The position numbers were made by a program, and so were the translations under genes. A model generated the notes under the pieces. That model ran no database searches. It worked only from the letters and a program-made list of their open reading frames with translations, and was not told the DNA's origin. A stretch of 64,000 nt of DNA from a virus (Duplodnaviria; Caudoviricetes), in the IMG/VR virus record IMGVR_UViG_3300047390_000093, positions 2,566 to 66,565 of that record. The stretch is one strand, 5' to 3'. This document shows positions 1-64,000 of this stretch, piece after piece. The stretch's first letter is position 1. Each line of letters opens with the position of its first letter.

Positions 1-296
1 TATCCATTGATGTCCCTCGTCGTTTCACTGACTTTTCTCACCTCCGGTAGTTTAACTGAAAACACTGGTAGGTTGCTATCTTGTCGCATAAAGAAAGCAA
101 TTAACGCAGTAGTCATAGCCGGTATACCAGCCCTGACACCTTCTATGCTACACAACAATAAACTGCGTGTCACCATTCCAAATGATGCATTGTCTGGAAC
201 GTGCATGGATTTCCAAGCGGAATCAAACTCAGGTCCTGCTGATGCCACAAAAGCTCCAAGTACTAAAAGGATCAATCGACCCCATGCAATATTCAT
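1..296 (-). CDS. small two-TM membrane protein, holin candidate (stop codon cut by window edge)
   Basis: Not in ORF track. ATG at 296 overlaps upstream TAA (TAATG). Reads MNIAWGRLILLVLGAFVASAGPEF...GIPAMTTALIAFFMRQ...RDING, 98 codons then TA at the edge. Two hydrophobic segments, charged C-terminus. Confidence 0.45.
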   Translation of the reverse strand, partial: MNIAWGRLILLVLGAFVASAGPEFDSAWKSMHVPDNASFGMVTRSLLLCSIEGVRAGIPAMTTALIAFFMRQDSNLPVFSVKLPEVRKVSETTRDING

Positions 297-994
297 TACT
301 TACCTCCAGCTTGAATTACAGGTGGTACTGCAAAAATACCGTTAGGGCCTTTGTATGAGGGATCAAGCCGAGTCCATAATTGCATTCGGACTTGATCATA
401 CCAATCACCCCAAAACGCACGACCTACGATAGATGGGTCATCATAGTTTTTTAAAGCTATTTTACGAGCTGCATAGCAAGGCAGGGCTTGCATAAGTAAA
501 TCATCACTTATAAATGAAAATGTTCCGGCTCCAGCTGTAATAACTGCCGGTAATCCAGAACCATGTGCAATAAATGAAATTGAAGTAGATGGAACAGGGT
601 AAAACCCAATATTGCTATAACCAGCTTCATACCAATGCGTAGGTGTGCCAGCAGTTGCCGTGTAACCCAAATCGTAAGAACGCAACTCATTTTCACCACA
701 ATGAATAATAGGTGTGGAGCCACTATTAATTCGGACTGTCAACGGAAATGCCAAAACGGAACTACTTAAATCATATGTCCGACCAGTATGCGACGCTGCT
801 GAAAGAGTCGTAGGTAAATATACACATGTCCGACACATATCAATTGCAGCATCATTTAAATACTGCAATATCACATCGTTACTAGAAGTTGTGACGCCAC
901 CTACACCATCTGGTAGTTCAGCAATAACAGAATCAAAAGGTTCGTTTAATAACCTTAGTGTTTCATTTTTAAGATCAACAAACCCTTTTGCCAT
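296..994 (-). CDS. putative head-tail adaptor/connector protein (copy 2)
   Basis: Position after capsid/decoration genes. Adaptor-like pattern: N-terminal helices, PTHWY...IGFYPVP, C-terminal helix ALPCYAARKIA. Confidence 0.5.
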   Translation of the reverse strand: MAKGFVDLKNETLRLLNEPFDSVIAELPDGVGGVTTSSNDVILQYLNDAAIDMCRTCVYLPTTLSAASHTGRTYDLSSSVLAFPLTVRINSGSTPIIHCGENELRSYDLGYTATAGTPTHWYEAGYSNIGFYPVPSTSISFIAHGSGLPAVITAGAGTFSFISDDLLMQALPCYAARKIALKNYDDPSIVGRAFWGDWYDQVRMQLWTRLDPSYKGPNGIFAVPPVIQAGGK

Positions 995-1641
995 TAGCGA
1001 GTTCTCCTAGCATAGGTACTTGCGTAATTCTCAACCATTGCAAGGCGCTGTAAATACTCAGGCTTAAAAATCTGCATTGCGGTTGCGTCTGCCATCTGCA
1101 TTCCACGAGCTTGCAATACAGCATAAACCAAACAGTCGTGTGCAACTTCAGGTAAAGGACATTCTGTTGCATCTGTATTTGCTAGTGCTCCTCCAGCAGA
1201 ATCGTAGGCCCAATTGTCACCGGGTTGGGCATAACCCTCAATTAAAAGGCCATTAGTTAAGGTTGCGTTTACAGCAGGATAAACACTGAGGTTGTTCATA
1301 CCACGCAAGACAACAATTTCAGGTCTTTGATCACTAGCTAAATTACGCCAGTCATCTATGTATTGATTACTATAGTCAAACAGGCGCACTTTCTGATACT
1401 CGTTATTTGTGTCTAACAGTTTAATTACTTTAATTCGGTAAATATCTGGTGCGCAATAGTCATTTACATCAACAGTTAAATCTAAATACCGTCTGCCAAC
1501 CAGACAGTCCGTTTGACGGGCTATCTGATTGGCTTGTTCGATAATTAAATAATCTAGGCCAAATGGGTCACGATCTGCATCAGTGCCAAAGTAGTTCCTA
1601 CCCAGCATCCTAACATTACGTTTGATTTGACCTAGATTCAT
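994..1641 (-). CDS. putative head-tail adaptor/connector protein (copy 1)
   Basis: MNLGQIKRNVR N-terminus, PEIVV...LSVYPAV, LPEVAHDCLVYAVLQARG. Synteny after capsid genes. Confidence 0.5.
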   Translation of the reverse strand: MNLGQIKRNVRMLGRNYFGTDADRDPFGLDYLIIEQANQIARQTDCLVGRRYLDLTVDVNDYCAPDIYRIKVIKLLDTNNEYQKVRLFDYSNQYIDDWRNLASDQRPEIVVLRGMNNLSVYPAVNATLTNGLLIEGYAQPGDNWAYDSAGGALANTDATECPLPEVAHDCLVYAVLQARGMQMADATAMQIFKPEYLQRLAMVENYASTYARRTR

Positions 1642-1643
1642 AA

Positions 1644-2480
1644 TTAAACCGAGCCTTCACGTCCGGTCTGAATTGCTGTGCGAGTGATACTAATAGTAGC
1701 ATTAGTACGTGCTGTAGTAGCAACCCACCGTACACGCAAGAACTTGTTGTAAGACATAACTGGAACAGACAGAATCTGCGAGTTAACATCTTGATACACA
1801 CTAAGTACAACGTTAAATGTACCAGCTGCAGAAATTGCAGTGCTGAACGTAACAGTTTGGTTAACTGCAATTCCAGCAGCACTTGCTAACGTCACACTTG
1901 TAACGTTAGTAATTAGAGCACCACCACGAGTTGTAGAAATTGTAGCTACGTTCGTTGTAGTGTTAATAGCTGACACAAAGTATGCAGTCGTCGCAGTAAT
2001 CGTTGGACTTGCAGATGTTACAACTACTGCAGGAACAGTGAAGGAAACTAGTGGCGTAAATGCCTGTGTCGCCACAACTGTAGATGCAGATGGTGTAAAT
2101 CCAAGCGTGTTACTCGAATGGACTTCACATGTAAGTACATCATTTGCAGCCAACTGGTTAGTAGTTAACGCGGATGTAATATACAGCGGTGTGAGGATCT
2201 GCCCACGAACATAGTCGCCTGCATCTACTGCACCACTCATGTCGTTATCCATGACTGAACCACTTACACCATTAGTAAGTAATCCACCATAGTTAAGTTC
2301 AAGTGCGTTTAAGTTAACAGCACCAGCGGTTACAGCAGCTGCTTGTGTATAGAGAATACCTTGATTGTAGGTGGTTCCACTAATAACAGTTGTTGGACCT
2401 TGACCAGCAGATTGCATTGTTCCGCTAGTGCCAGTTACAGCTGCGTTTGGGTATAAGAACGTAAGTTTAGCGTCGCGCAT
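1644..2480 (-). CDS. putative capsid decoration/cement protein (Bbp16-like) with T/A/V-rich insertion
   Basis: Directly after MCP. MRDAKLTF start, CEVHSSN and KFLRVRW motifs resemble Bbp16-type cement proteins. Beta-rich. Confidence 0.45.
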   Translation of the reverse strand: MRDAKLTFLYPNAAVTGTSGTMQSAGQGPTTVISGTTYNQGILYTQAAAVTAGAVNLNALELNYGGLLTNGVSGSVMDNDMSGAVDAGDYVRGQILTPLYITSALTTNQLAANDVLTCEVHSSNTLGFTPSASTVVATQAFTPLVSFTVPAVVVTSASPTITATTAYFVSAINTTTNVATISTTRGGALITNVTSVTLASAAGIAVNQTVTFSTAISAAGTFNVVLSVYQDVNSQILSVPVMSYNKFLRVRWVATTARTNATISITRTAIQTGREGSV

Positions 2481-2492
2481 ATCATTATCTCC

Positions 2493-3506
2493 TTAGTTAG
2501 TCGCCAACCGTAAACGTGCGAGAGAACGTGTGTTAGGCATCCAGAGACCCATACCCCAGTCGAATAGGACGTTATGCATAATGCCGTTTTCCTTCGACTT
2601 GCCTAAGTACTCAGGCTTGAATGGGCCAGACTGCCAACCCTGTACATAACCAGTGCCGTAACGAACAGCGTAAACATCAGCAAAGTTAGCAGGAGCACTA
2701 ATGACTGGCGTAGTACCGTCAACTTTGCGTCCAACAGTACGGATCTTAGCGCCCTTGAACGAATCGACATTGCGGTCAAATGCGTCCTTATTAGCATCAA
2801 AACCAGTACCAGATCCAAGAGCACGAATGACAAACTCAAAGCGACGCTTTGTTTCTTCATTCATGTACAGGACAACGCCAGTTCCATCAGGTGCATTTAA
2901 GTTATCAAACATCTCTTGCAATGCAGACATAGTTCCATTAGCTTCAAGAGCGTTGTAGGAAGAAGTAGTGTCAAGGGATGCAAGTGTAGATGCTGGCTGA
3001 ATAAGACAGTCTTGTGGAATGTCAAACATTGCACGGTTTTCTAAACGATAACGTAATCCCGGAAAACAATCTGGGCTATTATTAGCAGCAAGAGACGTTG
3101 GGTCGTTATTAATGAACTTGTCATTAAAATCGTATGCAAAGCCTTCTAAGAAAATCTTGATCTGTGCTTCTACAGGATCAATGATGTTGTTTGGTTGGTC
3201 AAGCAAACGGGAGTCAACCGTAATCTTATTACGGATGAGGTACATCTGCTCTTCGTACGACTTTGGCTTACCCTTGACTGCGTTTGGTTCACCGTTAATG
3301 GTAGACCACGTCGGCATTGGGATTGTGCCAGCTTCGTTCGTATAGCGAACACCAACCTGTCGTAAAGAAGGCGATGTGTAGAAAGGGATGTCCTTGATTG
3401 CGTTCCATGTCTGGTGCAGAGACATGGTGATTTCTTTTACAAGAGGATCGTTTGAAAGGACAGCTTGATCTGCGAGTGTAAGTGCACCGTTAAAATCGAT
3501 AGCCAT
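2493..3506 (-). CDS. major capsid protein (HK97 fold)
   Basis: 337 aa after portal and scaffold, strong SD (AGGAG). C-terminal FDWGMGL...RSLARLR pattern is typical of phage MCPs. Confidence 0.75.
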   Translation of the reverse strand: MAIDFNGALTLADQAVLSNDPLVKEITMSLHQTWNAIKDIPFYTSPSLRQVGVRYTNEAGTIPMPTWSTINGEPNAVKGKPKSYEEQMYLIRNKITVDSRLLDQPNNIIDPVEAQIKIFLEGFAYDFNDKFINNDPTSLAANNSPDCFPGLRYRLENRAMFDIPQDCLIQPASTLASLDTTSSYNALEANGTMSALQEMFDNLNAPDGTGVVLYMNEETKRRFEFVIRALGSGTGFDANKDAFDRNVDSFKGAKIRTVGRKVDGTTPVISAPANFADVYAVRYGTGYVQGWQSGPFKPEYLGKSKENGIMHNVLFDWGMGLWMPNTRSLARLRLATN

Positions 3507-3515
3507 TGGTTACTC

Positions 3516-4376
3516 CTAACGCCCAATACCTAGCAAACGCGTTATTCCTGATAACGCACTTCGCTGTTGTTGCTGGGGCTGTACTACTGGTTGTGCTGAA
3601 GAACTCGTATCAATTGGGGTTGGTACTGTTCGTCGTTCATTTACAAGATCGAGCAATTCTGGAACGAGTGATTCGACTAATCCTTGTACTTGATTGTGTA
3701 CGGCTCTAGCTGCTTCAGTTGGAGCAATACCTGACTGGATTAATTGATCTACTACATCCTCTGCTCGACGTGCATATGGGAATTGCTCAAATGCCTCAAC
3801 TCTTTGTTGAGTGACCATGTAGTTGTTCATCTGGGATACAACTTGGTCGTACCGAAACTTATTTACTTCAGCTTCGGCATATGCATTTGCAGCATCAGGA
3901 TCCATATATTCGGTAGAGATTTTGTCACTCCACCTAGTACGGATGGCCTGTTCTTGTTTAGCAATCTCCTGTTGCTGTAATGCTTTTTGAACATCAGCCG
4001 CAGATTTGAAACCGCTATTTTCAAACTGATTTATAACATCAGCCCACCGCCCAAACGCTTCTTGTTGTTGCTTTAAAGCTTTCGCTTCTTCATTAACTTC
4101 ACGAAATCGTTCATACGGAACATTAGATGGTTGCTCTGGAGCAACTGAATCTAATAGTTTTTGCTTAACAACACTCTGAATATCTTTATCTTGAAAAGCA
4201 TCAATATATTCGTTATTGTCAATTGCGTCTGCTGGTTCGCTCTGTGTGTTTAACGCCCGGTTATCAAAGCTATCGGAATCGGCGGCATCCCGTACAAAAT
4301 CCATCAACGCTCCACCAACATTGCCCGTTGCCGCTGCTGGCGAGTCAGCGGTTCGTGTCACCATCTCTTCGGACAT
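3516..4376 (-). CDS. capsid scaffolding protein
   Basis: Between portal and MCP. Acidic, coiled-coil, with the VPYERFREVNEE motif common in scaffolds. Confidence 0.65.
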   Translation of the reverse strand: MSEEMVTRTADSPAAATGNVGGALMDFVRDAADSDSFDNRALNTQSEPADAIDNNEYIDAFQDKDIQSVVKQKLLDSVAPEQPSNVPYERFREVNEEAKALKQQQEAFGRWADVINQFENSGFKSAADVQKALQQQEIAKQEQAIRTRWSDKISTEYMDPDAANAYAEAEVNKFRYDQVVSQMNNYMVTQQRVEAFEQFPYARRAEDVVDQLIQSGIAPTEAARAVHNQVQGLVESLVPELLDLVNERRTVPTPIDTSSSAQPVVQPQQQQRSALSGITRLLGIGR

Positions 4377-6572
4377 TTACATCATACCTTCTTGTTCTGA
4401 AAAATTGCCAGTCTGTTCTGGCGGCATGGCTTGCATCAATCGTTGCTTACCAAGATCTGTAATTGCATTATCCTCATTAGCTGCAGCCTGTAGTCCGGCC
4501 TTGGCTGATTCAAGTGCAATATCTGCTTCAAGTTGCGCTTGAATTTCAGTTGTACGCTTCTGAATTTCAAGCTGCGTTTTCATTTGTTCTGCTTCTGGGT
4601 CAAATTGTTTTGCACTAGATTGAGCAGCTTGTTGTTGTTGCATCATCATCATTTGCTGCTGTTGCATCTCTTGTTGTTTCTGAGCTTGCCCTTCAAGGTG
4701 CTGATATATCCTAGATGCATTTGGCATGTTAGTTAATTCAACGAACAAACGGTTTGTCTCAGGATCTGTCGGATCTCCGAATACACCCATCTGTCTCAAT
4801 GCAGCCATCTTTTGTAAGCGTTGATCAGGACTATCTTCCATTGATGAGCCGGGGATGTACACAATCCTAAATTGACCACCAGACTTCAATGCATCAAATC
4901 GCATTACACCTTGTCGAATCTGGTCTTGCGGTAGCATTTTGCCTTGTATATTTCCGACAAATGGGACAATGCCAAACTGTGCAACTAACGATACTTCCCA
5001 TTCTTTAATTTTAGCTGCACTAATTTCAATATCGGCTCGGATAAATGAGTGCTGAGTATTATCGCTACGTTGCAGTAAACGCACTGCTTCAGCTGGCGTA
5101 CCAGCTGCTGCCTGACCTTGAGACACGTCATGCAATCCCGCAATGTCCATCATGTCTCGCTCAATAAATTGAAGTAATGGAAAAAGATCCGACCCAATAC
5201 CCGGTGCTCTTTGAATAGTTGGAGGATGGCTTCCACGCATATAGTTAATACGGCGATAGATTCGATTCTTGTCATCAATATCATCACCGCTGTTATCGTA
5301 GGCATCTGCTCCAACACCACTTAAATTCTCAACAAGAACGTAATCCTTCTGCCCCTCAAATTGTTCGAGTAGTCGAGAATACACACGATTATAAGTAGAC
5401 TGAAGTGCAGTTAAGTCAAAACCAAGCGAGTATCCGTAAGGAGTTCCTGCCCTTGGTTGCCACCGTAAAGGTATAAAAGGAAAAGAGTCTTTCTTTTTAT
5501 AAGGCCAGATGCCAGCATATAGTAAACAACTATTAGTTGAAACAATGTATCTACCATCAGGATACAAAGCAGATGGTTTTTCCCAGTATTCATATACAAC
5601 TGCAGCCATCTTTTTTGTGTCTTGATTAGTTAAATTTGCAGTAGATGGTGGGACCCATCCTCGACCAGAACCGTTAGTGCCATGAAGATAACTATCAATA
5701 TAACCACTGTTAACACCAGACATCGCATCAGGTTTAACCGCTTTACCAGCCTCTCCATAAGAGTCAACAAACCACGAAAGTGGTTTAACCATAGCATGCA
5801 TCATCCAGCGAACATCATCATCTCGTTTGGCTGTTGGGTCAAGATACACGTCAAATGCTGGAAGTATTTGCTCTACTACATCACCAACGCGCATAGTTGT
5901 GTGACCAACGACTTCTTGAGCAGTAGCATCCATCTGTGGGACAACTTGTTCTCGGTTGTTATCCCAAAAAACTTTGACGTATGAAGTTCCACAAACGCAA
6001 GCCCAGCGCACACGTTCTTTTGTTTGTGTTTCACGGTCGTACTTACGATTGTAATGACTCAGTAAATAGTTGGCTTCATCAGATGCAGCTAGGTCAACAG
6101 GATTGTGACTAATAGGTACAGCAGTAACATCGGGCGCACACTGCGTCAACTTGCCGACTACACCATCAATAAGAGGTCTAATCTTATTGACAGTCATATA
6201 CCTATTTGGCTCATTTGGATTCTGTAATTGAATTAGATTTCGAGTCTGGCTATTAATACGCAACCACTGACGCCCTTCAAAAAAAGCGGTTGCCATAACC
6301 CACTCTAATTCCATTTCCTGCCTAGACCTATACGCAATATCAAATTGCTCTTTAACAAATGTTGTTATTTTTTTAGCTTCATCTGGATCATCTTTAGGAC
6401 TGACTTTCCAATCCTTATTATCAAGGTCAAGTTTTAAGTTGTTTTTGTCATCTCTGTCAATGCTTTTAATTGGAAAAGAGCCGACTGTGCCAGTAGCGTC
6501 TTTACGTTGAAATGCGCTTACTTTAGGTTGATTTTCCTGCATACTCTGCATAACCATGCTGCGTAAATCCAT
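4377..6572 (-). CDS. portal protein (P22-like)
   Basis: 731 aa after TerL. FFEGRQW, NKIRPLIDGVVGKL, WACVCGTSYVKVFWD, PFIPL motifs and a long Q/M-rich C-terminal barrel helix. Confidence 0.85.
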   Translation of the reverse strand: MDLRSMVMQSMQENQPKVSAFQRKDATGTVGSFPIKSIDRDDKNNLKLDLDNKDWKVSPKDDPDEAKKITTFVKEQFDIAYRSRQEMELEWVMATAFFEGRQWLRINSQTRNLIQLQNPNEPNRYMTVNKIRPLIDGVVGKLTQCAPDVTAVPISHNPVDLAASDEANYLLSHYNRKYDRETQTKERVRWACVCGTSYVKVFWDNNREQVVPQMDATAQEVVGHTTMRVGDVVEQILPAFDVYLDPTAKRDDDVRWMMHAMVKPLSWFVDSYGEAGKAVKPDAMSGVNSGYIDSYLHGTNGSGRGWVPPSTANLTNQDTKKMAAVVYEYWEKPSALYPDGRYIVSTNSCLLYAGIWPYKKKDSFPFIPLRWQPRAGTPYGYSLGFDLTALQSTYNRVYSRLLEQFEGQKDYVLVENLSGVGADAYDNSGDDIDDKNRIYRRINYMRGSHPPTIQRAPGIGSDLFPLLQFIERDMMDIAGLHDVSQGQAAAGTPAEAVRLLQRSDNTQHSFIRADIEISAAKIKEWEVSLVAQFGIVPFVGNIQGKMLPQDQIRQGVMRFDALKSGGQFRIVYIPGSSMEDSPDQRLQKMAALRQMGVFGDPTDPETNRLFVELTNMPNASRIYQHLEGQAQKQQEMQQQQMMMMQQQQAAQSSAKQFDPEAEQMKTQLEIQKRTTEIQAQLEADIALESAKAGLQAAANEDNAITDLGKQRLMQAMPPEQTGNFSEQEGMM

Positions 6573-6575
6573 TTG

Positions 6576-6734
6576 TTACACCCACTTCTCTGCGCTATTA
6601 ATTTGCGCAATTAATACACGCTCGTCTTTAATTTGCTGTAAACAGATCTGAATCCTATACAACAAAATTACGTGGCACATTCCTACTATTAAACATCCAA
6701 TAATCATAAAAAGTAATACAGTTGTTAAAGCCAT
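6576..6734 (-). CDS. small single-TM protein (52 aa)
   Basis: Not in ORF track. MALTTVLLFMIIGCLIVGMCHVILLYRIQICLQQIKDERVLIAQINSAEKWV fills the TerL-portal gap and overlaps the TerL stop. Confidence 0.6.
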   Translation of the reverse strand: MALTTVLLFMIIGCLIVGMCHVILLYRIQICLQQIKDERVLIAQINSAEKWV

Positions 6735-8473
6735 TCTTTATTATTACCTTTGTCTAACCATTTAGGTACATGTTTTGTATTGCGTGTTCCATCCAATCCT
6801 GTCTCTGGACATGTAACAGGAAACTCTCGCCACATAACTCCATACCTAAAACTATCAATTGCGTGATCGTTTTTAGTACCGCTATCAATATCTTCAGGAT
6901 CTCTTGGGTGTGCCATAGTATTTGAAAGTTGTTTAATTAAGTTTGGACATGCGCCACGTACTATTTGCAGTTTAGGTTTAGGCGCTCCACCCACTACTGA
7001 TGTAGCTTCAAGCCACTCCTTCACACGTCGCCAACCAGCTTTTCTATCTTTAACCGCTCTAACAGCTGGTAAACTTCGCTCCCACCAAACCTCTACTGGA
7101 TACTCACCAATTCGTTCGTCTGGATTTTTAGGTGGAAATGTATTTGCCCAGTCGAACGCGATAGCTTCTAATTTTGTATTCCATTTACCATCACGTAATT
7201 TTGTGTTGCTAGGCTCACCCATTTTGTACTTTTCTAATAGGTCAAGTACACGTTGTGCTTGCGCAGAACTGACAAGGCCTTGCTCGTACATTTCACCTAT
7301 AACGTATACGTTCTCGCTATCGTCACTGGCATACAGTAAGAAACATGCAGGTGCGCCTGTACCAAAGTCGTGGCTGCCCCATACGCGCCACCATGGCTGA
7401 ATATCTACAGACTCAACGACATGCCATGGTTGACCATCAGATGAGTACTCTCTAAACGTGTTAAAGAATAAACCTCCTACTCCAACCTCATGTTGACACT
7501 CACGTAAAAACGACATTAATCCATAGGTGTCAATTTCTTGCTGGCAAACCTCTATTGTCTTGTGCTCCCACATAGGTGTGCCTGATGTTATTTTGTAACC
7601 AACACGACCATCTTCACGTTCAAATGTGTCGTACTGCAAATCTTTTATTGCTGGAACTATTGGTGATTGAATTCTATTTTGCAACATGTCCAGCTCACCA
7701 CTCAGTACGTGAGACATGACACTGTTAGCGTGAATTCTATTCTGCACAAAAACAACAGCACAATCAGTACTTCGTGCGGGAAGAATTGTTTGTGTAATAG
7801 TTCTAATTTTTTTATCTACTGCATTTACTGAGTCATCTAATTCGTCAATGTCGTCTAGGATAATCATGTCTGGACGCAAGTGATCTAACTTTACACCACG
7901 TGCGCCGGTATCTAACCCAAAAGCTAAAACGTTGAATCCGTTAGCAGTACGTAACTTAGATGCATTCCAACCTCTACTAAAACCATATTTATTAATTGCT
8001 CGTTCAATACCACAGCGTTCCATTGCGGTAGCAATATCCTGAACGTGCCTATCTGCCATGTCTTGCGTTGCGCAAACATATACAACAAAACGCCGAGTAG
8101 CTTTAACTGCGAGTCTACTCACAATTAATTCCATTGTAGTTGATTTACCACCACCACGAAACCAACATTCGATTAATGCAGCTGGAGACTTAGATGGCTC
8201 TAATGACTCAGCCCATTGCCATGCACGGTGATGATGCTCTGCTAACCTACTACTTGCTGCATGTGGGGCATACGCTGACAACCAAGGCTCATACTCTAAT
8301 TCATGTCCCGGAAGTTTACTTGCAGTACCACTATCGTAGTCACCAACTTCGATTGCTTGCTGTAATTCATCTTCAAGCGCTTCTAATAACGCAACAGTGA
8401 GTGGCTTAGTTGGCTTAACGTATTTTCTAAATGCTCTTGGAGCAGCTTTACTCAGAGTCGTCTTGCTCATCAA
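6725..8473 (-). CDS. terL: terminase large subunit
   Basis: Walker A (FRGGGKST), Walker B (IILDDID), RNase H-like nuclease (GSHDFG...NDHAIDSFRYG). Confidence 0.92.
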   Translation of the reverse strand: MMSKTTLSKAAPRAFRKYVKPTKPLTVALLEALEDELQQAIEVGDYDSGTASKLPGHELEYEPWLSAYAPHAASSRLAEHHHRAWQWAESLEPSKSPAALIECWFRGGGKSTTMELIVSRLAVKATRRFVVYVCATQDMADRHVQDIATAMERCGIERAINKYGFSRGWNASKLRTANGFNVLAFGLDTGARGVKLDHLRPDMIILDDIDELDDSVNAVDKKIRTITQTILPARSTDCAVVFVQNRIHANSVMSHVLSGELDMLQNRIQSPIVPAIKDLQYDTFEREDGRVGYKITSGTPMWEHKTIEVCQQEIDTYGLMSFLRECQHEVGVGGLFFNTFREYSSDGQPWHVVESVDIQPWWRVWGSHDFGTGAPACFLLYASDDSENVYVIGEMYEQGLVSSAQAQRVLDLLEKYKMGEPSNTKLRDGKWNTKLEAIAFDWANTFPPKNPDERIGEYPVEVWWERSLPAVRAVKDRKAGWRRVKEWLEATSVVGGAPKPKLQIVRGACPNLIKQLSNTMAHPRDPEDIDSGTKNDHAIDSFRYGVMWREFPVTCPETGLDGTRNTKHVPKWLDKGNNKEWL

Positions 8474-9182
8474 TTACCTCTGCGTCAATTACATCATCCT
8501 GTTGATATTGTTTTAGCAATTTTGAAAATCCGGCTTTAATAGCAGACAGTTCATCTGCGTTTCTGACACAATCCTTTACTACTTTCAATATTTGCATCGC
8601 AAGGCTATATGCTTGATCAACCTCTAACGTGTAGGCTTTTGTGTGCATCATTCTAGCTTCAGCTTCAACGATCTCTGTGCGCTTATCAATGAGCTGTACA
8701 ACATCCTGACTTGCTCGATACACATCTATGCCTTCATTAATCATTTTCTCAAGTTGTTTAAATGCCTTGCTATATAATTCTTCGTCTGGAGCAGCCTTGC
8801 AAATCTTGATCTGGTCTCTAATTGTTTCGTAATGCTCTACCGATATTCCGTTGCTTGCAGCCTCTGCACGTACATCCATGAGTGCTGTCAAGTACGCAGC
8901 ATCATCACGCAAAGAAAACAGTTCTGGGTCTTCTCGTAATTCGTCAATTCTTTTTAAAAGCGTTGGTGCAACCTGACTAAATCTACGTCGCTGTTTAGTC
9001 CATAGTCCAGTTCTAAATTGCGGACTATCTGGACCAACTAACGCTTTTCCACCGTGATGACTACAATAGTCACGGCCACTTACAGCAATATTTGAACAAG
9101 CCGATCCATCACGTTTTTGCGCGACACATAATTTCATTTGTGCGCCATTTGGTAATGTGCGAACTCTAATTTCGGATGTCAT
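8448..9182 (-). CDS. putative terminase small subunit (HGG-type Cys/His N-domain)
   Basis: Overlaps TerL start. C-x(9)-C-x(10)-CSHHGG motif, helical body, acidic tail DVIDAEVIDE. Confidence 0.6.
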   Translation of the reverse strand: MTSEIRVRTLPNGAQMKLCVAQKRDGSACSNIAVSGRDYCSHHGGKALVGPDSPQFRTGLWTKQRRRFSQVAPTLLKRIDELREDPELFSLRDDAAYLTALMDVRAEAASNGISVEHYETIRDQIKICKAAPDEELYSKAFKQLEKMINEGIDVYRASQDVVQLIDKRTEIVEAEARMMHTKAYTLEVDQAYSLAMQILKVVKDCVRNADELSAIKAGFSKLLKQYQQDDVIDAEVIDEQDDSE

Positions 9183-10387
9183 TATTTCCTTGCCAATGGT
9201 GATTTACCAAACAATGATCTCATTGCACTTCCAAATTTGTCACCAATATTATTTACTTCATTTGCAACCTGACCTACAACTGGAGCAGCACTCAGTGCAG
9301 CCATTCCAAGATTTTTACGCATATCATTACCAAATTTAGATGCAATACTAGTAACACCCTTTTCTACGGTAGAAAAGTCTTTCATAAATCCGCGTTCACC
9401 TCTTGCTAAATCTGCTAGTTTTTCATCAGCAGCTTCTCTAGCAACAGGTAAATTTTTAGGAATAGTCATGGTTAATGGTCGTAGTATTTCAGCAGCTGCG
9501 GCATGACTTTGATTAGGCACACGCTGCATAGCATCACGATTTGTGGCTAAAGCATTTAGGTTTGTTGGAGATCGCTGATTACCATAGCCATAGGCCATAT
9601 CCTGTAATACTGGCAATGTATTACGATAAGCAATTTGTAGATTATCATCATTGATAAAATTATCTACTAATTTAAGTGCTTCTGCAGTTTTGCGTCCAGT
9701 GTTATTATTATTTATAGATTCACTTACAGCATTGTATGCTGGGGTCATTGCGTTATTTTTCGCTACCAACATAGCATTCATTACGTATGGGCTTATATTC
9801 GACTTAGTCACCTTGTTGTATAAAAATCCAAGACCCCTAACGCCAGCGTCAGTAGCTAAATCTAATCCTGTGATTGCAGCTAAACTAAGTAATGCGTTTA
9901 ACCTATCATCTGGATTTTCAGATTGAAACGCCGATGCTACCTGTGGACGCAATCCACCATAAAATGGAACGTCACCTGCAACACGAGCAGCTGGTCCTCT
10001 TGCTGCATCAACTGTAGCTCTTACAGCTTTCATTCCTTTAAGCGGAGGACCCGGAATAGCATTGGTAATAGGCGAGTCAATTGCTGATGTAAGAAATGGA
10101 AGAATTGTCGATGCAATACTTGAACTTGAATGTAATGCCTCTCCGGTTAACTTTTCTTTGGCCAGCTCTTTATTGTTAAAAGTCTCTGTTTTTTTAGGAG
10201 ATGTTGATTTACCACCTCTAAAATATTGATCATACGTAGCCGTAGGGTCATATGGTGTTTGATTATTTACACCCGCGTGTTTACTGCCAACCATCAATGG
10301 AAATAGTTCAGCCATCATCTGTTCGCGTTGAGCAGGTGTGAACTGTTGCTCTCGCGTTTTATTTTTTCCCTGTGGCATTTTGCTCAT
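9182..10387 (-). CDS. hypothetical 401-aa protein, possibly virion-internal
   Basis: Long ORF coupled to TerS (TAATG). A/G/N-rich amphipathic helices, no recognised motif. Confidence 0.6.
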   Translation of the reverse strand: MSKMPQGKNKTREQQFTPAQREQMMAELFPLMVGSKHAGVNNQTPYDPTATYDQYFRGGKSTSPKKTETFNNKELAKEKLTGEALHSSSSIASTILPFLTSAIDSPITNAIPGPPLKGMKAVRATVDAARGPAARVAGDVPFYGGLRPQVASAFQSENPDDRLNALLSLAAITGLDLATDAGVRGLGFLYNKVTKSNISPYVMNAMLVAKNNAMTPAYNAVSESINNNNTGRKTAEALKLVDNFINDDNLQIAYRNTLPVLQDMAYGYGNQRSPTNLNALATNRDAMQRVPNQSHAAAAEILRPLTMTIPKNLPVAREAADEKLADLARGERGFMKDFSTVEKGVTSIASKFGNDMRKNLGMAALSAAPVVGQVANEVNNIGDKFGSAMRSLFGKSPLARK

Positions 10388-13300
10388 TCCTCTTTATCTG
10401 ATCGCCTAGTAAATTCAATAGTGTAAATGCTGTTGCGCCAGCTATTGGACCTTTACCTGATTTACCTTTAGTTCCACTTTTAGGTGCTGGTGGACTTGCA
10501 GGTTTAGCTCCAGACGTTGCTGGTTTATAAATACCAACGACTTTCTTCGTAATTGTGTCAGCCCATGCTAAATCCTTATTCCATTGCTCTACGCTTCCAC
10601 CTAAACGTAGAAACTCTTTTTTCATAACCTCAAGGTTATGTTGTTCTCCAGCCTTAGCTTTAAACTGGTCTACGTTTTTAGGTATAACAATTGACAGTCC
10701 TATTTCTTTAAACCATGATTTCCATTCTTTTGGGTCTCGGCCATTTGATTGCGCCATTAACCTAAATATTTGCTCCATTGCAATTTTTGGATCTGTATCT
10801 TTAGGAATTTGCGCTACGACATCCTGTACTACTTGCCCAATAATTGCTTGATTAAGTGTTTGATTGTGCTGTTGAGCATTTGATTTTTTGCTTGTCGTGG
10901 CTAATAATGTCAACCCAGCTGGTAATGCAGTGCGTCGTATATTAACACCAGTTCTATTTTTTGTGTCTACCGTTAAATCTTTTGGTACAGTCGGGTCAAC
11001 TACTTCTTCCGGCTGTATTACAGCAGGAATCATTTTTGGTTTTCCGCCTGACATTACAGGAACCCATTCACCATTTACTTTTCTATAAACGCGACGGAGG
11101 CCAGACTTTACTTCCTCTGGGTCAACATCAAGTAAGACATCAATTGGCTTACCCTTAGTGTCTACAGCAGATAATTTAACTGTACGTTTAACTGGAGCAT
11201 CATCAGGTGGAGGTGTTGTGCCAGCACGTTTTGCTAATGCAGCATTAATCACCTTGCGCTTGCGCTCATCTGCAGCTAACTGCGCTGGAGTTCTATTACT
11301 TCGTGCAGCTGCAACAGATGCACCTTGTTGTCCAATTGGTGCTCTAAATTCAGCTGTTTCGTTATCTGGCATTGCATAACCAGCAGCTTCTAGTTTTTGT
11401 ACTGCTTTGTATAATTGAGTAAATAGAGTACGTTTTGCTGCACCATCTGTTTCATTTAGATACTTAGTTCGCAATGTATCTACTAATGCAAGTTCTCCAG
11501 ACTGTTTACCACCAAGTTTAATAGACTTAATGGCTTGGCTATTCTCATTAAAATTAATAAGATCTAACGACGTCTGCACTGCTGGCAAGAAACCACGGAC
11601 AACACGTTGTCGTCTGTCAGCCGCTGTTCCACGACCATCAGCAATTGTTACTCCAGCACCAGTTCGTTTTGTTGTGCTGTAATTACCCTCTTCTACATTA
11701 GTTTTAGCTGTTTCATCAGCAAAATCTTGTAAATCACCTATAAATTCAAAACCCGGTGCGCGTGACACTTCATCGTTATAAACAAGTGATGTTACGTATG
11801 CTTTTACATTCTTTCTAAATACTGCATCTAACTCTGGATCGACAACCGCATTTTCTAAAACCTTTTTAGTAATACGATCAACTTGTTCTGCTTGAGAATT
11901 TTTGGATTGTCCTTCATCCTCATACATTTTTAATGCAGAGCCAGTCACCGAATCCCACACATTAGCATTACGAGTTACAACAATGTCCGAAATACTACGC
12001 CTTGCAGTACGCTCATCCGACCTAATTGCACTATCAGACACAGAGTCACTTGTGCGTCGTGGGTCTGATGTAGCATTCATTGTTCCAGCTGCACGTCCAA
12101 CTGGGGTAAATTTAGCAGGATCAGAAACCTGTAGCCACATCTGTAATTGCGCACCCTGTGTGCGATTCAAATTTGTAGTAATAGTTTTTAATTGGTCTGG
12201 AGTTATACCTTGTTCTTTTAAGTTATCAATAACATCTTTGTCATTAGTACCTAAAATGCTTCTAGCAAAAGATTCGGCAGCTCCATCTAATTTAAGACCA
12301 GAATTTATTTGGCGATGTGTTGCCATAAACGTCTGGTATAAATATGTACCAGACAATCCATATCGTCCAGACGATGCTGCTTTTGACTTTTCGGTTGACA
12401 CACCTGTTGTGACTGCGACATCGTTAGCTGGTACTGATACAGTACGAGGCGTTCCGCCTTCTGCAGTTACTTCTGTATAACCTTCTTTAAAGTTGCTTCC
12501 ACGTAAACGTTTTGCTACTTCATCTGCAGCAAACTCCTTAAATCCGCCTGTTACTTTCTTGTCGCCCGACTCTACACCACCTGCTGCTTTTGCGTCAGTT
12601 AACCTAAACTGCCGTACATTAACAGTTCCATCTGCATTTACTTCATATGATCGCAAATGACGTTTGTCGATAATTGGCTGCCCATCCTGATCAACGTCAT
12701 ACATCATCACAGTCTTTGAAAACTTAGCTCCTTGCTGGATATCAATGCCTTCAAATAGCTTAGTGAAATCTGGTGCGCCGGACTTTTTATTTACCCACGC
12801 ATCAAGAAATGTAGATACCTGTTTAAACCTATTGTCGCCAGTTACTGCTAGTGGTTGCGAATATATCGGGACTCCGTTTTGCACACGAAATCCAACAGCT
12901 CCACCAGTTACACCAAGTGATTCACGAATTGCGTCAGCACCACGCACCATAGATGTAAATTGTTGTTGTGTTGCACGTAACGAATCGTATTGTTCTTGCG
13001 ATAATACTAATGGTAATTCACGCTTATTCTCCTTACCGGAGAAAACATACTTACCGTCTTTTTCTTCGTAGTTACGCAAACTTTCATCAAGTGATGTTTT
13101 TACACGCACAGCCATGTCGTATAACTGTTGGCTATTATCATCAATGTATGGCATGCCGTCAGAACCAATTGGCAGCTTAAACATCGATTGCATGTCTGCG
13201 GTTACATCAGCTGAAAATTTACCTTGATCTCCAGCAGTACTGTAACTTCGGTATCCACCCATTAATTTAGCAAAATCATCTGACGCACCAACTTTATCTT

Positions 13301-15746
13301 TTGATGCTTCAATAATTCCAAACTCGTATTTTTCAGCAGTGGGACCTAATGTGCTTTTAATTACAGATCTCTCAAGCATTGCTGCTGGATCACGCGACTC
13401 TGCTAGTTGATTTAAAATCTTTTGAATATCTTTGTTGTTTGACGCATCAAGAGATTCAGCTCCCATTACAGCTCCTGTAATAGGATTGATGGCTCGCTTT
13501 CCTTCAGCAACATTCAAAGTAAGTTTCATTCCCGGATGATTTGGAATGTCATAACTACGAATATATCCAGCGTTTTCATTCATTCCGCCAAATTGAACGG
13601 TCCCGCCAAAAAAAGGTAATCCAAATTTGAGTAATGTTTTATCTGCTCCGTTTTGTGCGAATACAGTGCCAAGCATTTGCACTGGAGTTAAATTAGTTTT
13701 AAGTGGTTCTTGATTACGTGTAATTTCTCCAATTACTTCTTGTCGCCGTAATTTTGCATCACGTAATTTAAGGTTTCCACCGAGGCCACTACTTACACCA
13801 ATAGCTCTTCCAGATTCGTATCCTTCAACTTCATCTGTTCCATACATCATCTGAAGTGCTGCAGTTGTGTGATATGGAGCAGCTAATTTTGCAGCCTTAA
13901 CCTTATCTCCTGAAGCCTCTGCTTGATCAGCAAGATCCATATCTCGCAAATACTCAGCCTCACGTCCTGCATAATTAGGTTGTGTAATCTGGGTTAGCGT
14001 AGATCTAACATCAAACTGCCCACCGAACGTTCTTGCAATACGTCCGTTTTCAATTTGATCCTGTAGGTTTTTTATAGATGCAATAGAATCTCCACCCATT
14101 AAACGTTGTGTTTCAAACAACAAGTCGTTTGCTAAGTTACTTCTAAGTGGATCAGAATCCATCCATCTAATTGCAGGTTCACCGGGATTAGCTGTAGTTA
14201 GCGGCGCTAATACTCGCAATGCTCTGTCTCTAGCAGACTTCATTGCTGGAGCCTCACCACTTGGCATGCGATTAATTACATTTTGCGCAACATTGTTTAA
14301 TGCAGTAGTCACAATTCCAGCCATTGATGCTGTTTTTATGGCAGTACGCGTTGCTTGCTGTTGCGTTGATGATCCAAAGAATTGACGTAAGCGACTTCCT
14401 TCTTCCGTCATAACAGGAAGTAATTCATCGAAAGAATTACGTGCATTAGACTCGGTCATACCCGGCATAGTAGAAAGATTTAAATATTCCACCGCAGACC
14501 GTAATGTTGTTTCATTGTGACCAGACTTACCAGATGCACCACGAGTAAAGTAATCCGTAAGTGCAACCATGCCTTGCTTAGCAACTTCTGCACGTTTTTT
14601 ATCTGGACCAGATGCAACTTGATCAAACACACGCAATGCTGCGTGGAATGGGTTCGACTCGTCATAGTCTTTTGACTGTAAAATTAATTTAGCAGCACGT
14701 GCTGGAGATACTCCTGCAACAATATTGTTTTCAAACTGTTTTGCCGAATTAATTATTGACACTTCTTTACCAGCTATACCGCCGATAAAATCATCTGCAT
14801 TTATATTTGTTTTTTGCCCAATTACATCAGTTGGGGCTTGTACATCAGCTCGCGGTAATGCGTCAGCTGTACGTGTTTCAATATTCTGAGTACGTGCATT
14901 TGGATCTGTCGCACTATCAGGTTTTGTCAGAAATTTCCCAAACATACCAGATGCTTTTACTGGTGCAGGTGCAACTGCTTCCGGGTCTGATGGCGTTCCG
15001 GTTTTGCCTTGACCAACATAGTCCGCTGCATTAGGTCGTGGGCCAAGCGGTATTGGCCGTTGCATATTGCCCGTAAGTTGAACACTAGGTTGCGATTCTC
15101 GACGTAATCGTTCCTTTTCCCATTGCGTAAAGTCTTTAGTATATAGATCTGCTTGACTTTGAGTTCGTTGTGCCTCGGCTTCTTCTTCTGGTGTCAATGT
15201 TGCTGGCTTACGAAACTCAACTCCTTCACCTCGTGTCCCAGCTTCCCCTCGCACCATACCGGGTTCACCAAGTCTAGTGCGCATACCCGGAGATAATGGG
15301 CCAACAATTGATTCAACCATGTCATACGTCAAAGGATAGTTTGACGATTGACCCTGCATTCTAGGTTGAGCTGAACGTGGACCATACACGTTTGCCAAAG
15401 GGGATGACTGACCGCCTAATAATGGCGTAGATAATTGCGTGGACTCTCCTCCAAGTAATGGAGATTGCTGTCCACTTAACAAGGAACTACCTTGTCCACG
15501 TAAACTATCTGACATAAATGGTGTTGATTCACCACGCATCATGGTGGATTTTTCTCCACCCAATAACTTTGATGCTTCACCAGTTAATGGCTTTTTGTCA
15601 GGTGTTCTAGAAAACTTGGCATTTGTATTGCCGGGATCTTTGGCCTCAGCTGCAGCTGCTGCTTTTGCACGTCCAGATTTTGGTGCAGCCTTTTTCTTAT
15701 CTTCTTCTTCGGCTGCAATCATTGCGTTGTATAGTGCTGAGGCCAT
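10359..15746 (-). CDS. very large hypothetical protein (1795 aa), possibly virion-internal
   Basis: Uninterrupted ORF with SD AGGT. Disordered P/G/Q-rich N-terminus, low-complexity basic C-terminus. Confidence 0.65.
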   Translation of the reverse strand: MASALYNAMIAAEEEDKKKAAPKSGRAKAAAAAEAKDPGNTNAKFSRTPDKKPLTGEASKLLGGEKSTMMRGESTPFMSDSLRGQGSSLLSGQQSPLLGGESTQLSTPLLGGQSSPLANVYGPRSAQPRMQGQSSNYPLTYDMVESIVGPLSPGMRTRLGEPGMVRGEAGTRGEGVEFRKPATLTPEEEAEAQRTQSQADLYTKDFTQWEKERLRRESQPSVQLTGNMQRPIPLGPRPNAADYVGQGKTGTPSDPEAVAPAPVKASGMFGKFLTKPDSATDPNARTQNIETRTADALPRADVQAPTDVIGQKTNINADDFIGGIAGKEVSIINSAKQFENNIVAGVSPARAAKLILQSKDYDESNPFHAALRVFDQVASGPDKKRAEVAKQGMVALTDYFTRGASGKSGHNETTLRSAVEYLNLSTMPGMTESNARNSFDELLPVMTEEGSRLRQFFGSSTQQQATRTAIKTASMAGIVTTALNNVAQNVINRMPSGEAPAMKSARDRALRVLAPLTTANPGEPAIRWMDSDPLRSNLANDLLFETQRLMGGDSIASIKNLQDQIENGRIARTFGGQFDVRSTLTQITQPNYAGREAEYLRDMDLADQAEASGDKVKAAKLAAPYHTTAALQMMYGTDEVEGYESGRAIGVSSGLGGNLKLRDAKLRRQEVIGEITRNQEPLKTNLTPVQMLGTVFAQNGADKTLLKFGLPFFGGTVQFGGMNENAGYIRSYDIPNHPGMKLTLNVAEGKRAINPITGAVMGAESLDASNNKDIQKILNQLAESRDPAAMLERSVIKSTLGPTAEKYEFGIIEASKDKVGASDDFAKLMGGYRSYSTAGDQGKFSADVTADMQSMFKLPIGSDGMPYIDDNSQQLYDMAVRVKTSLDESLRNYEEKDGKYVFSGKENKRELPLVLSQEQYDSLRATQQQFTSMVRGADAIRESLGVTGGAVGFRVQNGVPIYSQPLAVTGDNRFKQVSTFLDAWVNKKSGAPDFTKLFEGIDIQQGAKFSKTVMMYDVDQDGQPIIDKRHLRSYEVNADGTVNVRQFRLTDAKAAGGVESGDKKVTGGFKEFAADEVAKRLRGSNFKEGYTEVTAEGGTPRTVSVPANDVAVTTGVSTEKSKAASSGRYGLSGTYLYQTFMATHRQINSGLKLDGAAESFARSILGTNDKDVIDNLKEQGITPDQLKTITTNLNRTQGAQLQMWLQVSDPAKFTPVGRAAGTMNATSDPRRTSDSVSDSAIRSDERTARRSISDIVVTRNANVWDSVTGSALKMYEDEGQSKNSQAEQVDRITKKVLENAVVDPELDAVFRKNVKAYVTSLVYNDEVSRAPGFEFIGDLQDFADETAKTNVEEGNYSTTKRTGAGVTIADGRGTAADRRQRVVRGFLPAVQTSLDLINFNENSQAIKSIKLGGKQSGELALVDTLRTKYLNETDGAAKRTLFTQLYKAVQKLEAAGYAMPDNETAEFRAPIGQQGASVAAARSNRTPAQLAADERKRKVINAALAKRAGTTPPPDDAPVKRTVKLSAVDTKGKPIDVLLDVDPEEVKSGLRRVYRKVNGEWVPVMSGGKPKMIPAVIQPEEVVDPTVPKDLTVDTKNRTGVNIRRTALPAGLTLLATTSKKSNAQQHNQTLNQAIIGQVVQDVVAQIPKDTDPKIAMEQIFRLMAQSNGRDPKEWKSWFKEIGLSIVIPKNVDQFKAKAGEQHNLEVMKKEFLRLGGSVEQWNKDLAWADTITKKVVGIYKPATSGAKPASPPAPKSGTKGKSGKGPIAGATAFTLLNLLGDQIKRNEQNATGKK

Positions 15747-15753
15747 TTTTTAC

Positions 15754-16407
15754 CTACTTCTTCATTAATAGTTTTGTTATTTTTGCTGCGTTGGCTGGTG
15801 CAGCAGACTTAGCTGGAGCAGACTTAGCTGGAGCAGACTTAGCTGCTGGTGTTTTTGACTTTGCTGCTGTTGCTTGACCACGTTCGTTAAATTGACGACC
15901 CTGTTGTTGACCTACTCTAGCATCCATCATTCCGGCGTCAGCAAGGTTATTTGGCTTACCTTGACGCTCTAAAGATTTTGCTTGATTAACAGCAGCTTCA
16001 TTGCGTTGCATACTATCGTTCATCATTGTGCCAACGGCTGCAGCACCAGCTAATAAGCCACCAGTTTTTCCTGCGTTTATTAAACCGGCACGTCGTACAG
16101 CAACTGGATTTTTCTCAAAACTTTTTGGTGGTGCGGATGCTCGCCTATTAGTAAGTTGCTGACGCATTTTGCTAACTTGATTAGCAAGCCGCTGTGTTTC
16201 ATCACCACCTAATGCTTGCTTAACCACGCCATCATTTGCACCTAAAGTTTGTGCATTGCGACTATTTATACTAGTACTTACTGTAGGATCCATACCAAAT
16301 CGTCCACGTGAAAAACTTTTGTTTTTACGGACTGGCTTTTCCAAACGAGCACCAGATTTTCGACCTGCTGCTAATACTTTTCGGACTTCAGGAGTTTTAC
16401 GTGCCAT
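15754..16407 (-). CDS. basic low-complexity protein with histone H1-like PAKSA tail
   Basis: K/R/A-rich, C-terminal KSKTPAAKSAPAKSAPAKSAAPANAAK. Confidence 0.6.
   Translation of the reverse strand: MARKTPEVRKVLAAGRKSGARLEKPVRKNKSFSRGRFGMDPTVSTSINSRNAQTLGANDGVVKQALGGDETQRLANQVSKMRQQLTNRRASAPPKSFEKNPVAVRRAGLINAGKTGGLLAGAAAVGTMMNDSMQRNEAAVNQAKSLERQGKPNNLADAGMMDARVGQQQGRQFNERGQATAAKSKTPAAKSAPAKSAPAKSAAPANAAKITKLLMKK
15803..15845. repeat. 15-bp tandem repeat, about 2.9 copies (gcagacttagctgga)
   Basis: Seen directly. Encodes (P)AKSA repeats on the minus strand. Confidence 0.9.
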
Positions 16408-16409
16408 GA

Positions 16410-16616
16410 TTAATATCCTTTACATCCACAGTTAGATTTGCCGCATTTTGCGCATTTCTTTCCGCCACCATATTCGGATTTTTCATGTTTTGCCATCATC
16501 TTAGGTGATAAACCTTTTTTCCCGTATTCACGCTTATCCGTTGAAGCCATTGATTTACTCATGCCTTTATGAGGACCAGTTTTCATACCCATCATCTGGG
16601 ACATTGTTTTTCTCAT
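16410..16616 (-). CDS. small basic protein with C-terminal Cys cluster
   Basis: 68 aa, K/M/G-rich, ends CAKCGKSNCGC. Overlaps upstream stop (ATGA-type coupling). Confidence 0.65.
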   Translation of the reverse strand: MRKTMSQMMGMKTGPHKGMSKSMASTDKREYGKKGLSPKMMAKHEKSEYGGGKKCAKCGKSNCGCKGY

Positions 16617-16864
16617 TTACAGTTCCACGCTCTCAATGATTTATTAATCCTGCTGTTAGGATCATTAGCAGTCTTAGATGATGTTAGTTTTGATTTCATC
16701 CCAGACATTCGGGCACAAAAAGAGGCACGACGACCTGCGTCTGCCTTTGTTTTAGGCTGAGGTGCTGGTGGCTTTAAATTTGCTCCAGTTGTGCGTTTAT
16801 AATGTGCACGACCAGCAGCATTTAATCCACCGGAAGGGTTTTGATACTTCTTTACGACTCCCAT
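16613..16864 (-). CDS. small basic phage protein (DUF6321-like)
   Basis: KNPxGGLNAAGR...RRASFCARM...SRINKSLRAWNC pattern recalled for this phage family. SD GAGGTG. Confidence 0.65.
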   Translation of the reverse strand: MGVVKKYQNPSGGLNAAGRAHYKRTTGANLKPPAPQPKTKADAGRRASFCARMSGMKSKLTSSKTANDPNSRINKSLRAWNCK

Positions 16865-16880
16865 TAGTTCACCTCATTGC

Positions 16881-16886
16881 ATTATA
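16881..16886 (-). promoter_or_regulatory. -10 box TATAAT immediately after terminator U-tract
   Basis: Minus strand reads ...GGGTCTTTTTTATG-TATAAT-GCAATGAGGTGAACTAATG. No clear -35. Confidence 0.5.
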
Positions 16887-16889
16887 CAT

Positions 16890-16913
16890 AAAAAAGACCC
16901 GCATAAGCGGGTC
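16890..16913 (-). terminator. intrinsic terminator after ssb
   Basis: GACCCGC-TTAT-GCGGGTC followed by T6. Confidence 0.8.
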
Positions 16914-16919
16914 ATTGCA

Positions 16920-17309
16920 CTAGTCTGCAAATGGATCATCAATGTCATCAACCTTTAAACTTCCAGCTGGTTTTGGATTGGGTGGTTGACTCTCAGTTTC
17001 TTTCCTTGAATCTAGCAATTGCCAGTTGTCTACAATAATTTTAACTGTCTGTTGCTTTGCGCCTTCTTTGTTTACGAATTGTTCAAGTTGAATTTTTCCA
17101 ACTATACCGATTAGTCGCCCTTTTTGTGCGTATTCTGCAAGAGCTTCACCCTGTTGTCCAAACGCAGTGCAATTAAAAAAGTCTGTTTCTTTTTCTCTAC
17201 CCTTACGATCAACTGCTACGCGTACATTCGTAACAGATTTACCGTTAGGTGTCTGCCTAGACTCTGGGTCGGCTACTAAACGCCCAACAATTGTGCACTG
17301 ATTAATCAT
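16920..17309 (-). CDS. ssb: single-stranded DNA-binding protein
   Basis: NQCTIVGRLVADPE, KGRLIGIVGKI OB-fold motifs and acidic DDIDDPFAD tail. Confidence 0.95.
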   Translation of the reverse strand: MINQCTIVGRLVADPESRQTPNGKSVTNVRVAVDRKGREKETDFFNCTAFGQQGEALAEYAQKGRLIGIVGKIQLEQFVNKEGAKQQTVKIIVDNWQLLDSRKETESQPPNPKPAGSLKVDDIDDPFAD

Positions 17310-17949
17310 TCTTTTCCCCTAAATGGTATTTTTCAAACGCCTGAGTAGTATTTGGAAGTACTTTACATAGAACATTCCAACAATCTGTAGCAATTTCACG
17401 GTGTTCTTGTTGAGTATGGCTGTCCATTCTGACCCTACAATAATGAAGCCAATCTCGAACAGTGCCTTTCATGTACATCCTTGTGCCAACACACATCGGA
17501 AGTACCATTCTTGCTGATTCTAAAGCAACTCCAGACTTAACTAAATCGTCATATGCCCGAATTGCCACTAAGATTGGCGCAAGAGCTTTGTTGTCCATCT
17601 GGAATTGCGTCTCTTGATCCTCAAAAAGCAAACTACTTTGACGATTGGTGCTACCTTTACGTCGCATAGCAGGAAGATCTAATTCAATCTTGCTTGGGTT
17701 GGCATAGCGTTGACTAAATTCTTGGAAGTGAAAGCTTCTGTGACGCAGTATTTGTGCTGCAATAGCCCTAGATGTATAGATTTCCATGACAACATCAGCC
17801 ATTTGGAACACAGACCAGTGCTCTTTACGCATGCAGTAGTTTAATAACTTGATGTAATCTGGATTATCTTCGTTATCTGATGAAACACGGGCAAGGTGAA
17901 TTATAAACTCTTCTGCGTCTGGCTGAATATATTTGAGTGTTGCTGCCAT
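17302..17949 (-). CDS. thyX: flavin-dependent thymidylate synthase
   Basis: HWSVFQ, RHRSFHFQEFSQRY ThyX motif, ESARMVLP, R...HTQQEHR. Start moved to ATG 17949 (MAATLKY) behind SD GGAGG; the longer ORF-track start lies inside the tRNA. Confidence 0.95.
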   Translation of the reverse strand: MAATLKYIQPDAEEFIIHLARVSSDNEDNPDYIKLLNYCMRKEHWSVFQMADVVMEIYTSRAIAAQILRHRSFHFQEFSQRYANPSKIELDLPAMRRKGSTNRQSSLLFEDQETQFQMDNKALAPILVAIRAYDDLVKSGVALESARMVLPMCVGTRMYMKGTVRDWLHYCRVRMDSHTQQEHREIATDCWNVLCKVLPNTTQAFEKYHLGEKND

Positions 17950-17959
17950 CTTTCCTCCA

Positions 17960-18040
17960 TGCCCCAGACGGGACTCGAACCCGTACACCTTGCGGTAACA
18001 AATTTTAAGTCTGTCGTGTCTACCGTTCCACCACCGGGGC
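17960..18040 (-). tRNA. trnL: tRNA-Leu (UAA), no encoded CCA
   Basis: GCCCCGG/CTGGGGC acceptor stem, ACAGA-CT-TAA-AA-TTTGT anticodon arm, long variable arm, GGTTCGAGTCC T-arm. Confidence 0.93.
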
Positions 18041-18049
18041 TAATGGTGC

Positions 18050-18058
18050 ATTGTACCA
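18050..18058 (-). promoter_or_regulatory. extended -10 promoter (TG-G-TACAAT) for tRNA-Leu-thyX-ssb
   Basis: Lies 9 nt upstream of the tRNA 5' end. Confidence 0.55.
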
Positions 18059-18065
18059 CCAAGTA

Positions 18066-18305
18066 TTACGTGGAGTCTGGTTCATCTTTATCAGTAATTG
18101 AAACAACTTCTACTCCGGGTAGTTCTGATAGTTGCCACATAATAAAATAATTTTTAAACTGTTCGTCTGTGACTGTTTCAGGATCAATGTCATTGTCTTC
18201 CATCCACGCATACAGCTTGTTGTATTTAATGTACTTAGATACAGACTCCACAATAATGTATAGGATTGCCGATGCTATAACTCCATAAAGGAATCCTGCT
18301 ATCAT
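18066..18305 (-). CDS. small protein with N-terminal TM helix
   Basis: MIAGFLYGVIASAILYIIV hydrophobic start, acidic C-terminus, coupled to upstream gene. Confidence 0.65.
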   Translation of the reverse strand: MIAGFLYGVIASAILYIIVESVSKYIKYNKLYAWMEDNDIDPETVTDEQFKNYFIMWQLSELPGVEVVSITDKDEPDST

Positions 18306-18685
18306 TCGGTCACCACTGCTGTAGCTTTAACAATTTTTCGTTTTGTGCCACCTGTATAGGCGTGTGTCCCAAGAGTATTCATTATCTCTGTGTTTAACGC
18401 TGATGGAGATTTATCCGTCTTTACAGATACTAATCGTCTTCCGTATTTATCTGATTTTTGAAGTACCGTAATAATGAATCGTTCGGCTGTATTTTGCCTT
18501 GAGGCAAACCATTCTTTTGCTGCTTGCGTAGCTGCTTTACCTTCGGCAGTGTTCTTTTCTGGTGTATCCACACCAAACAGGCGACAGTGCTGATCCATAA
18601 GCCAGATACCAAAGCCAAGATCAATATCACAAACAAAGGTGTCACCATCAATAAGTCTTTTGAATCTAATGTTGTACTCATACAT
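18302..18685 (-). CDS. thermonuclease (SNase-like) family protein
   Basis: IDGDT, DLGF, RLFGVDTPE, DKYGRRL SNase motifs. Confidence 0.88.
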   Translation of the reverse strand: MYEYNIRFKRLIDGDTFVCDIDLGFGIWLMDQHCRLFGVDTPEKNTAEGKAATQAAKEWFASRQNTAERFIITVLQKSDKYGRRLVSVKTDKSPSALNTEIMNTLGTHAYTGGTKRKIVKATAVVTE

Positions 18686-19071
18686 TATCGATGCCTTGCT
18701 GCTTTCTGAGCTACGGTACGTGGCTGTGCTACAAACTGCTTACCTGCTTTATTTCCAGCTGCCTTTGCCCTATTAGTAGAAGCTATTTCACTCTTACTTA
18801 ATGCACCCCACGCCTTATCTGGCAGGTAGCGCTTCTTGCCTTCGCTTGGTTTGCCATCACTAGTACGCCATTTCTGATCAGTCCATTTAGATAGACTATT
18901 GTCACTACTTTTTGGTCCTACATATGATCCACCAGAGGACTTATACTGTTGCGTTGCAAGCTGGGCTTTACGTGCTGACCATTCGCCGGGATCTCCGCCC
19001 TTAGTACCAGCTTTAACACTAGCAACAATTCGCTTCCATTTAGATGGATCCTTTTTAATTGCACTTGCCAT
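18685..19071 (-). CDS. basic phage protein (DUF5872-like)
   Basis: GEWSARKAQLA...GGSY, SLSKWTDQKW, RYLPDKAW pattern. Start taken at ATG 19071 (MASAIKK). Confidence 0.65.
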   Translation of the reverse strand: MASAIKKDPSKWKRIVASVKAGTKGGDPGEWSARKAQLATQQYKSSGGSYVGPKSSDNSLSKWTDQKWRTSDGKPSEGKKRYLPDKAWGALSKSEIASTNRAKAAGNKAGKQFVAQPRTVAQKAARHR

Positions 19072-19077
19072 GAACTC

Positions 19078-19083
19078 AGTATA
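19078..19083 (-). promoter_or_regulatory. -10 box TATACT, probably producing a leaderless mRNA
   Basis: TATACT-GAGTTC-ATG: 6-nt gap to the start codon, no usable SD. Confidence 0.5.
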
Positions 19084-19088
19084 CAAAC

Positions 19089-19115
19089 AAAAACCACCCA
19101 TTTGCGGTGGTTTTT
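19089..19115. terminator. bidirectional-type intrinsic terminator
   Basis: AAAAACCACC-N7-GGTGGTTTTT perfect inverted repeat with A and T tracts. Confidence 0.75.
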
Positions 19116-19175
19116 GCCTAATCCAGCACAGGTCTTTCTCTGTTAAATTCCCTTTCGGGTACTCATATTATAAGT

Positions 19176-20072
19176 TCAAATTTCTAGAGTATCTACTACA
19201 ACTACACCAGCTCCATGCCCTCTAGTAGCTTGAGGTTTGCTAGCTGTTAGGTTTAACATGAGACCACCTTTAGGTAGAGATGGGCTATCCCATAGTGCTG
19301 CGTATGAGTCTTTTCTGCCATTCTTGATAAGATCAGCACTCGTTGTTCCTTTATAGGTATCAAAGTAAGATCCAGTCCTAAGAGTAAGTACATCACGTGT
19401 TTGCACACGGTTTTCTAAATTCACTATGCTCTTATTGAAAACAACTTTGTTATCTCTACCAGCTTGCCTGTGATGAGTATGTCCACGCCATATGGCATCT
19501 GCACCTTCAATCCACATAGCAGCCCGTGAAAAGGTGATAGCGCCCTTAGTTACAGGTGCTGCACCACCAGCTCCGTGATGGTAGTGAATAACGTAGTGTC
19601 CTACACGAGCACGTTCCGTATATGGACGCATCTGAATATGGATAAACCCGTGATATCCACCGTATTGAATTTTGCCACTAGTCCCGTTAAGTAATACAAC
19701 AAGTTGTTTGACTGGTTCTATGTGGTGGTATCTTGCGACGCTATCATCATGATTACCATCACCAAGCATAATGATGTCATCTTTATAAGGAGCTAGTATT
19801 TCGTAAGCCCAGCGAATGCTTTCTCCAAGCATGTCATCACCAGCGCTGTACATGCGAGGATGCAAATTATTAGCTCGGTATCTTTTACGATCACCGGGCA
19901 TGATGGCGTCAAATATATCACCATTGACAAGTATTTTAGCTCCACGTTTTTTAGCCGTGGCCAGTTCTTTTTCAATTAAATTGTAATCAACATGCAAACC
20001 ACCAATATGAAGATCACTCATCAAACACAAATTCAACTCGGCTGTTTCAACGCAATAGTCAATAACTGTCAT
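19176..20072 (-). CDS. calcineurin-like metallophosphoesterase
   Basis: SDLHIG, NGDIFD, GNHD, HGAGG, GHTH motifs. Start set at ATG 20072 behind SD GGAGG. Confidence 0.88.
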   Translation of the reverse strand: MTVIDYCVETAELNLCLMSDLHIGGLHVDYNLIEKELATAKKRGAKILVNGDIFDAIMPGDRKRYRANNLHPRMYSAGDDMLGESIRWAYEILAPYKDDIIMLGDGNHDDSVARYHHIEPVKQLVVLLNGTSGKIQYGGYHGFIHIQMRPYTERARVGHYVIHYHHGAGGAAPVTKGAITFSRAAMWIEGADAIWRGHTHHRQAGRDNKVVFNKSIVNLENRVQTRDVLTLRTGSYFDTYKGTTSADLIKNGRKDSYAALWDSPSLPKGGLMLNLTASKPQATRGHGAGVVVVDTLEI

Positions 20073-20102
20073 TTGTTGTCCTCCACTATCAACATTGATA
20101 AC

Positions 20103-20111
20103 AGTATAGCA
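20103..20111 (-). promoter_or_regulatory. extended -10 promoter (TG-C-TATACT)
   Basis: Follows a terminator U-tract and precedes the SD of the phosphoesterase gene. Confidence 0.55.
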
Positions 20112-20113
20112 AC

Positions 20114-20142
20114 AAAAAAGACCAGCGTGGCTGACTGGTCTT
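20114..20142 (-). terminator. intrinsic terminator
   Basis: AAGACCAG-N9-CTGGTCTT then T tract. Confidence 0.7.
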
Positions 20143-20215
20143 AATTGTTTGCAGAGTTTGAATTTGTCGGGCAAGAAGGGAGGTTTCCAGCCTTTCAAAG
20201 CTCACCTCTCGGTGG

Positions 20216-20269
20216 CAAAAATATAATACCACCCTCCGGCAGAAAGAGTAAGGACCGGAGGATGGTATT
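20216..20269 (-). terminator. long hairpin/terminator after ORF 20303
   Basis: 15-bp stem AATACCATCCTCCGG/CCGGAGGGTGGTATT (one G-U) then ATATTTTTG. Confidence 0.65.
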
Positions 20270-20302
20270 TTTCCCAGTGCGTTTTCATGCATGGGGAATC
20301 GG

Positions 20303-20779
20303 TTATTTGATTTTAAGATTCTTGCTCATAGAAGAACGTGGTGATCCACCAGCAAATGTGCCATTAGATTTACCAGACATAGCGCTCACCATTTTGGCTC
20401 CAGCTGCTGCGGATAATGGCTTAGCTACTCTTGTTTTTCGGTCAAAACTTGGACGACTATTTTCTGCAGCTTGAGTACCATACCTCATAGCATCTATTTC
20501 AGACATGCCTTTTGCTCTACCAGCTTTTTCATTGTTTCTTGCCGCTGAAAGACTTGAGCTTAATTGCTTCAACATGCCCATTGCGCCACGCTTATTCATC
20601 GCATAGTCTTCATTTGTTTTCCGTTCAGCATGTCGTCCGCCAGCTTCTACGCGAGAACTACGCTTCCCTTCGTAGAAACCTTCTGGGTCATACTGACCGA
20701 TTGTTCCAGCAAACTTGTCGTCATAACTGCCTTTACCGGAAACGTAATCTTTATACGATAACTTCTTGTCTTGTGGCAT
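20303..20779 (-). CDS. basic low-complexity hypothetical protein
   Basis: SD AGGAGG before ATG 20779 (MPQDKK). K/R/G/S/A/M-rich. Confidence 0.65.
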   Translation of the reverse strand: MPQDKKLSYKDYVSGKGSYDDKFAGTIGQYDPEGFYEGKRSSRVEAGGRHAERKTNEDYAMNKRGAMGMLKQLSSSLSAARNNEKAGRAKGMSEIDAMRYGTQAAENSRPSFDRKTRVAKPLSAAAGAKMVSAMSGKSNGTFAGGSPRSSMSKNLKIK

Positions 20780-20816
20780 GATCAATGCCCTCCTAAACCA
20801 TGGTTAAGGAATTATA

Positions 20817-20888
20817 CTCCTACTGCTGGGATCGAACCAGCGACCATTCGGTTAACAGCCGAACGCTCTTCCGCTGAGCTAAGTAGGA
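20817..20888 (-). tRNA. trnN: tRNA-Asn (GUU), no encoded CCA
   Basis: TCCTACT/AGTAGGA acceptor stem, TTCGG-CT-GTT-AA-CCGAA anticodon arm, GGTTCGATCC T-arm. Confidence 0.93.
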
Positions 20889-20895
20889 AAACAAA

Positions 20896-21336
20896 CTATT
20901 CTATGGCTCCTTTGAGCCAGCTCCTAACCCTGTCCGGATAGGATTTGTTAGGTACTCCTGTATCGCTTGCCTCACTAACCAACTCCGGTTCCTTGACCCT
21001 GCGTACTTGTCGATTTCCGCAAGGGTCTCTGGTTCCAGCCTCAGAACCAACATACTCGGATAGTTTATTGGACGTACCCGTCGCTTCTCGCTCTTCATTA
21101 TTTGCTCCCGGTGTTAAGTTGTAACACACAGTTTTGACAGTATCTGCGTAGTTGGAATTTCTTGTAACTGCGTATGCCAAAAACCAAAGCGCCTTTAATA
21201 CGTCTTCGTCGTAAGATGATCCATCTTTCTTGCCAGCTCGCGCAAGATACGCTACAGCGGTAAATAAATACCTATCTAAATCCCATGCGTCAGCAGCATG
21301 CACAGGCTGTAACTCGTTCTCGTTGTAGTAAGCCAT
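20896..21336 (-). CDS. DUF3310-like (SaV-like) protein with low-information C-terminal extension
   Basis: QPVHAADAWDL..YLFTAVAYLARAGKK...EDVLKALWFL matches the DUF3310 pattern. The last ~67 aa overlap another ORF. Confidence 0.65.
   Translation of the reverse strand: MAYYNENELQPVHAADAWDLDRYLFTAVAYLARAGKKDGSSYDEDVLKALWFLAYAVTRNSNYADTVKTVCYNLTPGANNEEREATGTSNKLSEYVGSEAGTRDPCGNRQVRRVKEPELVSEASDTGVPNKSYPDRVRSWLKGAIE
20901..21098 (-). CDS. ribbon-helix-helix (CopG/Arc-like) DNA-binding protein, nested in +1 frame
   Basis: MLVLRLEPETLAEIDKYAGSRNRSWLVRQAIQEYL is an RHH consensus. Own SD (GGAG) 6 nt before ATG. Confidence 0.7.
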   Translation of the reverse strand: MKSEKRRVRPINYPSMLVLRLEPETLAEIDKYAGSRNRSWLVRQAIQEYLTNPIRTGLGAGSKEP

Positions 21337-21795
21337 TTACTCTCCTGTTGACCCAAATCCACCAGCACCACGTTCTGTTTCCTCAAACAAGGATCCGTCA
21401 CGTAAAACTACTGGAGTACAAAGTGATACAGGAGCAATCACAAGCTGCGCTATACGTGTACCGGGCACAATCACAAACGTGTCGAGGCTCATATTCTTGA
21501 TGATGACTTTGATCTCACCAGTGTAATCTGCATCAATCGTACCGGGGCTATTTAAGACCACTATGCCGTGCTTATATGCCATTCCGCTACGAGTACGCAC
21601 CTGAGCCTCAAAACCCTCGTCTAGCTTAATTATCATGCCCGTAGGCACTAGTACTGTTTGCCCCGGCCTAACAGGCATAGTCCTATCAGCGATGTACTGT
21701 AGATCTATGCCTGACGACTTTTCTGTAGCGCGATGTGGATCGAATAGATACTCACTAGAGCTACTACCGCAATAAATAATCTCAAGACGATCCAC
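21337..21795 (-). CDS. dut: trimeric dUTPase
   Basis: SGIDL, RSGMA, GTIDADYTGEI, RIAQLVI, RGAGGFGSTG motifs. Confidence 0.96.
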   Translation of the reverse strand: MDRLEIIYCGSSSSEYLFDPHRATEKSSGIDLQYIADRTMPVRPGQTVLVPTGMIIKLDEGFEAQVRTRSGMAYKHGIVVLNSPGTIDADYTGEIKVIIKNMSLDTFVIVPGTRIAQLVIAPVSLCTPVVLRDGSLFEETERGAGGFGSTGE

Positions 21796-22049
21796 TACTC
21801 CGAAACCTCAAGCGTCGTAACAATGCTGTCCAATGCCATCATAAGAAAGTCAATTACGAATCTAGCTGGAACCTTTACACCATCGTTACGCAGATTAGCA
21901 CAGTGCTGCGCAGCTTCTACAAGCGATAACCCAGTCTGGTACTCAGGAACATTCCCATCATCTTTGCGCTTAACTGTAACGGAGTATCCGTGCTTTGCAC
22001 TCTGCTGCACTGTTACTTCACTGTCATTACCTTGGGTCAACAAAAACAT
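21795..22049 (-). CDS. hypothetical protein, first gene of leftward arm
   Basis: ATG 22049 (MFLLTQG) behind SD GAGGTG, coupled to dut (TAATG-type overlap). Confidence 0.65.
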   Translation of the reverse strand: MFLLTQGNDSEVTVQQSAKHGYSVTVKRKDDGNVPEYQTGLSLVEAAQHCANLRNDGVKVPARFVIDFLMMALDSIVTTLEVSE

Positions 22050-22065
22050 GGCACACCTCAATATA

Positions 22066-22084
22066 TGTATAACATATAGTATCA
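22066..22084 (-). promoter_or_regulatory. tandem extended -10 boxes (TG-A-TACTAT; TG-T-TATACA)
   Basis: Directly upstream of the SD of the first leftward gene. Confidence 0.45.
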
Positions 22085-22199
22085 CAATTGCATGGGACCC
22101 ATTTTTCTACGGGGAGAAAGCAGTTTCTCCGATGGGAGAAATATATAGAATAGCTAGGAGAATATATCTGTCGGAGTCACATACTAAGCGAGTGGACGA

Positions 22200-22221
22200 G
22201 GGTAGGGGGTTGCTGGGTGGG
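22200..22221 (+). other. canonical G-quadruplex motif
   Basis: GGG-TA-GGGGG-TTGCT-GGG-T-GGG. Sequence match only; folding not shown. Confidence 0.5.
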
Positions 22222-22285
22222 TGGTTATCCCCCGGTCTGGCTATGGGCTATCTAAGCAAAGTGTTTCCAGCCAGACTCCATGTGT

Positions 22286-22356
22286 GTAGGTAGCGTACAG
22301 TTCGCTCCCTGCAAGTCGGCAGGTAGCGGAAAACGTGCAATATTCCGCTACCTGCC
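22286..22356 (+). promoter_or_regulatory. tandem stem-loops in leader of first early gene
   Basis: GTAGGTAGCG-N7-CGCTCCCTGC (1 mismatch), 5-nt linker, then perfect 14-bp GGCAGGTAGCGGAA-N11-TTCCGCTACCTGCC. Confidence 0.7.
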
Positions 22357-22401
22357 ATTGTCGTTTATTGCACACTATTGTTTAGTTTAGGAGAGTTTAT
22401 T

Positions 22402-22761
22402 ATGGCAGTTTTCACACGTTCCGAAAAGGTTATCACCGCGTATACACTCGCGATTGTCACCGAGATTGAGAATGAAGGTCTGGTACTGACCACGGGTCAG
22501 TTATCCACCGTCAAGGCGTTCGCGAATAAACAGGACTCTATGATTCGTATGGGTCACACTTCAACCGAGGCATCTAAAGAAGCAATCGACAAGTTCTTTG
22601 TCGATTGTCTGCGCCACATTGCCCCTGAAGAAGACCTTATGGACTGGGCTGTATTCATCGCGATGCACAATGGTACTCGTATCGATACCGTTGTCAAGGA
22701 GACAGACAAGACTCTGTCGGCTATGCGGTCTGGTTACCGCTCGGTTCGCAAGGGGCTGTAA
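22402..22761 (+). CDS. early hypothetical protein 1
   Basis: SD AGGAG, ATG 22402 (MAVFTRS). Codons mostly end in C/G. Confidence 0.8.
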   Translation: MAVFTRSEKVITAYTLAIVTEIENEGLVLTTGQLSTVKAFANKQDSMIRMGHTSTEASKEAIDKFFVDCLRHIAPEEDLMDWAVFIAMHNGTRIDTVVKETDKTLSAMRSGYRSVRKGL

Positions 22762-22844
22762 AGCCCCACTCCTACCCGGTACACAATGCCGGGTAGGATT
22801 TTTTTATTCAATAACCACGGAATGCATTCGTGGTTATTTTTTTT
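22752..22844 (+). terminator. three consecutive hairpins, two with U-tracts
   Basis: GGGGCT-GTAA-AGCCCC; TCCTACCCGG-N9-CCGGGTAGGA then T-tract; AATAACCACG-N9-CGTGGTTATT then T-tract. Confidence 0.75.
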
Positions 22845-22858
22845 AGGAGTTAGCTATT

Positions 22859-23083
22859 ATGACATTCGTGGTTCGTCTTATCGCTTTCATCAAGTTGGTG
22901 TTCAAGGGCGTAAAGCCTGAGCAACACTACATGGCAATCATGTTGGTTATGTTGGTATTCGTTGGCTCTATCTTTGTTGAGGTTAGCAAGAAGCAAGAGA
23001 TCGAGCTTGAGCGTCAGCGTCAGGCAGAGATGGAAGCTATTCGCCACGACATCTACGTCAACAACGAGGTCACTCGCCACTAG
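22859..23083 (+). CDS. early small membrane protein (TM plus coiled coil)
   Basis: SD AGGAG. YMAIMLVMLVFVGSIFV hydrophobic helix followed by a charged heptad tail. Confidence 0.75.
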   Translation: MTFVVRLIAFIKLVFKGVKPEQHYMAIMLVMLVFVGSIFVEVSKKQEIELERQRQAEMEAIRHDIYVNNEVTRH

Positions 23084-23087
23084 TACG

Positions 23088-23112
23088 GAGGGCGCAAGCC
23101 CTCTTCTTTTTT
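23088..23112 (+). terminator. GCAA-tetraloop terminator, copy A
   Basis: GAGGGC-GCAA-GCCCTC then TTCTTTTTT. Confidence 0.75.
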
Positions 23113-23126
23113 AAAGGAGTTTAATT

Positions 23127-23729
23127 ATGTTGGAAAAGAAAGACTTGAGTCAGATTCTCCATGTGAGATATGAGCTGTCTAAATTCAAAGACAAGTTCGT
23201 AGCACACGGAAAACGTCAACTGTTGGCTACTGCACTCGCACGTGGATACTTCACCACGTACATCTTTGGTGACGGTGACTATCATGCAAGCATCAGCAAC
23301 AGTGGTGAGCGTGGTGCGTGGCTCCATGTACTTGGGGCTATCTTGTTGGAGAGATACGACCACGCATTCAAATGCATTCCAGACTATGAGACGATCGACG
23401 GCTTCGGAATCACATTCAAAGACAACTACATCACTGAAGTCGTTTGCCCAGTGGATCCTAAAGACTTCCACTACCAGTTCGAGCGTGACCCCAAAGCTAG
23501 TTCTCGCGATGCTTGGGATATGCTCGGTCGTGCTGAGTTTAATCTTGAGGGCGTTACGGTCATCGACTATGTCAATATCGGACACTTTGTATCCATGCGT
23601 GGTGCTGGACCTGTCAGCCAAGAGGACAAGGCAGCATACGAAATCATCGCCATTAACTGGCTGAATATGCACAGAGAGCGATGCAAAGCTTGGAGGAAGG
23701 AAGACAAGCTCAACTTCGATCCTATCTAA
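23127..23729 (+). CDS. early hypothetical protein (200 aa)
   Basis: SD AGGAG, long ORF, no TTA codons seen. Confidence 0.8.
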   Translation: MLEKKDLSQILHVRYELSKFKDKFVAHGKRQLLATALARGYFTTYIFGDGDYHASISNSGERGAWLHVLGAILLERYDHAFKCIPDYETIDGFGITFKDNYITEVVCPVDPKDFHYQFERDPKASSRDAWDMLGRAEFNLEGVTVIDYVNIGHFVSMRGAGPVSQEDKAAYEIIAINWLNMHRERCKAWRKEDKLNFDPI

Positions 23730-23731
23730 CG

Positions 23732-23760
23732 GAGAGGGCGCAAGCCCTCTCTCTTTTTTT
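23732..23760 (+). terminator. GCAA-tetraloop terminator, copy B
   Basis: GAGAGGGC-GCAA-GCCCTCTC then TCTTTTTTT. Confidence 0.8.
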
Positions 23761-23778
23761 ATTTACAGGAGTTTAATT

Positions 23779-24021
23779 ATGGTTATTCGTTCACCACATC
23801 TTGCACTTAGAGTATTGCAAGACGTGGCAAAGATGTTTGATGCCAAGGTCTACACCTTGAGCAACAAGACACATGTCACATATATTGCCGTCACAGATAT
23901 GAACGGCGACATCGCCTCTTGGTCTCACGACAAATATGACTGCGAGATTGTAGTCAATCGCTCTAACCGCAACGTACGTCAGTACTTGCACAACGTACAG
24001 AAACATAGGAGTACAAGATGA
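23779..24021 (+). CDS. early hypothetical protein
   Basis: Identical SD/spacer AGGAGTTTAATTATG. Confidence 0.75.
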   Translation: MVIRSPHLALRVLQDVAKMFDAKVYTLSNKTHVTYIAVTDMNGDIASWSHDKYDCEIVVNRSNRNVRQYLHNVQKHRSTR

Positions 24022-24037
24022 ATAGACTGGAGAAACT

Positions 24038-24388
24038 ATGACAGAGTATTTCGTACATTTGTTTGCCCTCTTCACAGAGGGCGGTGGCCTCACTAACCAT
24101 GAAGTAGTATCGTCTCTATCAGACGAGACACACATCGAAACAGAGCACAAAGAAGGAACGTTCGTTGTCCACGCTGATGACAATGACGGTGTCTGGGTTC
24201 TTCTCTTTGAAGACCCTGATCATGCTGACCGTGTAGCCAAAGATTACTTTGAAGCCACGGGACACCATGCATACCCTAAATTCACAAGTGTGCATGGCCT
24301 TGATGATGATCAAAACATCAGGCTTTATCGCATTGATGGCTCATGGCAAGATGTTGAGCGAGAGCACTATCTAGCCAACGCCAGCTAG
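24038..24388 (+). CDS. early acidic hypothetical protein
   Basis: SD GGAG. D/E/H-rich. Confidence 0.75.
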   Translation: MTEYFVHLFALFTEGGGLTNHEVVSSLSDETHIETEHKEGTFVVHADDNDGVWVLLFEDPDHADRVAKDYFEATGHHAYPKFTSVHGLDDDQNIRLYRIDGSWQDVEREHYLANAS

Positions 24389-24392
24389 TCGC

Positions 24393-24460
24393 AGGGGAGG
24401 GGTTAAAAATTATACCCCTCCAATTTTTACAGGGGGGAGGGGTCAGATATTACCCCCCTC
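24393..24460. repeat. duplicated G-tract/C-tract inverted repeats
   Basis: GGAGGGGT-N10-ACCCCTCC and AGGGGGG-N15-CCCCCCT. The direct repeat CAGGGG(GG)AGGGGT occurs twice. Confidence 0.75.
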
Positions 24461-24466
24461 ATTATA

Positions 24467-24496
24467 TTGAATAACAATCAATGTAATACTTATAAT
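24467..24496 (+). promoter_or_regulatory. sigma70-type promoter TTGAAT-N18-TATAAT
   Basis: Near-consensus boxes upstream of SD AGGAG and ATG 24520. Confidence 0.7.
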
Positions 24497-24519
24497 ACAA
24501 ATGACCCAAGGAGTTTAGT

Positions 24520-24861
24520 ATGAATACACAACAATCCGTTCCAGTTCACTTGCTCAGCAAGAAAGAACAAGACCGTCTCGTCCGTGCTGGTGTCATCGAA
24601 CCATTGTTTGACCCGATGGCACAGACCAAGGAAAGATGGTTTGAGCTGTGCAGATACAGCCAACATGTGAGTAGTGCTCGCATGGCTAGTCTATGTGGAG
24701 TGTCACGCCCAACGTTCCTTACTTACATCGGTAAGCCTGAGACACGTCAGCGATTGATTGACAAGTTTTGGACGGCAACACAGCCTTCACAGCGTGATGT
24801 CACACTGATTTACAACACATTCCGTAATATCGCACGAAAGGGCGAAACAACCAATGAATAA
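24520..24861 (+). CDS. HTH-containing putative transcriptional regulator
   Basis: SSARMASLCGVSRPTFLTYI helix-turn-helix pattern. Confidence 0.6.
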   Translation: MNTQQSVPVHLLSKKEQDRLVRAGVIEPLFDPMAQTKERWFELCRYSQHVSSARMASLCGVSRPTFLTYIGKPETRQRLIDKFWTATQPSQRDVTLIYNTFRNIARKGETTNE

Positions 24862-25150
24862 ATTTGCACTAGGAGATCGGGTCCACAGTGTACGTAGACC
24901 CGGCTTCTATGGCACTGTGGTAAGCGTGGAGGGCAACCTCCACGTAAACCCAGAGCATAATCGCATTACAGTTAAATATGACCGCGTAACGAAAGACTCA
25001 CGTGGTCGATGGAGGTCAGGCATTCTAGATGAATTGCCTATCGACTTGCGAAGTAGCAAGGACCGCAGTGTTTTACCCGCTGCGGAGAAAAAGCTGACCA
25101 ACTCAGAGTATGGTCGAGCACTTGGTAACAAGAGGTTAAAAGAACTATGA
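24854..25150 (+). CDS. small SH3/KOW-like barrel protein
   Basis: FALGDRVHSV...GTVVSV...ITVKYD pattern. Confidence 0.55.
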   Translation: MNKFALGDRVHSVRRPGFYGTVVSVEGNLHVNPEHNRITVKYDRVTKDSRGRWRSGILDELPIDLRSSKDRSVLPAAEKKLTNSEYGRALGNKRLKEL

Positions 25151-25257
25151 CGTTATTCTTCTTCTGCATCGGTGTAGTTATCCTGTCAGTCCTTTTCTTG
25201 GCAGGATATTTTTTCTCAACCATAAGCAAGTATCAAAAGGAAATAGACAATGAGTAA
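25147..25257 (+). CDS. 36-aa single-TM peptide
   Basis: Not in ORF track. MTLFFFCIGVVILSVLFLAGYFFSTISKYQKEIDNE, ATGA-coupled upstream and overlapping the next start. Confidence 0.6.
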   Translation: MTLFFFCIGVVILSVLFLAGYFFSTISKYQKEIDNE

Positions 25258-25612
25258 ACCATTCACGAGTCCATCAGACTTTGTGGCATTGCTAGTAGAT
25301 TCACTACAGGCTAAGTACGCAAGTAAGTTTGATGAAATAAACGTACAACGATCAACGCTCAACAATCAATACATTGATGGTCGTAAGCGTTACCATGCCA
25401 CGATTCAAATCCATTGTGGCAAAGATAAACCATATCAAGTGTCACGCGCAAGCATTGACTTGATCGTCCGACAGGACAACGAAGTGACGGTGTTCGTCTC
25501 GTCACCGTCATTCAACGAAGAGTTTGCTTGGTGCTCAGCACCAGACTCAGCTAACTACTGGTTGACAGATGTAGAGACACTTTTATTACAGGAGTACAAC
25601 AATGACAAATAA
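25250..25612 (+). CDS. early hypothetical protein
   Basis: Coupled operon ORF. Confidence 0.7.
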   Translation: MSKPFTSPSDFVALLVDSLQAKYASKFDEINVQRSTLNNQYIDGRKRYHATIQIHCGKDKPYQVSRASIDLIVRQDNEVTVFVSSPSFNEEFAWCSAPDSANYWLTDVETLLLQEYNNDK

Positions 25613-25814
25613 TCAGAAGAAGATTCAGTTTTGGAAATGGGTCAATGACATGGTGTTGCTCAATGACATGACAAACATGTTTCTACCTAAAAACCTGCGT
25701 AGCAATTTCCAAGACGAAGTACCACAGACTGATGACATCGATGTTTTGTGGGAGTTCAAGAGAACGTACAACGACAAAAAAGCAGCAGAACTGCGAAAGG
25801 AATTAAGTTCATGA
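25602..25814 (+). CDS. early hypothetical protein
   Basis: SD AGGAG, coupled. Confidence 0.7.
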   Translation: MTNNQKKIQFWKWVNDMVLLNDMTNMFLPKNLRSNFQDEVPQTDDIDVLWEFKRTYNDKKAAELRKELSS

Positions 25815-26185
25815 CAACTGTAGTGCAAGAACCAAGAGTAGAGAATTACCTAATTATGTTAGCCAAGTACACTTGGCTACATCTTCATCCCGGTGATGGG
25901 ATGCGTCGTCTTATCCACGCACGTGGTGAAGAAGAGTTGGCTGCATGTGATTCTTTTCTTGATCCGTATGCCAAAAAGTACAAGCACCAACTCAAAGACT
26001 TCTGTGAAACACATCTTCCACAGATTGACAGTCGCGCTCGCTTCAATGATTGGTGCGCATCCGAACCAACACCTGAAGAGAGACAGAAGTTTCGTGAATA
26101 CATGGCAAAGATTATTGTTTATGGTGTTGATGGTTTTACTTACACACCTAATGGATGGGAGGTCATAGATACTACCAGTGCCTAA
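25811..26185 (+). CDS. early hypothetical protein
   Basis: ATGA overlap at 25811 (MTTVVQEP), SD AAGGA. Confidence 0.7.
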   Translation: MTTVVQEPRVENYLIMLAKYTWLHLHPGDGMRRLIHARGEEELAACDSFLDPYAKKYKHQLKDFCETHLPQIDSRARFNDWCASEPTPEERQKFREYMAKIIVYGVDGFTYTPNGWEVIDTTSA

Positions 26186-26426
26186 ATATACATACCAAAA
26201 CCAACAGTATGACTTTCAAGGCCAAGCAATTGGCCTTCCTGATGTTTATACAAATGCATCAGCCGCACAAAACATTGCTGGACTTCATTTGTACTGTGAT
26301 TCAACGATTATGCACATACGAATCTCGCGATGTTTAGAGCATACATATGAGTTTAAACCATATGCGATCGTTCACATAAACAAGATAACTAGTAAACCAA
26401 TTATTAGTAGAAAGAAAGTGTTTTAA
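26178..26426 (+). CDS. early hypothetical protein
   Basis: GTG start with SD GGAGG, overlapping the previous stop. Confidence 0.6.
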   Translation: MPKYTYQNQQYDFQGQAIGLPDVYTNASAAQNIAGLHLYCDSTIMHIRISRCLEHTYEFKPYAIVHINKITSKPIISRKKVF

Positions 26427-26681
26427 ATGAGATTTAAATACGAAGTACTTTATGGAAGCTTAGTTCTTGAAGCGCTTCTTAAAGAGAAGTTAATCACAAA
26501 TGATCATTACGATCATATGTGGGAGAGGTTTAATCAACAAAGTAATGAGTTAAATTACACATTAGTTGATTTGGCTGAGGTATTACTTAATCTTGAGCAA
26601 GTTGATTGCGAAATGATTGTCAATTACATGACTGCTAATCATGACGTAAAAGAGTTTTACACAACTAAACTTGCTATCTAG
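26427..26681 (+). CDS. early hypothetical protein
   Basis: Abuts the previous stop. Confidence 0.65.
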   Translation: MRFKYEVLYGSLVLEALLKEKLITNDHYDHMWERFNQQSNELNYTLVDLAEVLLNLEQVDCEMIVNYMTANHDVKEFYTTKLAI

Positions 26682-26687
26682 TTTCTT

Positions 26688-26716
26688 GTGAGGGGTGCGC
26701 CTCACTGACAACGCAC
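26688..26716 (+). ncRNA. predicted H-type pseudoknot, copy 1 (cis-regulatory RNA candidate)
   Basis: S1 GTGAGG/CCTCAC, L1 G, S2 GTGCG/CGCAC, L3 TGACAA. Intergenic, repeated at 27231. Confidence 0.65.
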
Positions 26717-26732
26717 AGAAAGAGTTTCTATT

Positions 26733-27224
26733 ATGTCTATTGAATTGCACACAACGTATTTCCGCAACCAGCTACTTGGTATCCCTGCCAAAGTAGCAGA
26801 CGGTACATTGCCTTATTATGGTGGATATCACACCACATCATGTTCAGATACCGTTGAACTCAACGGGCATTTCATCCAGATGGAATACAGTTTGAGAATG
26901 GATGTGGCTAATGGTGAAGAGAAGACTCTTCATCCTATCCCTCTTGTTCAAATTGAACTGACTATGACATTGCGTCCTGACAAGGATAGCCGTGCTACAT
27001 CTTCAATCATGAGTAAAGTAATCAAAGTTCAGTTGAACTCTGAGACTCTTGAAGAGCAGATTGATGAAGCAATCCAGACACTGGAGCGCATCATTATAGA
27101 TGTCAAACTGCCAACTATAACCTTTGACTTCTGGAAGTATGTGGCAATGGCAATGCCAGACTTTGAGAAGCAGGTAAGCAAGACGGTTGTAACTAATCAT
27201 AATCGTCTGTCCTACAAGGACTAG
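26733..27224 (+). CDS. early hypothetical protein
   Basis: 163-aa ORF, weak SD AAGAG. Confidence 0.75.
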   Translation: MSIELHTTYFRNQLLGIPAKVADGTLPYYGGYHTTSCSDTVELNGHFIQMEYSLRMDVANGEEKTLHPIPLVQIELTMTLRPDKDSRATSSIMSKVIKVQLNSETLEEQIDEAIQTLERIIIDVKLPTITFDFWKYVAMAMPDFEKQVSKTVVTNHNRLSYKD

Positions 27225-27230
27225 TTAAAT

Positions 27231-27259
27231 GTGAGGGGTGCGTCTCACTAACAACGCAC
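27231..27259 (+). ncRNA. predicted H-type pseudoknot, copy 2
   Basis: S1 GTGAGG/TCTCAC (G-U replaces G-C), S2 GTGCG/CGCAC, L3 TAACAA. Confidence 0.65.
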
Positions 27260-27273
27260 AGAAAGAGTTTATT

Positions 27274-27507
27274 ATGACAACTAAAAAACGAGTAGAAGAG
27301 TATCTCAAATGGAGCAACCTCGATATGTTCGTGCATGACTGTGGTGATGGCATTAAACGCATCAAGTTTGCACCGAAAGGCATGTATACACAGTTCCATG
27401 CATGTCCACATGAACAACATGCTCACAACTGGTCTGAAGCCTTGATATGGATCAAAGGTTACAACCAAGCACTCATCAATCATCAACTACTAGGAGACAA
27501 AATATAA
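27274..27507 (+). CDS. early hypothetical protein
   Basis: ATG 27274 (MTTKK), same leader as ORF 26733. Confidence 0.7.
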   Translation: MTTKKRVEEYLKWSNLDMFVHDCGDGIKRIKFAPKGMYTQFHACPHEQHAHNWSEALIWIKGYNQALINHQLLGDKI

Positions 27508-27983
27508 TGGCACTCACATATGACACCACTGCGTGTCCCGATATCGTTCGCGAAGAACTTGCTGGCATTACAGAACAAATCATCTGGCTTACCATGAATA
27601 CTCGTCATGGATGGGAGATGGATGACAAAACAATAGATGTATTCATACGCAGGTTTAACCTAATCAACAAGACATGGAATGCATTATGTATGGCAGACAC
27701 CACACATATGAGACGTACTCATGACCGCATTTGGATTGACAAGTTTGGCTTGCAATGGATTGGTGATGAACATCCACACTTAGTTTTAACTGAACCAGCA
27801 GTCCGTACATATTGGTTTGGGCTTAAAACCAATTGTGGTAAAGATACAGACGCTGCTTGGAATAAAAACTTTATGCAGAATCGATATCGTGAATCATTTG
27901 AGCAAAGTCCGTTTTACCTACGAGATAGATCTATTACTGCAATGAAGGACATATTCAATGAGCTTTGTATTCAGACCAATTAA
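27507..27983 (+). CDS. early hypothetical protein
   Basis: TAATG-coupled ATG 27507 (MALTYD), SD AGGAG. Confidence 0.7.
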   Translation: MALTYDTTACPDIVREELAGITEQIIWLTMNTRHGWEMDDKTIDVFIRRFNLINKTWNALCMADTTHMRRTHDRIWIDKFGLQWIGDEHPHLVLTEPAVRTYWFGLKTNCGKDTDAAWNKNFMQNRYRESFEQSPFYLRDRSITAMKDIFNELCIQTN

Positions 27984-28275
27984 GTACACGTTTTGGAACA
28001 CGTTCGGGGATAACACCCCGAACGATTTGGTTTGTACGTATATCGAACCGCATTACGGTAATCCGTGCTTGATCAAAATAAGACGTAGACTTGCAACTGA
28101 AATCGGATGTAAGAGACTACGTCAAGGTGTAGAGTGGCACGTCAATGATACTGACTGCTCCATGTGGAGTCAACGCCATGCAGTTATAGGTTTTGCTGAA
28201 GTGTTAGCACCAGTGACAGTTGAGTCAAAGCAACAAGCTTTGGCAGTGTGTGAGTTTATGGAGTTAAAACAATAA
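27958..28275 (+). CDS. early hypothetical protein
   Basis: SD AAGGA, operon context. Confidence 0.6.
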   Translation: MSFVFRPIKYTFWNTFGDNTPNDLVCTYIEPHYGNPCLIKIRRRLATEIGCKRLRQGVEWHVNDTDCSMWSQRHAVIGFAEVLAPVTVESKQQALAVCEFMELKQ

Positions 28276-28484
28276 TGATTAAAACAAATTGCAGGTATGT
28301 GTTTCGACCAGTTGGGATGGATTTATTTTATCCACATGAGATCGTTGCCGGTGAGCTTGTAAAGGTTGTACCTACACCACATGGTTGCCCTAACCCACGT
28401 CTCATGAAGATGGTGTATGTCGAATCACACAACAATCCATGTGTGTTAGTTCTCATGAATAGTTTGCAACCAAAGGAAAAATAA
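28275..28484 (+). CDS. early hypothetical protein
   Basis: TAATG coupling at both ends. Confidence 0.65.
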   Translation: MIKTNCRYVFRPVGMDLFYPHEIVAGELVKVVPTPHGCPNPRLMKMVYVESHNNPCVLVLMNSLQPKEK

Positions 28485-28858
28485 TGAGTGAATGGTTTAG
28501 TTTAGAAGATCGCAATTATCAAAATGATATTCGCATTCGATCAATCGAAGAACGCTGGTGGACAGAAATTGATGAAAACAAAATGTATGCTCGCCACAAA
28601 TACGATACTGAAGATGGACAACAAGTCTGGTATCCGTTTAAGTACGAAACATGTCATCTATGCAATGGAAAAGGTAGCCATGTTAATCCAAGTATTGATT
28701 GTGGTGGGTTAACTTTTGAAGACATGTATGACGATGGATTTAGAGATGACTATCTATCTGGTATGTATGACCAACCATGCAATCTATGTAAAGGCATGCG
28801 AGTCATACCAATTATGAAAGGTAGACGTAAGTTAAAGAAAGTAGATAACAATGAGTGA
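28484..28858 (+). CDS. protein with DnaJ-type zinc finger (2 x CxxCxG)
   Basis: CHLCNGKG and CNLCKGMR. Confidence 0.65.
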   Translation: MSEWFSLEDRNYQNDIRIRSIEERWWTEIDENKMYARHKYDTEDGQQVWYPFKYETCHLCNGKGSHVNPSIDCGGLTFEDMYDDGFRDDYLSGMYDQPCNLCKGMRVIPIMKGRRKLKKVDNNE

Positions 28859-29252
28859 TGAAAGTGTAATGTTACGAGCTTGGAATGAAATCATAGAAGA
28901 AAAAGAGGTAGCACAAGAGTGCTACCTTTCTCTTTATGAAGAAATACCTTATTACGGTGGGCCAGAAGAAGGAGGGTGGTGGGGCCACTTACATATACTC
29001 AAACAGTATTGTAAATGCCCGACACAAGATTACGCAGAAGAGTTACGCAAAAAATTAGAAATACACTGCAAAGAACTAACAGAAGAAGCAAAGCGAGCAG
29101 ATGGTGAGCATTGTTTGCATTACATACAGCAAGCCGAAGCACGTAATGAAGATGTAGATGATTATGGGTATGACGGACCAATGTCATATTACGTAATCAT
29201 TGAGTCGGTAGCCGGACAACATCAAGTAACAGAAAGAAGTCACTATGAATAA
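28851..29252 (+). CDS. acidic hypothetical protein with YYGGPEEGGWW motif
   Basis: Coupled ORF with a distinctive G/E/W motif. Confidence 0.7.
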   Translation: MSDESVMLRAWNEIIEEKEVAQECYLSLYEEIPYYGGPEEGGWWGHLHILKQYCKCPTQDYAEELRKKLEIHCKELTEEAKRADGEHCLHYIQQAEARNEDVDDYGYDGPMSYYVIIESVAGQHQVTERSHYE

Positions 29253-30147
29253 CATGACAGCACAACAATATCTCAACAAGTTTGGTCTCGACGCAGATCC
29301 AAATCTATTTACCAATGTACGCAATGGACGAATCATGAGGCCCAAATACAACTCGTATTGTATATACGATGGCGTTAGTCAACTCGACAAGCGATCACGT
29401 ATTGTGTGCATCATATCTAATTGTCAGACTAACAATGAAGACTGGAACATCAAGACTGGTGACATGATTCAGTCTTACATCATCATGCGTGATGTGCATC
29501 CACAAGATGCAATTGACCAGCTACTTGACGGTTGCATTTGCGGCAACTGCACACACCGTAAACGACGCAAACGACATACACGCACGGCGAAAGTCAAAGA
29601 TGTGCGTACGTGCTATGTCAATATTGGCAAAGGCACTACTGCTGTTTGGGAATCATTCCAAAAGGGCAACATTCCAATCGTGTCTAGCACAGTTGCTGCA
29701 ACTATACAAATGGTTGCTGGCAAAAAACTACGCATGGGTACATACGGTGATCCTGTTGCCGTACCATTCCCAATCTGGGGTGACATGCTACGCTATGAGC
29801 TTGGTCATACTGGCTATACACACCAGTGGCGTATGCCAATAGCACAACCATTTCGTGGTGTGCTTCAGGCATCATGTGACTCATACATTGATCGATGGGA
29901 AGCCAAGGAAGCTGGCTGGGGTACGTTCCTAGTCCGTCCACACGATGGCTACATTGACAAGCGTCACACTGCTTATGCTCGTGGTTGCAAGCAGTGCCCA
30001 AGCGATCCATTCATTAACGAGATGCGAGCAATGCGCAACATGCTGAAAATGCATACTACGTGCGACACTTGCCCCGCATCTCTACGCTGTGATGGCGATA
30101 GCGATATCGTCATCCGTGCCCACGGCTCAGCTGCGCTGTGGGTTTAA
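29245..30147 (+). CDS. Cys/His-rich putative metalloprotein (300 aa)
   Basis: NIKTGDMIQSY, CICGNCTH...CYV, LRMGTYGDP, GHTGYTHQW, CKQCP, CDTC...C, IRAHG. Confidence 0.6.
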   Translation: MNNMTAQQYLNKFGLDADPNLFTNVRNGRIMRPKYNSYCIYDGVSQLDKRSRIVCIISNCQTNNEDWNIKTGDMIQSYIIMRDVHPQDAIDQLLDGCICGNCTHRKRRKRHTRTAKVKDVRTCYVNIGKGTTAVWESFQKGNIPIVSSTVAATIQMVAGKKLRMGTYGDPVAVPFPIWGDMLRYELGHTGYTHQWRMPIAQPFRGVLQASCDSYIDRWEAKEAGWGTFLVRPHDGYIDKRHTAYARGCKQCPSDPFINEMRAMRNMLKMHTTCDTCPASLRCDGDSDIVIRAHGSAALWV

Positions 30148-30166
30148 TTAAACAAAGGAAATAAAC

Positions 30167-30580
30167 ATGTTTTATTCAATATGCGAAGAAGATGAATGGT
30201 CCCAAGATTGTTGGGACCATGCTGGTCACTACACAAAAGATGGTGAGTGCCACTCGCCAGCCAACGGTGCATACTTTATGGCTGCGCTTGGTAAACGTAT
30301 TTTTAAATCCATTGACGTACGTTACACAGATGCAGCAATACGCCGATTCATTAGTGAAGAGGAAGCACAGGGAGAGGTAAAAGTTACTGAAGATGAAATC
30401 GTAAAGTTTCTTGCTTTAGTACAGTCCGTGTACCACGAACGCACCATAGAAGAATTTAATGAGGCTATGTGGGAATACATTTGTGACTCTACATACAGCG
30501 AGTGGAATGACATATTTAGTGCGCATGACTTAGGTTTTGCATGCAAGTTAGAAGAACCAGAAGGGTGGCCAGTGCCATGA
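30167..30580 (+). CDS. acidic hypothetical protein
   Basis: SD AAGGA. Confidence 0.7.
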   Translation: MFYSICEEDEWSQDCWDHAGHYTKDGECHSPANGAYFMAALGKRIFKSIDVRYTDAAIRRFISEEEAQGEVKVTEDEIVKFLALVQSVYHERTIEEFNEAMWEYICDSTYSEWNDIFSAHDLGFACKLEEPEGWPVP

Positions 30581-30870
30581 CAGTAGAAGAAATTGATCAA
30601 GATCAAGAGAATTTTGAGAACGAGTTGCGATGGCTGCGGGAGAAATACCCGCAGTTTTACATTGAAGTCTGGGGTCCATATGACTTTGCGCTTCAACTTA
30701 GTGATGACAATTACAAAACAGGAGAAGAACTTGCACAGTCTGCAGCAGACAACTGGGATAAATGGGCTGGTGTAGTCGAAGTATTACACGACACATTTGA
30801 TGCTCACGTTGGTACGAATTGGGATCGGCTTACACAAGCAATACAGGAGATAAATAGAAATGACGACTGA
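30577..30870 (+). CDS. acidic hypothetical protein
   Basis: ATGA overlap at 30577 (MTVEE). Confidence 0.65.
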   Translation: MTVEEIDQDQENFENELRWLREKYPQFYIEVWGPYDFALQLSDDNYKTGEELAQSAADNWDKWAGVVEVLHDTFDAHVGTNWDRLTQAIQEINRNDD

Positions 30871-31189
30871 TTACATACTTGAACATTTGACCCTTACCAT
30901 TAAATCAATTAATACAGAATGGTGGTTCATAATGATAATGGACATGATCCAGTACAACGACTGGGTCAAGAATGTACGAGTAGTCGAGCACACAGATACA
31001 AGTTGGATTATAGAAATCACTGATGACGAAAATGAAAAACATTCAATATCAGATTTAAACCTATTGGAGCATTTATGCAAATGCTGGTCAATTGGCGATC
31101 GCACATTTACGGAACCGCAAAATGTTGATTACGACACTATTGACTGCATTTTGCAGGAGTTGTGCTTTGGTGAGTTAGTTTACGGATAA
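30860..31189 (+). CDS. acidic hypothetical protein
   Basis: SD AGGAG. Confidence 0.7.
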   Translation: MTTDYILEHLTLTIKSINTEWWFIMIMDMIQYNDWVKNVRVVEHTDTSWIIEITDDENEKHSISDLNLLEHLCKCWSIGDRTFTEPQNVDYDTIDCILQELCFGELVYG

Positions 31190-31200
31190 GGAGTAACACA

Positions 31201-31707
31201 ATGCCTAATTGGTGCGATAACACATTTATTGTTTCTGGTGACAACATCGACGATGTAACAAAATGGCAGACAGAAAACACAACTGTAGATAAACATGGTC
31301 TTTACCAAGTGGATTTTAATGGATCAGTGCCAATGCCAGATGAAGAAGATGGCAACAACTGGTACACATGGTCTCTGTCCAACTGGGGGACTAAATGGAA
31401 TGCATGTTACGGATGCATACTGGAGAGCATTGGTAACGATAACGAACTACGTTATAACTTTGACACAGCATGGGGGCCACCACGTGAGTGGTTCATCACT
31501 ATGAGTGCAAAGTATCCCAAGCTCAACTTTGCAATGCATTACTCAGAACCCGGCATGTGCTTTGCTGGCACTATGACTAGACAAGACGGTTACTTTGACG
31601 AAGTGCAGCGATGTGACGAAGACTTAACTGATGACGACAAAGAAGCAATGGGATACACACCATGCGAAGCATGCGGTGGATGGGAAGAAGAATGTATGTG
31701 TGACTGA
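31201..31707 (+). CDS. YubB/DUF1281 ferredoxin-like domain protein
   Basis: MPNWCDN, WY.W...NWGTKWN, FDTAWGPP, YSEPGMCFAG motifs. C-terminal CEAC. Confidence 0.75.
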   Translation: MPNWCDNTFIVSGDNIDDVTKWQTENTTVDKHGLYQVDFNGSVPMPDEEDGNNWYTWSLSNWGTKWNACYGCILESIGNDNELRYNFDTAWGPPREWFITMSAKYPKLNFAMHYSEPGMCFAGTMTRQDGYFDEVQRCDEDLTDDDKEAMGYTPCEACGGWEEECMCD

Positions 31708-31744
31708 TATACTGCTGTATTACTTTAATGATTGAAAGGTTCGT

Positions 31745-32143
31745 ATGTTACAAGATTTAATTAATTTGCTAAATGCTATGAAAAAGAACAGTGATTACAA
31801 AGATGGATGGGATAAGTTAGAGCCACTGATCGGATTGAATGGAGTAGTTTCTTTATCGTGGCCACAATGGAGACTCAAAATTGTTACGTTTCGGATGCCG
31901 AAAGAATGGGATGGTAGTCCTGAAGCAGCTGAAGATATTCGTACGATAGACAATCTTTTTTGGCACGAAGACCGCATTGTATGGGTAACAGATAAAAACA
32001 AACAAATGTTTGATGACCCAACTTTAACGAGAGTTACTGTTGCAGAGATTATCGATGAGTTTCTATCAGGTAAATGGACTCCGCCATGGAAATGTGGTTA
32101 TTGTGTTACTCGGCATAAAGGTACATTGCAACCTAAGTTTTAA
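31745..32143 (+). CDS. hypothetical protein
   Basis: SD GAAAGG, operon context. Confidence 0.65.
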   Translation: MLQDLINLLNAMKKNSDYKDGWDKLEPLIGLNGVVSLSWPQWRLKIVTFRMPKEWDGSPEAAEDIRTIDNLFWHEDRIVWVTDKNKQMFDDPTLTRVTVAEIIDEFLSGKWTPPWKCGYCVTRHKGTLQPKF

Positions 32144-32697
32144 TGCCAACACGTAAACGTAGCAATTATCATCCTGTGTGTTACATCGTAACTGGTGGTA
32201 CACACAGGGTTTGTGTCAACAATCAATTTGTCGCAAAGATTATTTATCAATTGTGGCAACAACTAAGTGTGCAAGACAAACGATCTCGCACAATATCTGT
32301 TTACGCATTAATGTCACCAAACTCTTGGTCTACATGGAGTCGAAAACACATTATCCAATTGATCAATGGAATGTGGAAAGAAAGGCTTGTTACAAAGTGT
32401 GTTGTAATCGACGGAGTCATTCAGTCAAGCACAGCAAACGCAGAGTTCAAGTTATTTGGAGACGATTATGAACGACATGCCGAATACGTGTATCGAGACA
32501 TGCCTCAACACGTGCGAGCATCGTTGCATTATTGCCTTATGTATCCACAAATCTTACAGATTATTTTACGTGCGCCAACTGGACTAGCTGCAGAGATCGC
32601 ACTAAAGGTATCTGACATATTGTTTTTTGAGAAAGGGTTACGTATTACAAATGTGAAAGAAGTATGGGCGTATTTACATTATGAGATTAAGCGATAA
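32143..32697 (+). CDS. hypothetical protein
   Basis: TAATG coupling. Confidence 0.65.
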   Translation: MPTRKRSNYHPVCYIVTGGTHRVCVNNQFVAKIIYQLWQQLSVQDKRSRTISVYALMSPNSWSTWSRKHIIQLINGMWKERLVTKCVVIDGVIQSSTANAEFKLFGDDYERHAEYVYRDMPQHVRASLHYCLMYPQILQIILRAPTGLAAEIALKVSDILFFEKGLRITNVKEVWAYLHYEIKR

Positions 32698-32715
32698 AAA
32701 GAATCCCGTTCCGGG

Positions 32716-33159
32716 ATGTATCGCGATTATTTACCATGCACTAATCCTATTAGTTGTTTGGTGGAGCATGAAAAACAGATGAGAAAAAATGCCGAGGCTA
32801 TACTTCAACAACAAGTAAAAGCGACATTAGTTATAGCTGGATACACAGTCATAGAAATTGGAAAGTCACGTGGCAAAGTAAAATGTGACAAATGTCACCA
32901 ATATACATACGCTCGTGGCTGGCAAGGAAATACTGTTGGCGCTCCAGATATCTATGTTCATCACAAGAATTGGAAGCACATAGCCATCGGCATTGAACTC
33001 AAGACTGAAACTGGAACAGTAAGAAAGGAGCAACAAGAATATGCATCAGATAATTTAACAGTTATATGTAGATCATTAGAGTGCGTGATCAACAATGTTA
33101 TTGAAGTAGATAAAATGTTAGGACTTACATCAAAACTCGAAAGTTTTAAATGGATTTAA
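32716..33159 (+). CDS. VRR-NUC / PD-(D/E)xK nuclease (resolvase-like)
   Basis: GAPDI...IELKTETG...EQQ motif with an inserted CDKC knuckle. Start uncertain. Confidence 0.75.
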   Translation: MYRDYLPCTNPISCLVEHEKQMRKNAEAILQQQVKATLVIAGYTVIEIGKSRGKVKCDKCHQYTYARGWQGNTVGAPDIYVHHKNWKHIAIGIELKTETGTVRKEQQEYASDNLTVICRSLECVINNVIEVDKMLGLTSKLESFKWI

Positions 33160-33800
33160 AAGTATATTGGCCATTCACATTAGATAATCACGATGTTGAT
33201 TTCAATACAGATCAGAAGGAGAAACTATGGATAATAGTACAAAAAGATAACAAAGATGCAATACTGTCATCAGTCCATGAGGACTGGTCATTCATTGCAT
33301 GCTGGAGTAACTTATGGGATGCGTCCCAGCAATTAGATAATTTACCAAATGGCGAGCTATTTAATATCATAGATAGAGATGCTTGGTCGTTGGCTACAGA
33401 ATACAGATGTCTAGAACTTGACTATGTACCGCTGTTACTAAACAGAGTAAATGGTAAACCAATTACTCTTCCAACGTGTTATCCAACAATGATGACCTAT
33501 CCAAATGAAACGATGATCTGGATATATATGGTTCATAAAGATAGTAGAGAGCCATTGTGTGACGCAGACAACGTTATATATGCAGACACAGAACCACAGT
33601 ATCTATTAGATACTTTACTTGAAAATAATGATGCAAGTCATGTGGCAAACTACGATGTAGTTGGACAGACACTGCTACGATTTTCAACAATGTTTAAGAT
33701 AGTAAATTGCCGAGGGCATGTATTCAATGCTCACGATGACATGCTTCATTCAAAGACAATGCGTCGTGCAATAGCAGAAAGGTTTAAAAACGATGTTTAA
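33150..33800 (+). CDS. hypothetical protein
   Basis: Overlapping operon ORF. Confidence 0.65.
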   Translation: MDLKVYWPFTLDNHDVDFNTDQKEKLWIIVQKDNKDAILSSVHEDWSFIACWSNLWDASQQLDNLPNGELFNIIDRDAWSLATEYRCLELDYVPLLLNRVNGKPITLPTCYPTMMTYPNETMIWIYMVHKDSREPLCDADNVIYADTEPQYLLDTLLENNDASHVANYDVVGQTLLRFSTMFKIVNCRGHVFNAHDDMLHSKTMRRAIAERFKNDV

Positions 33801-34374
33801 TCCAAGAGACCACTTCATTAACCTAAAAGGCAAGCAGTACTTGCCAGTCGCAGCTCGCATTGCTTGGTTTAGAGAAGACCATCCAGACTGGACAATCATG
33901 ACGTATGCAGTACCCGATCTTTCGGGTGCTGACTACACTACATTTGCCGCAGAAATCTTAGATAGCACAGGAAGGCTTATTGCCAAGGCTCATAAGACAG
34001 AGCACGAGAAACACTTTGCTGATTATCGTGAGAAGGCAGAAACAGGTGCTATTGGTCGCGCTCTTGCTTTGTGTGGTTACGGTACGTTGTTTGCTCAGGA
34101 ACTTGAAGAGCCTATTACACCAGCTGGTGAAACGCGTATTGTTGATGCACCACAACCAGCAAAAGCAACACTTACACCGGGTAAGCAGTTTGCATACGAG
34201 TGCAAACGTATATGGGGATCAGGCATTACACCATCTGATATGAAACGTGTGTTCTTTAAACTGGCTGGACACACTGACACAAGTGATGAGAATCTCAGGT
34301 TAGTAGTTGAAGTGTTGATGGGTTTCAATACACCGGAAGAAGCAGAGTCGGTGTTCTTGGCAGAGGAGGAATAA
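33793..34374 (+). CDS. putative single-strand annealing protein (Rad52/Sak-like)
   Basis: KGKQYLPVAARIAWFR and EKAETGAIGRALALCGYG helix, next to Gam. Confidence 0.6.
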   Translation: MFNPRDHFINLKGKQYLPVAARIAWFREDHPDWTIMTYAVPDLSGADYTTFAAEILDSTGRLIAKAHKTEHEKHFADYREKAETGAIGRALALCGYGTLFAQELEEPITPAGETRIVDAPQPAKATLTPGKQFAYECKRIWGSGITPSDMKRVFFKLAGHTDTSDENLRLVVEVLMGFNTPEEAESVFLAEEE

Positions 34375-34375
34375 A

Positions 34376-34939
34376 TTGGATAAGACAAAGTTTGACATTA
34401 TTGGCGATAGCTATTTTGAGATTGAGACCGGCGAATATGCCGGTCCAGTTGACGGTTGGCTTGGCGATGAACTTAAAACAGAAGATGACGTTCTTTTAGC
34501 TTTACAGCGTTTACTAAAATACGAAACGGAATTAAAAGCAGAACAACTTGCCACCCAATCAGTTATTGAGCGTTGTAAAACAATGGTGAAGGATAAGGAA
34601 CGTAAAGTTCAATGGCTGCAAGCCCGTTATGGCGCACAGATTGCAAACTTTGCCAAGTCGCAACTAATTGGCAAAGCTAAAACATGGAAGTGTCCATGGG
34701 GTCAAGTTGCTTTTCGTAACACACAACCATCGTTTTCTGTTCTTGATGAAGAGAAAGCAGCTTATGTAATTCCACTTTCGTTAGGGGCAATTAAAATTGA
34801 GCACAAGATTTACAAAAGCAAAATACCAAGAGAAGTGCAACTTACACTTGTAGATCAATATCCCGAACTGTTTAGTATGACTGAAGCATCCGAAAACTTT
34901 AGCATTAAATCATTGACAGCAACCGATACTGAGGAGTAA
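34376..34939 (+). CDS. gam: Mu Gam-like host-nuclease inhibitor
   Basis: Long coiled coil then KTWKCPWGQVAFRNTQPS beta-hairpin typical of the Gam/Gp157 family. Confidence 0.7.
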   Translation: MDKTKFDIIGDSYFEIETGEYAGPVDGWLGDELKTEDDVLLALQRLLKYETELKAEQLATQSVIERCKTMVKDKERKVQWLQARYGAQIANFAKSQLIGKAKTWKCPWGQVAFRNTQPSFSVLDEEKAAYVIPLSLGAIKIEHKIYKSKIPREVQLTLVDQYPELFSMTEASENFSIKSLTATDTEE

Positions 34940-34988
34940 GATTGCATTGCTCCGCAACTATATTCAACGGGGCACAACTACCAAATGG

Positions 34989-35020
34989 AGGACCACGGAC
35001 ATCAACACCGTGGTCCTTTT
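34989..35020 (+). terminator. intrinsic terminator
   Basis: AGGACCACGG-N9-CCGTGGTCCT then TTT. Confidence 0.7.
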
Positions 35021-35040
35021 GTATCAAAGAAAGAAAGAGT

Positions 35041-35658
35041 ATGAGTGACGAATTAGTTTATATTGGTAGTATCCCAGACGCTGTAAGCGTTACTGATATT
35101 GGATTACAGTTTAATCACGACATTGAGTACGATCAGTGGCTAAGATTAATGGCTACTCTGCAACAGTTAACTACAGCATTTCAGTTTGCAATTGGCGACG
35201 CACTTAACTACGGACAAAAACGATACGGTGAAAAGTATGCACAGGCTATGGATGTTACTGGTTGCGCTTATCAAAGTCTTGCTAACTGGAGTTGGGTATC
35301 TAGTCATGTTCCTATTGATAACCGTGTTGCAGGTCTTAGCTGGACTCATCACAGGTTGGTCGCGAATATGGGAACGGAACAGCAAAAGCAAATCTTAGAG
35401 TCAGCAAAAGCCAGAGGTGTATCTGTTACAGAATTTGAAAGAGAATTAAAAGGGGATAAAGAAGAAGAGAAAAAACCACTCAAAGCAATTGAGATACCAA
35501 GTGGATGGACAATTGACGATGTCAATAAAGCATTGTCACTTATTAGTACAACACCAATACCATTACAAGAAGTTTATGACGCAGGACTTACTAAGTTGTC
35601 AGAAGATGATGAAGTGCAAAGAGTAAGATACTGCGATCAATGCCCATATAACCAATAG
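35041..35658 (+). CDS. LmbU-like DNA-binding regulator
   Basis: W..L...L....F.IGD.L.YG...YGEKY......TG..YQSL.NW.WV...R...LSWTHH..VA pattern. Start at ATG 35041. Confidence 0.6.
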   Translation: MSDELVYIGSIPDAVSVTDIGLQFNHDIEYDQWLRLMATLQQLTTAFQFAIGDALNYGQKRYGEKYAQAMDVTGCAYQSLANWSWVSSHVPIDNRVAGLSWTHHRLVANMGTEQQKQILESAKARGVSVTEFERELKGDKEEEKKPLKAIEIPSGWTIDDVNKALSLISTTPIPLQEVYDAGLTKLSEDDEVQRVRYCDQCPYNQ

Positions 35659-35666
35659 GATTCACA

Positions 35667-36368
35667 ATGATTACCGTGTTTAACGGCAAGTCTTTTGGCT
35701 TGTCCGGCGCGTCGTCGTCTGGGTTTGTTCAAATAGACAGGCTACTTGTTCATCATATATCCAGCTTTACTCCATCTGGATTTGTTACATTCATGGCGTT
35801 AGTTATGCATGTAGATAATGAAGGCTACTGCTGGCCAAGTATCAAGCGTTTATGTGAGTGCACTGGTTTATCCGAGACTACAGTGAAAAGTGCCCTGCAT
35901 CATTTAACAACTATGAAGATCAATGACTGCAGATTGCTTGAGATAAATGCTAGAACTTCTCCCAGTGGGAGAACAACGAGTAATGGATACAAGTTGTTTC
36001 CCGACTCCATGCAGCACAATGATGATGTAAAGGTTACATCAGTAAAGCAAGAAAAGAAGGAACTATCAAAGGAAGATGACCCAGCATTTTTTCTATACAA
36101 AGCATTTAAACGAGCACGATGGGGGATAGTGTCTGAGTCAGCAATTACAGACAAAGAATGGAAAGGTGTTCGTTTAACAATATGGCAGATGCACAAGGCT
36201 GGCATTACATCAGCTGACATAGAAGAACGAACGAGCATACTACTTAGCAAATGGAAGAATGCAGAAATGGTTACAGTTCGTTCACTGTGGAAGCATTGGG
36301 AGACATATGCTCTTCCACAGCCTTTGATTAATGGTTTACCAAAAACGATTGAGGAGTGGTTTAAATGA
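35667..36368 (+). CDS. phage replication initiator (winged HTH)
   Basis: FMAL..H.DNEGYCWPSIKRLCECTGLSETTVKSALHHL HTH_36-like motif, upstream of loader and DnaB. Confidence 0.75.
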   Translation: MITVFNGKSFGLSGASSSGFVQIDRLLVHHISSFTPSGFVTFMALVMHVDNEGYCWPSIKRLCECTGLSETTVKSALHHLTTMKINDCRLLEINARTSPSGRTTSNGYKLFPDSMQHNDDVKVTSVKQEKKELSKEDDPAFFLYKAFKRARWGIVSESAITDKEWKGVRLTIWQMHKAGITSADIEERTSILLSKWKNAEMVTVRSLWKHWETYALPQPLINGLPKTIEEWFK

Positions 36369-36799
36369 CAGCAACAGATAAGTTATTGGCAGTGCTTTCG
36401 CAACTGCCGAGTTCAATTCAATGGAATGAGACAAGCCAGACTGTGTATCGTGTAGCGATAACTGGGTGTAATGATGCCGATATTGTTTATGGATTACGGC
36501 GCATTCTTACACGTGCTAAGTTTCGACCAACACCGTCTGAGGTATTACTTGCTATTGCAATTGAAAAGTATGGCGATAAGTCACCACAGTCAGTCACAAA
36601 TGACATTGCTGAAGCAATACGCCTTGGTACTCCATACCACAAGTTGCATCCAACACTTCAGCATGTTGTAGCCAAGACTGGTGGACTAAAGGCATGGAGA
36701 GTAGAGCCTGCAGTCAAGGGGCAGCAGTTACAAGATGTGATTAACGATGTCTTACTAGTAAGGATAACGGAGTACATAGATGAACAACGCGCCGAATAG
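36365..36799 (+). CDS. putative helicase loader
   Basis: Between initiator and DnaB. KFRPTPSEV motif seen in phage loader-like proteins. Confidence 0.5.
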   Translation: MTATDKLLAVLSQLPSSIQWNETSQTVYRVAITGCNDADIVYGLRRILTRAKFRPTPSEVLLAIAIEKYGDKSPQSVTNDIAEAIRLGTPYHKLHPTLQHVVAKTGGLKAWRVEPAVKGQQLQDVINDVLLVRITEYIDEQRAE

Positions 36800-38159
36800 A
36801 AGCCTTGGTTTCAATATAGAGATCCCATCGGACGTTATGAGTGAGCAATCACTTATAGCGTCTGTTCTTCTTGGTGGGAAGAAGTTATATAAGAACGTTA
36901 CTCATATAGATAAGAGTATGTTCTATAGGGTCTCACATAGTCTTATATGGGAGGCGTATACAGCTATTGATGCATCTGGCCAAGACATAGATATCGTGAC
37001 CGTGAATGAGGAGTTAACAAAGCGTAACGCACTTGAAGCATGTGGCGGTTTAGCTTACATCATGCAATGCGCAGAACTGTTACCAACCACTTCTAACTAT
37101 GAGAGTTATGTCAAGCTAGTCATTGAGTATCACAGACGCAGAGAGATTATCTTTGCATCTGAACATGCTAGTAAGAGAGCATCTATAGGTGACGATGACA
37201 TTGAGATAATCTTGAAGGATTTAAATAACTCTGCTACGTTTATCAATTCCGGAAACTCAACAGATGATTTATCTAAATTAATATGGGATACAACCAACGA
37301 GGCTATACTCAGAGATGAAGACAAGTTGGACTTCTCGATTGCTTCAGGTTACAACGACGTAGATTCAATTACAGGAGGGTGGCGCAATGGAGAACTAATA
37401 ATACTTGGTGGCAGACCATCAATGGGTAAGTCTAGTCTTGGATTGCAATATGCATGGAATGCAGCTAAGTTCATGAGGGGCTTAGAGGACAAGACCGGGG
37501 TACTTATTATTAGTGCAGAGATGTCAAAGGACATGGTCACTGCACGTATGTTGTCAATCTACAGTGAAGTGGATAGTCAAGTTATACAGACCAAGAAGCT
37601 GAATAACTATCAGAAGGATCAGTTACACAACGTAGCTAGAGAGGCTAAGACACTTCATGTTAGGATTGTCGCAGATAAAACTGTCACCCTTGGAGGAATA
37701 CGTGACGCAATTAGAGATACCCAAAAATCATTTAATGTTGGCTTGGTGGTTGTTGATTACTTACAGATGATCGCAATGCCTAGTTCGTACAAGTCTGAGA
37801 ATAGAACTAGGGACATTGGTGTAATTAGTCGTGGGCTTAAAGATATTGCACGTGAGTTTGCGTGTCCTGTCATTGCACTATCTAGTCTCTCTCGCGCTGT
37901 AGAGCAACGACAAGACAAGCGCCCAATGATGTCTGATTTACGAGAGTCTGGTGATATCGAATCAGACGCAGATGTCATACAGTTCATATATCGTGCTGGC
38001 TACTATGAAAAGAAGAATGAAGGAGATTATGAGGAACCATCTGACAAGGCTGAAGTTATAACTGCTAAGAACAGAAACGGCAGAACCGGGGTGTCACTAC
38101 TTGAGTTCCAACCCCGGTTTGCTAAGTTTACTGACTATGGGCTAGACAGTCTTCTTTAG
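36780..38159 (+). CDS. dnaB: replicative DNA helicase
   Basis: EQSLIASVL, GGRPSMGKS, SAEM, VVDYLQM, RPMMSDLRESGDIESDAD, KNRNG. Confidence 0.96.
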   Translation: MNNAPNRSLGFNIEIPSDVMSEQSLIASVLLGGKKLYKNVTHIDKSMFYRVSHSLIWEAYTAIDASGQDIDIVTVNEELTKRNALEACGGLAYIMQCAELLPTTSNYESYVKLVIEYHRRREIIFASEHASKRASIGDDDIEIILKDLNNSATFINSGNSTDDLSKLIWDTTNEAILRDEDKLDFSIASGYNDVDSITGGWRNGELIILGGRPSMGKSSLGLQYAWNAAKFMRGLEDKTGVLIISAEMSKDMVTARMLSIYSEVDSQVIQTKKLNNYQKDQLHNVAREAKTLHVRIVADKTVTLGGIRDAIRDTQKSFNVGLVVVDYLQMIAMPSSYKSENRTRDIGVISRGLKDIAREFACPVIALSSLSRAVEQRQDKRPMMSDLRESGDIESDADVIQFIYRAGYYEKKNEGDYEEPSDKAEVITAKNRNGRTGVSLLEFQPRFAKFTDYGLDSLL

Positions 38160-38921
38160 ATAGACTTTCTTTTGGTCACTATTGACGATGCAATCAAGAT
38201 CAAAACTACGAGCAAGATCTCTGATTGTTGCATACGATTTACCGTCTCGTATAATACATTGAACGGCCAGTGGCTCACCATTGAGTACTGGCCCATCTTC
38301 CCAAGCCAGTACAATATTGTCCCCAGCGACAAGCCGAACAAAGTCACGCACAGGCGCGTAAGTCTTTCCGTTCTGCAATAAGGCAACAATGTGGTTGTCT
38401 CCATATACAATCTTCCAATCCTGCCCAGCTTGAATCAGTGACCAAGGTCTAATAAATCGAACAATATCTTTGTTGCGATTTCCATACAATGATCGGTGGG
38501 CTACTTCATATCCATTACGACTACCATCATTATTACTGTTGCCCTCAATGGATTTCCAGACACCATCCTCATCACGACCTTCAACAATCCCAATATGAAA
38601 TGCATCTTGCCTTCCATTTTTCAATGTCTTTACCAAGATAACTAAATCACCTGCCATTGGAGTTGTATGCAATACTCCATGCTTTCTAGCAACAGCCAGC
38701 CAGACATCGCAGTCTGCACTAAAACATAATGGCCAATCCAATCCACTTTTATTTTCCCACTCAGCTGCAATCCCGCTAACAAATGACGCACACCAAAAGC
38801 TACCTATAGGTGCATTAACTAGTGTGTTCCATCGGTCAATCATTGGGCCACAGTTGCTTCCAACGGGTTGCTCAGAAACCCCTATGTACTTCTGAGCAAT
38901 CTCGACAAATTGCTTTATCAT
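38142..38921 (-). CDS. endolysin: CHAP amidase plus copper-amine-oxidase-N-like tail
   Basis: WCASFVS (Cys), HIGIV (His), IEGNS. Two GKTY/GKSY-x-x-(V/I)RD repeats in the C-domain. Confidence 0.78.
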   Translation of the reverse strand: MIKQFVEIAQKYIGVSEQPVGSNCGPMIDRWNTLVNAPIGSFWCASFVSGIAAEWENKSGLDWPLCFSADCDVWLAVARKHGVLHTTPMAGDLVILVKTLKNGRQDAFHIGIVEGRDEDGVWKSIEGNSNNDGSRNGYEVAHRSLYGNRNKDIVRFIRPWSLIQAGQDWKIVYGDNHIVALLQNGKTYAPVRDFVRLVAGDNIVLAWEDGPVLNGEPLAVQCIIRDGKSYATIRDLARSFDLDCIVNSDQKKVYLKKTV

Positions 38922-41900
38922 CTTCCTAACATCTTTCCTGTAGTAAGATCACCCGGTAGGTTAATCTTAGCCGGAGGCATACGCTTCTTAACTTCGTCAG
39001 TCATAACGCCCTTATTAACTCCGCTCTCCTTCATGACTGCTCGATCAGGGAACCCCATCATTGGCTCAGATTTATTAAAAGCTGGAATTGTGTCGCTGTA
39101 TCCACCACTTTCCGGAACACCTTCAATTAATGACATCCATCCATGATTGGCAATCATATTGCTTGCATTTGGATAAGTGTATTTCTTAGTACGAGCTATG
39201 TAGTTATATGCCTTGCCGGACATAGTTCCCATCTTTCCCTTTTGCAATTCATCCATTAGATAGTAGTCGTTAAACTTAATGTCCTGTCCAAATGGACGAA
39301 TGAAAGCAGGGATAGCATACGCACTATAATCACCACTTGCGCTTTTACCTGTATTGCGCAACGTATATTCAGCCCACGCCATTGCTTCTAAGTCTCGCAA
39401 TGCATTTTGAACCTGCAGGTTTTGCGTTAACGATATGAATGATCGAGACAATCCATTTGGTGCTCTATTCAATAAATGCATTGCCCATGCAGTTGGCTGA
39501 CTATCAAACAGACCAACCTTTTTAAAAACAACGTCTATATTTTTTAGCTCTGCATTAATTCTGCGCAACTCTTTTCCGTTGTTCTCGTTTTCGGCAATGC
39601 GTTTCTCATCGTATAAAGCATCACGCCGTTGTACTAATGTACGGAACTGCCTTAAACCAACATCCTTTTGATACGCAGGTAAATCAGTAAACGTGCGTCC
39701 GTAAGCCATTTGCTTCATTAACTGTATTTGAGGCCCTAATCGATTTGCAAAGTTAGCTTGCCACATTTCTCTTGCAAACTTTGCTGCCTTATCTGGTGCG
39801 CTTAAACTTGGCTCATTAGCCGCAGCAATTAACGGACTTACGAATGTACGTTTAATAACTGTCGCTGTCTGTGGTAACGCAAACTCTAATGTGTTACCAG
39901 CACGGACAACACCATAATTGTTTTTAGAGTCGATAGGGTTCCACCATTGCTTGTTATCGAATGAAAGTATGTCGTCAACTCGTTTACCTTGAGAATTGTA
40001 TACAGGACTCATAACACGTCGCCAATCCATAAAATCAATAGGATCATGTTCCATATACTCATGTAACCTACGCTTATCCATATACATACCCAACGCTTGG
40101 AATGCTGTGCCTAACATTGCAGTTGCACCAAGAGCACTTGCACCAGTTAAAATATGTTGTTGTAATACTTCCTTGGTGCGTAATGAGCTAAACCATTTTT
40201 CTTCAGCAGATGCGTCAGCAATATCCCAGCCAACATGGAATGGATCAAGTCCACGTGTTGCAGTTCTACTAACAACATTAATTCCATCAGCCATTAATTT
40301 CTTGACAGCAGCTGGTGCATACCACTGCATCATCTGGGAGTCAAACCAGTTTGGCGATGTATACAGTGTACGAGCGTGACTATTAAATGATCGCTGTGCA
40401 TCACTCATTAACCAGTTTGTGCCAGATGGATTACCTGTAACGACATTAATAAATGTTGCGTAATCACGTTTTGCTTGAGCCTTTTGGAACGGCTTCATAA
40501 TCGTGTTGTTATCAATGTATGTTGCAAATTCCAAAAATGACTTAACACGTAGGATGTCAGTTGACAATGCACCACCGCGTTCAAACTGGTTTACGAACGG
40601 TAGTATTCTACGAGCAAGAAGTCCATCACCAAGGTTTTCAGCTTGTGTTGGCTGAATAGACACATCTTCTGGTAACAATGATGGGTCCAACAACTTACGT
40701 TGATTGTATGAATCAAACCAGTCACCATAAGTTGTCTTTAATCCATACTGTGCCAAATCATTGAAGTCATAATCCTGCCTAACTTCACGAGATGCTGTAC
40801 CCGGAATGATTCCATAGTTCAATCTATTGCCAGCAGTACCGTACTTAGTAAGGTAGTTATACATCTTAGCGTGATACTGCTTATCTCCAAATGCTAAGTC
40901 TGGTCTGTGCGCAAATGACATTGCTGCAAGTTGACCAGCCTTGCTCATTGGTCTAGCTCTTCCACCAGAAAACCACCATAAGTTTGGAAGTAATGCAGAT
41001 AGACCCCAGAACTGTGCAGCAAAATTCTTGGGATTTAATGCTGTCAACCTAAAGTTCTGCAGCATTGGCCTAGCAAAGTCAACAGACAAAACTGCCGCCT
41101 TCATTAAACTTGTAAGCTCATGATATCCACCTAAGATGAATCCACCACCACGTTTTGTAAAGTTGACTGGCCCATTCATAAGTGTATGAGCTGCACCAGC
41201 AGGTAGATTTTTTAATGCATCTACTGGTGTACTTGGTCCGGTAGGTCCATCAGCACTAAACATAGTGCGAACAGTGTAATCATAATCGCTATCTGGAATA
41301 GTGATGTAAATACTGTCATTCTTTACAGCCATCGCAACGTGTTGCATATTTGGATTAGCCTCACGTTTTACAACAACACTCTTTGGTGGTGGGACTGCAT
41401 AAGCTCTTTGTAAAGCCCAGTTAAATTGTGTTTCCTTATACTGTCTAACTAAGTCTGGATTTTTCATATCCTCCGGACTCAAAGTTAATGGAAGATCAAA
41501 GTACGCCCTCTCTGTCTCAGACATAGCTTCTAAGTCTGGTTCATGATCAGCACCATCACTCAACCACGTTCGTTTACGGTTATGGTAAACGTCTGTAGAT
41601 GACAACGCACTGTCAACATATGCCTCATTCTGTGGTCCAGATAACCGCATATATGAGGCACTCTTCTGTGCGTTCGATTTCTTCCATGTAGAAGGAATAG
41701 ATGTGTCACCGTTAATTAACGCACGTGCAACTAACAACTTGGCTATCATAACCTCACGTGGAATGATTGCAGTATTAGTAGCATTACGTATCGCATTTGG
41801 ATCTGCATCAGGATTATTAGCAAATGCTAAACGCATCAAGTGATTGATCGCTTGTGTTTGTAAGCGTTGATTGTTTACAATCTCACCATCATCCTTGGTG

Positions 41901-44900
41901 TATTGAGATTTATAACCGTGCTTGAGAGGTACTAATGTAACTTCTTCACTAGGGTCATAAGCGTAGGACCTGCGTCCACCTTCAGCTATTGGCTTTCGAC
42001 TTACACGGAAGAAGTTTAAGCCGGGTTGGGTTTGATTGTTGTCAATACCAAATGGGCGAATGATATCAATGCTATCCGTAGATGAACTAATTAAATCATT
42101 GTATTCACGAGAAGTAAGAAACACATCGCCAATTTCTCTATTGAATGCATTTTTCTTCATGTCATCTGCTCGCATACGAACAGGTGTGTGCTCAGGATTG
42201 TATAACGCCATTGTCCTACTAAATGGCGAATGATCAAGAATCTGATCTCTTCCAAAATCAAATGCAGCACTTTCAACAAAGTTCTCAGGGTTATTTAAAT
42301 TAACTCTATACAGAGCACCTTCTTTATCCCGGATAATGACAGCGTCATTTGTAGGGAATGACTTCTCTCCTACTAAAGACCAATCTTTCCATGCATATAA
42401 AGCTCTGCCGATCTCACGACTCTGAGCATCAAGAGCATGAGAAACCGACATGAATTCAGCATAAGCACTGTTACGTGCATGCATAGCATTTTGGTAATTA
42501 GTTGCTGCTTCTGGGTCGTTATCTACATCACCATAATCATCTGGGTTTGTTGATGAAGACAACCGATCTAAGAAGTTTGCTTTACCTGCTACAGAATTCC
42601 CATATACAACATTCATCAATGTGTCTAATACATACGCACTAGTCATTGGTTTTGATTGTTGTAAATCTAAATCAGATTTTAATTCTCCCGTTTCAAGTAT
42701 TGGCCCAATGACATTGTCATAGAAATTAGTTGCACGAGTGGCAATATCCATTGCGTCAACATTGTTGATTGCTAATTTCTCATTACGTAATAGGTTATGT
42801 ACTAAGTCTGTAGTTTGGAATTCACGACCATCTTGTAAGGTCACTGTTGTAGGAATGTCATACTTTGACATGATGCTATCTAATCGCTCACGCCTATCAG
42901 CGCGAATACTTCCACGTGTGTTGACTTCAGAATATGCATTAATCAACTTGGTTCTCAGAACATTTAAATCTTCGGAACCACCAAGCATAGCTTGGAATAC
43001 TGAGAACATAGCCTCCTGTTCAGGGCTACCCTGTTGAATAATCCAACTGTTAGTCTGTACAGCTTGATTGCGATCATGTCTAAATAAACCATTGTCTGCA
43101 ATGTATGGTGATAGAACCGTACTAATTGCATTGTCAAGTCTGGACACAAAAGCTTCACCTGCTTCAGTTGGAACAACAGTTCCATCATCAAGTTTAACCG
43201 AGTATCTATTGCTTACGATTTGATCTAAAAGTGCATCAAATTGATTAGCTCCGTCAATAATTTGTGGCTGCATAGACATACGTGTAGCAGACACAGCCTT
43301 GTATTCAGGACTTGCAAAGTAGCGATCAAGCGATTCACCTAATGGAACCGATGTGCGCATTGTAAAACTGCTTGCGTTATTGGAGAGCAGTCGCTTTTCT
43401 AAATCAAGTTGTTTTTTCCATCGGACATTTCCAACAGCATCATACAAAACTGTATTAATTTTTCGATGCGTATCATAAATGAGAGCCGAAAACTTAGGGT
43501 CAAACTCTTGAGTGTAGCCAACTAAAATTGGGTCGTAAGTACTTCTGTTCTGTTCCGCAAATGCTTTTTCACCAACTAAGAATCTAACCTGTGATCTAAA
43601 TTCTCTGTCACCAACAGTAATTACAGCTGGTGCTTCAACTACATAAGCATATTCATGCTGACCAGCAATAGCATAACGGTACGCTTTAGGATCTTCTGTG
43701 TTAGCACGTAATCGCGGAACAAACCAACCATCGTTATCAGTTTCTCCACGTACCCACGTATTAACTCCGTCGTAATACGCTGGTTCATAGCCAGTTAAAC
43801 GAGCCTGTGATGGGGATTGAGTCGTAGTCTTTGCAATCATATCTACAACACGACCCGTGTATTCCTTGGTTGGCATACTTTGCGGGCTAATAATGCGTGT
43901 GTTGTATCGATTCTTAAATGGGTTAACTTGTACAGTTTGTATTAACCCCGGATTCTCAAGCAAGTACCTACGCAACGTAGGGTCAGAGAATGGCAGGTGA
44001 ATAGATTGATCTCCAACAGTATGTTGGAAACCAAACATGTAAGGACTACCACCAAATTCAATGTCATTAGCCTGAACACTTTTAATTGAACGCATCATTT
44101 GAACTGGGCTAACAACTTCCGATTGCATTGTGTCGCGAGTTGGCACAGACACACGTAAGAAGTTACCCTTTTGCATTTGAGCAAAGTTTAATTCTCTGTA
44201 AAAAGGTCCACGTGGAGTATCAACACGACCAAAGATATAGTCTTGGTTCAAGTGCGTCTGTGGAAGCGTGTACTTCTGCATTGGTACTGGCATATACCAT
44301 GCAGCATGTGGAGAACCCTTCTCGTCGTAAATAACATCTAATGGATGTTGATTATGAATCTGGCGCATGACATAACGTAATGTCGAACGCATTTGCTGGA
44401 ATACAGATAATGTAGCACTATCAATGGATGCTGCAGCATTCCTACTTTGAACAACCGTGTAGTCTGTAATGAAGTTCAACATGCCTGTCACAAATTTTTC
44501 GTGACCATGACTGATCCATCCGTTCGCTAAATCCTCACCACGATACGTAATACCAGACAACGGCTTCAATGCATCTTCTAAGGTCTTAGCTTTACCAGAC
44601 ATTAATGCTTCACGTGCAACTTTAATTTGAAGAGCTAGTGCCATTTCCGGATTATTGAATCTATCAATTTGTTTTTGCACTGCTGGCTTACCAGCTTCAA
44701 CGCGTTCTGCTACGGATACTCTATCTGTTGAAGAAATAGTTCTAGCTAAACGACCTAACTCGTCAGTCATTGTTTGATCCATGAGTGATGAACCAGACAC
44801 TAATGAATCTAAGAATTCAACCTGTGTGCTGTCAGCCATACCCGTAAACAACGGGTGGAACATCTCGTGTGTAAGTGTAAGAGCAGTTCGATATGGACTG

Positions 44901-47900
44901 TTTTTCTTACTGCCAATATAGATCAATGACTTAATCGCACGTCCTTGGTTATGAGCCAACGATTGAGTAAATCCAAACACATCACGCTTATCAGCAGTTA
45001 CACGTCGAGCGGTCGCTCCAACTTCATCAAGCAAATCCTGATTGGTGATCAAAACCTTATTGTGTTTGGTGTAATAGTCTTTCTTGTATTTTGCAGTTAG
45101 GTACGTCAATGCATAATTCTTCTGTTCTGGGGTCACACTTGTTCCAGTTAAGAATAGGTTTACATTAACTTGTGGTTGTAAGAAGTCATTTAATGCGGAG
45201 TTAGAAACACCAGTTATTCTTAATGCCTCGGCAACCTCATCCTTAAACTCACGTGAATGATTAGCACTTAACTTTATTGCTAGTTGTTCACGTGCATAAC
45301 TCAAAGCATTAATGTCATACATTGCTGCTAAGTTATCAGCATACTCCTCCATTGCAGCTGCTTCATTAGCCTTAGAAACTTTTTGCCTAACAGCAATGAC
45401 GTCTCCACCAGTTTCAGCATGTTTTGTGTATGCATCCTTAATACTAGTTAGCGTTTCAATAGTACTTGCGTTATCTGGCGTAGCAGGTATTCCATCAATC
45501 ACTCCTGAGTACAGCGTACTTAACCGACCCGCCATCTCTGGCGATACCTGCGTTATGACATGAGGGACATAACCTAAGTTGATTTTGGAATGTGCTTCGT
45601 TTAAACTTGAATAATCTACACTGGCAAATGAACTTTCAGATGAAAGACGTAGTGGGATTCCAGCTTGTTTTAAAGATGCGAGTATACGTCGTGCAGTAAA
45701 TGCAGGATCAGCACTAGTAGATATAACAGGCCTTGCTCCTATATCAGCCAGTCTAGTTGTCGAATTACGAACACGCGCATTTGTATCTGGATTAATGTCC
45801 TTTAGAATCCCTTGCACAATCTTCATTGCGTCATCTGGTGATTCTCCATTTAGAAGGTTTAATCTCTCAACTGCCCTATTCGCCCAAACATCATAGTACT
45901 CAGATACTTTACTTCCCGGATAACCACGTATGTCAGGCATATTCTTCAGTAAATCTGCTGCAACCCTTAGTGCTTCATAAGCTGGATTGTTTTTACTTGT
46001 TGCCGTGTATCTAGTAACAGTACTCTTTATGATTCCGTCTATTAATCCAGCGACATCATCATCAATGGGTAAGTCCAAGAACTTTCCACCAACTGCCTCT
46101 AACTTATCGGCAATATACATTGGTGATACGTATGTGTCATTGACTAATTTAGTTACGGTGTCTCCTGAACGACTTAGTACTTCTGTTGCGTGTTGTGCAT
46201 CCGCGTCACTAAATGCCTTAGCCAACATGCTACGCATTAAGATTCGCATGCCCTCAAAGTTTTGAGCACTATAAGCAACGATCTGATCATCAGGAGATTC
46301 AATCATTCCATCAAAGGCGTTTGGCCCTTGTGATTTAACAAGCTCCTGAACAATATCTGGTGAAGTAGAGACAAATGCTCGCATGTCATCTGGAACTTGG
46401 TCAATGTTCCCAAATGTCATGTCTCCATCATTTACAATAGTTGGCTCTGTATCTTCAACCTTGTTGTACGCATCTACCCTTGCAATTAACTCAGCTACGT
46501 TTTGACTAATGCCATATTGATTAGCAAATACTTCTGGTCGCAAATCGCCTGCTTGTAAACGTATGACATCAGATAATGAAGCACGTGCTATCACATCGGA
46601 CGTTGTGCCAGAAACTCGCAATCGCCTGACGCTGTCTTCTAGCATGATATTTTGCGCGGCATATGTAACTGTCAAGTCATTCTTGATGCTGTTACTAATC
46701 TCGGAATCTGATGGGAGTAACGATGTAAACTTTCCATAAACAGAAAGCATTACATCCATGCCGATTTGATCAGATGACACATCACCTAATAATTTGATCA
46801 CTCGGTTAATAGCATAATCGTAATTTTCATACATAAACCGACGATCGTTTGTTGTGCCAGTATTCTTTAAAGTCTTACGTTCTTGTGCAAGTCTAGCTTG
46901 CTCAGCATTCAATTGTATTTGTAGAGACGTAGCTTCTTCTGGTGTGGCAGACGCAATTTTCGACGTTAATGATTTTATTCGTTCTTCAATAAGACGTATG
47001 TCTGTGCCTGTTACATCTGTGACACTAGTCATTACTGGTTCTGTATCAGCAGACATTGCATCAAACGATGTTGTAGTACTTACTTGATCTCTTCGACTGA
47101 TTGCACTTTGCAAATCATTCAGGACATCAAACACAGATGTTACTGCAACATTTAAATCTGAATTGTCATATACAGAATAAGAGCCATCATCTTCAACCTC
47201 ATATCTGAATGAAGTGTCTGACTCATTACCTGTCATAAACGCCGCTGAAATCTGCTCTGTTTCATCAGCATCAGCAGGACGCTTAACTGGCGGTTGTACT
47301 TCTTTTATTATTCCGAGCGTATCTCTAACTGACGCTATTCGACTATTAAATGTATCGATGACAAACGTGTCAAGTTCATCATATAACGCCGTGATTTTAT
47401 CTGCGTTTAATTTACGGTCTTTTTTTAAATCATCAATGCGCTCCCTGATGCTTGTAAATCTAGGGTCTGACTCAATAAATGAAACAATTGATCGTAAATC
47501 TGTGTTGGTCGTAAATATTTTACGTGCGTTATTTTTAAAAACCTGCACGTATACTTCGTGCGCACGTATTTGCGCCTCTGACATTGACATGCCTGATTCA
47601 CGTGCAGCTCGTGCGGTAGATTCTCTATATGCTTGATCAGCACTGGCAACACGTAGGTTGGCAGGTTGATCTTTCTTTATCTCGCCATTAACTTCTACGT
47701 CACTAAACAAACGTAATTGTCGCTTGCCATCTTTATCGTATGCTCTAAGTAATTCAATTTCCTGATCACTAAGAGAATCAAGTAGCTCATTAATTCTATT
47801 TACTTTGTCAATAGCAGCCTGACGCTGTGTCTCTGGTATACGAATATCACCAGCAATGCCATCTACAATTTGCTGATACATACCTCTAATTTCTGGAGCA

Positions 47901-50900
47901 AACGAGATGTTATTAGTTTGGTCTGTAGTTCCAGTCCCATCTACCATGAACTGACCAGACAGAATTTTAGCGTTAATAGTTTCAATTGCTACATCTGGTA
48001 AGTACGTATCGTACATATAGGACACAGATGCTCGATGCCATTCAGAAGCAGCCTGTGGATTATTCTGAATTAATCGACGTGTTGTTGCTGATGTAACATC
48101 GGATGCCATGTGATACAAGAACTCAAGTCCTAGTGTACGTAAACGTGCATACACGATGTCACGCATTTCGTAACGTTCCGTATCACCATCACGGAAAGTC
48201 TCAGTGCGAGTCTCCTTTAAAAGACCTCTTACATCACGAACAGCTTTGTCAAACTTATCTTTAGACTGCCAGAATTCAGCTGCGCTATCAGGAATAAATC
48301 TGTCAGCTTTAATTTGAGCGACAATATCTGGCATTCCTACTGCAGCAATAGCGCGGCCCAACGTAGCTTGTGATGCATGGCTGGCTGCAGATAACTTATC
48401 CACGTGCCACTTATCCTGTATGTAGTAAAACACGTGAGGTGCAATACCACGCAGTTGCTTAGCTAGATTAATAACCTTGTTTGACTCAACAGTTTTTGGA
48501 TCAAAACCAAGGCTTGTCAACGCCCTCTTAAAAATATCTGCATCCGTACGTTGACCGGCATTAAGCATTAACAAGTTCATTCGACGGGCAATTTGTAATG
48601 CTTCCGTTCGTTTTGCTATTGTTCCGAATTGTGGAAGTCTGTCACCAGCAGCAAACAGCGTACCAAATTTAGGGTCAATAGACTGATGTACACTCATAAT
48701 CCTGTAAAGCAACTCATTGAACGCTTCATCAGAATACACAGCCATCGCCTTGCTAAATGTGGCAATATCAACCTCTTTACCCGGTGCGGAGAGATCTGAA
48801 ATTACTTGAGCGATTGCGTCCTGCACATCCTCAACATTGTTACGCATTGCCCACTCAAGAAGACCACGCTGTATACCAGCCGGAGTTGCTCTTGTATTGA
48901 CAATAGCTTCACGTATATTGGTAAATAAGTCTTCTGGTTTTGAAGATGCAATCTGTGTTCCTACGTCAACGTTAGCTGTATATGCTAAGTACTGTGCGAT
49001 TGCAGCTTCGTCTGCGCTGGTAATAGCAGCTGGTCTGGCAAATTCACCTGTTGTATCCGTTGGTGATTTTGATTGTAGTACATCTTCTGCCTGATAACTT
49101 TCAGATAATGCAAACCTATCAGCAGATAGTGTGTATGCTGGGCCGAGAGGGTCATCCTTAAGTTTTACAGTAGCAACACCATTGTCTGCTTCAACAACTA
49201 CACCTTCAGATACATCACGCAGACCAGCATCCGCAGTGCGGAATACAACTCGGTCACCGGGTTTAAGTGTAACGTCAGCAACAAACTTGTTGTTTTCGGC
49301 ATCATAACGCAATGCCTTATTCCCAGACATCATCTCGCCAGACATGTCAGCGACGACACGTTGTACTAACATCTCAGCCTTTTGACTATCTGGTATCTCC
49401 ATGTCAAGAATGGCTCTGAATACGTCGCCTAAGTCTGGTGTAATCTCTAACTTAGAAGGAACGCCAGTACCATAAATGTCAGCTTCGATATATCCTGCGC
49501 CATTTTCAATAAAGTCATTTGCGCTTTTAATAACAGAACTAGTAAACAGTTCCGGCGTAGACGATGCAGACGATTCGTTTAGTACAGGTAATACCTCTGC
49601 GCCACCTTCTGGCGTTGGGCCAAATACAACAGATCCATCAATTAACTGATAGATACCTATTGGCATGGTTAATCCAGAGGATGCAATCAAACGTCCGTTC
49701 ACTAATTCGCCAGTTGCTATATTGACTTGTGTTGGGAAATTATCACCAGTTTCTGATGTTGGTAACGGTGATGAATTACTTGTAGTTCGACTTAACTTTG
49801 TGCGTGTATACAAGTCGTCAAGGACAGCCAGTAATGCTCTATTCTCTCGGCTAAGTTCCTTTTGCACTTGATCGAACGACATGTATGTATAACCAACATC
49901 AGCGTTACGACCAGCCTTCTTGGTTTTAACAATAATAGTTCCATCTTTGCGGATACCACCAATAGCCTTAATGACGCCATCTCTTGTCCACTGATTTTGC
50001 CGTGAATTAAAATCACGCTTTAAACCAGCAACGCTATTTGCAAGAGTTTCTATACGAGCTTGCGCCTTCTGTTTATTAACATCAACAGAATTAATTATCT
50101 GGACATCTTCCAGCCCATCATCACCACGATGTAACGTAGCGTCACTAAAGTATTTGTTGTAGACGATGTATTCATTAACACCATCAACGTTGCCTCTAAG
50201 CACACCAAAGTATTGCTTGTCTGGTGTTGCAACTTCTGCTGGCTCTACAGACTCAAGTGTCTGGCCAGCATTATACATATCGTATTGCGCTTGAATAACT
50301 GGTCGTAAAGTCTTGCCTAGTTGATTAACTGCTTTTGCTTTGCTAAGTGGGGTAACGGGGAATAAAGCAGGATTAACAGCCAACGTAGATAGTGGACTGT
50401 CAAATGGCAATTTACTGTTGTCGCCACGCACACGCATCTGACGAATCATATTGTCTACGTTGTAACTTGATTCGCTCTTATTATTTATGATGTCAAAGAA
50501 GATTGCATCCAGCGACTTGAATGTTGGCGAGTTGCGATCTTGATTAACAAACTCTTGTGCTGCTGTTTCATACACATAACTTGTAATACGTTGTAAGTCT
50601 TGACTGTTTGCTTCTTGCCCACCAGTAAGTACGCCAAATCTAGCATTGACACCAGTTGCGTGATACCCACCACGTTCAACCATATCCTGTGCATAGAACT
50701 TAGTCTGTGCTGCTATGTCTACGCCTCGCCCTAATTTATTCCCAATAAATCCTTGTAATCCCTTAGCTGGCCTAACAGCAACAGCCGCCATGGTTAAGTT
50801 GGTTAACCAGTCAGTAACAGTTGGTGCTTGAACTTCGGGGTTAAAATTTGAACCAAATTGTCTTGCAACAGGATCAAACACGTTTGATAAACCAAATGCA

Positions 50901-52522
50901 GCATCACCAGCAACACCAGCTTGAAGTGAATAGTAATCCATCAACATCTTCTGTCCCTCGACAGACGCAGGATTTACTTTAGCCACACGGCCAAACACTC
51001 CAAGTTTTCCAAGGTCCCTACTTAATGAGAATAACTTAGTTGCATCTTTATAAAACTGATTTGCACCACCACCAAACATACCTAACGTCATGGCTAATTT
51101 CTGTGCGCCAAAACCTTCACTCTGTTCGGTCTGCTGTTTTAAGTCGTACTCACCTTCTGGTAAACCAATCTTTCGTGTGTACTCAATAGGGTTCCCAAAG
51201 TTGCTAATTATCTCACCTTTAGAACCACGCTTCTGGTCACCAAATCCAGCACCGACAGCTTGGACTGCACCGGGAAGCATCATGCCTCCCATCCTAGCTG
51301 CGTTAAGTGCAGTACTTGTTTTAATAGCTGGCAACAATGCGCGAGTAACAGCGTTACCAACGATCTGCATGCCAACAAGGTTGCTGCCAGCCAAAGGAAC
51401 TTGCTCAATAATATTCATTGCTGAGATACGAGCAACTTGCCTGTCTAGGTTTGTAGGATCACCAGTTAAATCTGTGTACCATTGATTAATACCAAGGTTG
51501 TCATAAACTCGTTGAGCTTCATCAGTAGATTGCCCGTATAGACCAGCAGTAGCCTTCGCACCAATATTTCCACCAATAATTGCTGGATTAACAACACCCT
51601 GCAATGCTCCTGCACCACCACCAAAATATGCTTCCTCAAGAATTCCAGTGTCTTCACCAGTCTTCTCTAAACGAGCACGATAATCTTTTTCAAGTTGATC
51701 CATGGACTTCTCTGTACCCATGGCTTGAGCAGCCCAACTAAACGGATTGTATGTTTGATTTAATCTCTGAGCACCGCCAGCAAGCATCCCTCCAACTGCA
51801 GTAGCTCCTGCTAAGTTTTCCTTAACGCCCTGTGGTACTCGTGTCTGTGTTATTTTCTCATCAGCTAACTGACGGCCTAAACTTAATTTGCGTAATGCCC
51901 GATCGTTTTGTGCATCTCCCGGTTCACTCCTATAGTTCCTGCCAGATCTTAAAGCTGGGGCTGGAACCACTGCTCCGGATGGTGTTTGTACTTTAAGTCT
52001 CTGTGCTTCAACGTGTCGTTTACTAAACTGGTTAATAATATTGTCTCGTGTCTGTTTATCGATTAAACCTCCACGGAAACCATCCTCAATTAACTTTTCA
52101 TTCTCATCATTTAGTACACGAATATAATCAGGACTCTGAAGTGATTTGACCAGTGGGTCTAATACAGATGTTCTATACGTTGCACTTTCTTGCTTAATAC
52201 GTTTAAGCATTTTTTCATTTTGAGATATGTCATATGCGGGACCAAACTTAAACGCTCTACCGCGAACGTTGCCACGAACATCATCTTCAGCAGCCACTCT
52301 AGCTGCCAATAATGCACGTGTTGGAGAATCAGGATGCCATTTTCCTAACTGCTCAGCTCTTTTTCGTGCATCCTTATAATCAGGAATGCCAAAGTCATCA
52401 AACCAAAAACGAGAGGTCGGATTTTGACCGCCTCCCATTAATGGATATTTTTGTCTAGCTTCTGTTTCGCTTAAAGCGTTACTACGTAAACCAAGATTAT
52501 AAAGAGAAGATCGATCTGGCAT
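38918..52522 (-). CDS. giant 4534-aa putative internal virion/ejection (polyvalent) protein
   Basis: 13.6-kb uninterrupted ORF at the ejection-protein position. G/A-rich hydrophobic N-region, SH3-like segment, HEMFH zincin motif. Confidence 0.7.
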   Translation of the reverse strand: MPDRSSLYNLGLRSNALSETEARQKYPLMGGGQNPTSRFWFDDFGIPDYKDARKRAEQLGKWHPDSPTRALLAARVAAEDDVRGNVRGRAFKFGPAYDISQNEKMLKRIKQESATYRTSVLDPLVKSLQSPDYIRVLNDENEKLIEDGFRGGLIDKQTRDNIINQFSKRHVEAQRLKVQTPSGAVVPAPALRSGRNYRSEPGDAQNDRALRKLSLGRQLADEKITQTRVPQGVKENLAGATAVGGMLAGGAQRLNQTYNPFSWAAQAMGTEKSMDQLEKDYRARLEKTGEDTGILEEAYFGGGAGALQGVVNPAIIGGNIGAKATAGLYGQSTDEAQRVYDNLGINQWYTDLTGDPTNLDRQVARISAMNIIEQVPLAGSNLVGMQIVGNAVTRALLPAIKTSTALNAARMGGMMLPGAVQAVGAGFGDQKRGSKGEIISNFGNPIEYTRKIGLPEGEYDLKQQTEQSEGFGAQKLAMTLGMFGGGANQFYKDATKLFSLSRDLGKLGVFGRVAKVNPASVEGQKMLMDYYSLQAGVAGDAAFGLSNVFDPVARQFGSNFNPEVQAPTVTDWLTNLTMAAVAVRPAKGLQGFIGNKLGRGVDIAAQTKFYAQDMVERGGYHATGVNARFGVLTGGQEANSQDLQRITSYVYETAAQEFVNQDRNSPTFKSLDAIFFDIINNKSESSYNVDNMIRQMRVRGDNSKLPFDSPLSTLAVNPALFPVTPLSKAKAVNQLGKTLRPVIQAQYDMYNAGQTLESVEPAEVATPDKQYFGVLRGNVDGVNEYIVYNKYFSDATLHRGDDGLEDVQIINSVDVNKQKAQARIETLANSVAGLKRDFNSRQNQWTRDGVIKAIGGIRKDGTIIVKTKKAGRNADVGYTYMSFDQVQKELSRENRALLAVLDDLYTRTKLSRTTSNSSPLPTSETGDNFPTQVNIATGELVNGRLIASSGLTMPIGIYQLIDGSVVFGPTPEGGAEVLPVLNESSASSTPELFTSSVIKSANDFIENGAGYIEADIYGTGVPSKLEITPDLGDVFRAILDMEIPDSQKAEMLVQRVVADMSGEMMSGNKALRYDAENNKFVADVTLKPGDRVVFRTADAGLRDVSEGVVVEADNGVATVKLKDDPLGPAYTLSADRFALSESYQAEDVLQSKSPTDTTGEFARPAAITSADEAAIAQYLAYTANVDVGTQIASSKPEDLFTNIREAIVNTRATPAGIQRGLLEWAMRNNVEDVQDAIAQVISDLSAPGKEVDIATFSKAMAVYSDEAFNELLYRIMSVHQSIDPKFGTLFAAGDRLPQFGTIAKRTEALQIARRMNLLMLNAGQRTDADIFKRALTSLGFDPKTVESNKVINLAKQLRGIAPHVFYYIQDKWHVDKLSAASHASQATLGRAIAAVGMPDIVAQIKADRFIPDSAAEFWQSKDKFDKAVRDVRGLLKETRTETFRDGDTERYEMRDIVYARLRTLGLEFLYHMASDVTSATTRRLIQNNPQAASEWHRASVSYMYDTYLPDVAIETINAKILSGQFMVDGTGTTDQTNNISFAPEIRGMYQQIVDGIAGDIRIPETQRQAAIDKVNRINELLDSLSDQEIELLRAYDKDGKRQLRLFSDVEVNGEIKKDQPANLRVASADQAYRESTARAARESGMSMSEAQIRAHEVYVQVFKNNARKIFTTNTDLRSIVSFIESDPRFTSIRERIDDLKKDRKLNADKITALYDELDTFVIDTFNSRIASVRDTLGIIKEVQPPVKRPADADETEQISAAFMTGNESDTSFRYEVEDDGSYSVYDNSDLNVAVTSVFDVLNDLQSAISRRDQVSTTTSFDAMSADTEPVMTSVTDVTGTDIRLIEERIKSLTSKIASATPEEATSLQIQLNAEQARLAQERKTLKNTGTTNDRRFMYENYDYAINRVIKLLGDVSSDQIGMDVMLSVYGKFTSLLPSDSEISNSIKNDLTVTYAAQNIMLEDSVRRLRVSGTTSDVIARASLSDVIRLQAGDLRPEVFANQYGISQNVAELIARVDAYNKVEDTEPTIVNDGDMTFGNIDQVPDDMRAFVSTSPDIVQELVKSQGPNAFDGMIESPDDQIVAYSAQNFEGMRILMRSMLAKAFSDADAQHATEVLSRSGDTVTKLVNDTYVSPMYIADKLEAVGGKFLDLPIDDDVAGLIDGIIKSTVTRYTATSKNNPAYEALRVAADLLKNMPDIRGYPGSKVSEYYDVWANRAVERLNLLNGESPDDAMKIVQGILKDINPDTNARVRNSTTRLADIGARPVISTSADPAFTARRILASLKQAGIPLRLSSESSFASVDYSSLNEAHSKINLGYVPHVITQVSPEMAGRLSTLYSGVIDGIPATPDNASTIETLTSIKDAYTKHAETGGDVIAVRQKVSKANEAAAMEEYADNLAAMYDINALSYAREQLAIKLSANHSREFKDEVAEALRITGVSNSALNDFLQPQVNVNLFLTGTSVTPEQKNYALTYLTAKYKKDYYTKHNKVLITNQDLLDEVGATARRVTADKRDVFGFTQSLAHNQGRAIKSLIYIGSKKNSPYRTALTLTHEMFHPLFTGMADSTQVEFLDSLVSGSSLMDQTMTDELGRLARTISSTDRVSVAERVEAGKPAVQKQIDRFNNPEMALALQIKVAREALMSGKAKTLEDALKPLSGITYRGEDLANGWISHGHEKFVTGMLNFITDYTVVQSRNAAASIDSATLSVFQQMRSTLRYVMRQIHNQHPLDVIYDEKGSPHAAWYMPVPMQKYTLPQTHLNQDYIFGRVDTPRGPFYRELNFAQMQKGNFLRVSVPTRDTMQSEVVSPVQMMRSIKSVQANDIEFGGSPYMFGFQHTVGDQSIHLPFSDPTLRRYLLENPGLIQTVQVNPFKNRYNTRIISPQSMPTKEYTGRVVDMIAKTTTQSPSQARLTGYEPAYYDGVNTWVRGETDNDGWFVPRLRANTEDPKAYRYAIAGQHEYAYVVEAPAVITVGDREFRSQVRFLVGEKAFAEQNRSTYDPILVGYTQEFDPKFSALIYDTHRKINTVLYDAVGNVRWKKQLDLEKRLLSNNASSFTMRTSVPLGESLDRYFASPEYKAVSATRMSMQPQIIDGANQFDALLDQIVSNRYSVKLDDGTVVPTEAGEAFVSRLDNAISTVLSPYIADNGLFRHDRNQAVQTNSWIIQQGSPEQEAMFSVFQAMLGGSEDLNVLRTKLINAYSEVNTRGSIRADRRERLDSIMSKYDIPTTVTLQDGREFQTTDLVHNLLRNEKLAINNVDAMDIATRATNFYDNVIGPILETGELKSDLDLQQSKPMTSAYVLDTLMNVVYGNSVAGKANFLDRLSSSTNPDDYGDVDNDPEAATNYQNAMHARNSAYAEFMSVSHALDAQSREIGRALYAWKDWSLVGEKSFPTNDAVIIRDKEGALYRVNLNNPENFVESAAFDFGRDQILDHSPFSRTMALYNPEHTPVRMRADDMKKNAFNREIGDVFLTSREYNDLISSSTDSIDIIRPFGIDNNQTQPGLNFFRVSRKPIAEGGRRSYAYDPSEEVTLVPLKHGYKSQYTKDDGEIVNNQRLQTQAINHLMRLAFANNPDADPNAIRNATNTAIIPREVMIAKLLVARALINGDTSIPSTWKKSNAQKSASYMRLSGPQNEAYVDSALSSTDVYHNRKRTWLSDGADHEPDLEAMSETERAYFDLPLTLSPEDMKNPDLVRQYKETQFNWALQRAYAVPPPKSVVVKREANPNMQHVAMAVKNDSIYITIPDSDYDYTVRTMFSADGPTGPSTPVDALKNLPAGAAHTLMNGPVNFTKRGGGFILGGYHELTSLMKAAVLSVDFARPMLQNFRLTALNPKNFAAQFWGLSALLPNLWWFSGGRARPMSKAGQLAAMSFAHRPDLAFGDKQYHAKMYNYLTKYGTAGNRLNYGIIPGTASREVRQDYDFNDLAQYGLKTTYGDWFDSYNQRKLLDPSLLPEDVSIQPTQAENLGDGLLARRILPFVNQFERGGALSTDILRVKSFLEFATYIDNNTIMKPFQKAQAKRDYATFINVVTGNPSGTNWLMSDAQRSFNSHARTLYTSPNWFDSQMMQWYAPAAVKKLMADGINVVSRTATRGLDPFHVGWDIADASAEEKWFSSLRTKEVLQQHILTGASALGATAMLGTAFQALGMYMDKRRLHEYMEHDPIDFMDWRRVMSPVYNSQGKRVDDILSFDNKQWWNPIDSKNNYGVVRAGNTLEFALPQTATVIKRTFVSPLIAAANEPSLSAPDKAAKFAREMWQANFANRLGPQIQLMKQMAYGRTFTDLPAYQKDVGLRQFRTLVQRRDALYDEKRIAENENNGKELRRINAELKNIDVVFKKVGLFDSQPTAWAMHLLNRAPNGLSRSFISLTQNLQVQNALRDLEAMAWAEYTLRNTGKSASGDYSAYAIPAFIRPFGQDIKFNDYYLMDELQKGKMGTMSGKAYNYIARTKKYTYPNASNMIANHGWMSLIEGVPESGGYSDTIPAFNKSEPMMGFPDRAVMKESGVNKGVMTDEVKKRMPPAKINLPGDLTTGKMLGR

Positions 52523-52561
52523 AATGCATTATCCTATACGAGCACACCAAATACAACAGGC

Positions 52562-54484
52562 TTACTTTTTCTTCAATGGTTTGCCATTCTCGTCAAGGCC
52601 ATATGATTTAAGTTCTTCTACAACTTGATCTTTCATAGTCATATAGAAATTAGTGGCTGGAGCATCAGCATCTGCAAGATCCTCTCCAGCAGCAACTTCT
52701 GCAGTTCGCGATTGTTCAACACCATATCTAAATCCAGCTAATTTAGCTAGAAGAGTTTTTACTCTAAACTGCCTCACAACAGCTTGTGGATTCTTAACTG
52801 CTAGTGTTGGACTGTACTCCATTGATAGCGCGGCAGCCAATTTATTAGCAATAATTCCTGCAACTGTTGTGCCAATACTTGCTGGAAATCCTTGTTTTGT
52901 TGTCTGTGGATAGATTCCAAGTTGCGTAAACTGATTGGGGTCATTAAGTCTTGAGGCAGCCATAATTTCATCGTACTGTAGTTTAATACCAGTAACCGCA
53001 GTCTGTACCTGTTCCTGTGCAGCAGCAATTTCGCCCCCTCGAATTTGTTTGGTAGCTGCATCAACCGCTCCTCGTGCACCAATTTCAGCAACTCTAATTC
53101 TAGTTGCTCTTTCCATCGCATCGGAAAAGATCCTTTCGCCTCTTTCAATTTCTTTATCTATTCTTGTTAAACGTCCTTCATTAGCAGTTATTTGCTGACT
53201 ATTAATGGCTAGAATATCTTTTGGGTCAGCAGCAACATACTGAGACATGGCAGATATGACTGGTTCCATATTAGCTGGCTTCTGATCTTTACCCTCACTG
53301 TCAATAATCCAGTTAGCTTGATCTTCGCCAAATAACTCTTTTTGTATTACGTCAAGAGATATGTCTTCACGAGACGCCATAGAGCGCAATGTCCGCCTGA
53401 TGTCAGGCATAATACGAGGAATCATTTTTCCATACGCAACCTGAGTAGGTAATGTCTCAGGTTTAATGTTTCCTTTTTCGTCTCGTTCAATATCAGGTAT
53501 ATCACCGGGCGTAATACTCTTACTGTAATTACGATCTTGTAGAGTTTTTACTAATGTTGCGTAATCAGCAGGTGTCATCTTACTCGCAGTTGCAACAGGA
53601 TTAGGGACACCCATTTCAGCAAGGAATGAAACAATATCCTGCGGTAATCCAGTTTGTGGTGGAGATGCCATTGGACCAGCTTGAGCATTATTTGGAAATA
53701 ATGCACCAGTCGTTAGAGGCCCACCAGTAGGAGACCCTTGCGTAGGCAATTCAGTTGGCGGTAATTGCTCTGCTGACTGATTAGGGATTGTTACCCCGCC
53801 AGCGTTAAGCATTGCCATTAACTCTGGAGGCAAACCACTACCTTCTGATGGCTGTTGAGGCAACGGTTGAGTACCAGATGGTAAACCCTGACCAATACCA
53901 GCAGGTTGTTGTTGTTGACCAAATGTAGTTGGTCCACCTACTTCACCAATTAAACTTGAGTATGGCGATCCAGCCGGTGAAGCATTGTCGTCAAAGTTAA
54001 TTAAACGTGTTCGCTCTTCAGGTGACAGGGTTAATCCATCTAAGCCAAGTTCAAATTCACGTCGTCTTTTAGTTCTGTTTGACTGTATTGCTGCAATTTG
54101 TGCTTGAAAACTTGCTTTATCGGCTGGTGTTTTAGCTAATGCAAAACCGCGAGTTAACTCAGGTAGCTTGGCTTTGTCTGCGAGTTCAGCATTTATAACA
54201 CTCTGACGCATTTGAAATGCATTTCCGTAGTCACCCTTTTTAGTTTTCTCTAAACCTAAACGGGCTGTTTCTTCATTAATGCCACTCAATCGCTGTTGTG
54301 CATCAAAGGCATCTTTATTTCTTTGATCGAGTTTATTCTGCCGTTCAAGCTCGCGGTTTTCTTTGGCAAAGCCAAGGCTCATATCTAATGTTTTGCTGCG
54401 CCTAGCCTGTGATTCCTGTTGGCCTTTACTAAGAGTATCTAGGAAACCCAGTATTCCACTAACACCTGATTGTCCGAATTTCAT
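52562..54484 (-). CDS. putative ejection (internal core) protein
   Basis: Coiled-coil N-terminus, P/Q/G-rich linker, position between pilot-like and giant genes. Confidence 0.55.
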   Translation of the reverse strand: MKFGQSGVSGILGFLDTLSKGQQESQARRSKTLDMSLGFAKENRELERQNKLDQRNKDAFDAQQRLSGINEETARLGLEKTKKGDYGNAFQMRQSVINAELADKAKLPELTRGFALAKTPADKASFQAQIAAIQSNRTKRRREFELGLDGLTLSPEERTRLINFDDNASPAGSPYSSLIGEVGGPTTFGQQQQPAGIGQGLPSGTQPLPQQPSEGSGLPPELMAMLNAGGVTIPNQSAEQLPPTELPTQGSPTGGPLTTGALFPNNAQAGPMASPPQTGLPQDIVSFLAEMGVPNPVATASKMTPADYATLVKTLQDRNYSKSITPGDIPDIERDEKGNIKPETLPTQVAYGKMIPRIMPDIRRTLRSMASREDISLDVIQKELFGEDQANWIIDSEGKDQKPANMEPVISAMSQYVAADPKDILAINSQQITANEGRLTRIDKEIERGERIFSDAMERATRIRVAEIGARGAVDAATKQIRGGEIAAAQEQVQTAVTGIKLQYDEIMAASRLNDPNQFTQLGIYPQTTKQGFPASIGTTVAGIIANKLAAALSMEYSPTLAVKNPQAVVRQFRVKTLLAKLAGFRYGVEQSRTAEVAAGEDLADADAPATNFYMTMKDQVVEELKSYGLDENGKPLKKK

Positions 54485-54493
54485 TGGTTACTC

Positions 54494-55252
54494 CTAAGCC
54501 GGGCTATTTTTCTTGTAATAGTCTGTTTGAGCTTTATACAAATCACGCTGCATTCCAAAATCACGGTCAGCATTTATTTGGTTAAGGTACTGACCACCAA
54601 GTTGACCAAACATTCCAGAAATCTGATCACGTTTATTCTGTAATGCAGCATCTCGTTCCATCTCTTGTTGTGCTTCACCCATGTATTGACCATACATGTT
54701 GTTAGCCATTCCAGATGCTGTATTGAAACCTTGGTTAGCCTGTCCTTGGTATTGGTTATATGCTTGTCCTGCCATACCCAATGCTCTATTACGACGTTCA
54801 TCAGCACCTAATGTGTACTGCATTGCGCCTTGCGCTACTGCTTGGGATATTGGACTATTAAAGAAATTATCCTGCATCATATTCCCAGTCATACCAGCAC
54901 CCATATTTAACTGGTTACCCATCTGGTTGTATCTAGCTTGAGCTTGTGCTGCATTGCCAGTAATAGCACCCATCTGAGAACCAGCTTGGCGTAACATAGC
55001 ATTAGTCGCATCTGGGTTATTGAGACGTTCCATCTCATTTTGAATGCCGCGACTATACATGCCTGAAAAATTATTGGCTGTTGATTGATTTTGTTGCGCT
55101 AATCCATACTGTTGATTCTGGATATTTTGATTAAACATTCTCTGTTGAGATAGTTGCGACTGGTATGGATTATTTTGTTTTTTAAATAATCCGCCCGCCA
55201 TATTCCCAAGAAATTGTGCACCTAAACCTACTGCATATGCTGGAAGTGGCAT
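54494..55252 (-). CDS. putative DNA pilot/ejection protein (P22 gp7-like composition)
   Basis: N-terminal hydrophobic GLGAQFLG..AGGL, Q/N/M/G/A-rich helices. Confidence 0.6.
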   Translation of the reverse strand: MPLPAYAVGLGAQFLGNMAGGLFKKQNNPYQSQLSQQRMFNQNIQNQQYGLAQQNQSTANNFSGMYSRGIQNEMERLNNPDATNAMLRQAGSQMGAITGNAAQAQARYNQMGNQLNMGAGMTGNMMQDNFFNSPISQAVAQGAMQYTLGADERRNRALGMAGQAYNQYQGQANQGFNTASGMANNMYGQYMGEAQQEMERDAALQNKRDQISGMFGQLGGQYLNQINADRDFGMQRDLYKAQTDYYKKNSPA

Positions 55253-55262
55253 ATCTTTTCTC

Positions 55263-55706
55263 CTATTGCAATACGTACCATACGCCTAGACCGGATGAAT
55301 CTACTTGTGCGACTAATGTAACTGTTTCATATTGCGCTATTGGCCAAGCTTTTGCAGTAGCTTTGCCTAACGTATCGCCAGTTTGGGCAATAGCACTAAC
55401 TTGATTTGCCGTAGCATCTGTTTTGATTATATGTATAAATTGACCATTCGCATAGTACGCACGTGGCAAAGTCAATACTACCGCAGCTGAAGTAGCATTA
55501 ACCTGCAATATTAACTGCCCACTATCTAAAGTTGTGCTACTAGTAACACGTTGTGCAACAAAATTAAATGGTGCATTGACAGGGCTAAATGCACCCCTTT
55601 GTTGCACATTAGGGTTTATTATTGCTTTACTTTTACCGGGTCCAGACACACCACTAAGTGATGCAGCTGCTGAATCTGGTGTTGTTAATCCACCGGGTAA
55701 CGCCAT
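55263..55706 (-). CDS. small beta-rich tail-associated protein
   Basis: VVLTLP...G....IIKTD..AN.V...GDT...QYETVTLV...W pattern typical of tail/fibre modules. Confidence 0.5.
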   Translation of the reverse strand: MALPGGLTTPDSAAASLSGVSGPGKSKAIINPNVQQRGAFSPVNAPFNFVAQRVTSSTTLDSGQLILQVNATSAAVVLTLPRAYYANGQFIHIIKTDATANQVSAIAQTGDTLGKATAKAWPIAQYETVTLVAQVDSSGLGVWYVLQ

Positions 55707-58700
55707 TAACTTCTCCTTACACTGCTTTCAGTAGACATTACAGACAAAGCGTGTATTTCCAGTCTTGTTGTAGCCCCGGTTCCGTATACCTCTAATTCTA
55801 ACCATGTACCCCGTAATTCATTTGGCACTTGCCTAAAACCAACGGCCTTATCTTGATTTGCAAGTGTAGTGTATGTACCTGTTTGAGATACAAACTTATT
55901 GTTAGTCAGCTTCCATGTAAATTGAATAGCCGACGGTGTATAGTAATGCACGTTGACTTGATGAGGTCTATTCGTGCCATAATACGCAACACCTTCTGCA
56001 TATGTCTGTCCATACCTACGTGTAGTGATTTTCCAATCAATGCCTTGCAATGTGCCACTGAATGTTGGCCGGTCACTAAATCCTTCAAGTCTATAAATTT
56101 GACCATTAGATCCACCAACATACATGTCAGATACATCGTTAATGGAAGTACAGGACACTGCACTGCTTGCGTTCACCTGTATTGATGAAAACACGGGTAG
56201 CTTCCATTTAACCCATCCAGTAGTTCGTGTGTCGTAGATATACACAACGGTATTTGAATTTGCTGTAGATGCACCAGCAATAGGAGCAAATGCATACAAC
56301 CTTCGTTCGTGGGTCAGTAGAACTATGTCAGCATATGCAGCAGCACCAATGTAAGATGCTGATCCAGTTGGGCCATAATCCATAGAACGTGGATTCAATA
56401 CGCCTTCAAGTGGAAGGCTCATTGGCTCAATCTTAGTTCCATTCATCACGCTGATACCAGAACTAGATACGTGTAATGCTTGTCCAACTAGACTTGCAAT
56501 ACCTTTACTTGATAGTAAACCAGATCCCGGTTCACGAACAAACTGTTGTGCCTGAAATGACGTTGGATCAAATCCCATAACAGGAACAATGCTGTTTTCT
56601 CGATAGACGATTAATACAGCAGATGTATCACCACCAGCTGCAACAACATTATCTGGAGAGTAAGACAACAAGTTTACGATTTTCTCATTGTCGTCCTGTG
56701 AACCAATAGTCATAAACGCGCCTTTGATTGCCATGAAAGGATCTTGCACGTTAGGAATATTAGTTGTGTATACACCGTATTCGTTGTCTTTATTCAATGG
56801 CCATGACGCATATAGGCCATTGTCCTTAGATGTAAATAGGCGTTGCTTGTGGTTTGCAATGGTTGATAAACCAGTTGGTAATTGATCTCGTCCAACATGA
56901 TTAAACATGCCGGGGCGACCGACATTTGTAGGATAAAGAATGTCAGTATCTTTTACGTCATCATAAATTGTGTATGTTGCTGTATTAGTTGCCCAGCTGA
57001 CATCAAATGTTACAGAGTCGCTATTTACAAGTGTTGATGTAACGTAATCAAATACCTTTGCCGATTGCCCTGTATATGACGCACCTGTTCCAAGATTAGT
57101 AGGAATCATTGCAATGAGACGTGGCATACCATCCGTAAACAATGTGTCGCATCTGCGATAAACCAATATGTAGTCGTACGTATAGTCAGTTGTAGACGTT
57201 CGTAATCCAGTATCAGAGAACGTAATCCTACTTCTTGAATATGCAACTGAAGATTCAACTTCACTACTAAATTCACAAGGTGTTGTTTCAATACCTTCGC
57301 CCGGCGGAGCAACTATATTGTATGCAGATGATGCTCTCCAAGCAGCTGGAGCAGCTTTCCATCTAGTGTAAATGTATTTGTATTGATTATCAGGAGCAAG
57401 TCCTCCTTGTACAACAACATCTCCTAAACCAACAAGCACAGCGTCATTTGCTACATCTGGAATATCTTCGTCAAAGCGTAAATAAACAGAGTTAACGGCA
57501 TCACGTGATGCAGGAGGAATTGGAAATAGTTGAAACTCTAGGAATCTAGTACGAGCATTGTAAACAGCTTGCCCAGACCAAGCAATAGTTGCACCTTCTT
57601 TAATGCCAATACTTATAGGCATTTCAACTGTTCGTATATTTGGATGCAATTCAGCACGTATGCCTAGGCCGGGTTTTAACGACAAGTCTACTGTAGACGG
57701 AAGTGTTAATTTGATAAGTCTGTTTTGCACATACCCACCATATAAACCACTTACATTGCTGTTGACTTGAGTTGCCTTGAATCCAGCTAATCCTAAGTCT
57801 GTTGTGGTTGCATTGTCATTTGCACTAGATAAAACAGAATGCACCTGCACGTTATCAACTAAAACGCCGGGATCACCCTCACGAGACCAACCACTATTTG
57901 CAATCTGTACCTGAATAGCTTGTAGTGTTCCTTCAAATTCTCTAAAATCTACAACATATTCAAAAGCAATCCAGTCAGATAATGTTTGTTTAGGTGCTGG
58001 ATCAGCAGTAGCCGTAAATAACGCTCCTGTGATTTTATTGCCACCAGCAATTGTTGTGCTGTTATATCCTTGTACTGCTATGTTTAAATACTGACCGTTA
58101 AATGGTTTAGTATCGTCGTAGTTCATTAACCAAAACTTTAACCTAAGTAACCCATTTACCTTTGGTGTACTTCCGTCTTGTGTATAGGTCGGTAAACTTG
58201 TTACATTCTGTATTAGGTAGTCTTGCGGTTGATTAATTTGCGCAACCCAACCAGTCGTTCTGTTATCAGAACCTACAGACACAGTACCCTTTGATCCACC
58301 CCATGGTAATTGTTTTAATATAACGTCTTGCCCACTGCCAGTTCCAATGGATGGGTCTCCTGCATTGACGTTCCAGTTAGCTGCTGTTGACCCACTGTTA
58401 GTAGCAAACAAGTTGTTTAGTATCCGGTTGTTAGATGGCGTAGTAAACGAACCAAACGTTGCGTTTGTTGCAACATCACCATATGTACCGGATGTGTATG
58501 ACTTTACAGCTTTGACAATTCCGGCAGCACTAGGCTTAGTAGATGTTGGGCCAGATACAGTTGGTAAAGATGCAGCAATAGTTCCATTAGTACGAAATAA
58601 ACTAAACGTAGATCCACTACCACCAACACCATATATGTATCTCCCGTACTGAGTCATACGAACAAGTTTCCCCGCAGAGGGGAAACTGAACGACGCACCT

Positions 58701-59038
58701 GTAGTCTGATCAGTCAACTCGGTTTCTGTTGCTGGAGCACCTGATGGATCAGTCGTATACAGCTTTCCATTCTTGGCGTAAACCAATTTACTGACAGTTG
58801 CTGAACTCTTAAGTGCTGTTAATTCGTATACAGGGTTAGCATTAAAAGTGTTCATGATTCCACGGAAACCATTTCGCAGCACTGGCGAGTTTCCGTCAAT
58901 CATCATGTTTTCAATATTTTGTGCGTATCCATCTTTCAACTTGTTTGGCTGAATACGTGTATCCATACCAATCCACGTAACGTCACCAAGTACGTAAGAT
59001 TGTTGGTTATTCATTGCCCGTATAGCCATTACATACAC
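55706..59038 (-). CDS. tail hub/stabilisation protein (P22 gp10 / T7 gp12-like) with large insertion
   Basis: N-terminal WIGMDT...AQNIENM...LRNG, propeller-like blades, RLFTS...Y.S, YIYDTRTTGW, C-terminal ITTRRYG...RGTWLELEV. Confidence 0.7.
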   Translation of the reverse strand: MYVMAIRAMNNQQSYVLGDVTWIGMDTRIQPNKLKDGYAQNIENMMIDGNSPVLRNGFRGIMNTFNANPVYELTALKSSATVSKLVYAKNGKLYTTDPSGAPATETELTDQTTGASFSFPSAGKLVRMTQYGRYIYGVGGSGSTFSLFRTNGTIAASLPTVSGPTSTKPSAAGIVKAVKSYTSGTYGDVATNATFGSFTTPSNNRILNNLFATNSGSTAANWNVNAGDPSIGTGSGQDVILKQLPWGGSKGTVSVGSDNRTTGWVAQINQPQDYLIQNVTSLPTYTQDGSTPKVNGLLRLKFWLMNYDDTKPFNGQYLNIAVQGYNSTTIAGGNKITGALFTATADPAPKQTLSDWIAFEYVVDFREFEGTLQAIQVQIANSGWSREGDPGVLVDNVQVHSVLSSANDNATTTDLGLAGFKATQVNSNVSGLYGGYVQNRLIKLTLPSTVDLSLKPGLGIRAELHPNIRTVEMPISIGIKEGATIAWSGQAVYNARTRFLEFQLFPIPPASRDAVNSVYLRFDEDIPDVANDAVLVGLGDVVVQGGLAPDNQYKYIYTRWKAAPAAWRASSAYNIVAPPGEGIETTPCEFSSEVESSVAYSRSRITFSDTGLRTSTTDYTYDYILVYRRCDTLFTDGMPRLIAMIPTNLGTGASYTGQSAKVFDYVTSTLVNSDSVTFDVSWATNTATYTIYDDVKDTDILYPTNVGRPGMFNHVGRDQLPTGLSTIANHKQRLFTSKDNGLYASWPLNKDNEYGVYTTNIPNVQDPFMAIKGAFMTIGSQDDNEKIVNLLSYSPDNVVAAGGDTSAVLIVYRENSIVPVMGFDPTSFQAQQFVREPGSGLLSSKGIASLVGQALHVSSSGISVMNGTKIEPMSLPLEGVLNPRSMDYGPTGSASYIGAAAYADIVLLTHERRLYAFAPIAGASTANSNTVVYIYDTRTTGWVKWKLPVFSSIQVNASSAVSCTSINDVSDMYVGGSNGQIYRLEGFSDRPTFSGTLQGIDWKITTRRYGQTYAEGVAYYGTNRPHQVNVHYYTPSAIQFTWKLTNNKFVSQTGTYTTLANQDKAVGFRQVPNELRGTWLELEVYGTGATTRLEIHALSVMSTESSVRRS

Positions 59039-59319
59039 CCCTTGCGAGTAAACTGTTTACTCAGTGTTCCTTCTTGTTTATAAAATCGTGGCTCATACCC
59101 AAACCTATAAAGCCTAAACATTGGTATCGTAAATGGCAAACTGGCCTTAGACGCTTCGCAAGTATCAACAAGCCAAGAATTAACAAGAGTACCTTCACGA
59201 TTGTATTCAGTGCAAGGACATCCCGGATTTGGAGGCTCTGGAGGCTCTGGACCGGAACCTCCGGGGGCAGATAATCCACCAACCCATATGAAAAATGGTG
59301 ACCTAAATCCAGCTGCCAT
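59029..59319 (-). CDS. small tail-region protein with Pro linker
   Basis: GPEPPEPPNPG linker and a duplicated Y-x-x-EGTL motif. Coupled at both ends. Confidence 0.6.
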   Translation of the reverse strand: MAAGFRSPFFIWVGGLSAPGGSGPEPPEPPNPGCPCTEYNREGTLVNSWLVDTCEASKASLPFTIPMFRLYRFGYEPRFYKQEGTLSKQFTRKGCM

Positions 59320-61094
59320 TAGACTGGGTCAATCCCTGTGACTGGATCTGCTGTAGGACTAGTTGTAAGGTTTGCAGTCCAAGCTACACCAGTAGTCAAG
59401 TTATCCGTTTCATCAGTAACAGTTAATACGCTACCAGTAATAGATGTCCTATTTCTCAAGGGACGCAATGCACTAGTTACCGTTCGCCCACCATCGGCTC
59501 CACCGGCAATAGACCTACCAAGTAACTTATCTGCAATCGCGCTACGCAAGTGTACGTGCATTGGTAAAATCATAAACTCGTCACCTACAACAGGCTGCTG
59601 GTGAAGTGGTTCGTCAAACACCAAGTTGCCAGATGCGTTAGATGATGAGATTACAGTACACGAACCAGCAATACTTGATCCCCTTAAGAAAATTACAGTT
59701 TGATCATTAAACGCACTATTGACATATCCGGTTAAAGATGTTTTAGCGGTAGTTGTAGTTGGAGCTGGAGATGCTTGCACTGTACCAAATACCGAACAAT
59801 ATCCCTTAGCAAGCAACGCCATGACATCAACCATTGTGTAAGCGCTGAATTGACCGTACGTAGCAGAGTCTGAAGTAAAAATAGATGTCCATACGTCATA
59901 TGGTACATTTTGAACGTCACTTTGAACTTGACCAGTCCTGCTTAGATTATCTCGTAGATATCCACCAGCAGTAGTTGCAACTGGATAAGTAATTGCACTA
60001 CCAATATCTGTCAACCAAGGGTTACCCGCAGCGCCAGCATTTTTAAGATATGTACCAGCAAGACCTGCTGTTACATAAGCACTAACATTGTAATCCCAAA
60101 TTTCTTGGACAGCAGTAGCGGCAAGTTCAGCATTAGTAATTGCATCTGAAGCAATAACAGTAGATGTAATTGCATCTGCTGCAAACCGTATTTTATTACC
60201 GAGTGCAGCAGCAGATTGAATGACAAGTGCGTCATCGGCAAATTTAGCAGCTGTAATAGCGTCAGCAGCAATAGCAGTAGCAGTTATGGCTCCATTAGAC
60301 ATTGATGCTACAACATGACCGTTAGCAGTATTGACAGATGATGGTCGGTTAGCAGCAACAGTACGCATCACCTTTGTGCCATACGTATCTGTACCTAGCG
60401 TTTCGTTAGATCCAGCAGTTGCATATGTGGCAACCTGTGCATTCCACACATCATTTGCAACCGAACCAGCAATAATACGTCCTTCAGAAGGAGTTCCATC
60501 TGTACTAAGCCTGATTGTAATTGCACTGTTTGCAATGGCATCTGCATCAATAGCGTCAGTAGCAATAGCCGCTGCGTTAATAGCGTTAGCCGCAATAGTC
60601 CCTACACCTACGTTATTGGTCACGTTTGTGGTTGTAAATACTGTTGTTGCTGCCAATCCAACTGTAGAACCTTGATTGCCTACATTTCCCCAGTCAACAC
60701 CAGCCTCGCCGTTTACGTTGACATCAAGAGTATTGCCAGCAGTTGTTGGATAAAGCGATGCTTGGCTACGTAAGGTAAATCGACCAATACAAGAGCCAAC
60801 AACACTGACAGAGTCAACTGTACCAGTGGTGATAACGCACTCAAATTCACCGCCATTAGCATAAAACGCTGCGTCAGTTGCAGTCGTTATCCTAACGTGA
60901 TGCATTCCTGCAACACCGTCAAAGTCAACTGTAAGCGTTACACCCGCAGTAGATTGAGTAAGGTCGTTGTCTTTATATACAGATACAACAGGACTTCCGG
61001 CAAGCGTAAATGGCGCACCTGTAGATGGGCGGAATGTAGTGAACTTAAAATCTACAATGCTTGACGCACTGAAATCACCTAGATATTTACTCAT
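59319..61094 (-). CDS. tail fibre/appendage protein with pentapeptide repeats
   Basis: Ig-like N-domain, (A/I)xxxA pentads, W-containing repeats, C-terminal module shared with ORF 62471. Confidence 0.6.
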   Translation of the reverse strand: MSKYLGDFSASSIVDFKFTTFRPSTGAPFTLAGSPVVSVYKDNDLTQSTAGVTLTVDFDGVAGMHHVRITTATDAAFYANGGEFECVITTGTVDSVSVVGSCIGRFTLRSQASLYPTTAGNTLDVNVNGEAGVDWGNVGNQGSTVGLAATTVFTTTNVTNNVGVGTIAANAINAAAIATDAIDADAIANSAITIRLSTDGTPSEGRIIAGSVANDVWNAQVATYATAGSNETLGTDTYGTKVMRTVAANRPSSVNTANGHVVASMSNGAITATAIAADAITAAKFADDALVIQSAAALGNKIRFAADAITSTVIASDAITNAELAATAVQEIWDYNVSAYVTAGLAGTYLKNAGAAGNPWLTDIGSAITYPVATTAGGYLRDNLSRTGQVQSDVQNVPYDVWTSIFTSDSATYGQFSAYTMVDVMALLAKGYCSVFGTVQASPAPTTTTAKTSLTGYVNSAFNDQTVIFLRGSSIAGSCTVISSSNASGNLVFDEPLHQQPVVGDEFMILPMHVHLRSAIADKLLGRSIAGGADGGRTVTSALRPLRNRTSITGSVLTVTDETDNLTTGVAWTANLTTSPTADPVTGIDPV

Positions 61095-62194
61095 CTGATG
61101 TACCCCGCCATTGGATTAGCTGCTAAACCACCACCGCCAGCAGAAACTGTAGTTACACTATCAAAATCAAGAGCCATCCACGGACGCTGTAGCGTAAACT
61201 CTGTGACCGCATTAGTCGTAAAGTCTACATAAGCGTAACTACCTTGTGAAGGACCCCTCGTCCACCAATTCCAATGACTTACAGCATTTACACTTTGTAA
61301 AAACAAAACAACATCATATTGTTTTCTGAATCCTACAAATAGTTTTGTATTTGTAGGCACTGTAACATTGCTCGGAAACATTAAGTCGTTCCACGCAGAC
61401 CATTCATTGTTATTATTACTTTGTAACAGCGCACCATTAGGAACAATGTCAAACGTACTTATAGGTGTCAGTGTACTTCCAACAATACTTCCTATGCGAC
61501 ATGATATTCCGCCAGCATTGTTGGTGTTTCCTTTGAATATAGCACGAACACCGCTTAGTGTTGCATTTGTTAAAGTTGCATCACCACCTAATGTAAAAAC
61601 TGCACCGTGATACTGATTATTAGTGCCATCGTATTGCGCCCAGCCTTGATAGATATGTCCGTACCATAAAGAACTTATTTGATACCCATAAACATTTCTA
61701 TCCCAGTTGTTAAATCCGCCTACAAGACTCCACGCAGTTCCTGACCACGAATATTGATGCGGCTCTGATATATATCGGTCTACGGCGTTTATAAATGTGC
61801 CTAAAGTAAATGGTGTTCCAGTAACATATTCCACAACCCACGCATACGATTCACCTCGTGTAACCGAACCTGAAACTGTAGTAGTAATTTCTTGAGTTGT
61901 TTGACTGTGTGTTGTGTTGACCCACGCCAGATCTCCGTAAGCAACCCACGTTCCTGTAGGCAATCCAGTACTAGCGGTTACTGTCTGTATACCAACTCGT
62001 ACAGTTCCAGAACCCGGTGCTTGCGTTCCAGTGTAAATCAGTACTTTAGATACTACGCCTGTTGCTTCCGCACGAAATCTGTGACCCCATTTAGTTGTCG
62101 ATTGTATTACAAACGTTTGCCAGCTCCGGTTATCGCTGATTCCGAACCTATATGGAAGCATTTCAACTGTGTGCTTATAAGGTACAACTGCCAT
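61091..62194 (-). CDS. putative receptor/carbohydrate-binding protein (two jelly-roll, DUF4082-like repeats)
   Basis: GHRFRA...VSKVLIY and GAVFTL...LSGVRAI halves. W/Y/T-rich. Confidence 0.5.
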   Translation of the reverse strand: MAVVPYKHTVEMLPYRFGISDNRSWQTFVIQSTTKWGHRFRAEATGVVSKVLIYTGTQAPGSGTVRVGIQTVTASTGLPTGTWVAYGDLAWVNTTHSQTTQEITTTVSGSVTRGESYAWVVEYVTGTPFTLGTFINAVDRYISEPHQYSWSGTAWSLVGGFNNWDRNVYGYQISSLWYGHIYQGWAQYDGTNNQYHGAVFTLGGDATLTNATLSGVRAIFKGNTNNAGGISCRIGSIVGSTLTPISTFDIVPNGALLQSNNNNEWSAWNDLMFPSNVTVPTNTKLFVGFRKQYDVVLFLQSVNAVSHWNWWTRGPSQGSYAYVDFTTNAVTEFTLQRPWMALDFDSVTTVSAGGGGLAANPMAGYIR

Positions 62195-62461
62195 TTAGAT
62201 TGCCTTTACCCATAAGTCATTAGGATCCGAACATGACAGAGAGACAGTTTTACCTGCAATACTTTCTTGAGTGTAATCAAGTAAAGCCATTAATTTAAGT
62301 GTAGGTAACCAAACCCCGTCATTACTTAAATACGATTCTAATGTTGCAAAGTCTGTAAAAGTCATACCCGTTTCAGGGCTATCACTAAAGAATGCTGTAA
62401 TTTGACCATCCTGTGATACGTCTACACTTAACAACTGTACTTGTACATTTACAAATGGCAT
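62195..62461 (-). CDS. small hypothetical tail-region protein
   Basis: SD AGGAG, operon context. Confidence 0.65.
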   Translation of the reverse strand: MPFVNVQVQLLSVDVSQDGQITAFFSDSPETGMTFTDFATLESYLSNDGVWLPTLKLMALLDYTQESIAGKTVSLSCSDPNDLWVKAI

Positions 62462-62470
62462 TACGTCTCC

Positions 62471-64000
62471 TTATACCGGATCTACCGTCACGTCAGCTGT
62501 ATTCGACAACGATCCAGTCCACGCTACCGCTGAGTCATCCTCTTTGTATACACTCATTGTGCCTGTACCTACAGACACCTTATTACGCATTGCTCGCAAT
62601 GCAGATCGTACAGTACGCTCGTTTAACGTACCAGCGTTAGCACCGCCACCGATGTCTGCACTTAGAATCTCGTTTGCAACAGATTGCAGCTTGATCGTCA
62701 TCACCGCGCCGTTAGTACCTGCAGCACCCTTTACAACAACTGTCACATCATCTGCCCCTGCCGCTATTGCGGCATTAGGTAGATCTAAACGGTAAACACC
62801 CGGCATCGTGCTTGCGTTAACTTCTTTAAATCCGCCAGACACCCAACCGTCAGTCATAAGTGATAAAGACACTAGGGTAATAGGTACGGCTAGACTACGT
62901 GTACGGTTAAATGTAGCTGACAGCCCAGCTGTAGATGCTGTAAGCCCTGTAACACCAAGATACAACTCAATGCTTTGTGATGTGCTACCGGGAACTATTG
63001 TTATTGCACTAGAGTTGCGCTCGGTAGGATTATATAAACCAGTCGCAGTCAAACTATAGTCGTTATAAGCACCAATATGTGGTGTGCCGTTTCCTGACCA
63101 AGGGTTGCCATATATATCAGTTGTTGGTACACCAGTTGCGCTATATCCCGGTTGACCAGCAAGTGCAGGAATAACAGTTGTTCCAGTTAGTGTTCCTGCG
63201 TTTTCCAAGTACACACCATAACCATTGCGTTCGTAGTTAGGACTAATACCAAATAGTCTATTTTCACTTATAGATTGTAAGTTGTATGGAGAAATGTAAT
63301 TGATTCCATATCCTGTATAAGTAAATGAATTAGTTTGAATCCACGCCGAATTTTCAATAGCATTACCCGTAGAAACAGTGCTCGCACCTTGTGTAAGAAT
63401 CCAAGTAGAACCTGCCGGACGAAGACCTGAATGCAAGTTAACACAATTTTTTGCGATAATGTTTCCTTTACTATTACTTGCAGAGACAGAGGTAGAGTCA
63501 CAGTTGACCATATAAATGCCTCTTGGGCCAACTGCACCACCAGTGTTTAATGAAATACCAAAACCAACGCACCTATCAAGTGTAATATTGTAATCATAGT
63601 TTGACCCAGTAGCTGCAAAACTTGTATTGTCCGCCAAGAACCCACTATTACCGGCCCACATCATACATTTTGTAAATAAATAATTTCTTGAAGCAAGTAT
63701 GTATGCACCAGTATTAACTACGCTTATTGCAGTGTTTTGCTGAAAAGACGTACCTGCCCATATACATTTATCAAACTTTAAATCAGTTGTGTTTGCCAGC
63801 AACATTATTGTTCCGTTTACAACTGCTGTTTCAAAAATTAAACTTTCAAAAATCAAGTTACTTTTTAATGTTATTGATATTAATATTCCACTTCCAACAC
63901 TAGTGCTTACATCTGATGTTGAACGGTTAGAAATTAATACTCTTCCAGCAGTAACTCCCGTAAATTGACTGCCTGTAGGATTGCCAATAATACGTGTAGT
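62471..64000 (-). CDS. tailspike-like beta-helix protein (5' end beyond window)
   Basis: Frame is open to the window edge. Repeating (F/I)xxC rungs (FDKC, FTKC, LDRC, MVNC, AKNC), then an Ig-like domain and the shared C-terminal module. Confidence 0.65.
   Translation of the reverse strand, partial: TTRIIGNPTGSQFTGVTAGRVLISNRSTSDVSTSVGSGILISITLKSNLIFESLIFETAVVNGTIMLLANTTDLKFDKCIWAGTSFQQNTAISVVNTGAYILASRNYLFTKCMMWAGNSGFLADNTSFAATGSNYDYNITLDRCVGFGISLNTGGAVGPRGIYMVNCDSTSVSASNSKGNIIAKNCVNLHSGLRPAGSTWILTQGASTVSTGNAIENSAWIQTNSFTYTGYGINYISPYNLQSISENRLFGISPNYERNGYGVYLENAGTLTGTTVIPALAGQPGYSATGVPTTDIYGNPWSGNGTPHIGAYNDYSLTATGLYNPTERNSSAITIVPGSTSQSIELYLGVTGLTASTAGLSATFNRTRSLAVPITLVSLSLMTDGWVSGGFKEVNASTMPGVYRLDLPNAAIAAGADDVTVVVKGAAGTNGAVMTIKLQSVANEILSADIGGGANAGTLNERTVRSALRAMRNKVSVGTGTMSVYKEDDSAVAWTGSLSNTADVTVDPV

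Follow-up and report, generated by a model that had tools for sequence, protein, structure and literature searches.

A conserved 29-nt element, predicted to fold as an H-type RNA pseudoknot, at gene junctions of uncultured phages

Introduction

To our knowledge, few cis-acting RNA elements have been recognized in phage mRNAs besides terminators, RNase III sites and ribozymes. The gene 32 operator is an H-type pseudoknot that heads the leader of the SSB gene and nucleates the binding of gp32; it is associated with mRNA stability and with translational control. The PeSL cassettes of T4, each consisting of an early promoter and a terminator-like hairpin, act at the level of DNA and transcription. 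In the luteoviral pseudoknots (BWYV and PLRV), loop L1 has 1-2 nt and loop L3 is expected to lie in the minor groove of stem S1.

The gene 32 pseudoknot is absent from Rfam (PMC10690425). The coremin element, xrRNA_C, combines a 4-bp hairpin carrying a YGAD or YGNNAD loop with an 8-10 nt spacer, GUUAAACUAC, and a required second hairpin (hp2; PMC6546385, PMC10520033). The function of xrRNA_WCC is abolished by the substitutions G5A and G5C (PMC10321173). This element stalls ribosomes without a second hairpin, whereas the stalling of Xrn1 needs hp2 (PMC10321173, PMC10520033).

Here, we compare these systems with a pair of intergenic repeats in the genome of an uncultured phage. Comparative analysis indicates that each repeat is a copy of an H-type RNA pseudoknot of 29 nt that is conserved and carried by many uncultured phages.

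Genomic setting of the repeats

The window, meaning the whole stretch of DNA that was analysed (64,000 nt), comprises bases 2566-66565 of a 66,565-bp uncultured-phage record from IMG/VR that is complete according to CheckV. The genome encodes a P22-like portal, a DnaB helicase, a 4,534-aa orphan ORF and two tRNAs. No close cultured relative was found in INPHARED using blastn, and its portal shares only ~23% identity with the portal proteins of actinophages. The plus strand at ~21.8-38.1 kb carries small early and replication genes. A strong sigma-70-like site (24467-24496) stands at the head of the stretch with both repeats, and terminator-like hairpins are abundant across the early operon of the window.

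Direct comparison of 26687-26727 with 27230-27270 confirmed the 39/41 identity given in the initial annotation; the similarity stretches over 50 nt (26678-26727 and 27221-27270, 90%). The two differing positions are also as originally described: C26700 to T27243 changes the proposed closing pair of S1 from G-C to G-U and is compatible with the structure, and G26707 to A27250 lies inside L3. Both copies are able to form S1 (GUGAGG with (C/U)CUCAC), L1 (G), stem S2 (GUGCG with CGCAC) and L3 (U(G/A)ACAA). The 29-mer pattern gave two matches in the window and none in 100 shuffles, and just these two copies are present in the full 66,565-bp genome. A third match, at 25898-25922, was rejected; it lies within an ORF and neither stem can form. 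The start of each copy 6 nt after a TAG, which had been noted at the outset, corresponds to a 6-nt spacer in both cases, and after either copy AGAAAGAGUUU is followed by ATG (26733 and 27274). The features of the locus are as follows.

26427-26681, plus strand: upstream 84-aa ORF without a Pfam or PHROG match; it ends at TAG 26679-26681 and the predicted pseudoknot starts after a 6-nt spacer
26682-26687, plus strand: spacer 1, UUUCUU, U-rich, 6 nt, from the stop codon to pseudoknot copy 1
26688-26716, plus strand: predicted pseudoknot copy 1, with S1 5' strand 26688-26693, L1 G26694, S2 5' strand 26695-26699, S1 3' strand 26700-26705, L3 26706-26711 (UGACAA) and S2 3' strand 26712-26716, followed by a conserved A at 26717
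26717-26732, plus strand: gene A leader, AGAAAGAGUUUCUAUU, purine-rich and without a canonical Shine-Dalgarno (SD) sequence
26733-27224, plus strand: gene A, a 163-aa orphan, ATG 26733, TAG 27222-27224, between both pseudoknots
27225-27230, plus strand: spacer 2, UUAAAU, 6 nt, from the gene A stop to pseudoknot copy 2
27231-27259, plus strand: predicted pseudoknot copy 2, with S1 5' strand 27231-27236, L1 G27237, S2 5' strand 27238-27242, S1 3' strand 27243-27248, L3 27249-27254 (UAACAA) and S2 3' strand 27255-27259, followed by a conserved A at 27260
27260-27273, plus strand: gene B leader, AGAAAGAGUUUAUU
27274-27507, plus strand: gene B, 77 aa, ATG 27274, family 3 among the genes that follow pseudoknots

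A sigma-70-like promoter over L3 (26705-26734 and 27248-27275) was considered and rejected: it needs a TATTAT that is absent from relatives. The genes downstream of the pseudoknots in the window had no match in Pfam or PHROG. Gene A lies between two pseudoknots, with a spacing of ~543 nt, in most related genomes, and its orthologues (31 contigs) are mostly 27-36% identical to the window protein. An AF2 model of gene A has a pLDDT of 90. The fold matches were Foldseek E 5e-3, VIA Z 6.8 to actin-capping protein and a weak match to the PP7 coat; a search of the ESM Atlas gave no match. Gene A was also considered as an RNA-binding protein on the AF2 model, for which the matches were weak and non-specific.

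Occurrence in other phages

The 29-nt core (26688-26716 and 27231-27259) was found in more than 100 viral and metagenome contigs. The initial annotation was right about the two copies in this genome, but what had looked like a two-copy oddity is a widespread family. Exact-pattern scans in which one stem was left open each time returned 33-39 IMG/VR contigs per pattern, and the core was also present in 76 metagenome stretches, assembled from lake, marine (TARA) and bioreactor samples. In complete relatives, which measure 60-67 kb, the corresponding region holds 2-3 copies. Nine matches in bacterial MAGs were set aside as apparently due to chance (in coding DNA, with only 2-3 of the six S1 pairs).

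The covariance-model search proposed in the initial annotation found further variants, with an L3 of 7 or 3 nt. The consensus of the family is NNNNGG-G-(G/A)UGCG-N-CNNNN-U(A/G)ACAA-CGCA(C/U)-A. Under model R1, copies 1 and 2 of the window score 51.2 and 54.5 bits, respectively, and the sequence of copy 2 is the commonest 29-mer of the family (52 of 199 pattern matches).

The suggestion that the element was undescribed has stood in the searches made. Rfam at gathering scores left the motif unmatched in the window and at 15 further loci, and over 26600-27350 nothing matched even at E up to 10; the models concerned include preQ1-I, preQ1-II and preQ1-III, guanidine-III, SAM-II and SAM-V, EAR, pistol and other pseudoknotted families. 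Its sequence was not found in the papers searched, a comparison that lay outside the 2023 catalogue of 10,006 candidate phage RNAs (Fremin et al.).

Covariation and the predicted fold

Pairs were counted on 39 and then on 48 distinct sequences using the structure given in the initial annotation. Copies were kept if at least five of the six S1 pairs could form, a selection by S1 complementarity that is partly circular; S1 pair counts among the pattern matches were bimodal, and four free pairs are expected by chance in 2%. Standard pairs filled 97-98% of the pair cells. The S1 pairs 1-18, 2-17, 3-16 and 4-15 each vary on both sides, which makes four covarying pairs. The 5' strands of S1 that were seen, each together with a matching 3' strand, were GUGAGG, CUGAGG, UUGAGG, AGGAGG, GGGAGG, GGCAGG, AGCAGG, CGCAGG, CCCAGG, GCGAGG, ACGAGG, CCGAGG, GCGUGG and GUGGGG. 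The covariation score was not reached in any of 500 shuffles, and pairing collapsed in slid controls in which the partners were moved by 1-3 columns.

S2 has five base pairs and is 100% paired in the 48 distinct sequences, so that the check for uncompensated S2-breaking substitutions in homologues, named beforehand, turned up none. Its outer pair (8-29) is G-C in 29 sequences, A-U in 12 and G-U in seven; it is never unpaired and never A-C (n = 48; Fisher 7e-7). The A-U state is present with six different S1 stems and has therefore arisen or spread repeatedly. The four inner pairs show no variation and are uninformative, their invariance being partly forced by the search patterns. Scans with S2 left open gave just (G/A)UGCG with CGCA(C/U) among real copies and otherwise chance matches, with no alternative S2. 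The case for the predicted S2 is thus made up of one covarying pair and perfect conserved complementarity. Together with the four covarying pairs of S1 and the absence of any mismatch in S2, this agrees with the H-type pseudoknot originally proposed, and indicates that the sense-strand RNA adopts this fold with covariation in S1 and in the outer pair of S2.

S1 had initially been drawn with six base pairs. Five of these hold, but the sixth (G6 with N13) is not kept, being G-U in 26, G-C in seven and unpaired in 15 of the 48 sequences; the conserved fold therefore has a 5-bp S1 and a 1-nt junction, and G6 and G7 are either unpaired or engaged in tertiary interactions. Thermodynamic z-scores from ViennaRNA, which cannot represent pseudoknots, were not significant.

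Pairs of the G.U or U.G type outnumber A.C by 13 to 1. This bias points to folding of the sense strand as RNA, and not of the template strand or of the DNA duplex. It counts against an element that acts as DNA, whether in transcription, as a promoter or as a hairpin promoter used by a phage polymerase, or in recombination that shuffles gene cassettes. Such an element would suit the direct repeats around gene A, which lie at module boundaries, and the presence or absence of the pseudoknot before homologous genes depending on the genome, as with the PeSL cassettes of T4; part of the motif, GCGACUCACUAA in the A13 variants, also resembles T7/T3 promoter cores. However, no match to RNA_pol (PF00940) was found in the genome, in a search whose control was uninformative, and Pfam gave no phage RNA polymerase among the larger ORFs of the plus-strand block. 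We regard an element of this kind as highly improbable; repeat-mediated shuffling may occur as a side effect.

Positions G5, G6, G7, U9, G10, C11, G12, C14, C27 and A28 are invariant; A23, A24, C25 and G26 are nearly so, the sole exceptions being misaligned variants with a short L3. Across genomes in which gene A is ~30% identical, the pseudoknots that flank it show at most 1-2 changes, in loops or at wobble pairs, and the core is judged from this conservation to be under far stronger selection than the neighbouring genes. The stretch at 1486-1503 of 16S rRNA (GGGGUG...UAACAA) may resemble the motif in sequence, a likeness on which no conclusion is based here.

The G of L1, four pairs of S2, the pair G5-C14 and the adenines of L3 are invariant across distant clades while S1 covaries freely, a pattern typical of binding pockets. 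It is what would be expected of a site that a specific partner recognizes and that sets the expression of the adjacent units; the partner could be an RNA-binding protein of phage or host, with the site as its operator, or a ligand, with the site as a small riboswitch-like aptamer. In one clade the pseudoknot follows an SSB-like gene, and the preQ1-I riboswitch is similar in size and topology. Nevertheless, neither a riboswitch nor any other Rfam family matched at E up to 10, neither an expression platform nor an alternative pairing that involves the start region is conserved, and no protein family is common to the clades (BLAST E below 1e-5, neighbouring DNA compared). The downstream genes are unrelated, and gene A is without a recognizable RNA-binding fold. 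A partner site of this type is therefore decidedly unlikely in our estimation.

Position between stop and start codons

An upstream ORF on the same strand ends 5-8 nt before the pseudoknot in 154 of the 164 scorable contexts (174 unique contexts), with TAA 102 times, TAG 55 times and TGA seven times as the stop codon. The distance is 3-15 nt in other clades, and the tight 5-8 nt spacing is partly inherited. The 65 distinct spacers are 70% A+U, and 46 have U as their final nucleotide. From the pseudoknot to the next start codon there are 8-26 nt, a more variable distance; of the two codons, the upstream stop is the one to which the position of the element is more closely fixed. None of the contexts examined had the pseudoknot at the start of an operon, and only 2-3 of several dozen junctions per genome bear one.

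The spacing from the stop codon is that of stimulators of -1 frameshifting and read-through, the architecture is of the luteoviral type and coremin-type pseudoknots stimulate frameshifting in vitro (PMC10321173). All of this would suit a recoding signal by which ribosomes at the stop codon, 5-8 nt upstream, would be induced to shift frame, read through or hop, but a slippery heptamer 4-9 nt upstream was found in none of 116 unique contexts (background 1.2%) and the downstream ORF shows no preferred frame relative to the upstream one (offsets uniform at 53/46/44). The extensions that read-through would add are short and of varying length, each of the three stop codons occurs, and take-off and landing codons that match, as for a gene-60-like hop, occur in some contexts only. 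Recoding can scarcely be credited as the function of the element.

At least 14 unrelated families of small genes follow the pseudoknot. The weak SD sequences noted downstream of the two window copies hold statistically in this clade: the median SD duplex energy is -2.4 kcal/mol for the genes that follow pseudoknots and -5.6 kcal/mol for other ORFs of the same loci (Mann-Whitney 4e-22, with related genomes counted as independent), and an energy of -6 kcal/mol or stronger is reached by 2.8% of the former and 39% of the latter. In the leaders concerned, A makes up 58.5% of the nucleotides and ACA occurs about twice per leader; ACA is present in 67 of 83 and an SD core in 12 of 83. Homologues of three of the families occur in the window without a pseudoknot, and these have AGGAG or AAGGA and overlapping stop and start codons. 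In two loci of other clades (L060 and L087), AGGAG comes immediately after the pseudoknot.

These leaders would be consistent with a module for translation initiation, in which the pseudoknot and the A-rich, ACA-rich leader recruit or park the 30S subunit via ribosomal protein S1 at a standby site and so replace the missing SD sequence. A 5' pseudoknot is required for the binding of S1 and 30S at tisB (PMC7708055), and translation is enhanced by ACA motifs (PMC3879156). Several contexts speak against such a module. At L121, a tRNA-Asn-Ser-Thr cluster begins 3 nt downstream of the pseudoknot; in a second clade, where the upstream gene is SSB-like (phrog_378), the pseudoknot precedes a tRNA-like RNA that was missed by detection and whose acceptor and T arms covary; and at L054 it is followed by a hairpin and an intrinsic terminator. 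The AGGAG sequences of L060 and L087, and the more precise positioning with respect to the stop codon than to the start, point the same way. The occurrence before tRNA or tRNA-like genes or a terminator means that a purely translational operator, one of the roles initially suggested, does not explain the element, and we consider a standby site unlikely.

The same contexts bear on processive antitermination, in which the nascent pseudoknot would bind RNA polymerase and carry it past terminators and untranslated stretches in the manner of HK022 put or the Bacillus EAR. The 2-3 copies in the early operon lie on the sense strand and outside ORFs; the element occurs ahead of untranslated RNA genes and, at L054, ahead of an intrinsic terminator; the early operon is rich in terminator-like hairpins, and a universal partner such as RNA polymerase would account for the invariant core. 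Two copies 543 nt apart around one gene are nevertheless unexpected for a processive modifier, no terminator stands close behind either window copy and EAR was unmatched in the Rfam searches. HK022 put consists of two stem-loops, to which the pseudoknot bears no likeness. Antitermination is improbable on this evidence.

A putative block at cistron junctions

The explanation that we favour, though tentatively and at rather less than even odds, is that the pseudoknot is a cis-acting roadblock or insulator at cistron junctions. It would be transcribed within the early polycistronic mRNA of the phage and act in cis as a compact knot stabilized by a triplex. Lying just beyond the footprint of a ribosome that terminates on the upstream gene, it would stay folded. 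It could then block machines that arrive from upstream in the 5'-to-3' direction: 5'-end-dependent decay by RNase J or RNase E, once the A/U-rich spacer had been cut, and ribosomes after termination. The downstream unit (gene A, then gene B) would gain a stability of its own, and its translation, initiated on the A- and ACA-rich leader, would not depend on translation upstream.

A roadblock or insulator suits all of the contexts seen (genes, RNA genes and a terminator), the anchoring to stop codons and the nearest known pseudoknots. There is a precedent in the Watson-Crick coremin element, which has the same layout and stalls ribosomes (PMC10321173, PMC10520033). Bacterial RNase J1 can be blocked by a flaviviral xrRNA (PMC5760640); bacterial exonucleases could thus, in principle, be stopped by RNA structure. 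On the other side, the second hairpin that coremin needs for resistance to Xrn1 is missing in 119 of 120 contexts, and frameshift pseudoknots without hp2 did not stall Xrn1 (PMC10321173). S2 and L1 hardly vary even between distant phages, which suggests base-specific recognition by a protein, the ribosome, RNA polymerase or a ligand more than a need for stability alone, and the restriction to 2-3 of several dozen junctions per genome argues against a general junction device.

The motif is of interest as 29 nt under stronger selection than the surrounding proteins, present in many uncultured phage lineages (lake, marine and bioreactor) and without an Rfam entry. If it is a roadblock to nucleases or ribosomes, it would be the first relative in the bacterial world of the viral exoribonuclease-resistant RNAs, and an insulator of 29 nt would be at hand for use in synthetic operons. 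If the element instead binds a universal partner (ribosome, RNA polymerase or ligand), the invariant face formed by S2, L1 and L3 would be a new recognition module.

Comparison with known systems

The parallel with the T-even gene 32 operator that was drawn initially holds in part. In both cases an H-type pseudoknot in a phage mRNA lies upstream of an unstructured leader, but no link of the window pseudoknots to the 5' leader of an SSB gene was found: the ORFs downstream are small and unrelated, and the SSB-like gene of the second clade lies upstream. The PeSL cassettes of T4 are likewise short, repeated and located at the borders of small early genes that are gained, lost and shuffled among related phages; here, however, no promoter is conserved and the selected feature is an RNA pseudoknot.

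At tisB, a pseudoknot upstream of a single-stranded stretch aids the loading of 30S and S1 on a poor or hidden RBS (PMC7708055). The phage element also lies upstream of a single-stranded stretch, and its context, an SD-poor and A-rich leader, would be compatible with a standby site of this type. It differs in that the tisB pseudoknot lies ~100 nt from a sequestered RBS and at a processed 5' end, there is no likeness in sequence, and the phage pseudoknot precedes RNA genes too.

The likeness to the luteoviral frameshift pseudoknots (BWYV and PLRV), also pointed out in the initial annotation, is apt. Both are compact and of the H-type, with a junction nucleotide and an L3 of the AACAA type, and the phage pseudoknot lies 5-8 nt downstream of the A-site codon. 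It has neither a slippery heptamer nor an overlapping -1 ORF, however; it follows a stop codon, and its S2 is longer.

The xrRNA_C and xrRNA_WCC elements and the phage pseudoknot are alike in being small and of the H-type, with a short G-C-rich S1 and a hairpin loop that pairs past an A-rich spacer. The former come from eukaryotic RNA viruses, whereas the latter is found in DNA phages of bacteria, which lack Xrn1. Compared with coremin, the phage loop GGUGCG (+N13), with G as its first nucleotide in 48 of 48 sequences, departs from the YGAD/YGNNAD rule (PMC10520033). The stretch that corresponds to the coremin spacer is U(A/G)ACAA followed by CGCA(C/U), 11 nt in length, and shares only its A-richness with GUUAAACUAC (GUUAAA in coremin against UAACAA in the phage). 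S1 and S2 have 4 and 3 bp in coremin and 5 and 5 bp in the phage. A second hairpin, scored as at least 3 bp starting 0-3 nt after the pseudoknot with a dG of -2 or lower, was present in one of 120 unique contexts and in two of 120 shuffled ones, and behind neither window copy.

The correspondence with xrRNA_WCC is closer. The single G that bridges as L1 has its counterpart in G7, invariant in 48 of 48 sequences, and the Watson-Crick S2 between the loop and the end of the spacer in the fully paired 5-bp S2 of the phage; the S2 of the 'Hit2' example, GCG/CGC, forms part of GUGCG/CGCAC. The distance from the end of the ORF is 8 nt in the SPlV5 example (PMC10321173) and 5-8 nt in the phage.

By these comparisons, the phage pseudoknot is a member of neither the coremin nor the luteoviral family and at best works like them. 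It is conceivable, although doubtful, that DNA phages carry a prokaryotic counterpart of the viral xrRNA and coremin elements, in which a 29-nt triplex pseudoknot would by itself halt decay by RNase J or 5'-tethered RNase E as well as post-termination ribosomes, and so divide long messages into separately stabilized and translated units. Such an element would represent a structural solution common to phages and eukaryotic RNA viruses, reached through descent or convergence.

Variation in the pseudoknot

Additional, more diverged copies of the pseudoknot lie at other genome positions in related genomes, on the following viral or metagenome contigs.

L041:4840-4866, minus strand, diverged pseudoknot copy
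L043:11387-11413, diverged pseudoknot copy
L018:7163-7193, minus strand, diverged pseudoknot copy
L108:1396-1426, diverged pseudoknot copy

Loop L3 of these copies has just 3 nt (GAA, AUA) or 7 nt (UGAACAA), which shows that L3 length is flexible; the single L1 nucleotide (G7) and stem S2 are retained. The copies with a 3-nt L3 are followed by a strong AGGAG.

In the second window copy, a GUG at the start of S2 is in the frame of gene B, and ORF lists therefore give an 89-aa GTG-started ORF (27238-27507). Elsewhere, variants with A at position 8, the outer pair of S2, have AUG at this place, opening a seven-codon mini-ORF that is stopped by the UGA after S2. Since the frame of the GUG or AUG differs between pseudoknot copies and is not conserved, we treated it as incidental.

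Operon and neighbouring genes

Of the sigma-70-like sites in this region, the best (24467-24496, TTGAAT-18-TATAAT) stands at the head of the pseudoknot-carrying operon, directly 3' of two tandem G-rich hairpins without U-tracts (GGGGAGGGGU...ACCCCUCC).

24394-24496, tandem G-rich hairpins and sigma-70-like site

Gene A (26733-27224, 163 aa), flanked on either side by the pseudoknot in most related genomes, is fast-evolving, with identities mostly of about 30%. Its confidently predicted fold (pLDDT 90), a four-stranded antiparallel sheet packed by helices, gave no informative match to known structures. Farther along the window, PHROG searches gave no match for a 4,534-aa ORF; the adjoining 1,110-, 640- and 1,795-aa ORFs are likewise orphans in Pfam and PHROGs.

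38918-52522, minus strand, 4,534-aa ORF without PHROG match

tRNA and tRNA-like RNA downstream of the pseudoknot

On contig L121, tRNA-Asn, the first of a tRNA-Asn-Ser-Thr cluster, starts 3 nt downstream of the pseudoknot. Immediately 5' of the pseudoknot is a hairpin whose loop is CU-rich.

L121:2750-2855, minus strand, pseudoknot and tRNA-Asn junction

The pseudoknot of a second phage clade is separated by 2-5 nt from a downstream tRNA-like RNA, roughly 95 nt long, which has an SSB-like gene on one side and a gene for a protein of about 735 aa on the other.

L036:7617-7712, tRNA-like RNA
L037:2278-2372, tRNA-like RNA
L039:2575-2668, tRNA-like RNA
L088:11428-11522, minus strand, tRNA-like RNA
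L102:4884-4976, minus strand, tRNA-like RNA
L113:2762-2858, minus strand, tRNA-like RNA

Neither ARAGORN nor Rfam made a call at these loci. The acceptor-like stem has 6 bp, the T arm is canonical (loop UUCGAUU) and both stems covary; the place of the anticodon arm is taken by a long CU-rich, anti-SD-like loop.

Follow-up and report, generated by a model that had tools for sequence, protein, structure and literature searches.

The largest gene of an uncultured and apparently podovirus-like phage, which takes up 20.4% of a 66,565-bp virus record, probably encodes the biggest of its ejection (internal virion) proteins, a counterpart of T7 gp16 and N4 gp50. Short-tailed phages push proteins through a channel of about 35 Å ahead of their DNA, and the 3500-aa polymerase of N4 is, to our knowledge, the extreme case studied. 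The protein considered here (hereafter the giant) is 30% larger than N4's 3500 aa, in agreement with a preliminary description of this DNA that had put it above the N4 virion RNA polymerase (vRNAP). We favour, at somewhat better than even odds, reading it as an ejection protein that follows the N4/T7 scheme but lacks a recognisable polymerase, and that combines a zincin/MPTase domain with a conserved C-terminal module for handling; the 640-aa protein would be its co-adapted partner. The record comes from IMG/VR and is rated complete by CheckV; the stretch analysed, called the window below, comprises its bases 2566-66565 (64,000 nucleotides), and the features discussed are collected in Table 1.

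The giant is a real gene, since it has full-length relatives down to 25% identity and low dN/dS in all of its windows. These relatives (family 1) measure 4430-4536 aa and are 97%, 90%, 42-45% and 25-27% identical to it. dN/dS, calculated between close pairs, is 0.034-0.039 for the whole protein and stays within 0.01-0.09 in each window of 500 aa, and hence there is free spacer nowhere in the protein. The long ORF of the preliminary description is thus uninterrupted, kept in relatives and under purifying selection. AGGA lies about 10 nt upstream of its ATG, and neither internal repeats nor low-hydrophobicity (disorder-like) windows were found in it.

A prominent feature of the giant is the complete absence of cysteine, in all 4534 residues as well as in ten family-1 relatives. 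Cysteine makes up 1.1% of the other window ORFs of at least 100 aa, and the probability of finding none in 4534 residues is about 7e-23. The 147-, 252- and 640-aa proteins encoded just upstream of it also have no cysteine, here and at all related loci. Counted in the same way, N4 gp50 (3500 aa), gp51 (644 aa) and gp52 (150 aa) have none, seven other Schitoviridae vRNAPs of 3336-3819 aa have 0-1, and T7 gp15 and gp16 have none, while T7 gp13 and gp14 contain cysteine. Large ejected proteins could thus apparently be recognised by their lack of cysteine, although this lack is not specific to ejection, since the scaffold-position protein of the window is cysteine-free too. A second cysteine-free run, consisting of basic orphans of 217, 1795 and 401 aa (window 9182-16407, minus strand), lies just upstream of the terminase genes; together with the group of the giant it brings the cysteine-free residues encoded to about 8000 in total. 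For the 1795-aa protein of this run, Pfam gives no hit, and hhalign connects it neither to the giant nor to N4 vRNAP.

The giant shares its strand with genes for a terminase, a P22-type portal, a capsid-like protein and two SU10-type adaptors, and the order 1110 aa, 147, 252, 640, giant, CHAP is kept at every related locus. The giant is the last and largest of the late-gene run, in an order as in N4 and T7, and the ejectosome position assigned to it in the preliminary description therefore stands. In particular, the N4 order gp52 (150 aa), gp51 (644 aa) and gp50 (3500 aa) is mirrored by the 147/252-, 640- and 4534-aa proteins, and the 640-aa protein is a candidate tunnel former because its size and slot are those of gp51. 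By sequence, no link of the 640-, 252- and 147-aa proteins to N4 gp51 or gp52 was found with hhalign for the profiles compared, and searches of PDB sequences with the 1110-, 640- and 461-aa neighbours gave no link. The CHAP endolysin-like gene (38142-38921) is not of the ejected type, given its six cysteines. It is translationally coupled to the giant, stands last in the late operon, and its 3' end overlaps the DnaB gene, which lies on the opposite strand and is convergent. Among the Pfam-scanned ORFs of window 21800-38200 (plus strand), the only replication or nucleotide functions are DnaB, ThyX, a metallophosphatase-like protein and an HTH protein. The early region has more intrinsic-terminator-like hairpins than expected (9 versus 2.4), which agrees with the "terminator ladder" proposed there earlier, and two hairpins of window 22770-23754 (plus strand) have a common stem, GGAG(A)GGGCGCAAGCCCTCT. 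A sigma-70 promoter scan of the early region found 6 sites versus 4.7 expected.

The preliminary description had recognised no polymerase, helicase or methylase in the giant, and database searches lead to the same result. Pfam gives no hit at its cut-off, only four sub-threshold matches judged to be spurious (best E 0.0034, 16.6 versus 28.9 bits), and PHROGs and NCBIfam give none at all. Across ten diverse family members, Pfam returns 11 scattered sub-threshold hits, each in a single member, and no catalogued effector or LPD domain. A whole-length profile searched against PDB sequences yields chance hits only, with no polymerase at E<=1. Taken together, neither the family searches (Pfam, PHROGs, NCBIfam) nor the profiles run against PDB sequences and N4-type vRNAPs detected a polymerase, helicase, methylase, transglycosylase or lysozyme domain. 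As for individual domains, there is no Pfam RNA_pol hit for a T7-like single-subunit RNAP, and six regions of the giant compared by hhalign with the Schitoviridae RNAP reach Prob <=0.5%; likewise, Pfam shows neither SLT nor lysozyme. Further hhalign comparisons with the NTD, RNAP and C2 parts of N4 gp50 revealed no link. For CTD-C2 there was no hhalign signal, and the helical C-terminal model returned no N4 entry from a fold library extending to 2026-04-08.

Known polyvalent-protein domains do not account for most windows of the giant either, as only the zincin region maps to one. Language-model neighbours pointed to LPD38 (0.91), LPD39 (0.88) and LPD23 (0.92), but these were leads only, as HMM searches were negative: for LPD38, LPD23 and MPTase-PolyVal in the window's own genome, and for LPD38 and LPD39 in five related records. 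In Foldseek searches of viral models, E <= 1e-4 was reached only by pieces of two giants of uncultured phages (8e-29 and 6e-14), which carry the UniProt name [quoted passage not shown]; the same automatic name has been given to a member of the family, A0A6J5NHA4 (UniProt/BFVD). Two weaker, low-probability Foldseek hits, to LT_GEWL-domain and MuF-domain proteins, came from the poor model of residues 2300-3499. Nor are relatives easy to find. Megablast and tblastn searches of 50,697 phage records with both halves of the giant, tblastn with fragments of a second giant family described below, and a scan of genome contigs for prophage copies gave nothing credible, and a metagenome scan added one further locus. 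No close relative of this phage was found among cultured phages, the portal being at best 22-24% identical to actinophage portals. In all, about 85% of the giant is unlike catalogued proteins, and about 3800 of its residues have no assignable fold.

The exception is the zincin region. Every giant has exactly one HExxH (residues 2552-2556 here), which is invariant in 14 of the 14 giants examined from two families, and the zincin motif noticed in the preliminary description is thereby confirmed. In a MAFFT alignment, E2675 falls on the "NE" of N4 gp50 and of the second giant family, and thus fits the MPTase scheme, in which a Glu stands on the second helix after a variable insert (PMC5512222). 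When the motif region of family 1 was compared by hhalign with a CTD-C1 profile from nine Schitoviridae phages, the match covered 75 columns (Prob 79%, E 1.6e-5). Without anchoring on the motif and with C1 from eight phages, it covered 75-76 columns (Prob 84%, E 7e-6); six regions of the giant were set against the NTD, RNAP, C1, C2a and C2b profiles, and none of the other pairs among these 30 gave a signal. In a control with nine motif columns fixed and the flanks shuffled, the real score of 46.0 exceeded all 60 trials (mean 34, sd 2.2, maximum 45.4). In sequence, the giant resembles N4 over only some 76 columns that surround HExxH, and the second giant family, when compared alone with CTD-C1, matches in the motif only. 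PF18818 (MPTase-PolyVal) has no match at E<=10 in the window's genome and none in an hmmscan of 10 giants. AlphaFold models the HExxH segment as a helix and places E2675 in another (helix 370-390), both at low confidence; ahead of HExxH, where an MPTase should show a three-stranded sheet and an N-terminal helix, the model contains no beta-sheet or strands (pLDDT 25-46). The whole model of residues 2300-3499, built from a shallow alignment, is of low confidence and too poor for use. Because PF18818 is unmatched and the structural model is poor, we regard homology of the zincin region to the CTD-C1/MPTase domain of N4 gp50, as judged from profile similarity, as probable and not as certain.

The remaining parts of the giant differ in composition and conservation. 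G+A amounts to 24-28% in residues 201-600 versus 8-20% in most other windows, reaching 20-22% again in residues 2301-2400, 2601-2700 and 3701-3900; the G/A-rich N-terminal part of the preliminary description is thus real as a matter of composition. Because this composition resembles that of the N4 gp50 NTD, we propose by analogy that the N-terminal module may associate with membranes. No classical transmembrane helix is apparent in the first 700 residues, where the highest Kyte-Doolittle score of a 19-aa window is 1.35. Residues 621-1560 fall between the N-terminal module and the zincin region, the interval in which N4 gp50 carries its RNAP. The best-conserved stretch of the whole protein is residues 3801-4000, within the C-terminal module. 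An AlphaFold model of residues 3780-4534 (755 aa; a shallow alignment of 14 sequences) has pLDDT 60 and pTM 0.50 and consists mostly of helices, which bears out, as far as a model of such confidence can, the helical C-terminal region described earlier.

Table 1. The giant, its parts and its neighbours, in window coordinates
Feature	Coordinates	Strand	Remarks
Giant ORF	38918..52522	-	4534 codons, ATG start, 0 internal stops, 503 kDa, 0 Cys
N-terminal G/A-rich module, residues ~200-620	50663..51925	-	Moderately hydrophobic, among the best-conserved parts
Conserved dark region, residues 621-1560	47843..50662	-	Many invariant Asp/Arg/Gly
Acidic linker-like stretch, residues 1561-2000	46523..47842	-	Poorly conserved, 0-2 invariant residues per 50 aa
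Zincin/MPTase-like domain, residues ~2465-2720	44363..45130	-	hhalign versus N4-like CTD-C1, with shuffle control
HEMFH motif (H2552, E2553, H2556)	44855..44869	-	Invariant in both giant families
H2674-E2675, candidate third zinc ligand	44498..44503	-	E2675 invariant in 10/10 diverse giants
Conserved dark region, residues 2760-3750	41273..44245	-	Mixed strand and helix in a low-confidence model
C-terminal module, residues 3780-4534	38921..41185	-	Mostly helical (model); common to the 3.7-kaa giant family
CHAP-domain endolysin-like gene	38142..38921	-	Start overlaps the stop of the giant (ATGA); 6 Cys
640-aa Cys-free protein	52562..54484	-	Hyperdivergent together with the giant; candidate tunnel-forming ejection protein
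252-aa Cys-free protein	54494..55252	-	67-85% identity among relatives; candidate small ejection protein
147-aa Cys-free protein	55263..55706	-	

When 1.84 billion representative proteins were searched with a profile of residues 3350-4534, only 18 matched. Some of them lie outside family 1 and are giants 3710-3770 aa long with 0-1 cysteines. The loci of this second family (L017:10001-21277, L019:10001-21289, L021:10001-21130 and L022:10001-21136) encode giants of 3710-3763 aa, which occupy the same slot in sister phages whose DnaB is 84% identical to that of the window. They have no Pfam hit and are 27-32% identical between types. Common to both families are only the zincin region and the C-terminal 600-700 residues (a module of about 750). 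Family 1 has at least five types, family 2 at least three.

The giant and the 640-aa gene behave as one swappable cassette of deeply diverged alleles, which are only 17-50% identical even where the flanking genes of the phages compared are 84-100% identical. Across related phages more widely, the neighbours are 63-97% identical, the giant 25-49% and the 640-aa gene 25-36%; the last range applies between types, and the genes around the 640-aa gene are there 63-93% identical. For example, the loci L013 and L010 have DnaB 98%, two neighbouring genes 100% and CHAP 94% identical, and giants only 25%. Within one allele type, by comparison, L005 and L007 share 92% in the giant, 87% in DnaB and 94% in CHAP. 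Rapid divergence in place was considered as the cause of the low identities and rejected, because phages of one type differ no more in the giant than in its neighbours; the low identities thus reflect old alleles moved by recombination. The 640-aa protein always travels with the giant allele (L005, L009, L010, L013), which suggests that the two are a co-adapted pair, and a swapped cassette of ancient alleles fits co-adapted partners under diversifying selection driven by the host.

Three known systems help to place the giant. In N4 gp50, the C1 part carries HExxH, the NTD inserts into membranes, and the protein is ejected last, loosely folded like beads on a string, with its RNAP held between the N-terminal part and the zincin domain (PMC13434306); encapsidation requires the MPTase-bearing region (PMC5512222). 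Like gp50 (PDB 9PNR), the giant is a single cysteine-free chain placed last, after cysteine-free proteins of about 150 and 640 aa; it has a G/A-rich, moderately hydrophobic N-terminal part with hydrophobic segments of similar style and score, and it has an HExxH...E domain in its C-terminal half followed by a large helical region. The N-terminal module has no significant hhalign match to the N4 NTD. In contrast to gp50, the giant has no detectable T7-like RNAP domain and no similarity to the NTD or CTD-C2, is about 1000 aa longer and continues for about 1800 aa after the zincin, versus 1125 in N4; moreover, the portal of its phage is P22-like and the adaptors are SU10-like, unlike those of N4. 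T7 gp16 (internal virion protein D, which acts with gp14 and gp15) is likewise the last and largest of its run, and gp15 and gp16 are both cysteine-free, but the giant is 3.4 times longer, lacks a detectable N-terminal lytic transglycosylase domain and has no sequence similarity to gp16. With the phage-type polyvalent proteins (Iyer et al. 2017, PMC5512222) it shares very large size, a multi-part build, a late/packaging context and a zincin-like MPTase, and it differs from them in having no detectable catalogued effector or LPD domain. Through the probable homology of its zincin region to N4 CTD-C1, the giant belongs to a known class, that of giant cysteine-free ejected/polyvalent proteins, and our verdict is that it is a very dark form of the giant, presumably injected, polyvalent phage proteins. 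The earlier suggestion that its cargo may be new holds in so far as no known cargo domain was detected, and fails in so far as the protein is not unprecedented, its zincin region being probably N4 CTD-C1-like; a new cargo is thus a possibility rather than a finding.

We infer packaging, ejection, membrane insertion and proteolysis of the giant along the following lines. A few copies would be packed into the head, with the zincin region and the C-terminal module serving as the packaging or handling part, a role assigned by analogy because the MPTase region of N4 is needed for encapsidation. After the 147/252-aa and 640-aa proteins have built a conduit, the giant would be threaded, loosely folded, through the tail, and having no cysteine it could unfold, pass and refold without being trapped by disulfides. 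The G/A-rich N-terminal module might then bind the cytoplasmic membrane and the 640-aa partner, and the remaining residues, about 3900, would enter the cell. There the zinc site would cut the giant itself or host targets, and the dark regions would act on the host.

One may argue that a catalytic cargo, such as a virion RNA or DNA polymerase, is hidden in residues 621-2380 or 2760-3750, too divergent for sequence methods. The polymerase cargo of crAss-like gp66 was at first beyond the reach of such methods. In N4 gp50 the RNAP sits between the N-terminal part and the zincin domain (PMC13434306); the corresponding stretch of the giant is well kept, contains many invariant Asp, Arg and Gly and is under strong purifying selection; in addition, no DNA or RNA polymerase was seen among the ~31 of ~56 window ORFs scanned with Pfam. 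Yet, when compared by hhalign with N4-type RNAPs, no region of the giant exceeds Prob 0.5%; at E<=1, no PDB sequence matched by the whole-length profile is a polymerase; and there is no conserved triad of the DxDxD type, D2929 being invariant and D2931 variable. The excess of early-region terminators (9 versus 2.4 expected) is also a weak hint that this region is transcribed by the host RNA polymerase. A hidden cargo is thus an unlikely reading, and much the same can be said of the broader idea that the roughly 3800 constrained residues without assignable fold carry enzyme activities of a kind unseen in injected phage proteins, possibly, for example, a nucleic-acid polymerase or host-takeover enzyme unrelated to known families.

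It is also rather improbable that the giant stays in the capsid as an internal head protein, with an inner-core, genome-organising or scaffold-like role. Its huge size, its largely helical nature where modelled and its tight length range of 4430-4536 aa would suit such a protein, and the cysteine-free scaffold-position protein of the window warns that lack of cysteine is not peculiar to ejection. However, the gene order matches the ejection sets of T7 and N4, and a conserved metallopeptidase-type site and an allele cassette that co-varies with a 640-aa partner are more easily understood through contact with the host. The giant could also be an external tail fibre or adhesin, or a non-virion late protein such as an anti-defence factory; the location of the giant after the tail-region genes and its hyperdivergent alleles on conserved backbones, typical of host-range genes, point in this direction. 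But the giant is cysteine-free and helical, with neither internal repeats nor Pfam hits to fibre, Ig-like or beta-helix domains, and its Foldseek matches at E <= 1e-4 are giants of the "large polyvalent protein" type and not fibres, which makes this the least credible of the readings considered.

In summary, an ejection protein of the N4/T7 scheme remains the reading that we prefer for a giant that fills a fifth of its genome and is constrained over its whole length, with only about 5% of it tied to known proteins. It suggests that the N4-type layout of a zincin followed by a helical C-terminal part, of which the zincin domain alone is linked to N4, is not limited to Schitoviridae among injected giants, and that such proteins may carry passengers other than a polymerase. 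The cysteine-free rule, checked in N4, seven other schitoviruses and T7, offers a cheap marker for ejected proteins in metagenomes. Moreover, the cassette offers a natural experiment for finding out which ejectosome parts have to evolve together. If the dark regions do carry enzyme activities of an unseen kind, swapping would exchange one set of cargo for another, each suited to different hosts or defences.
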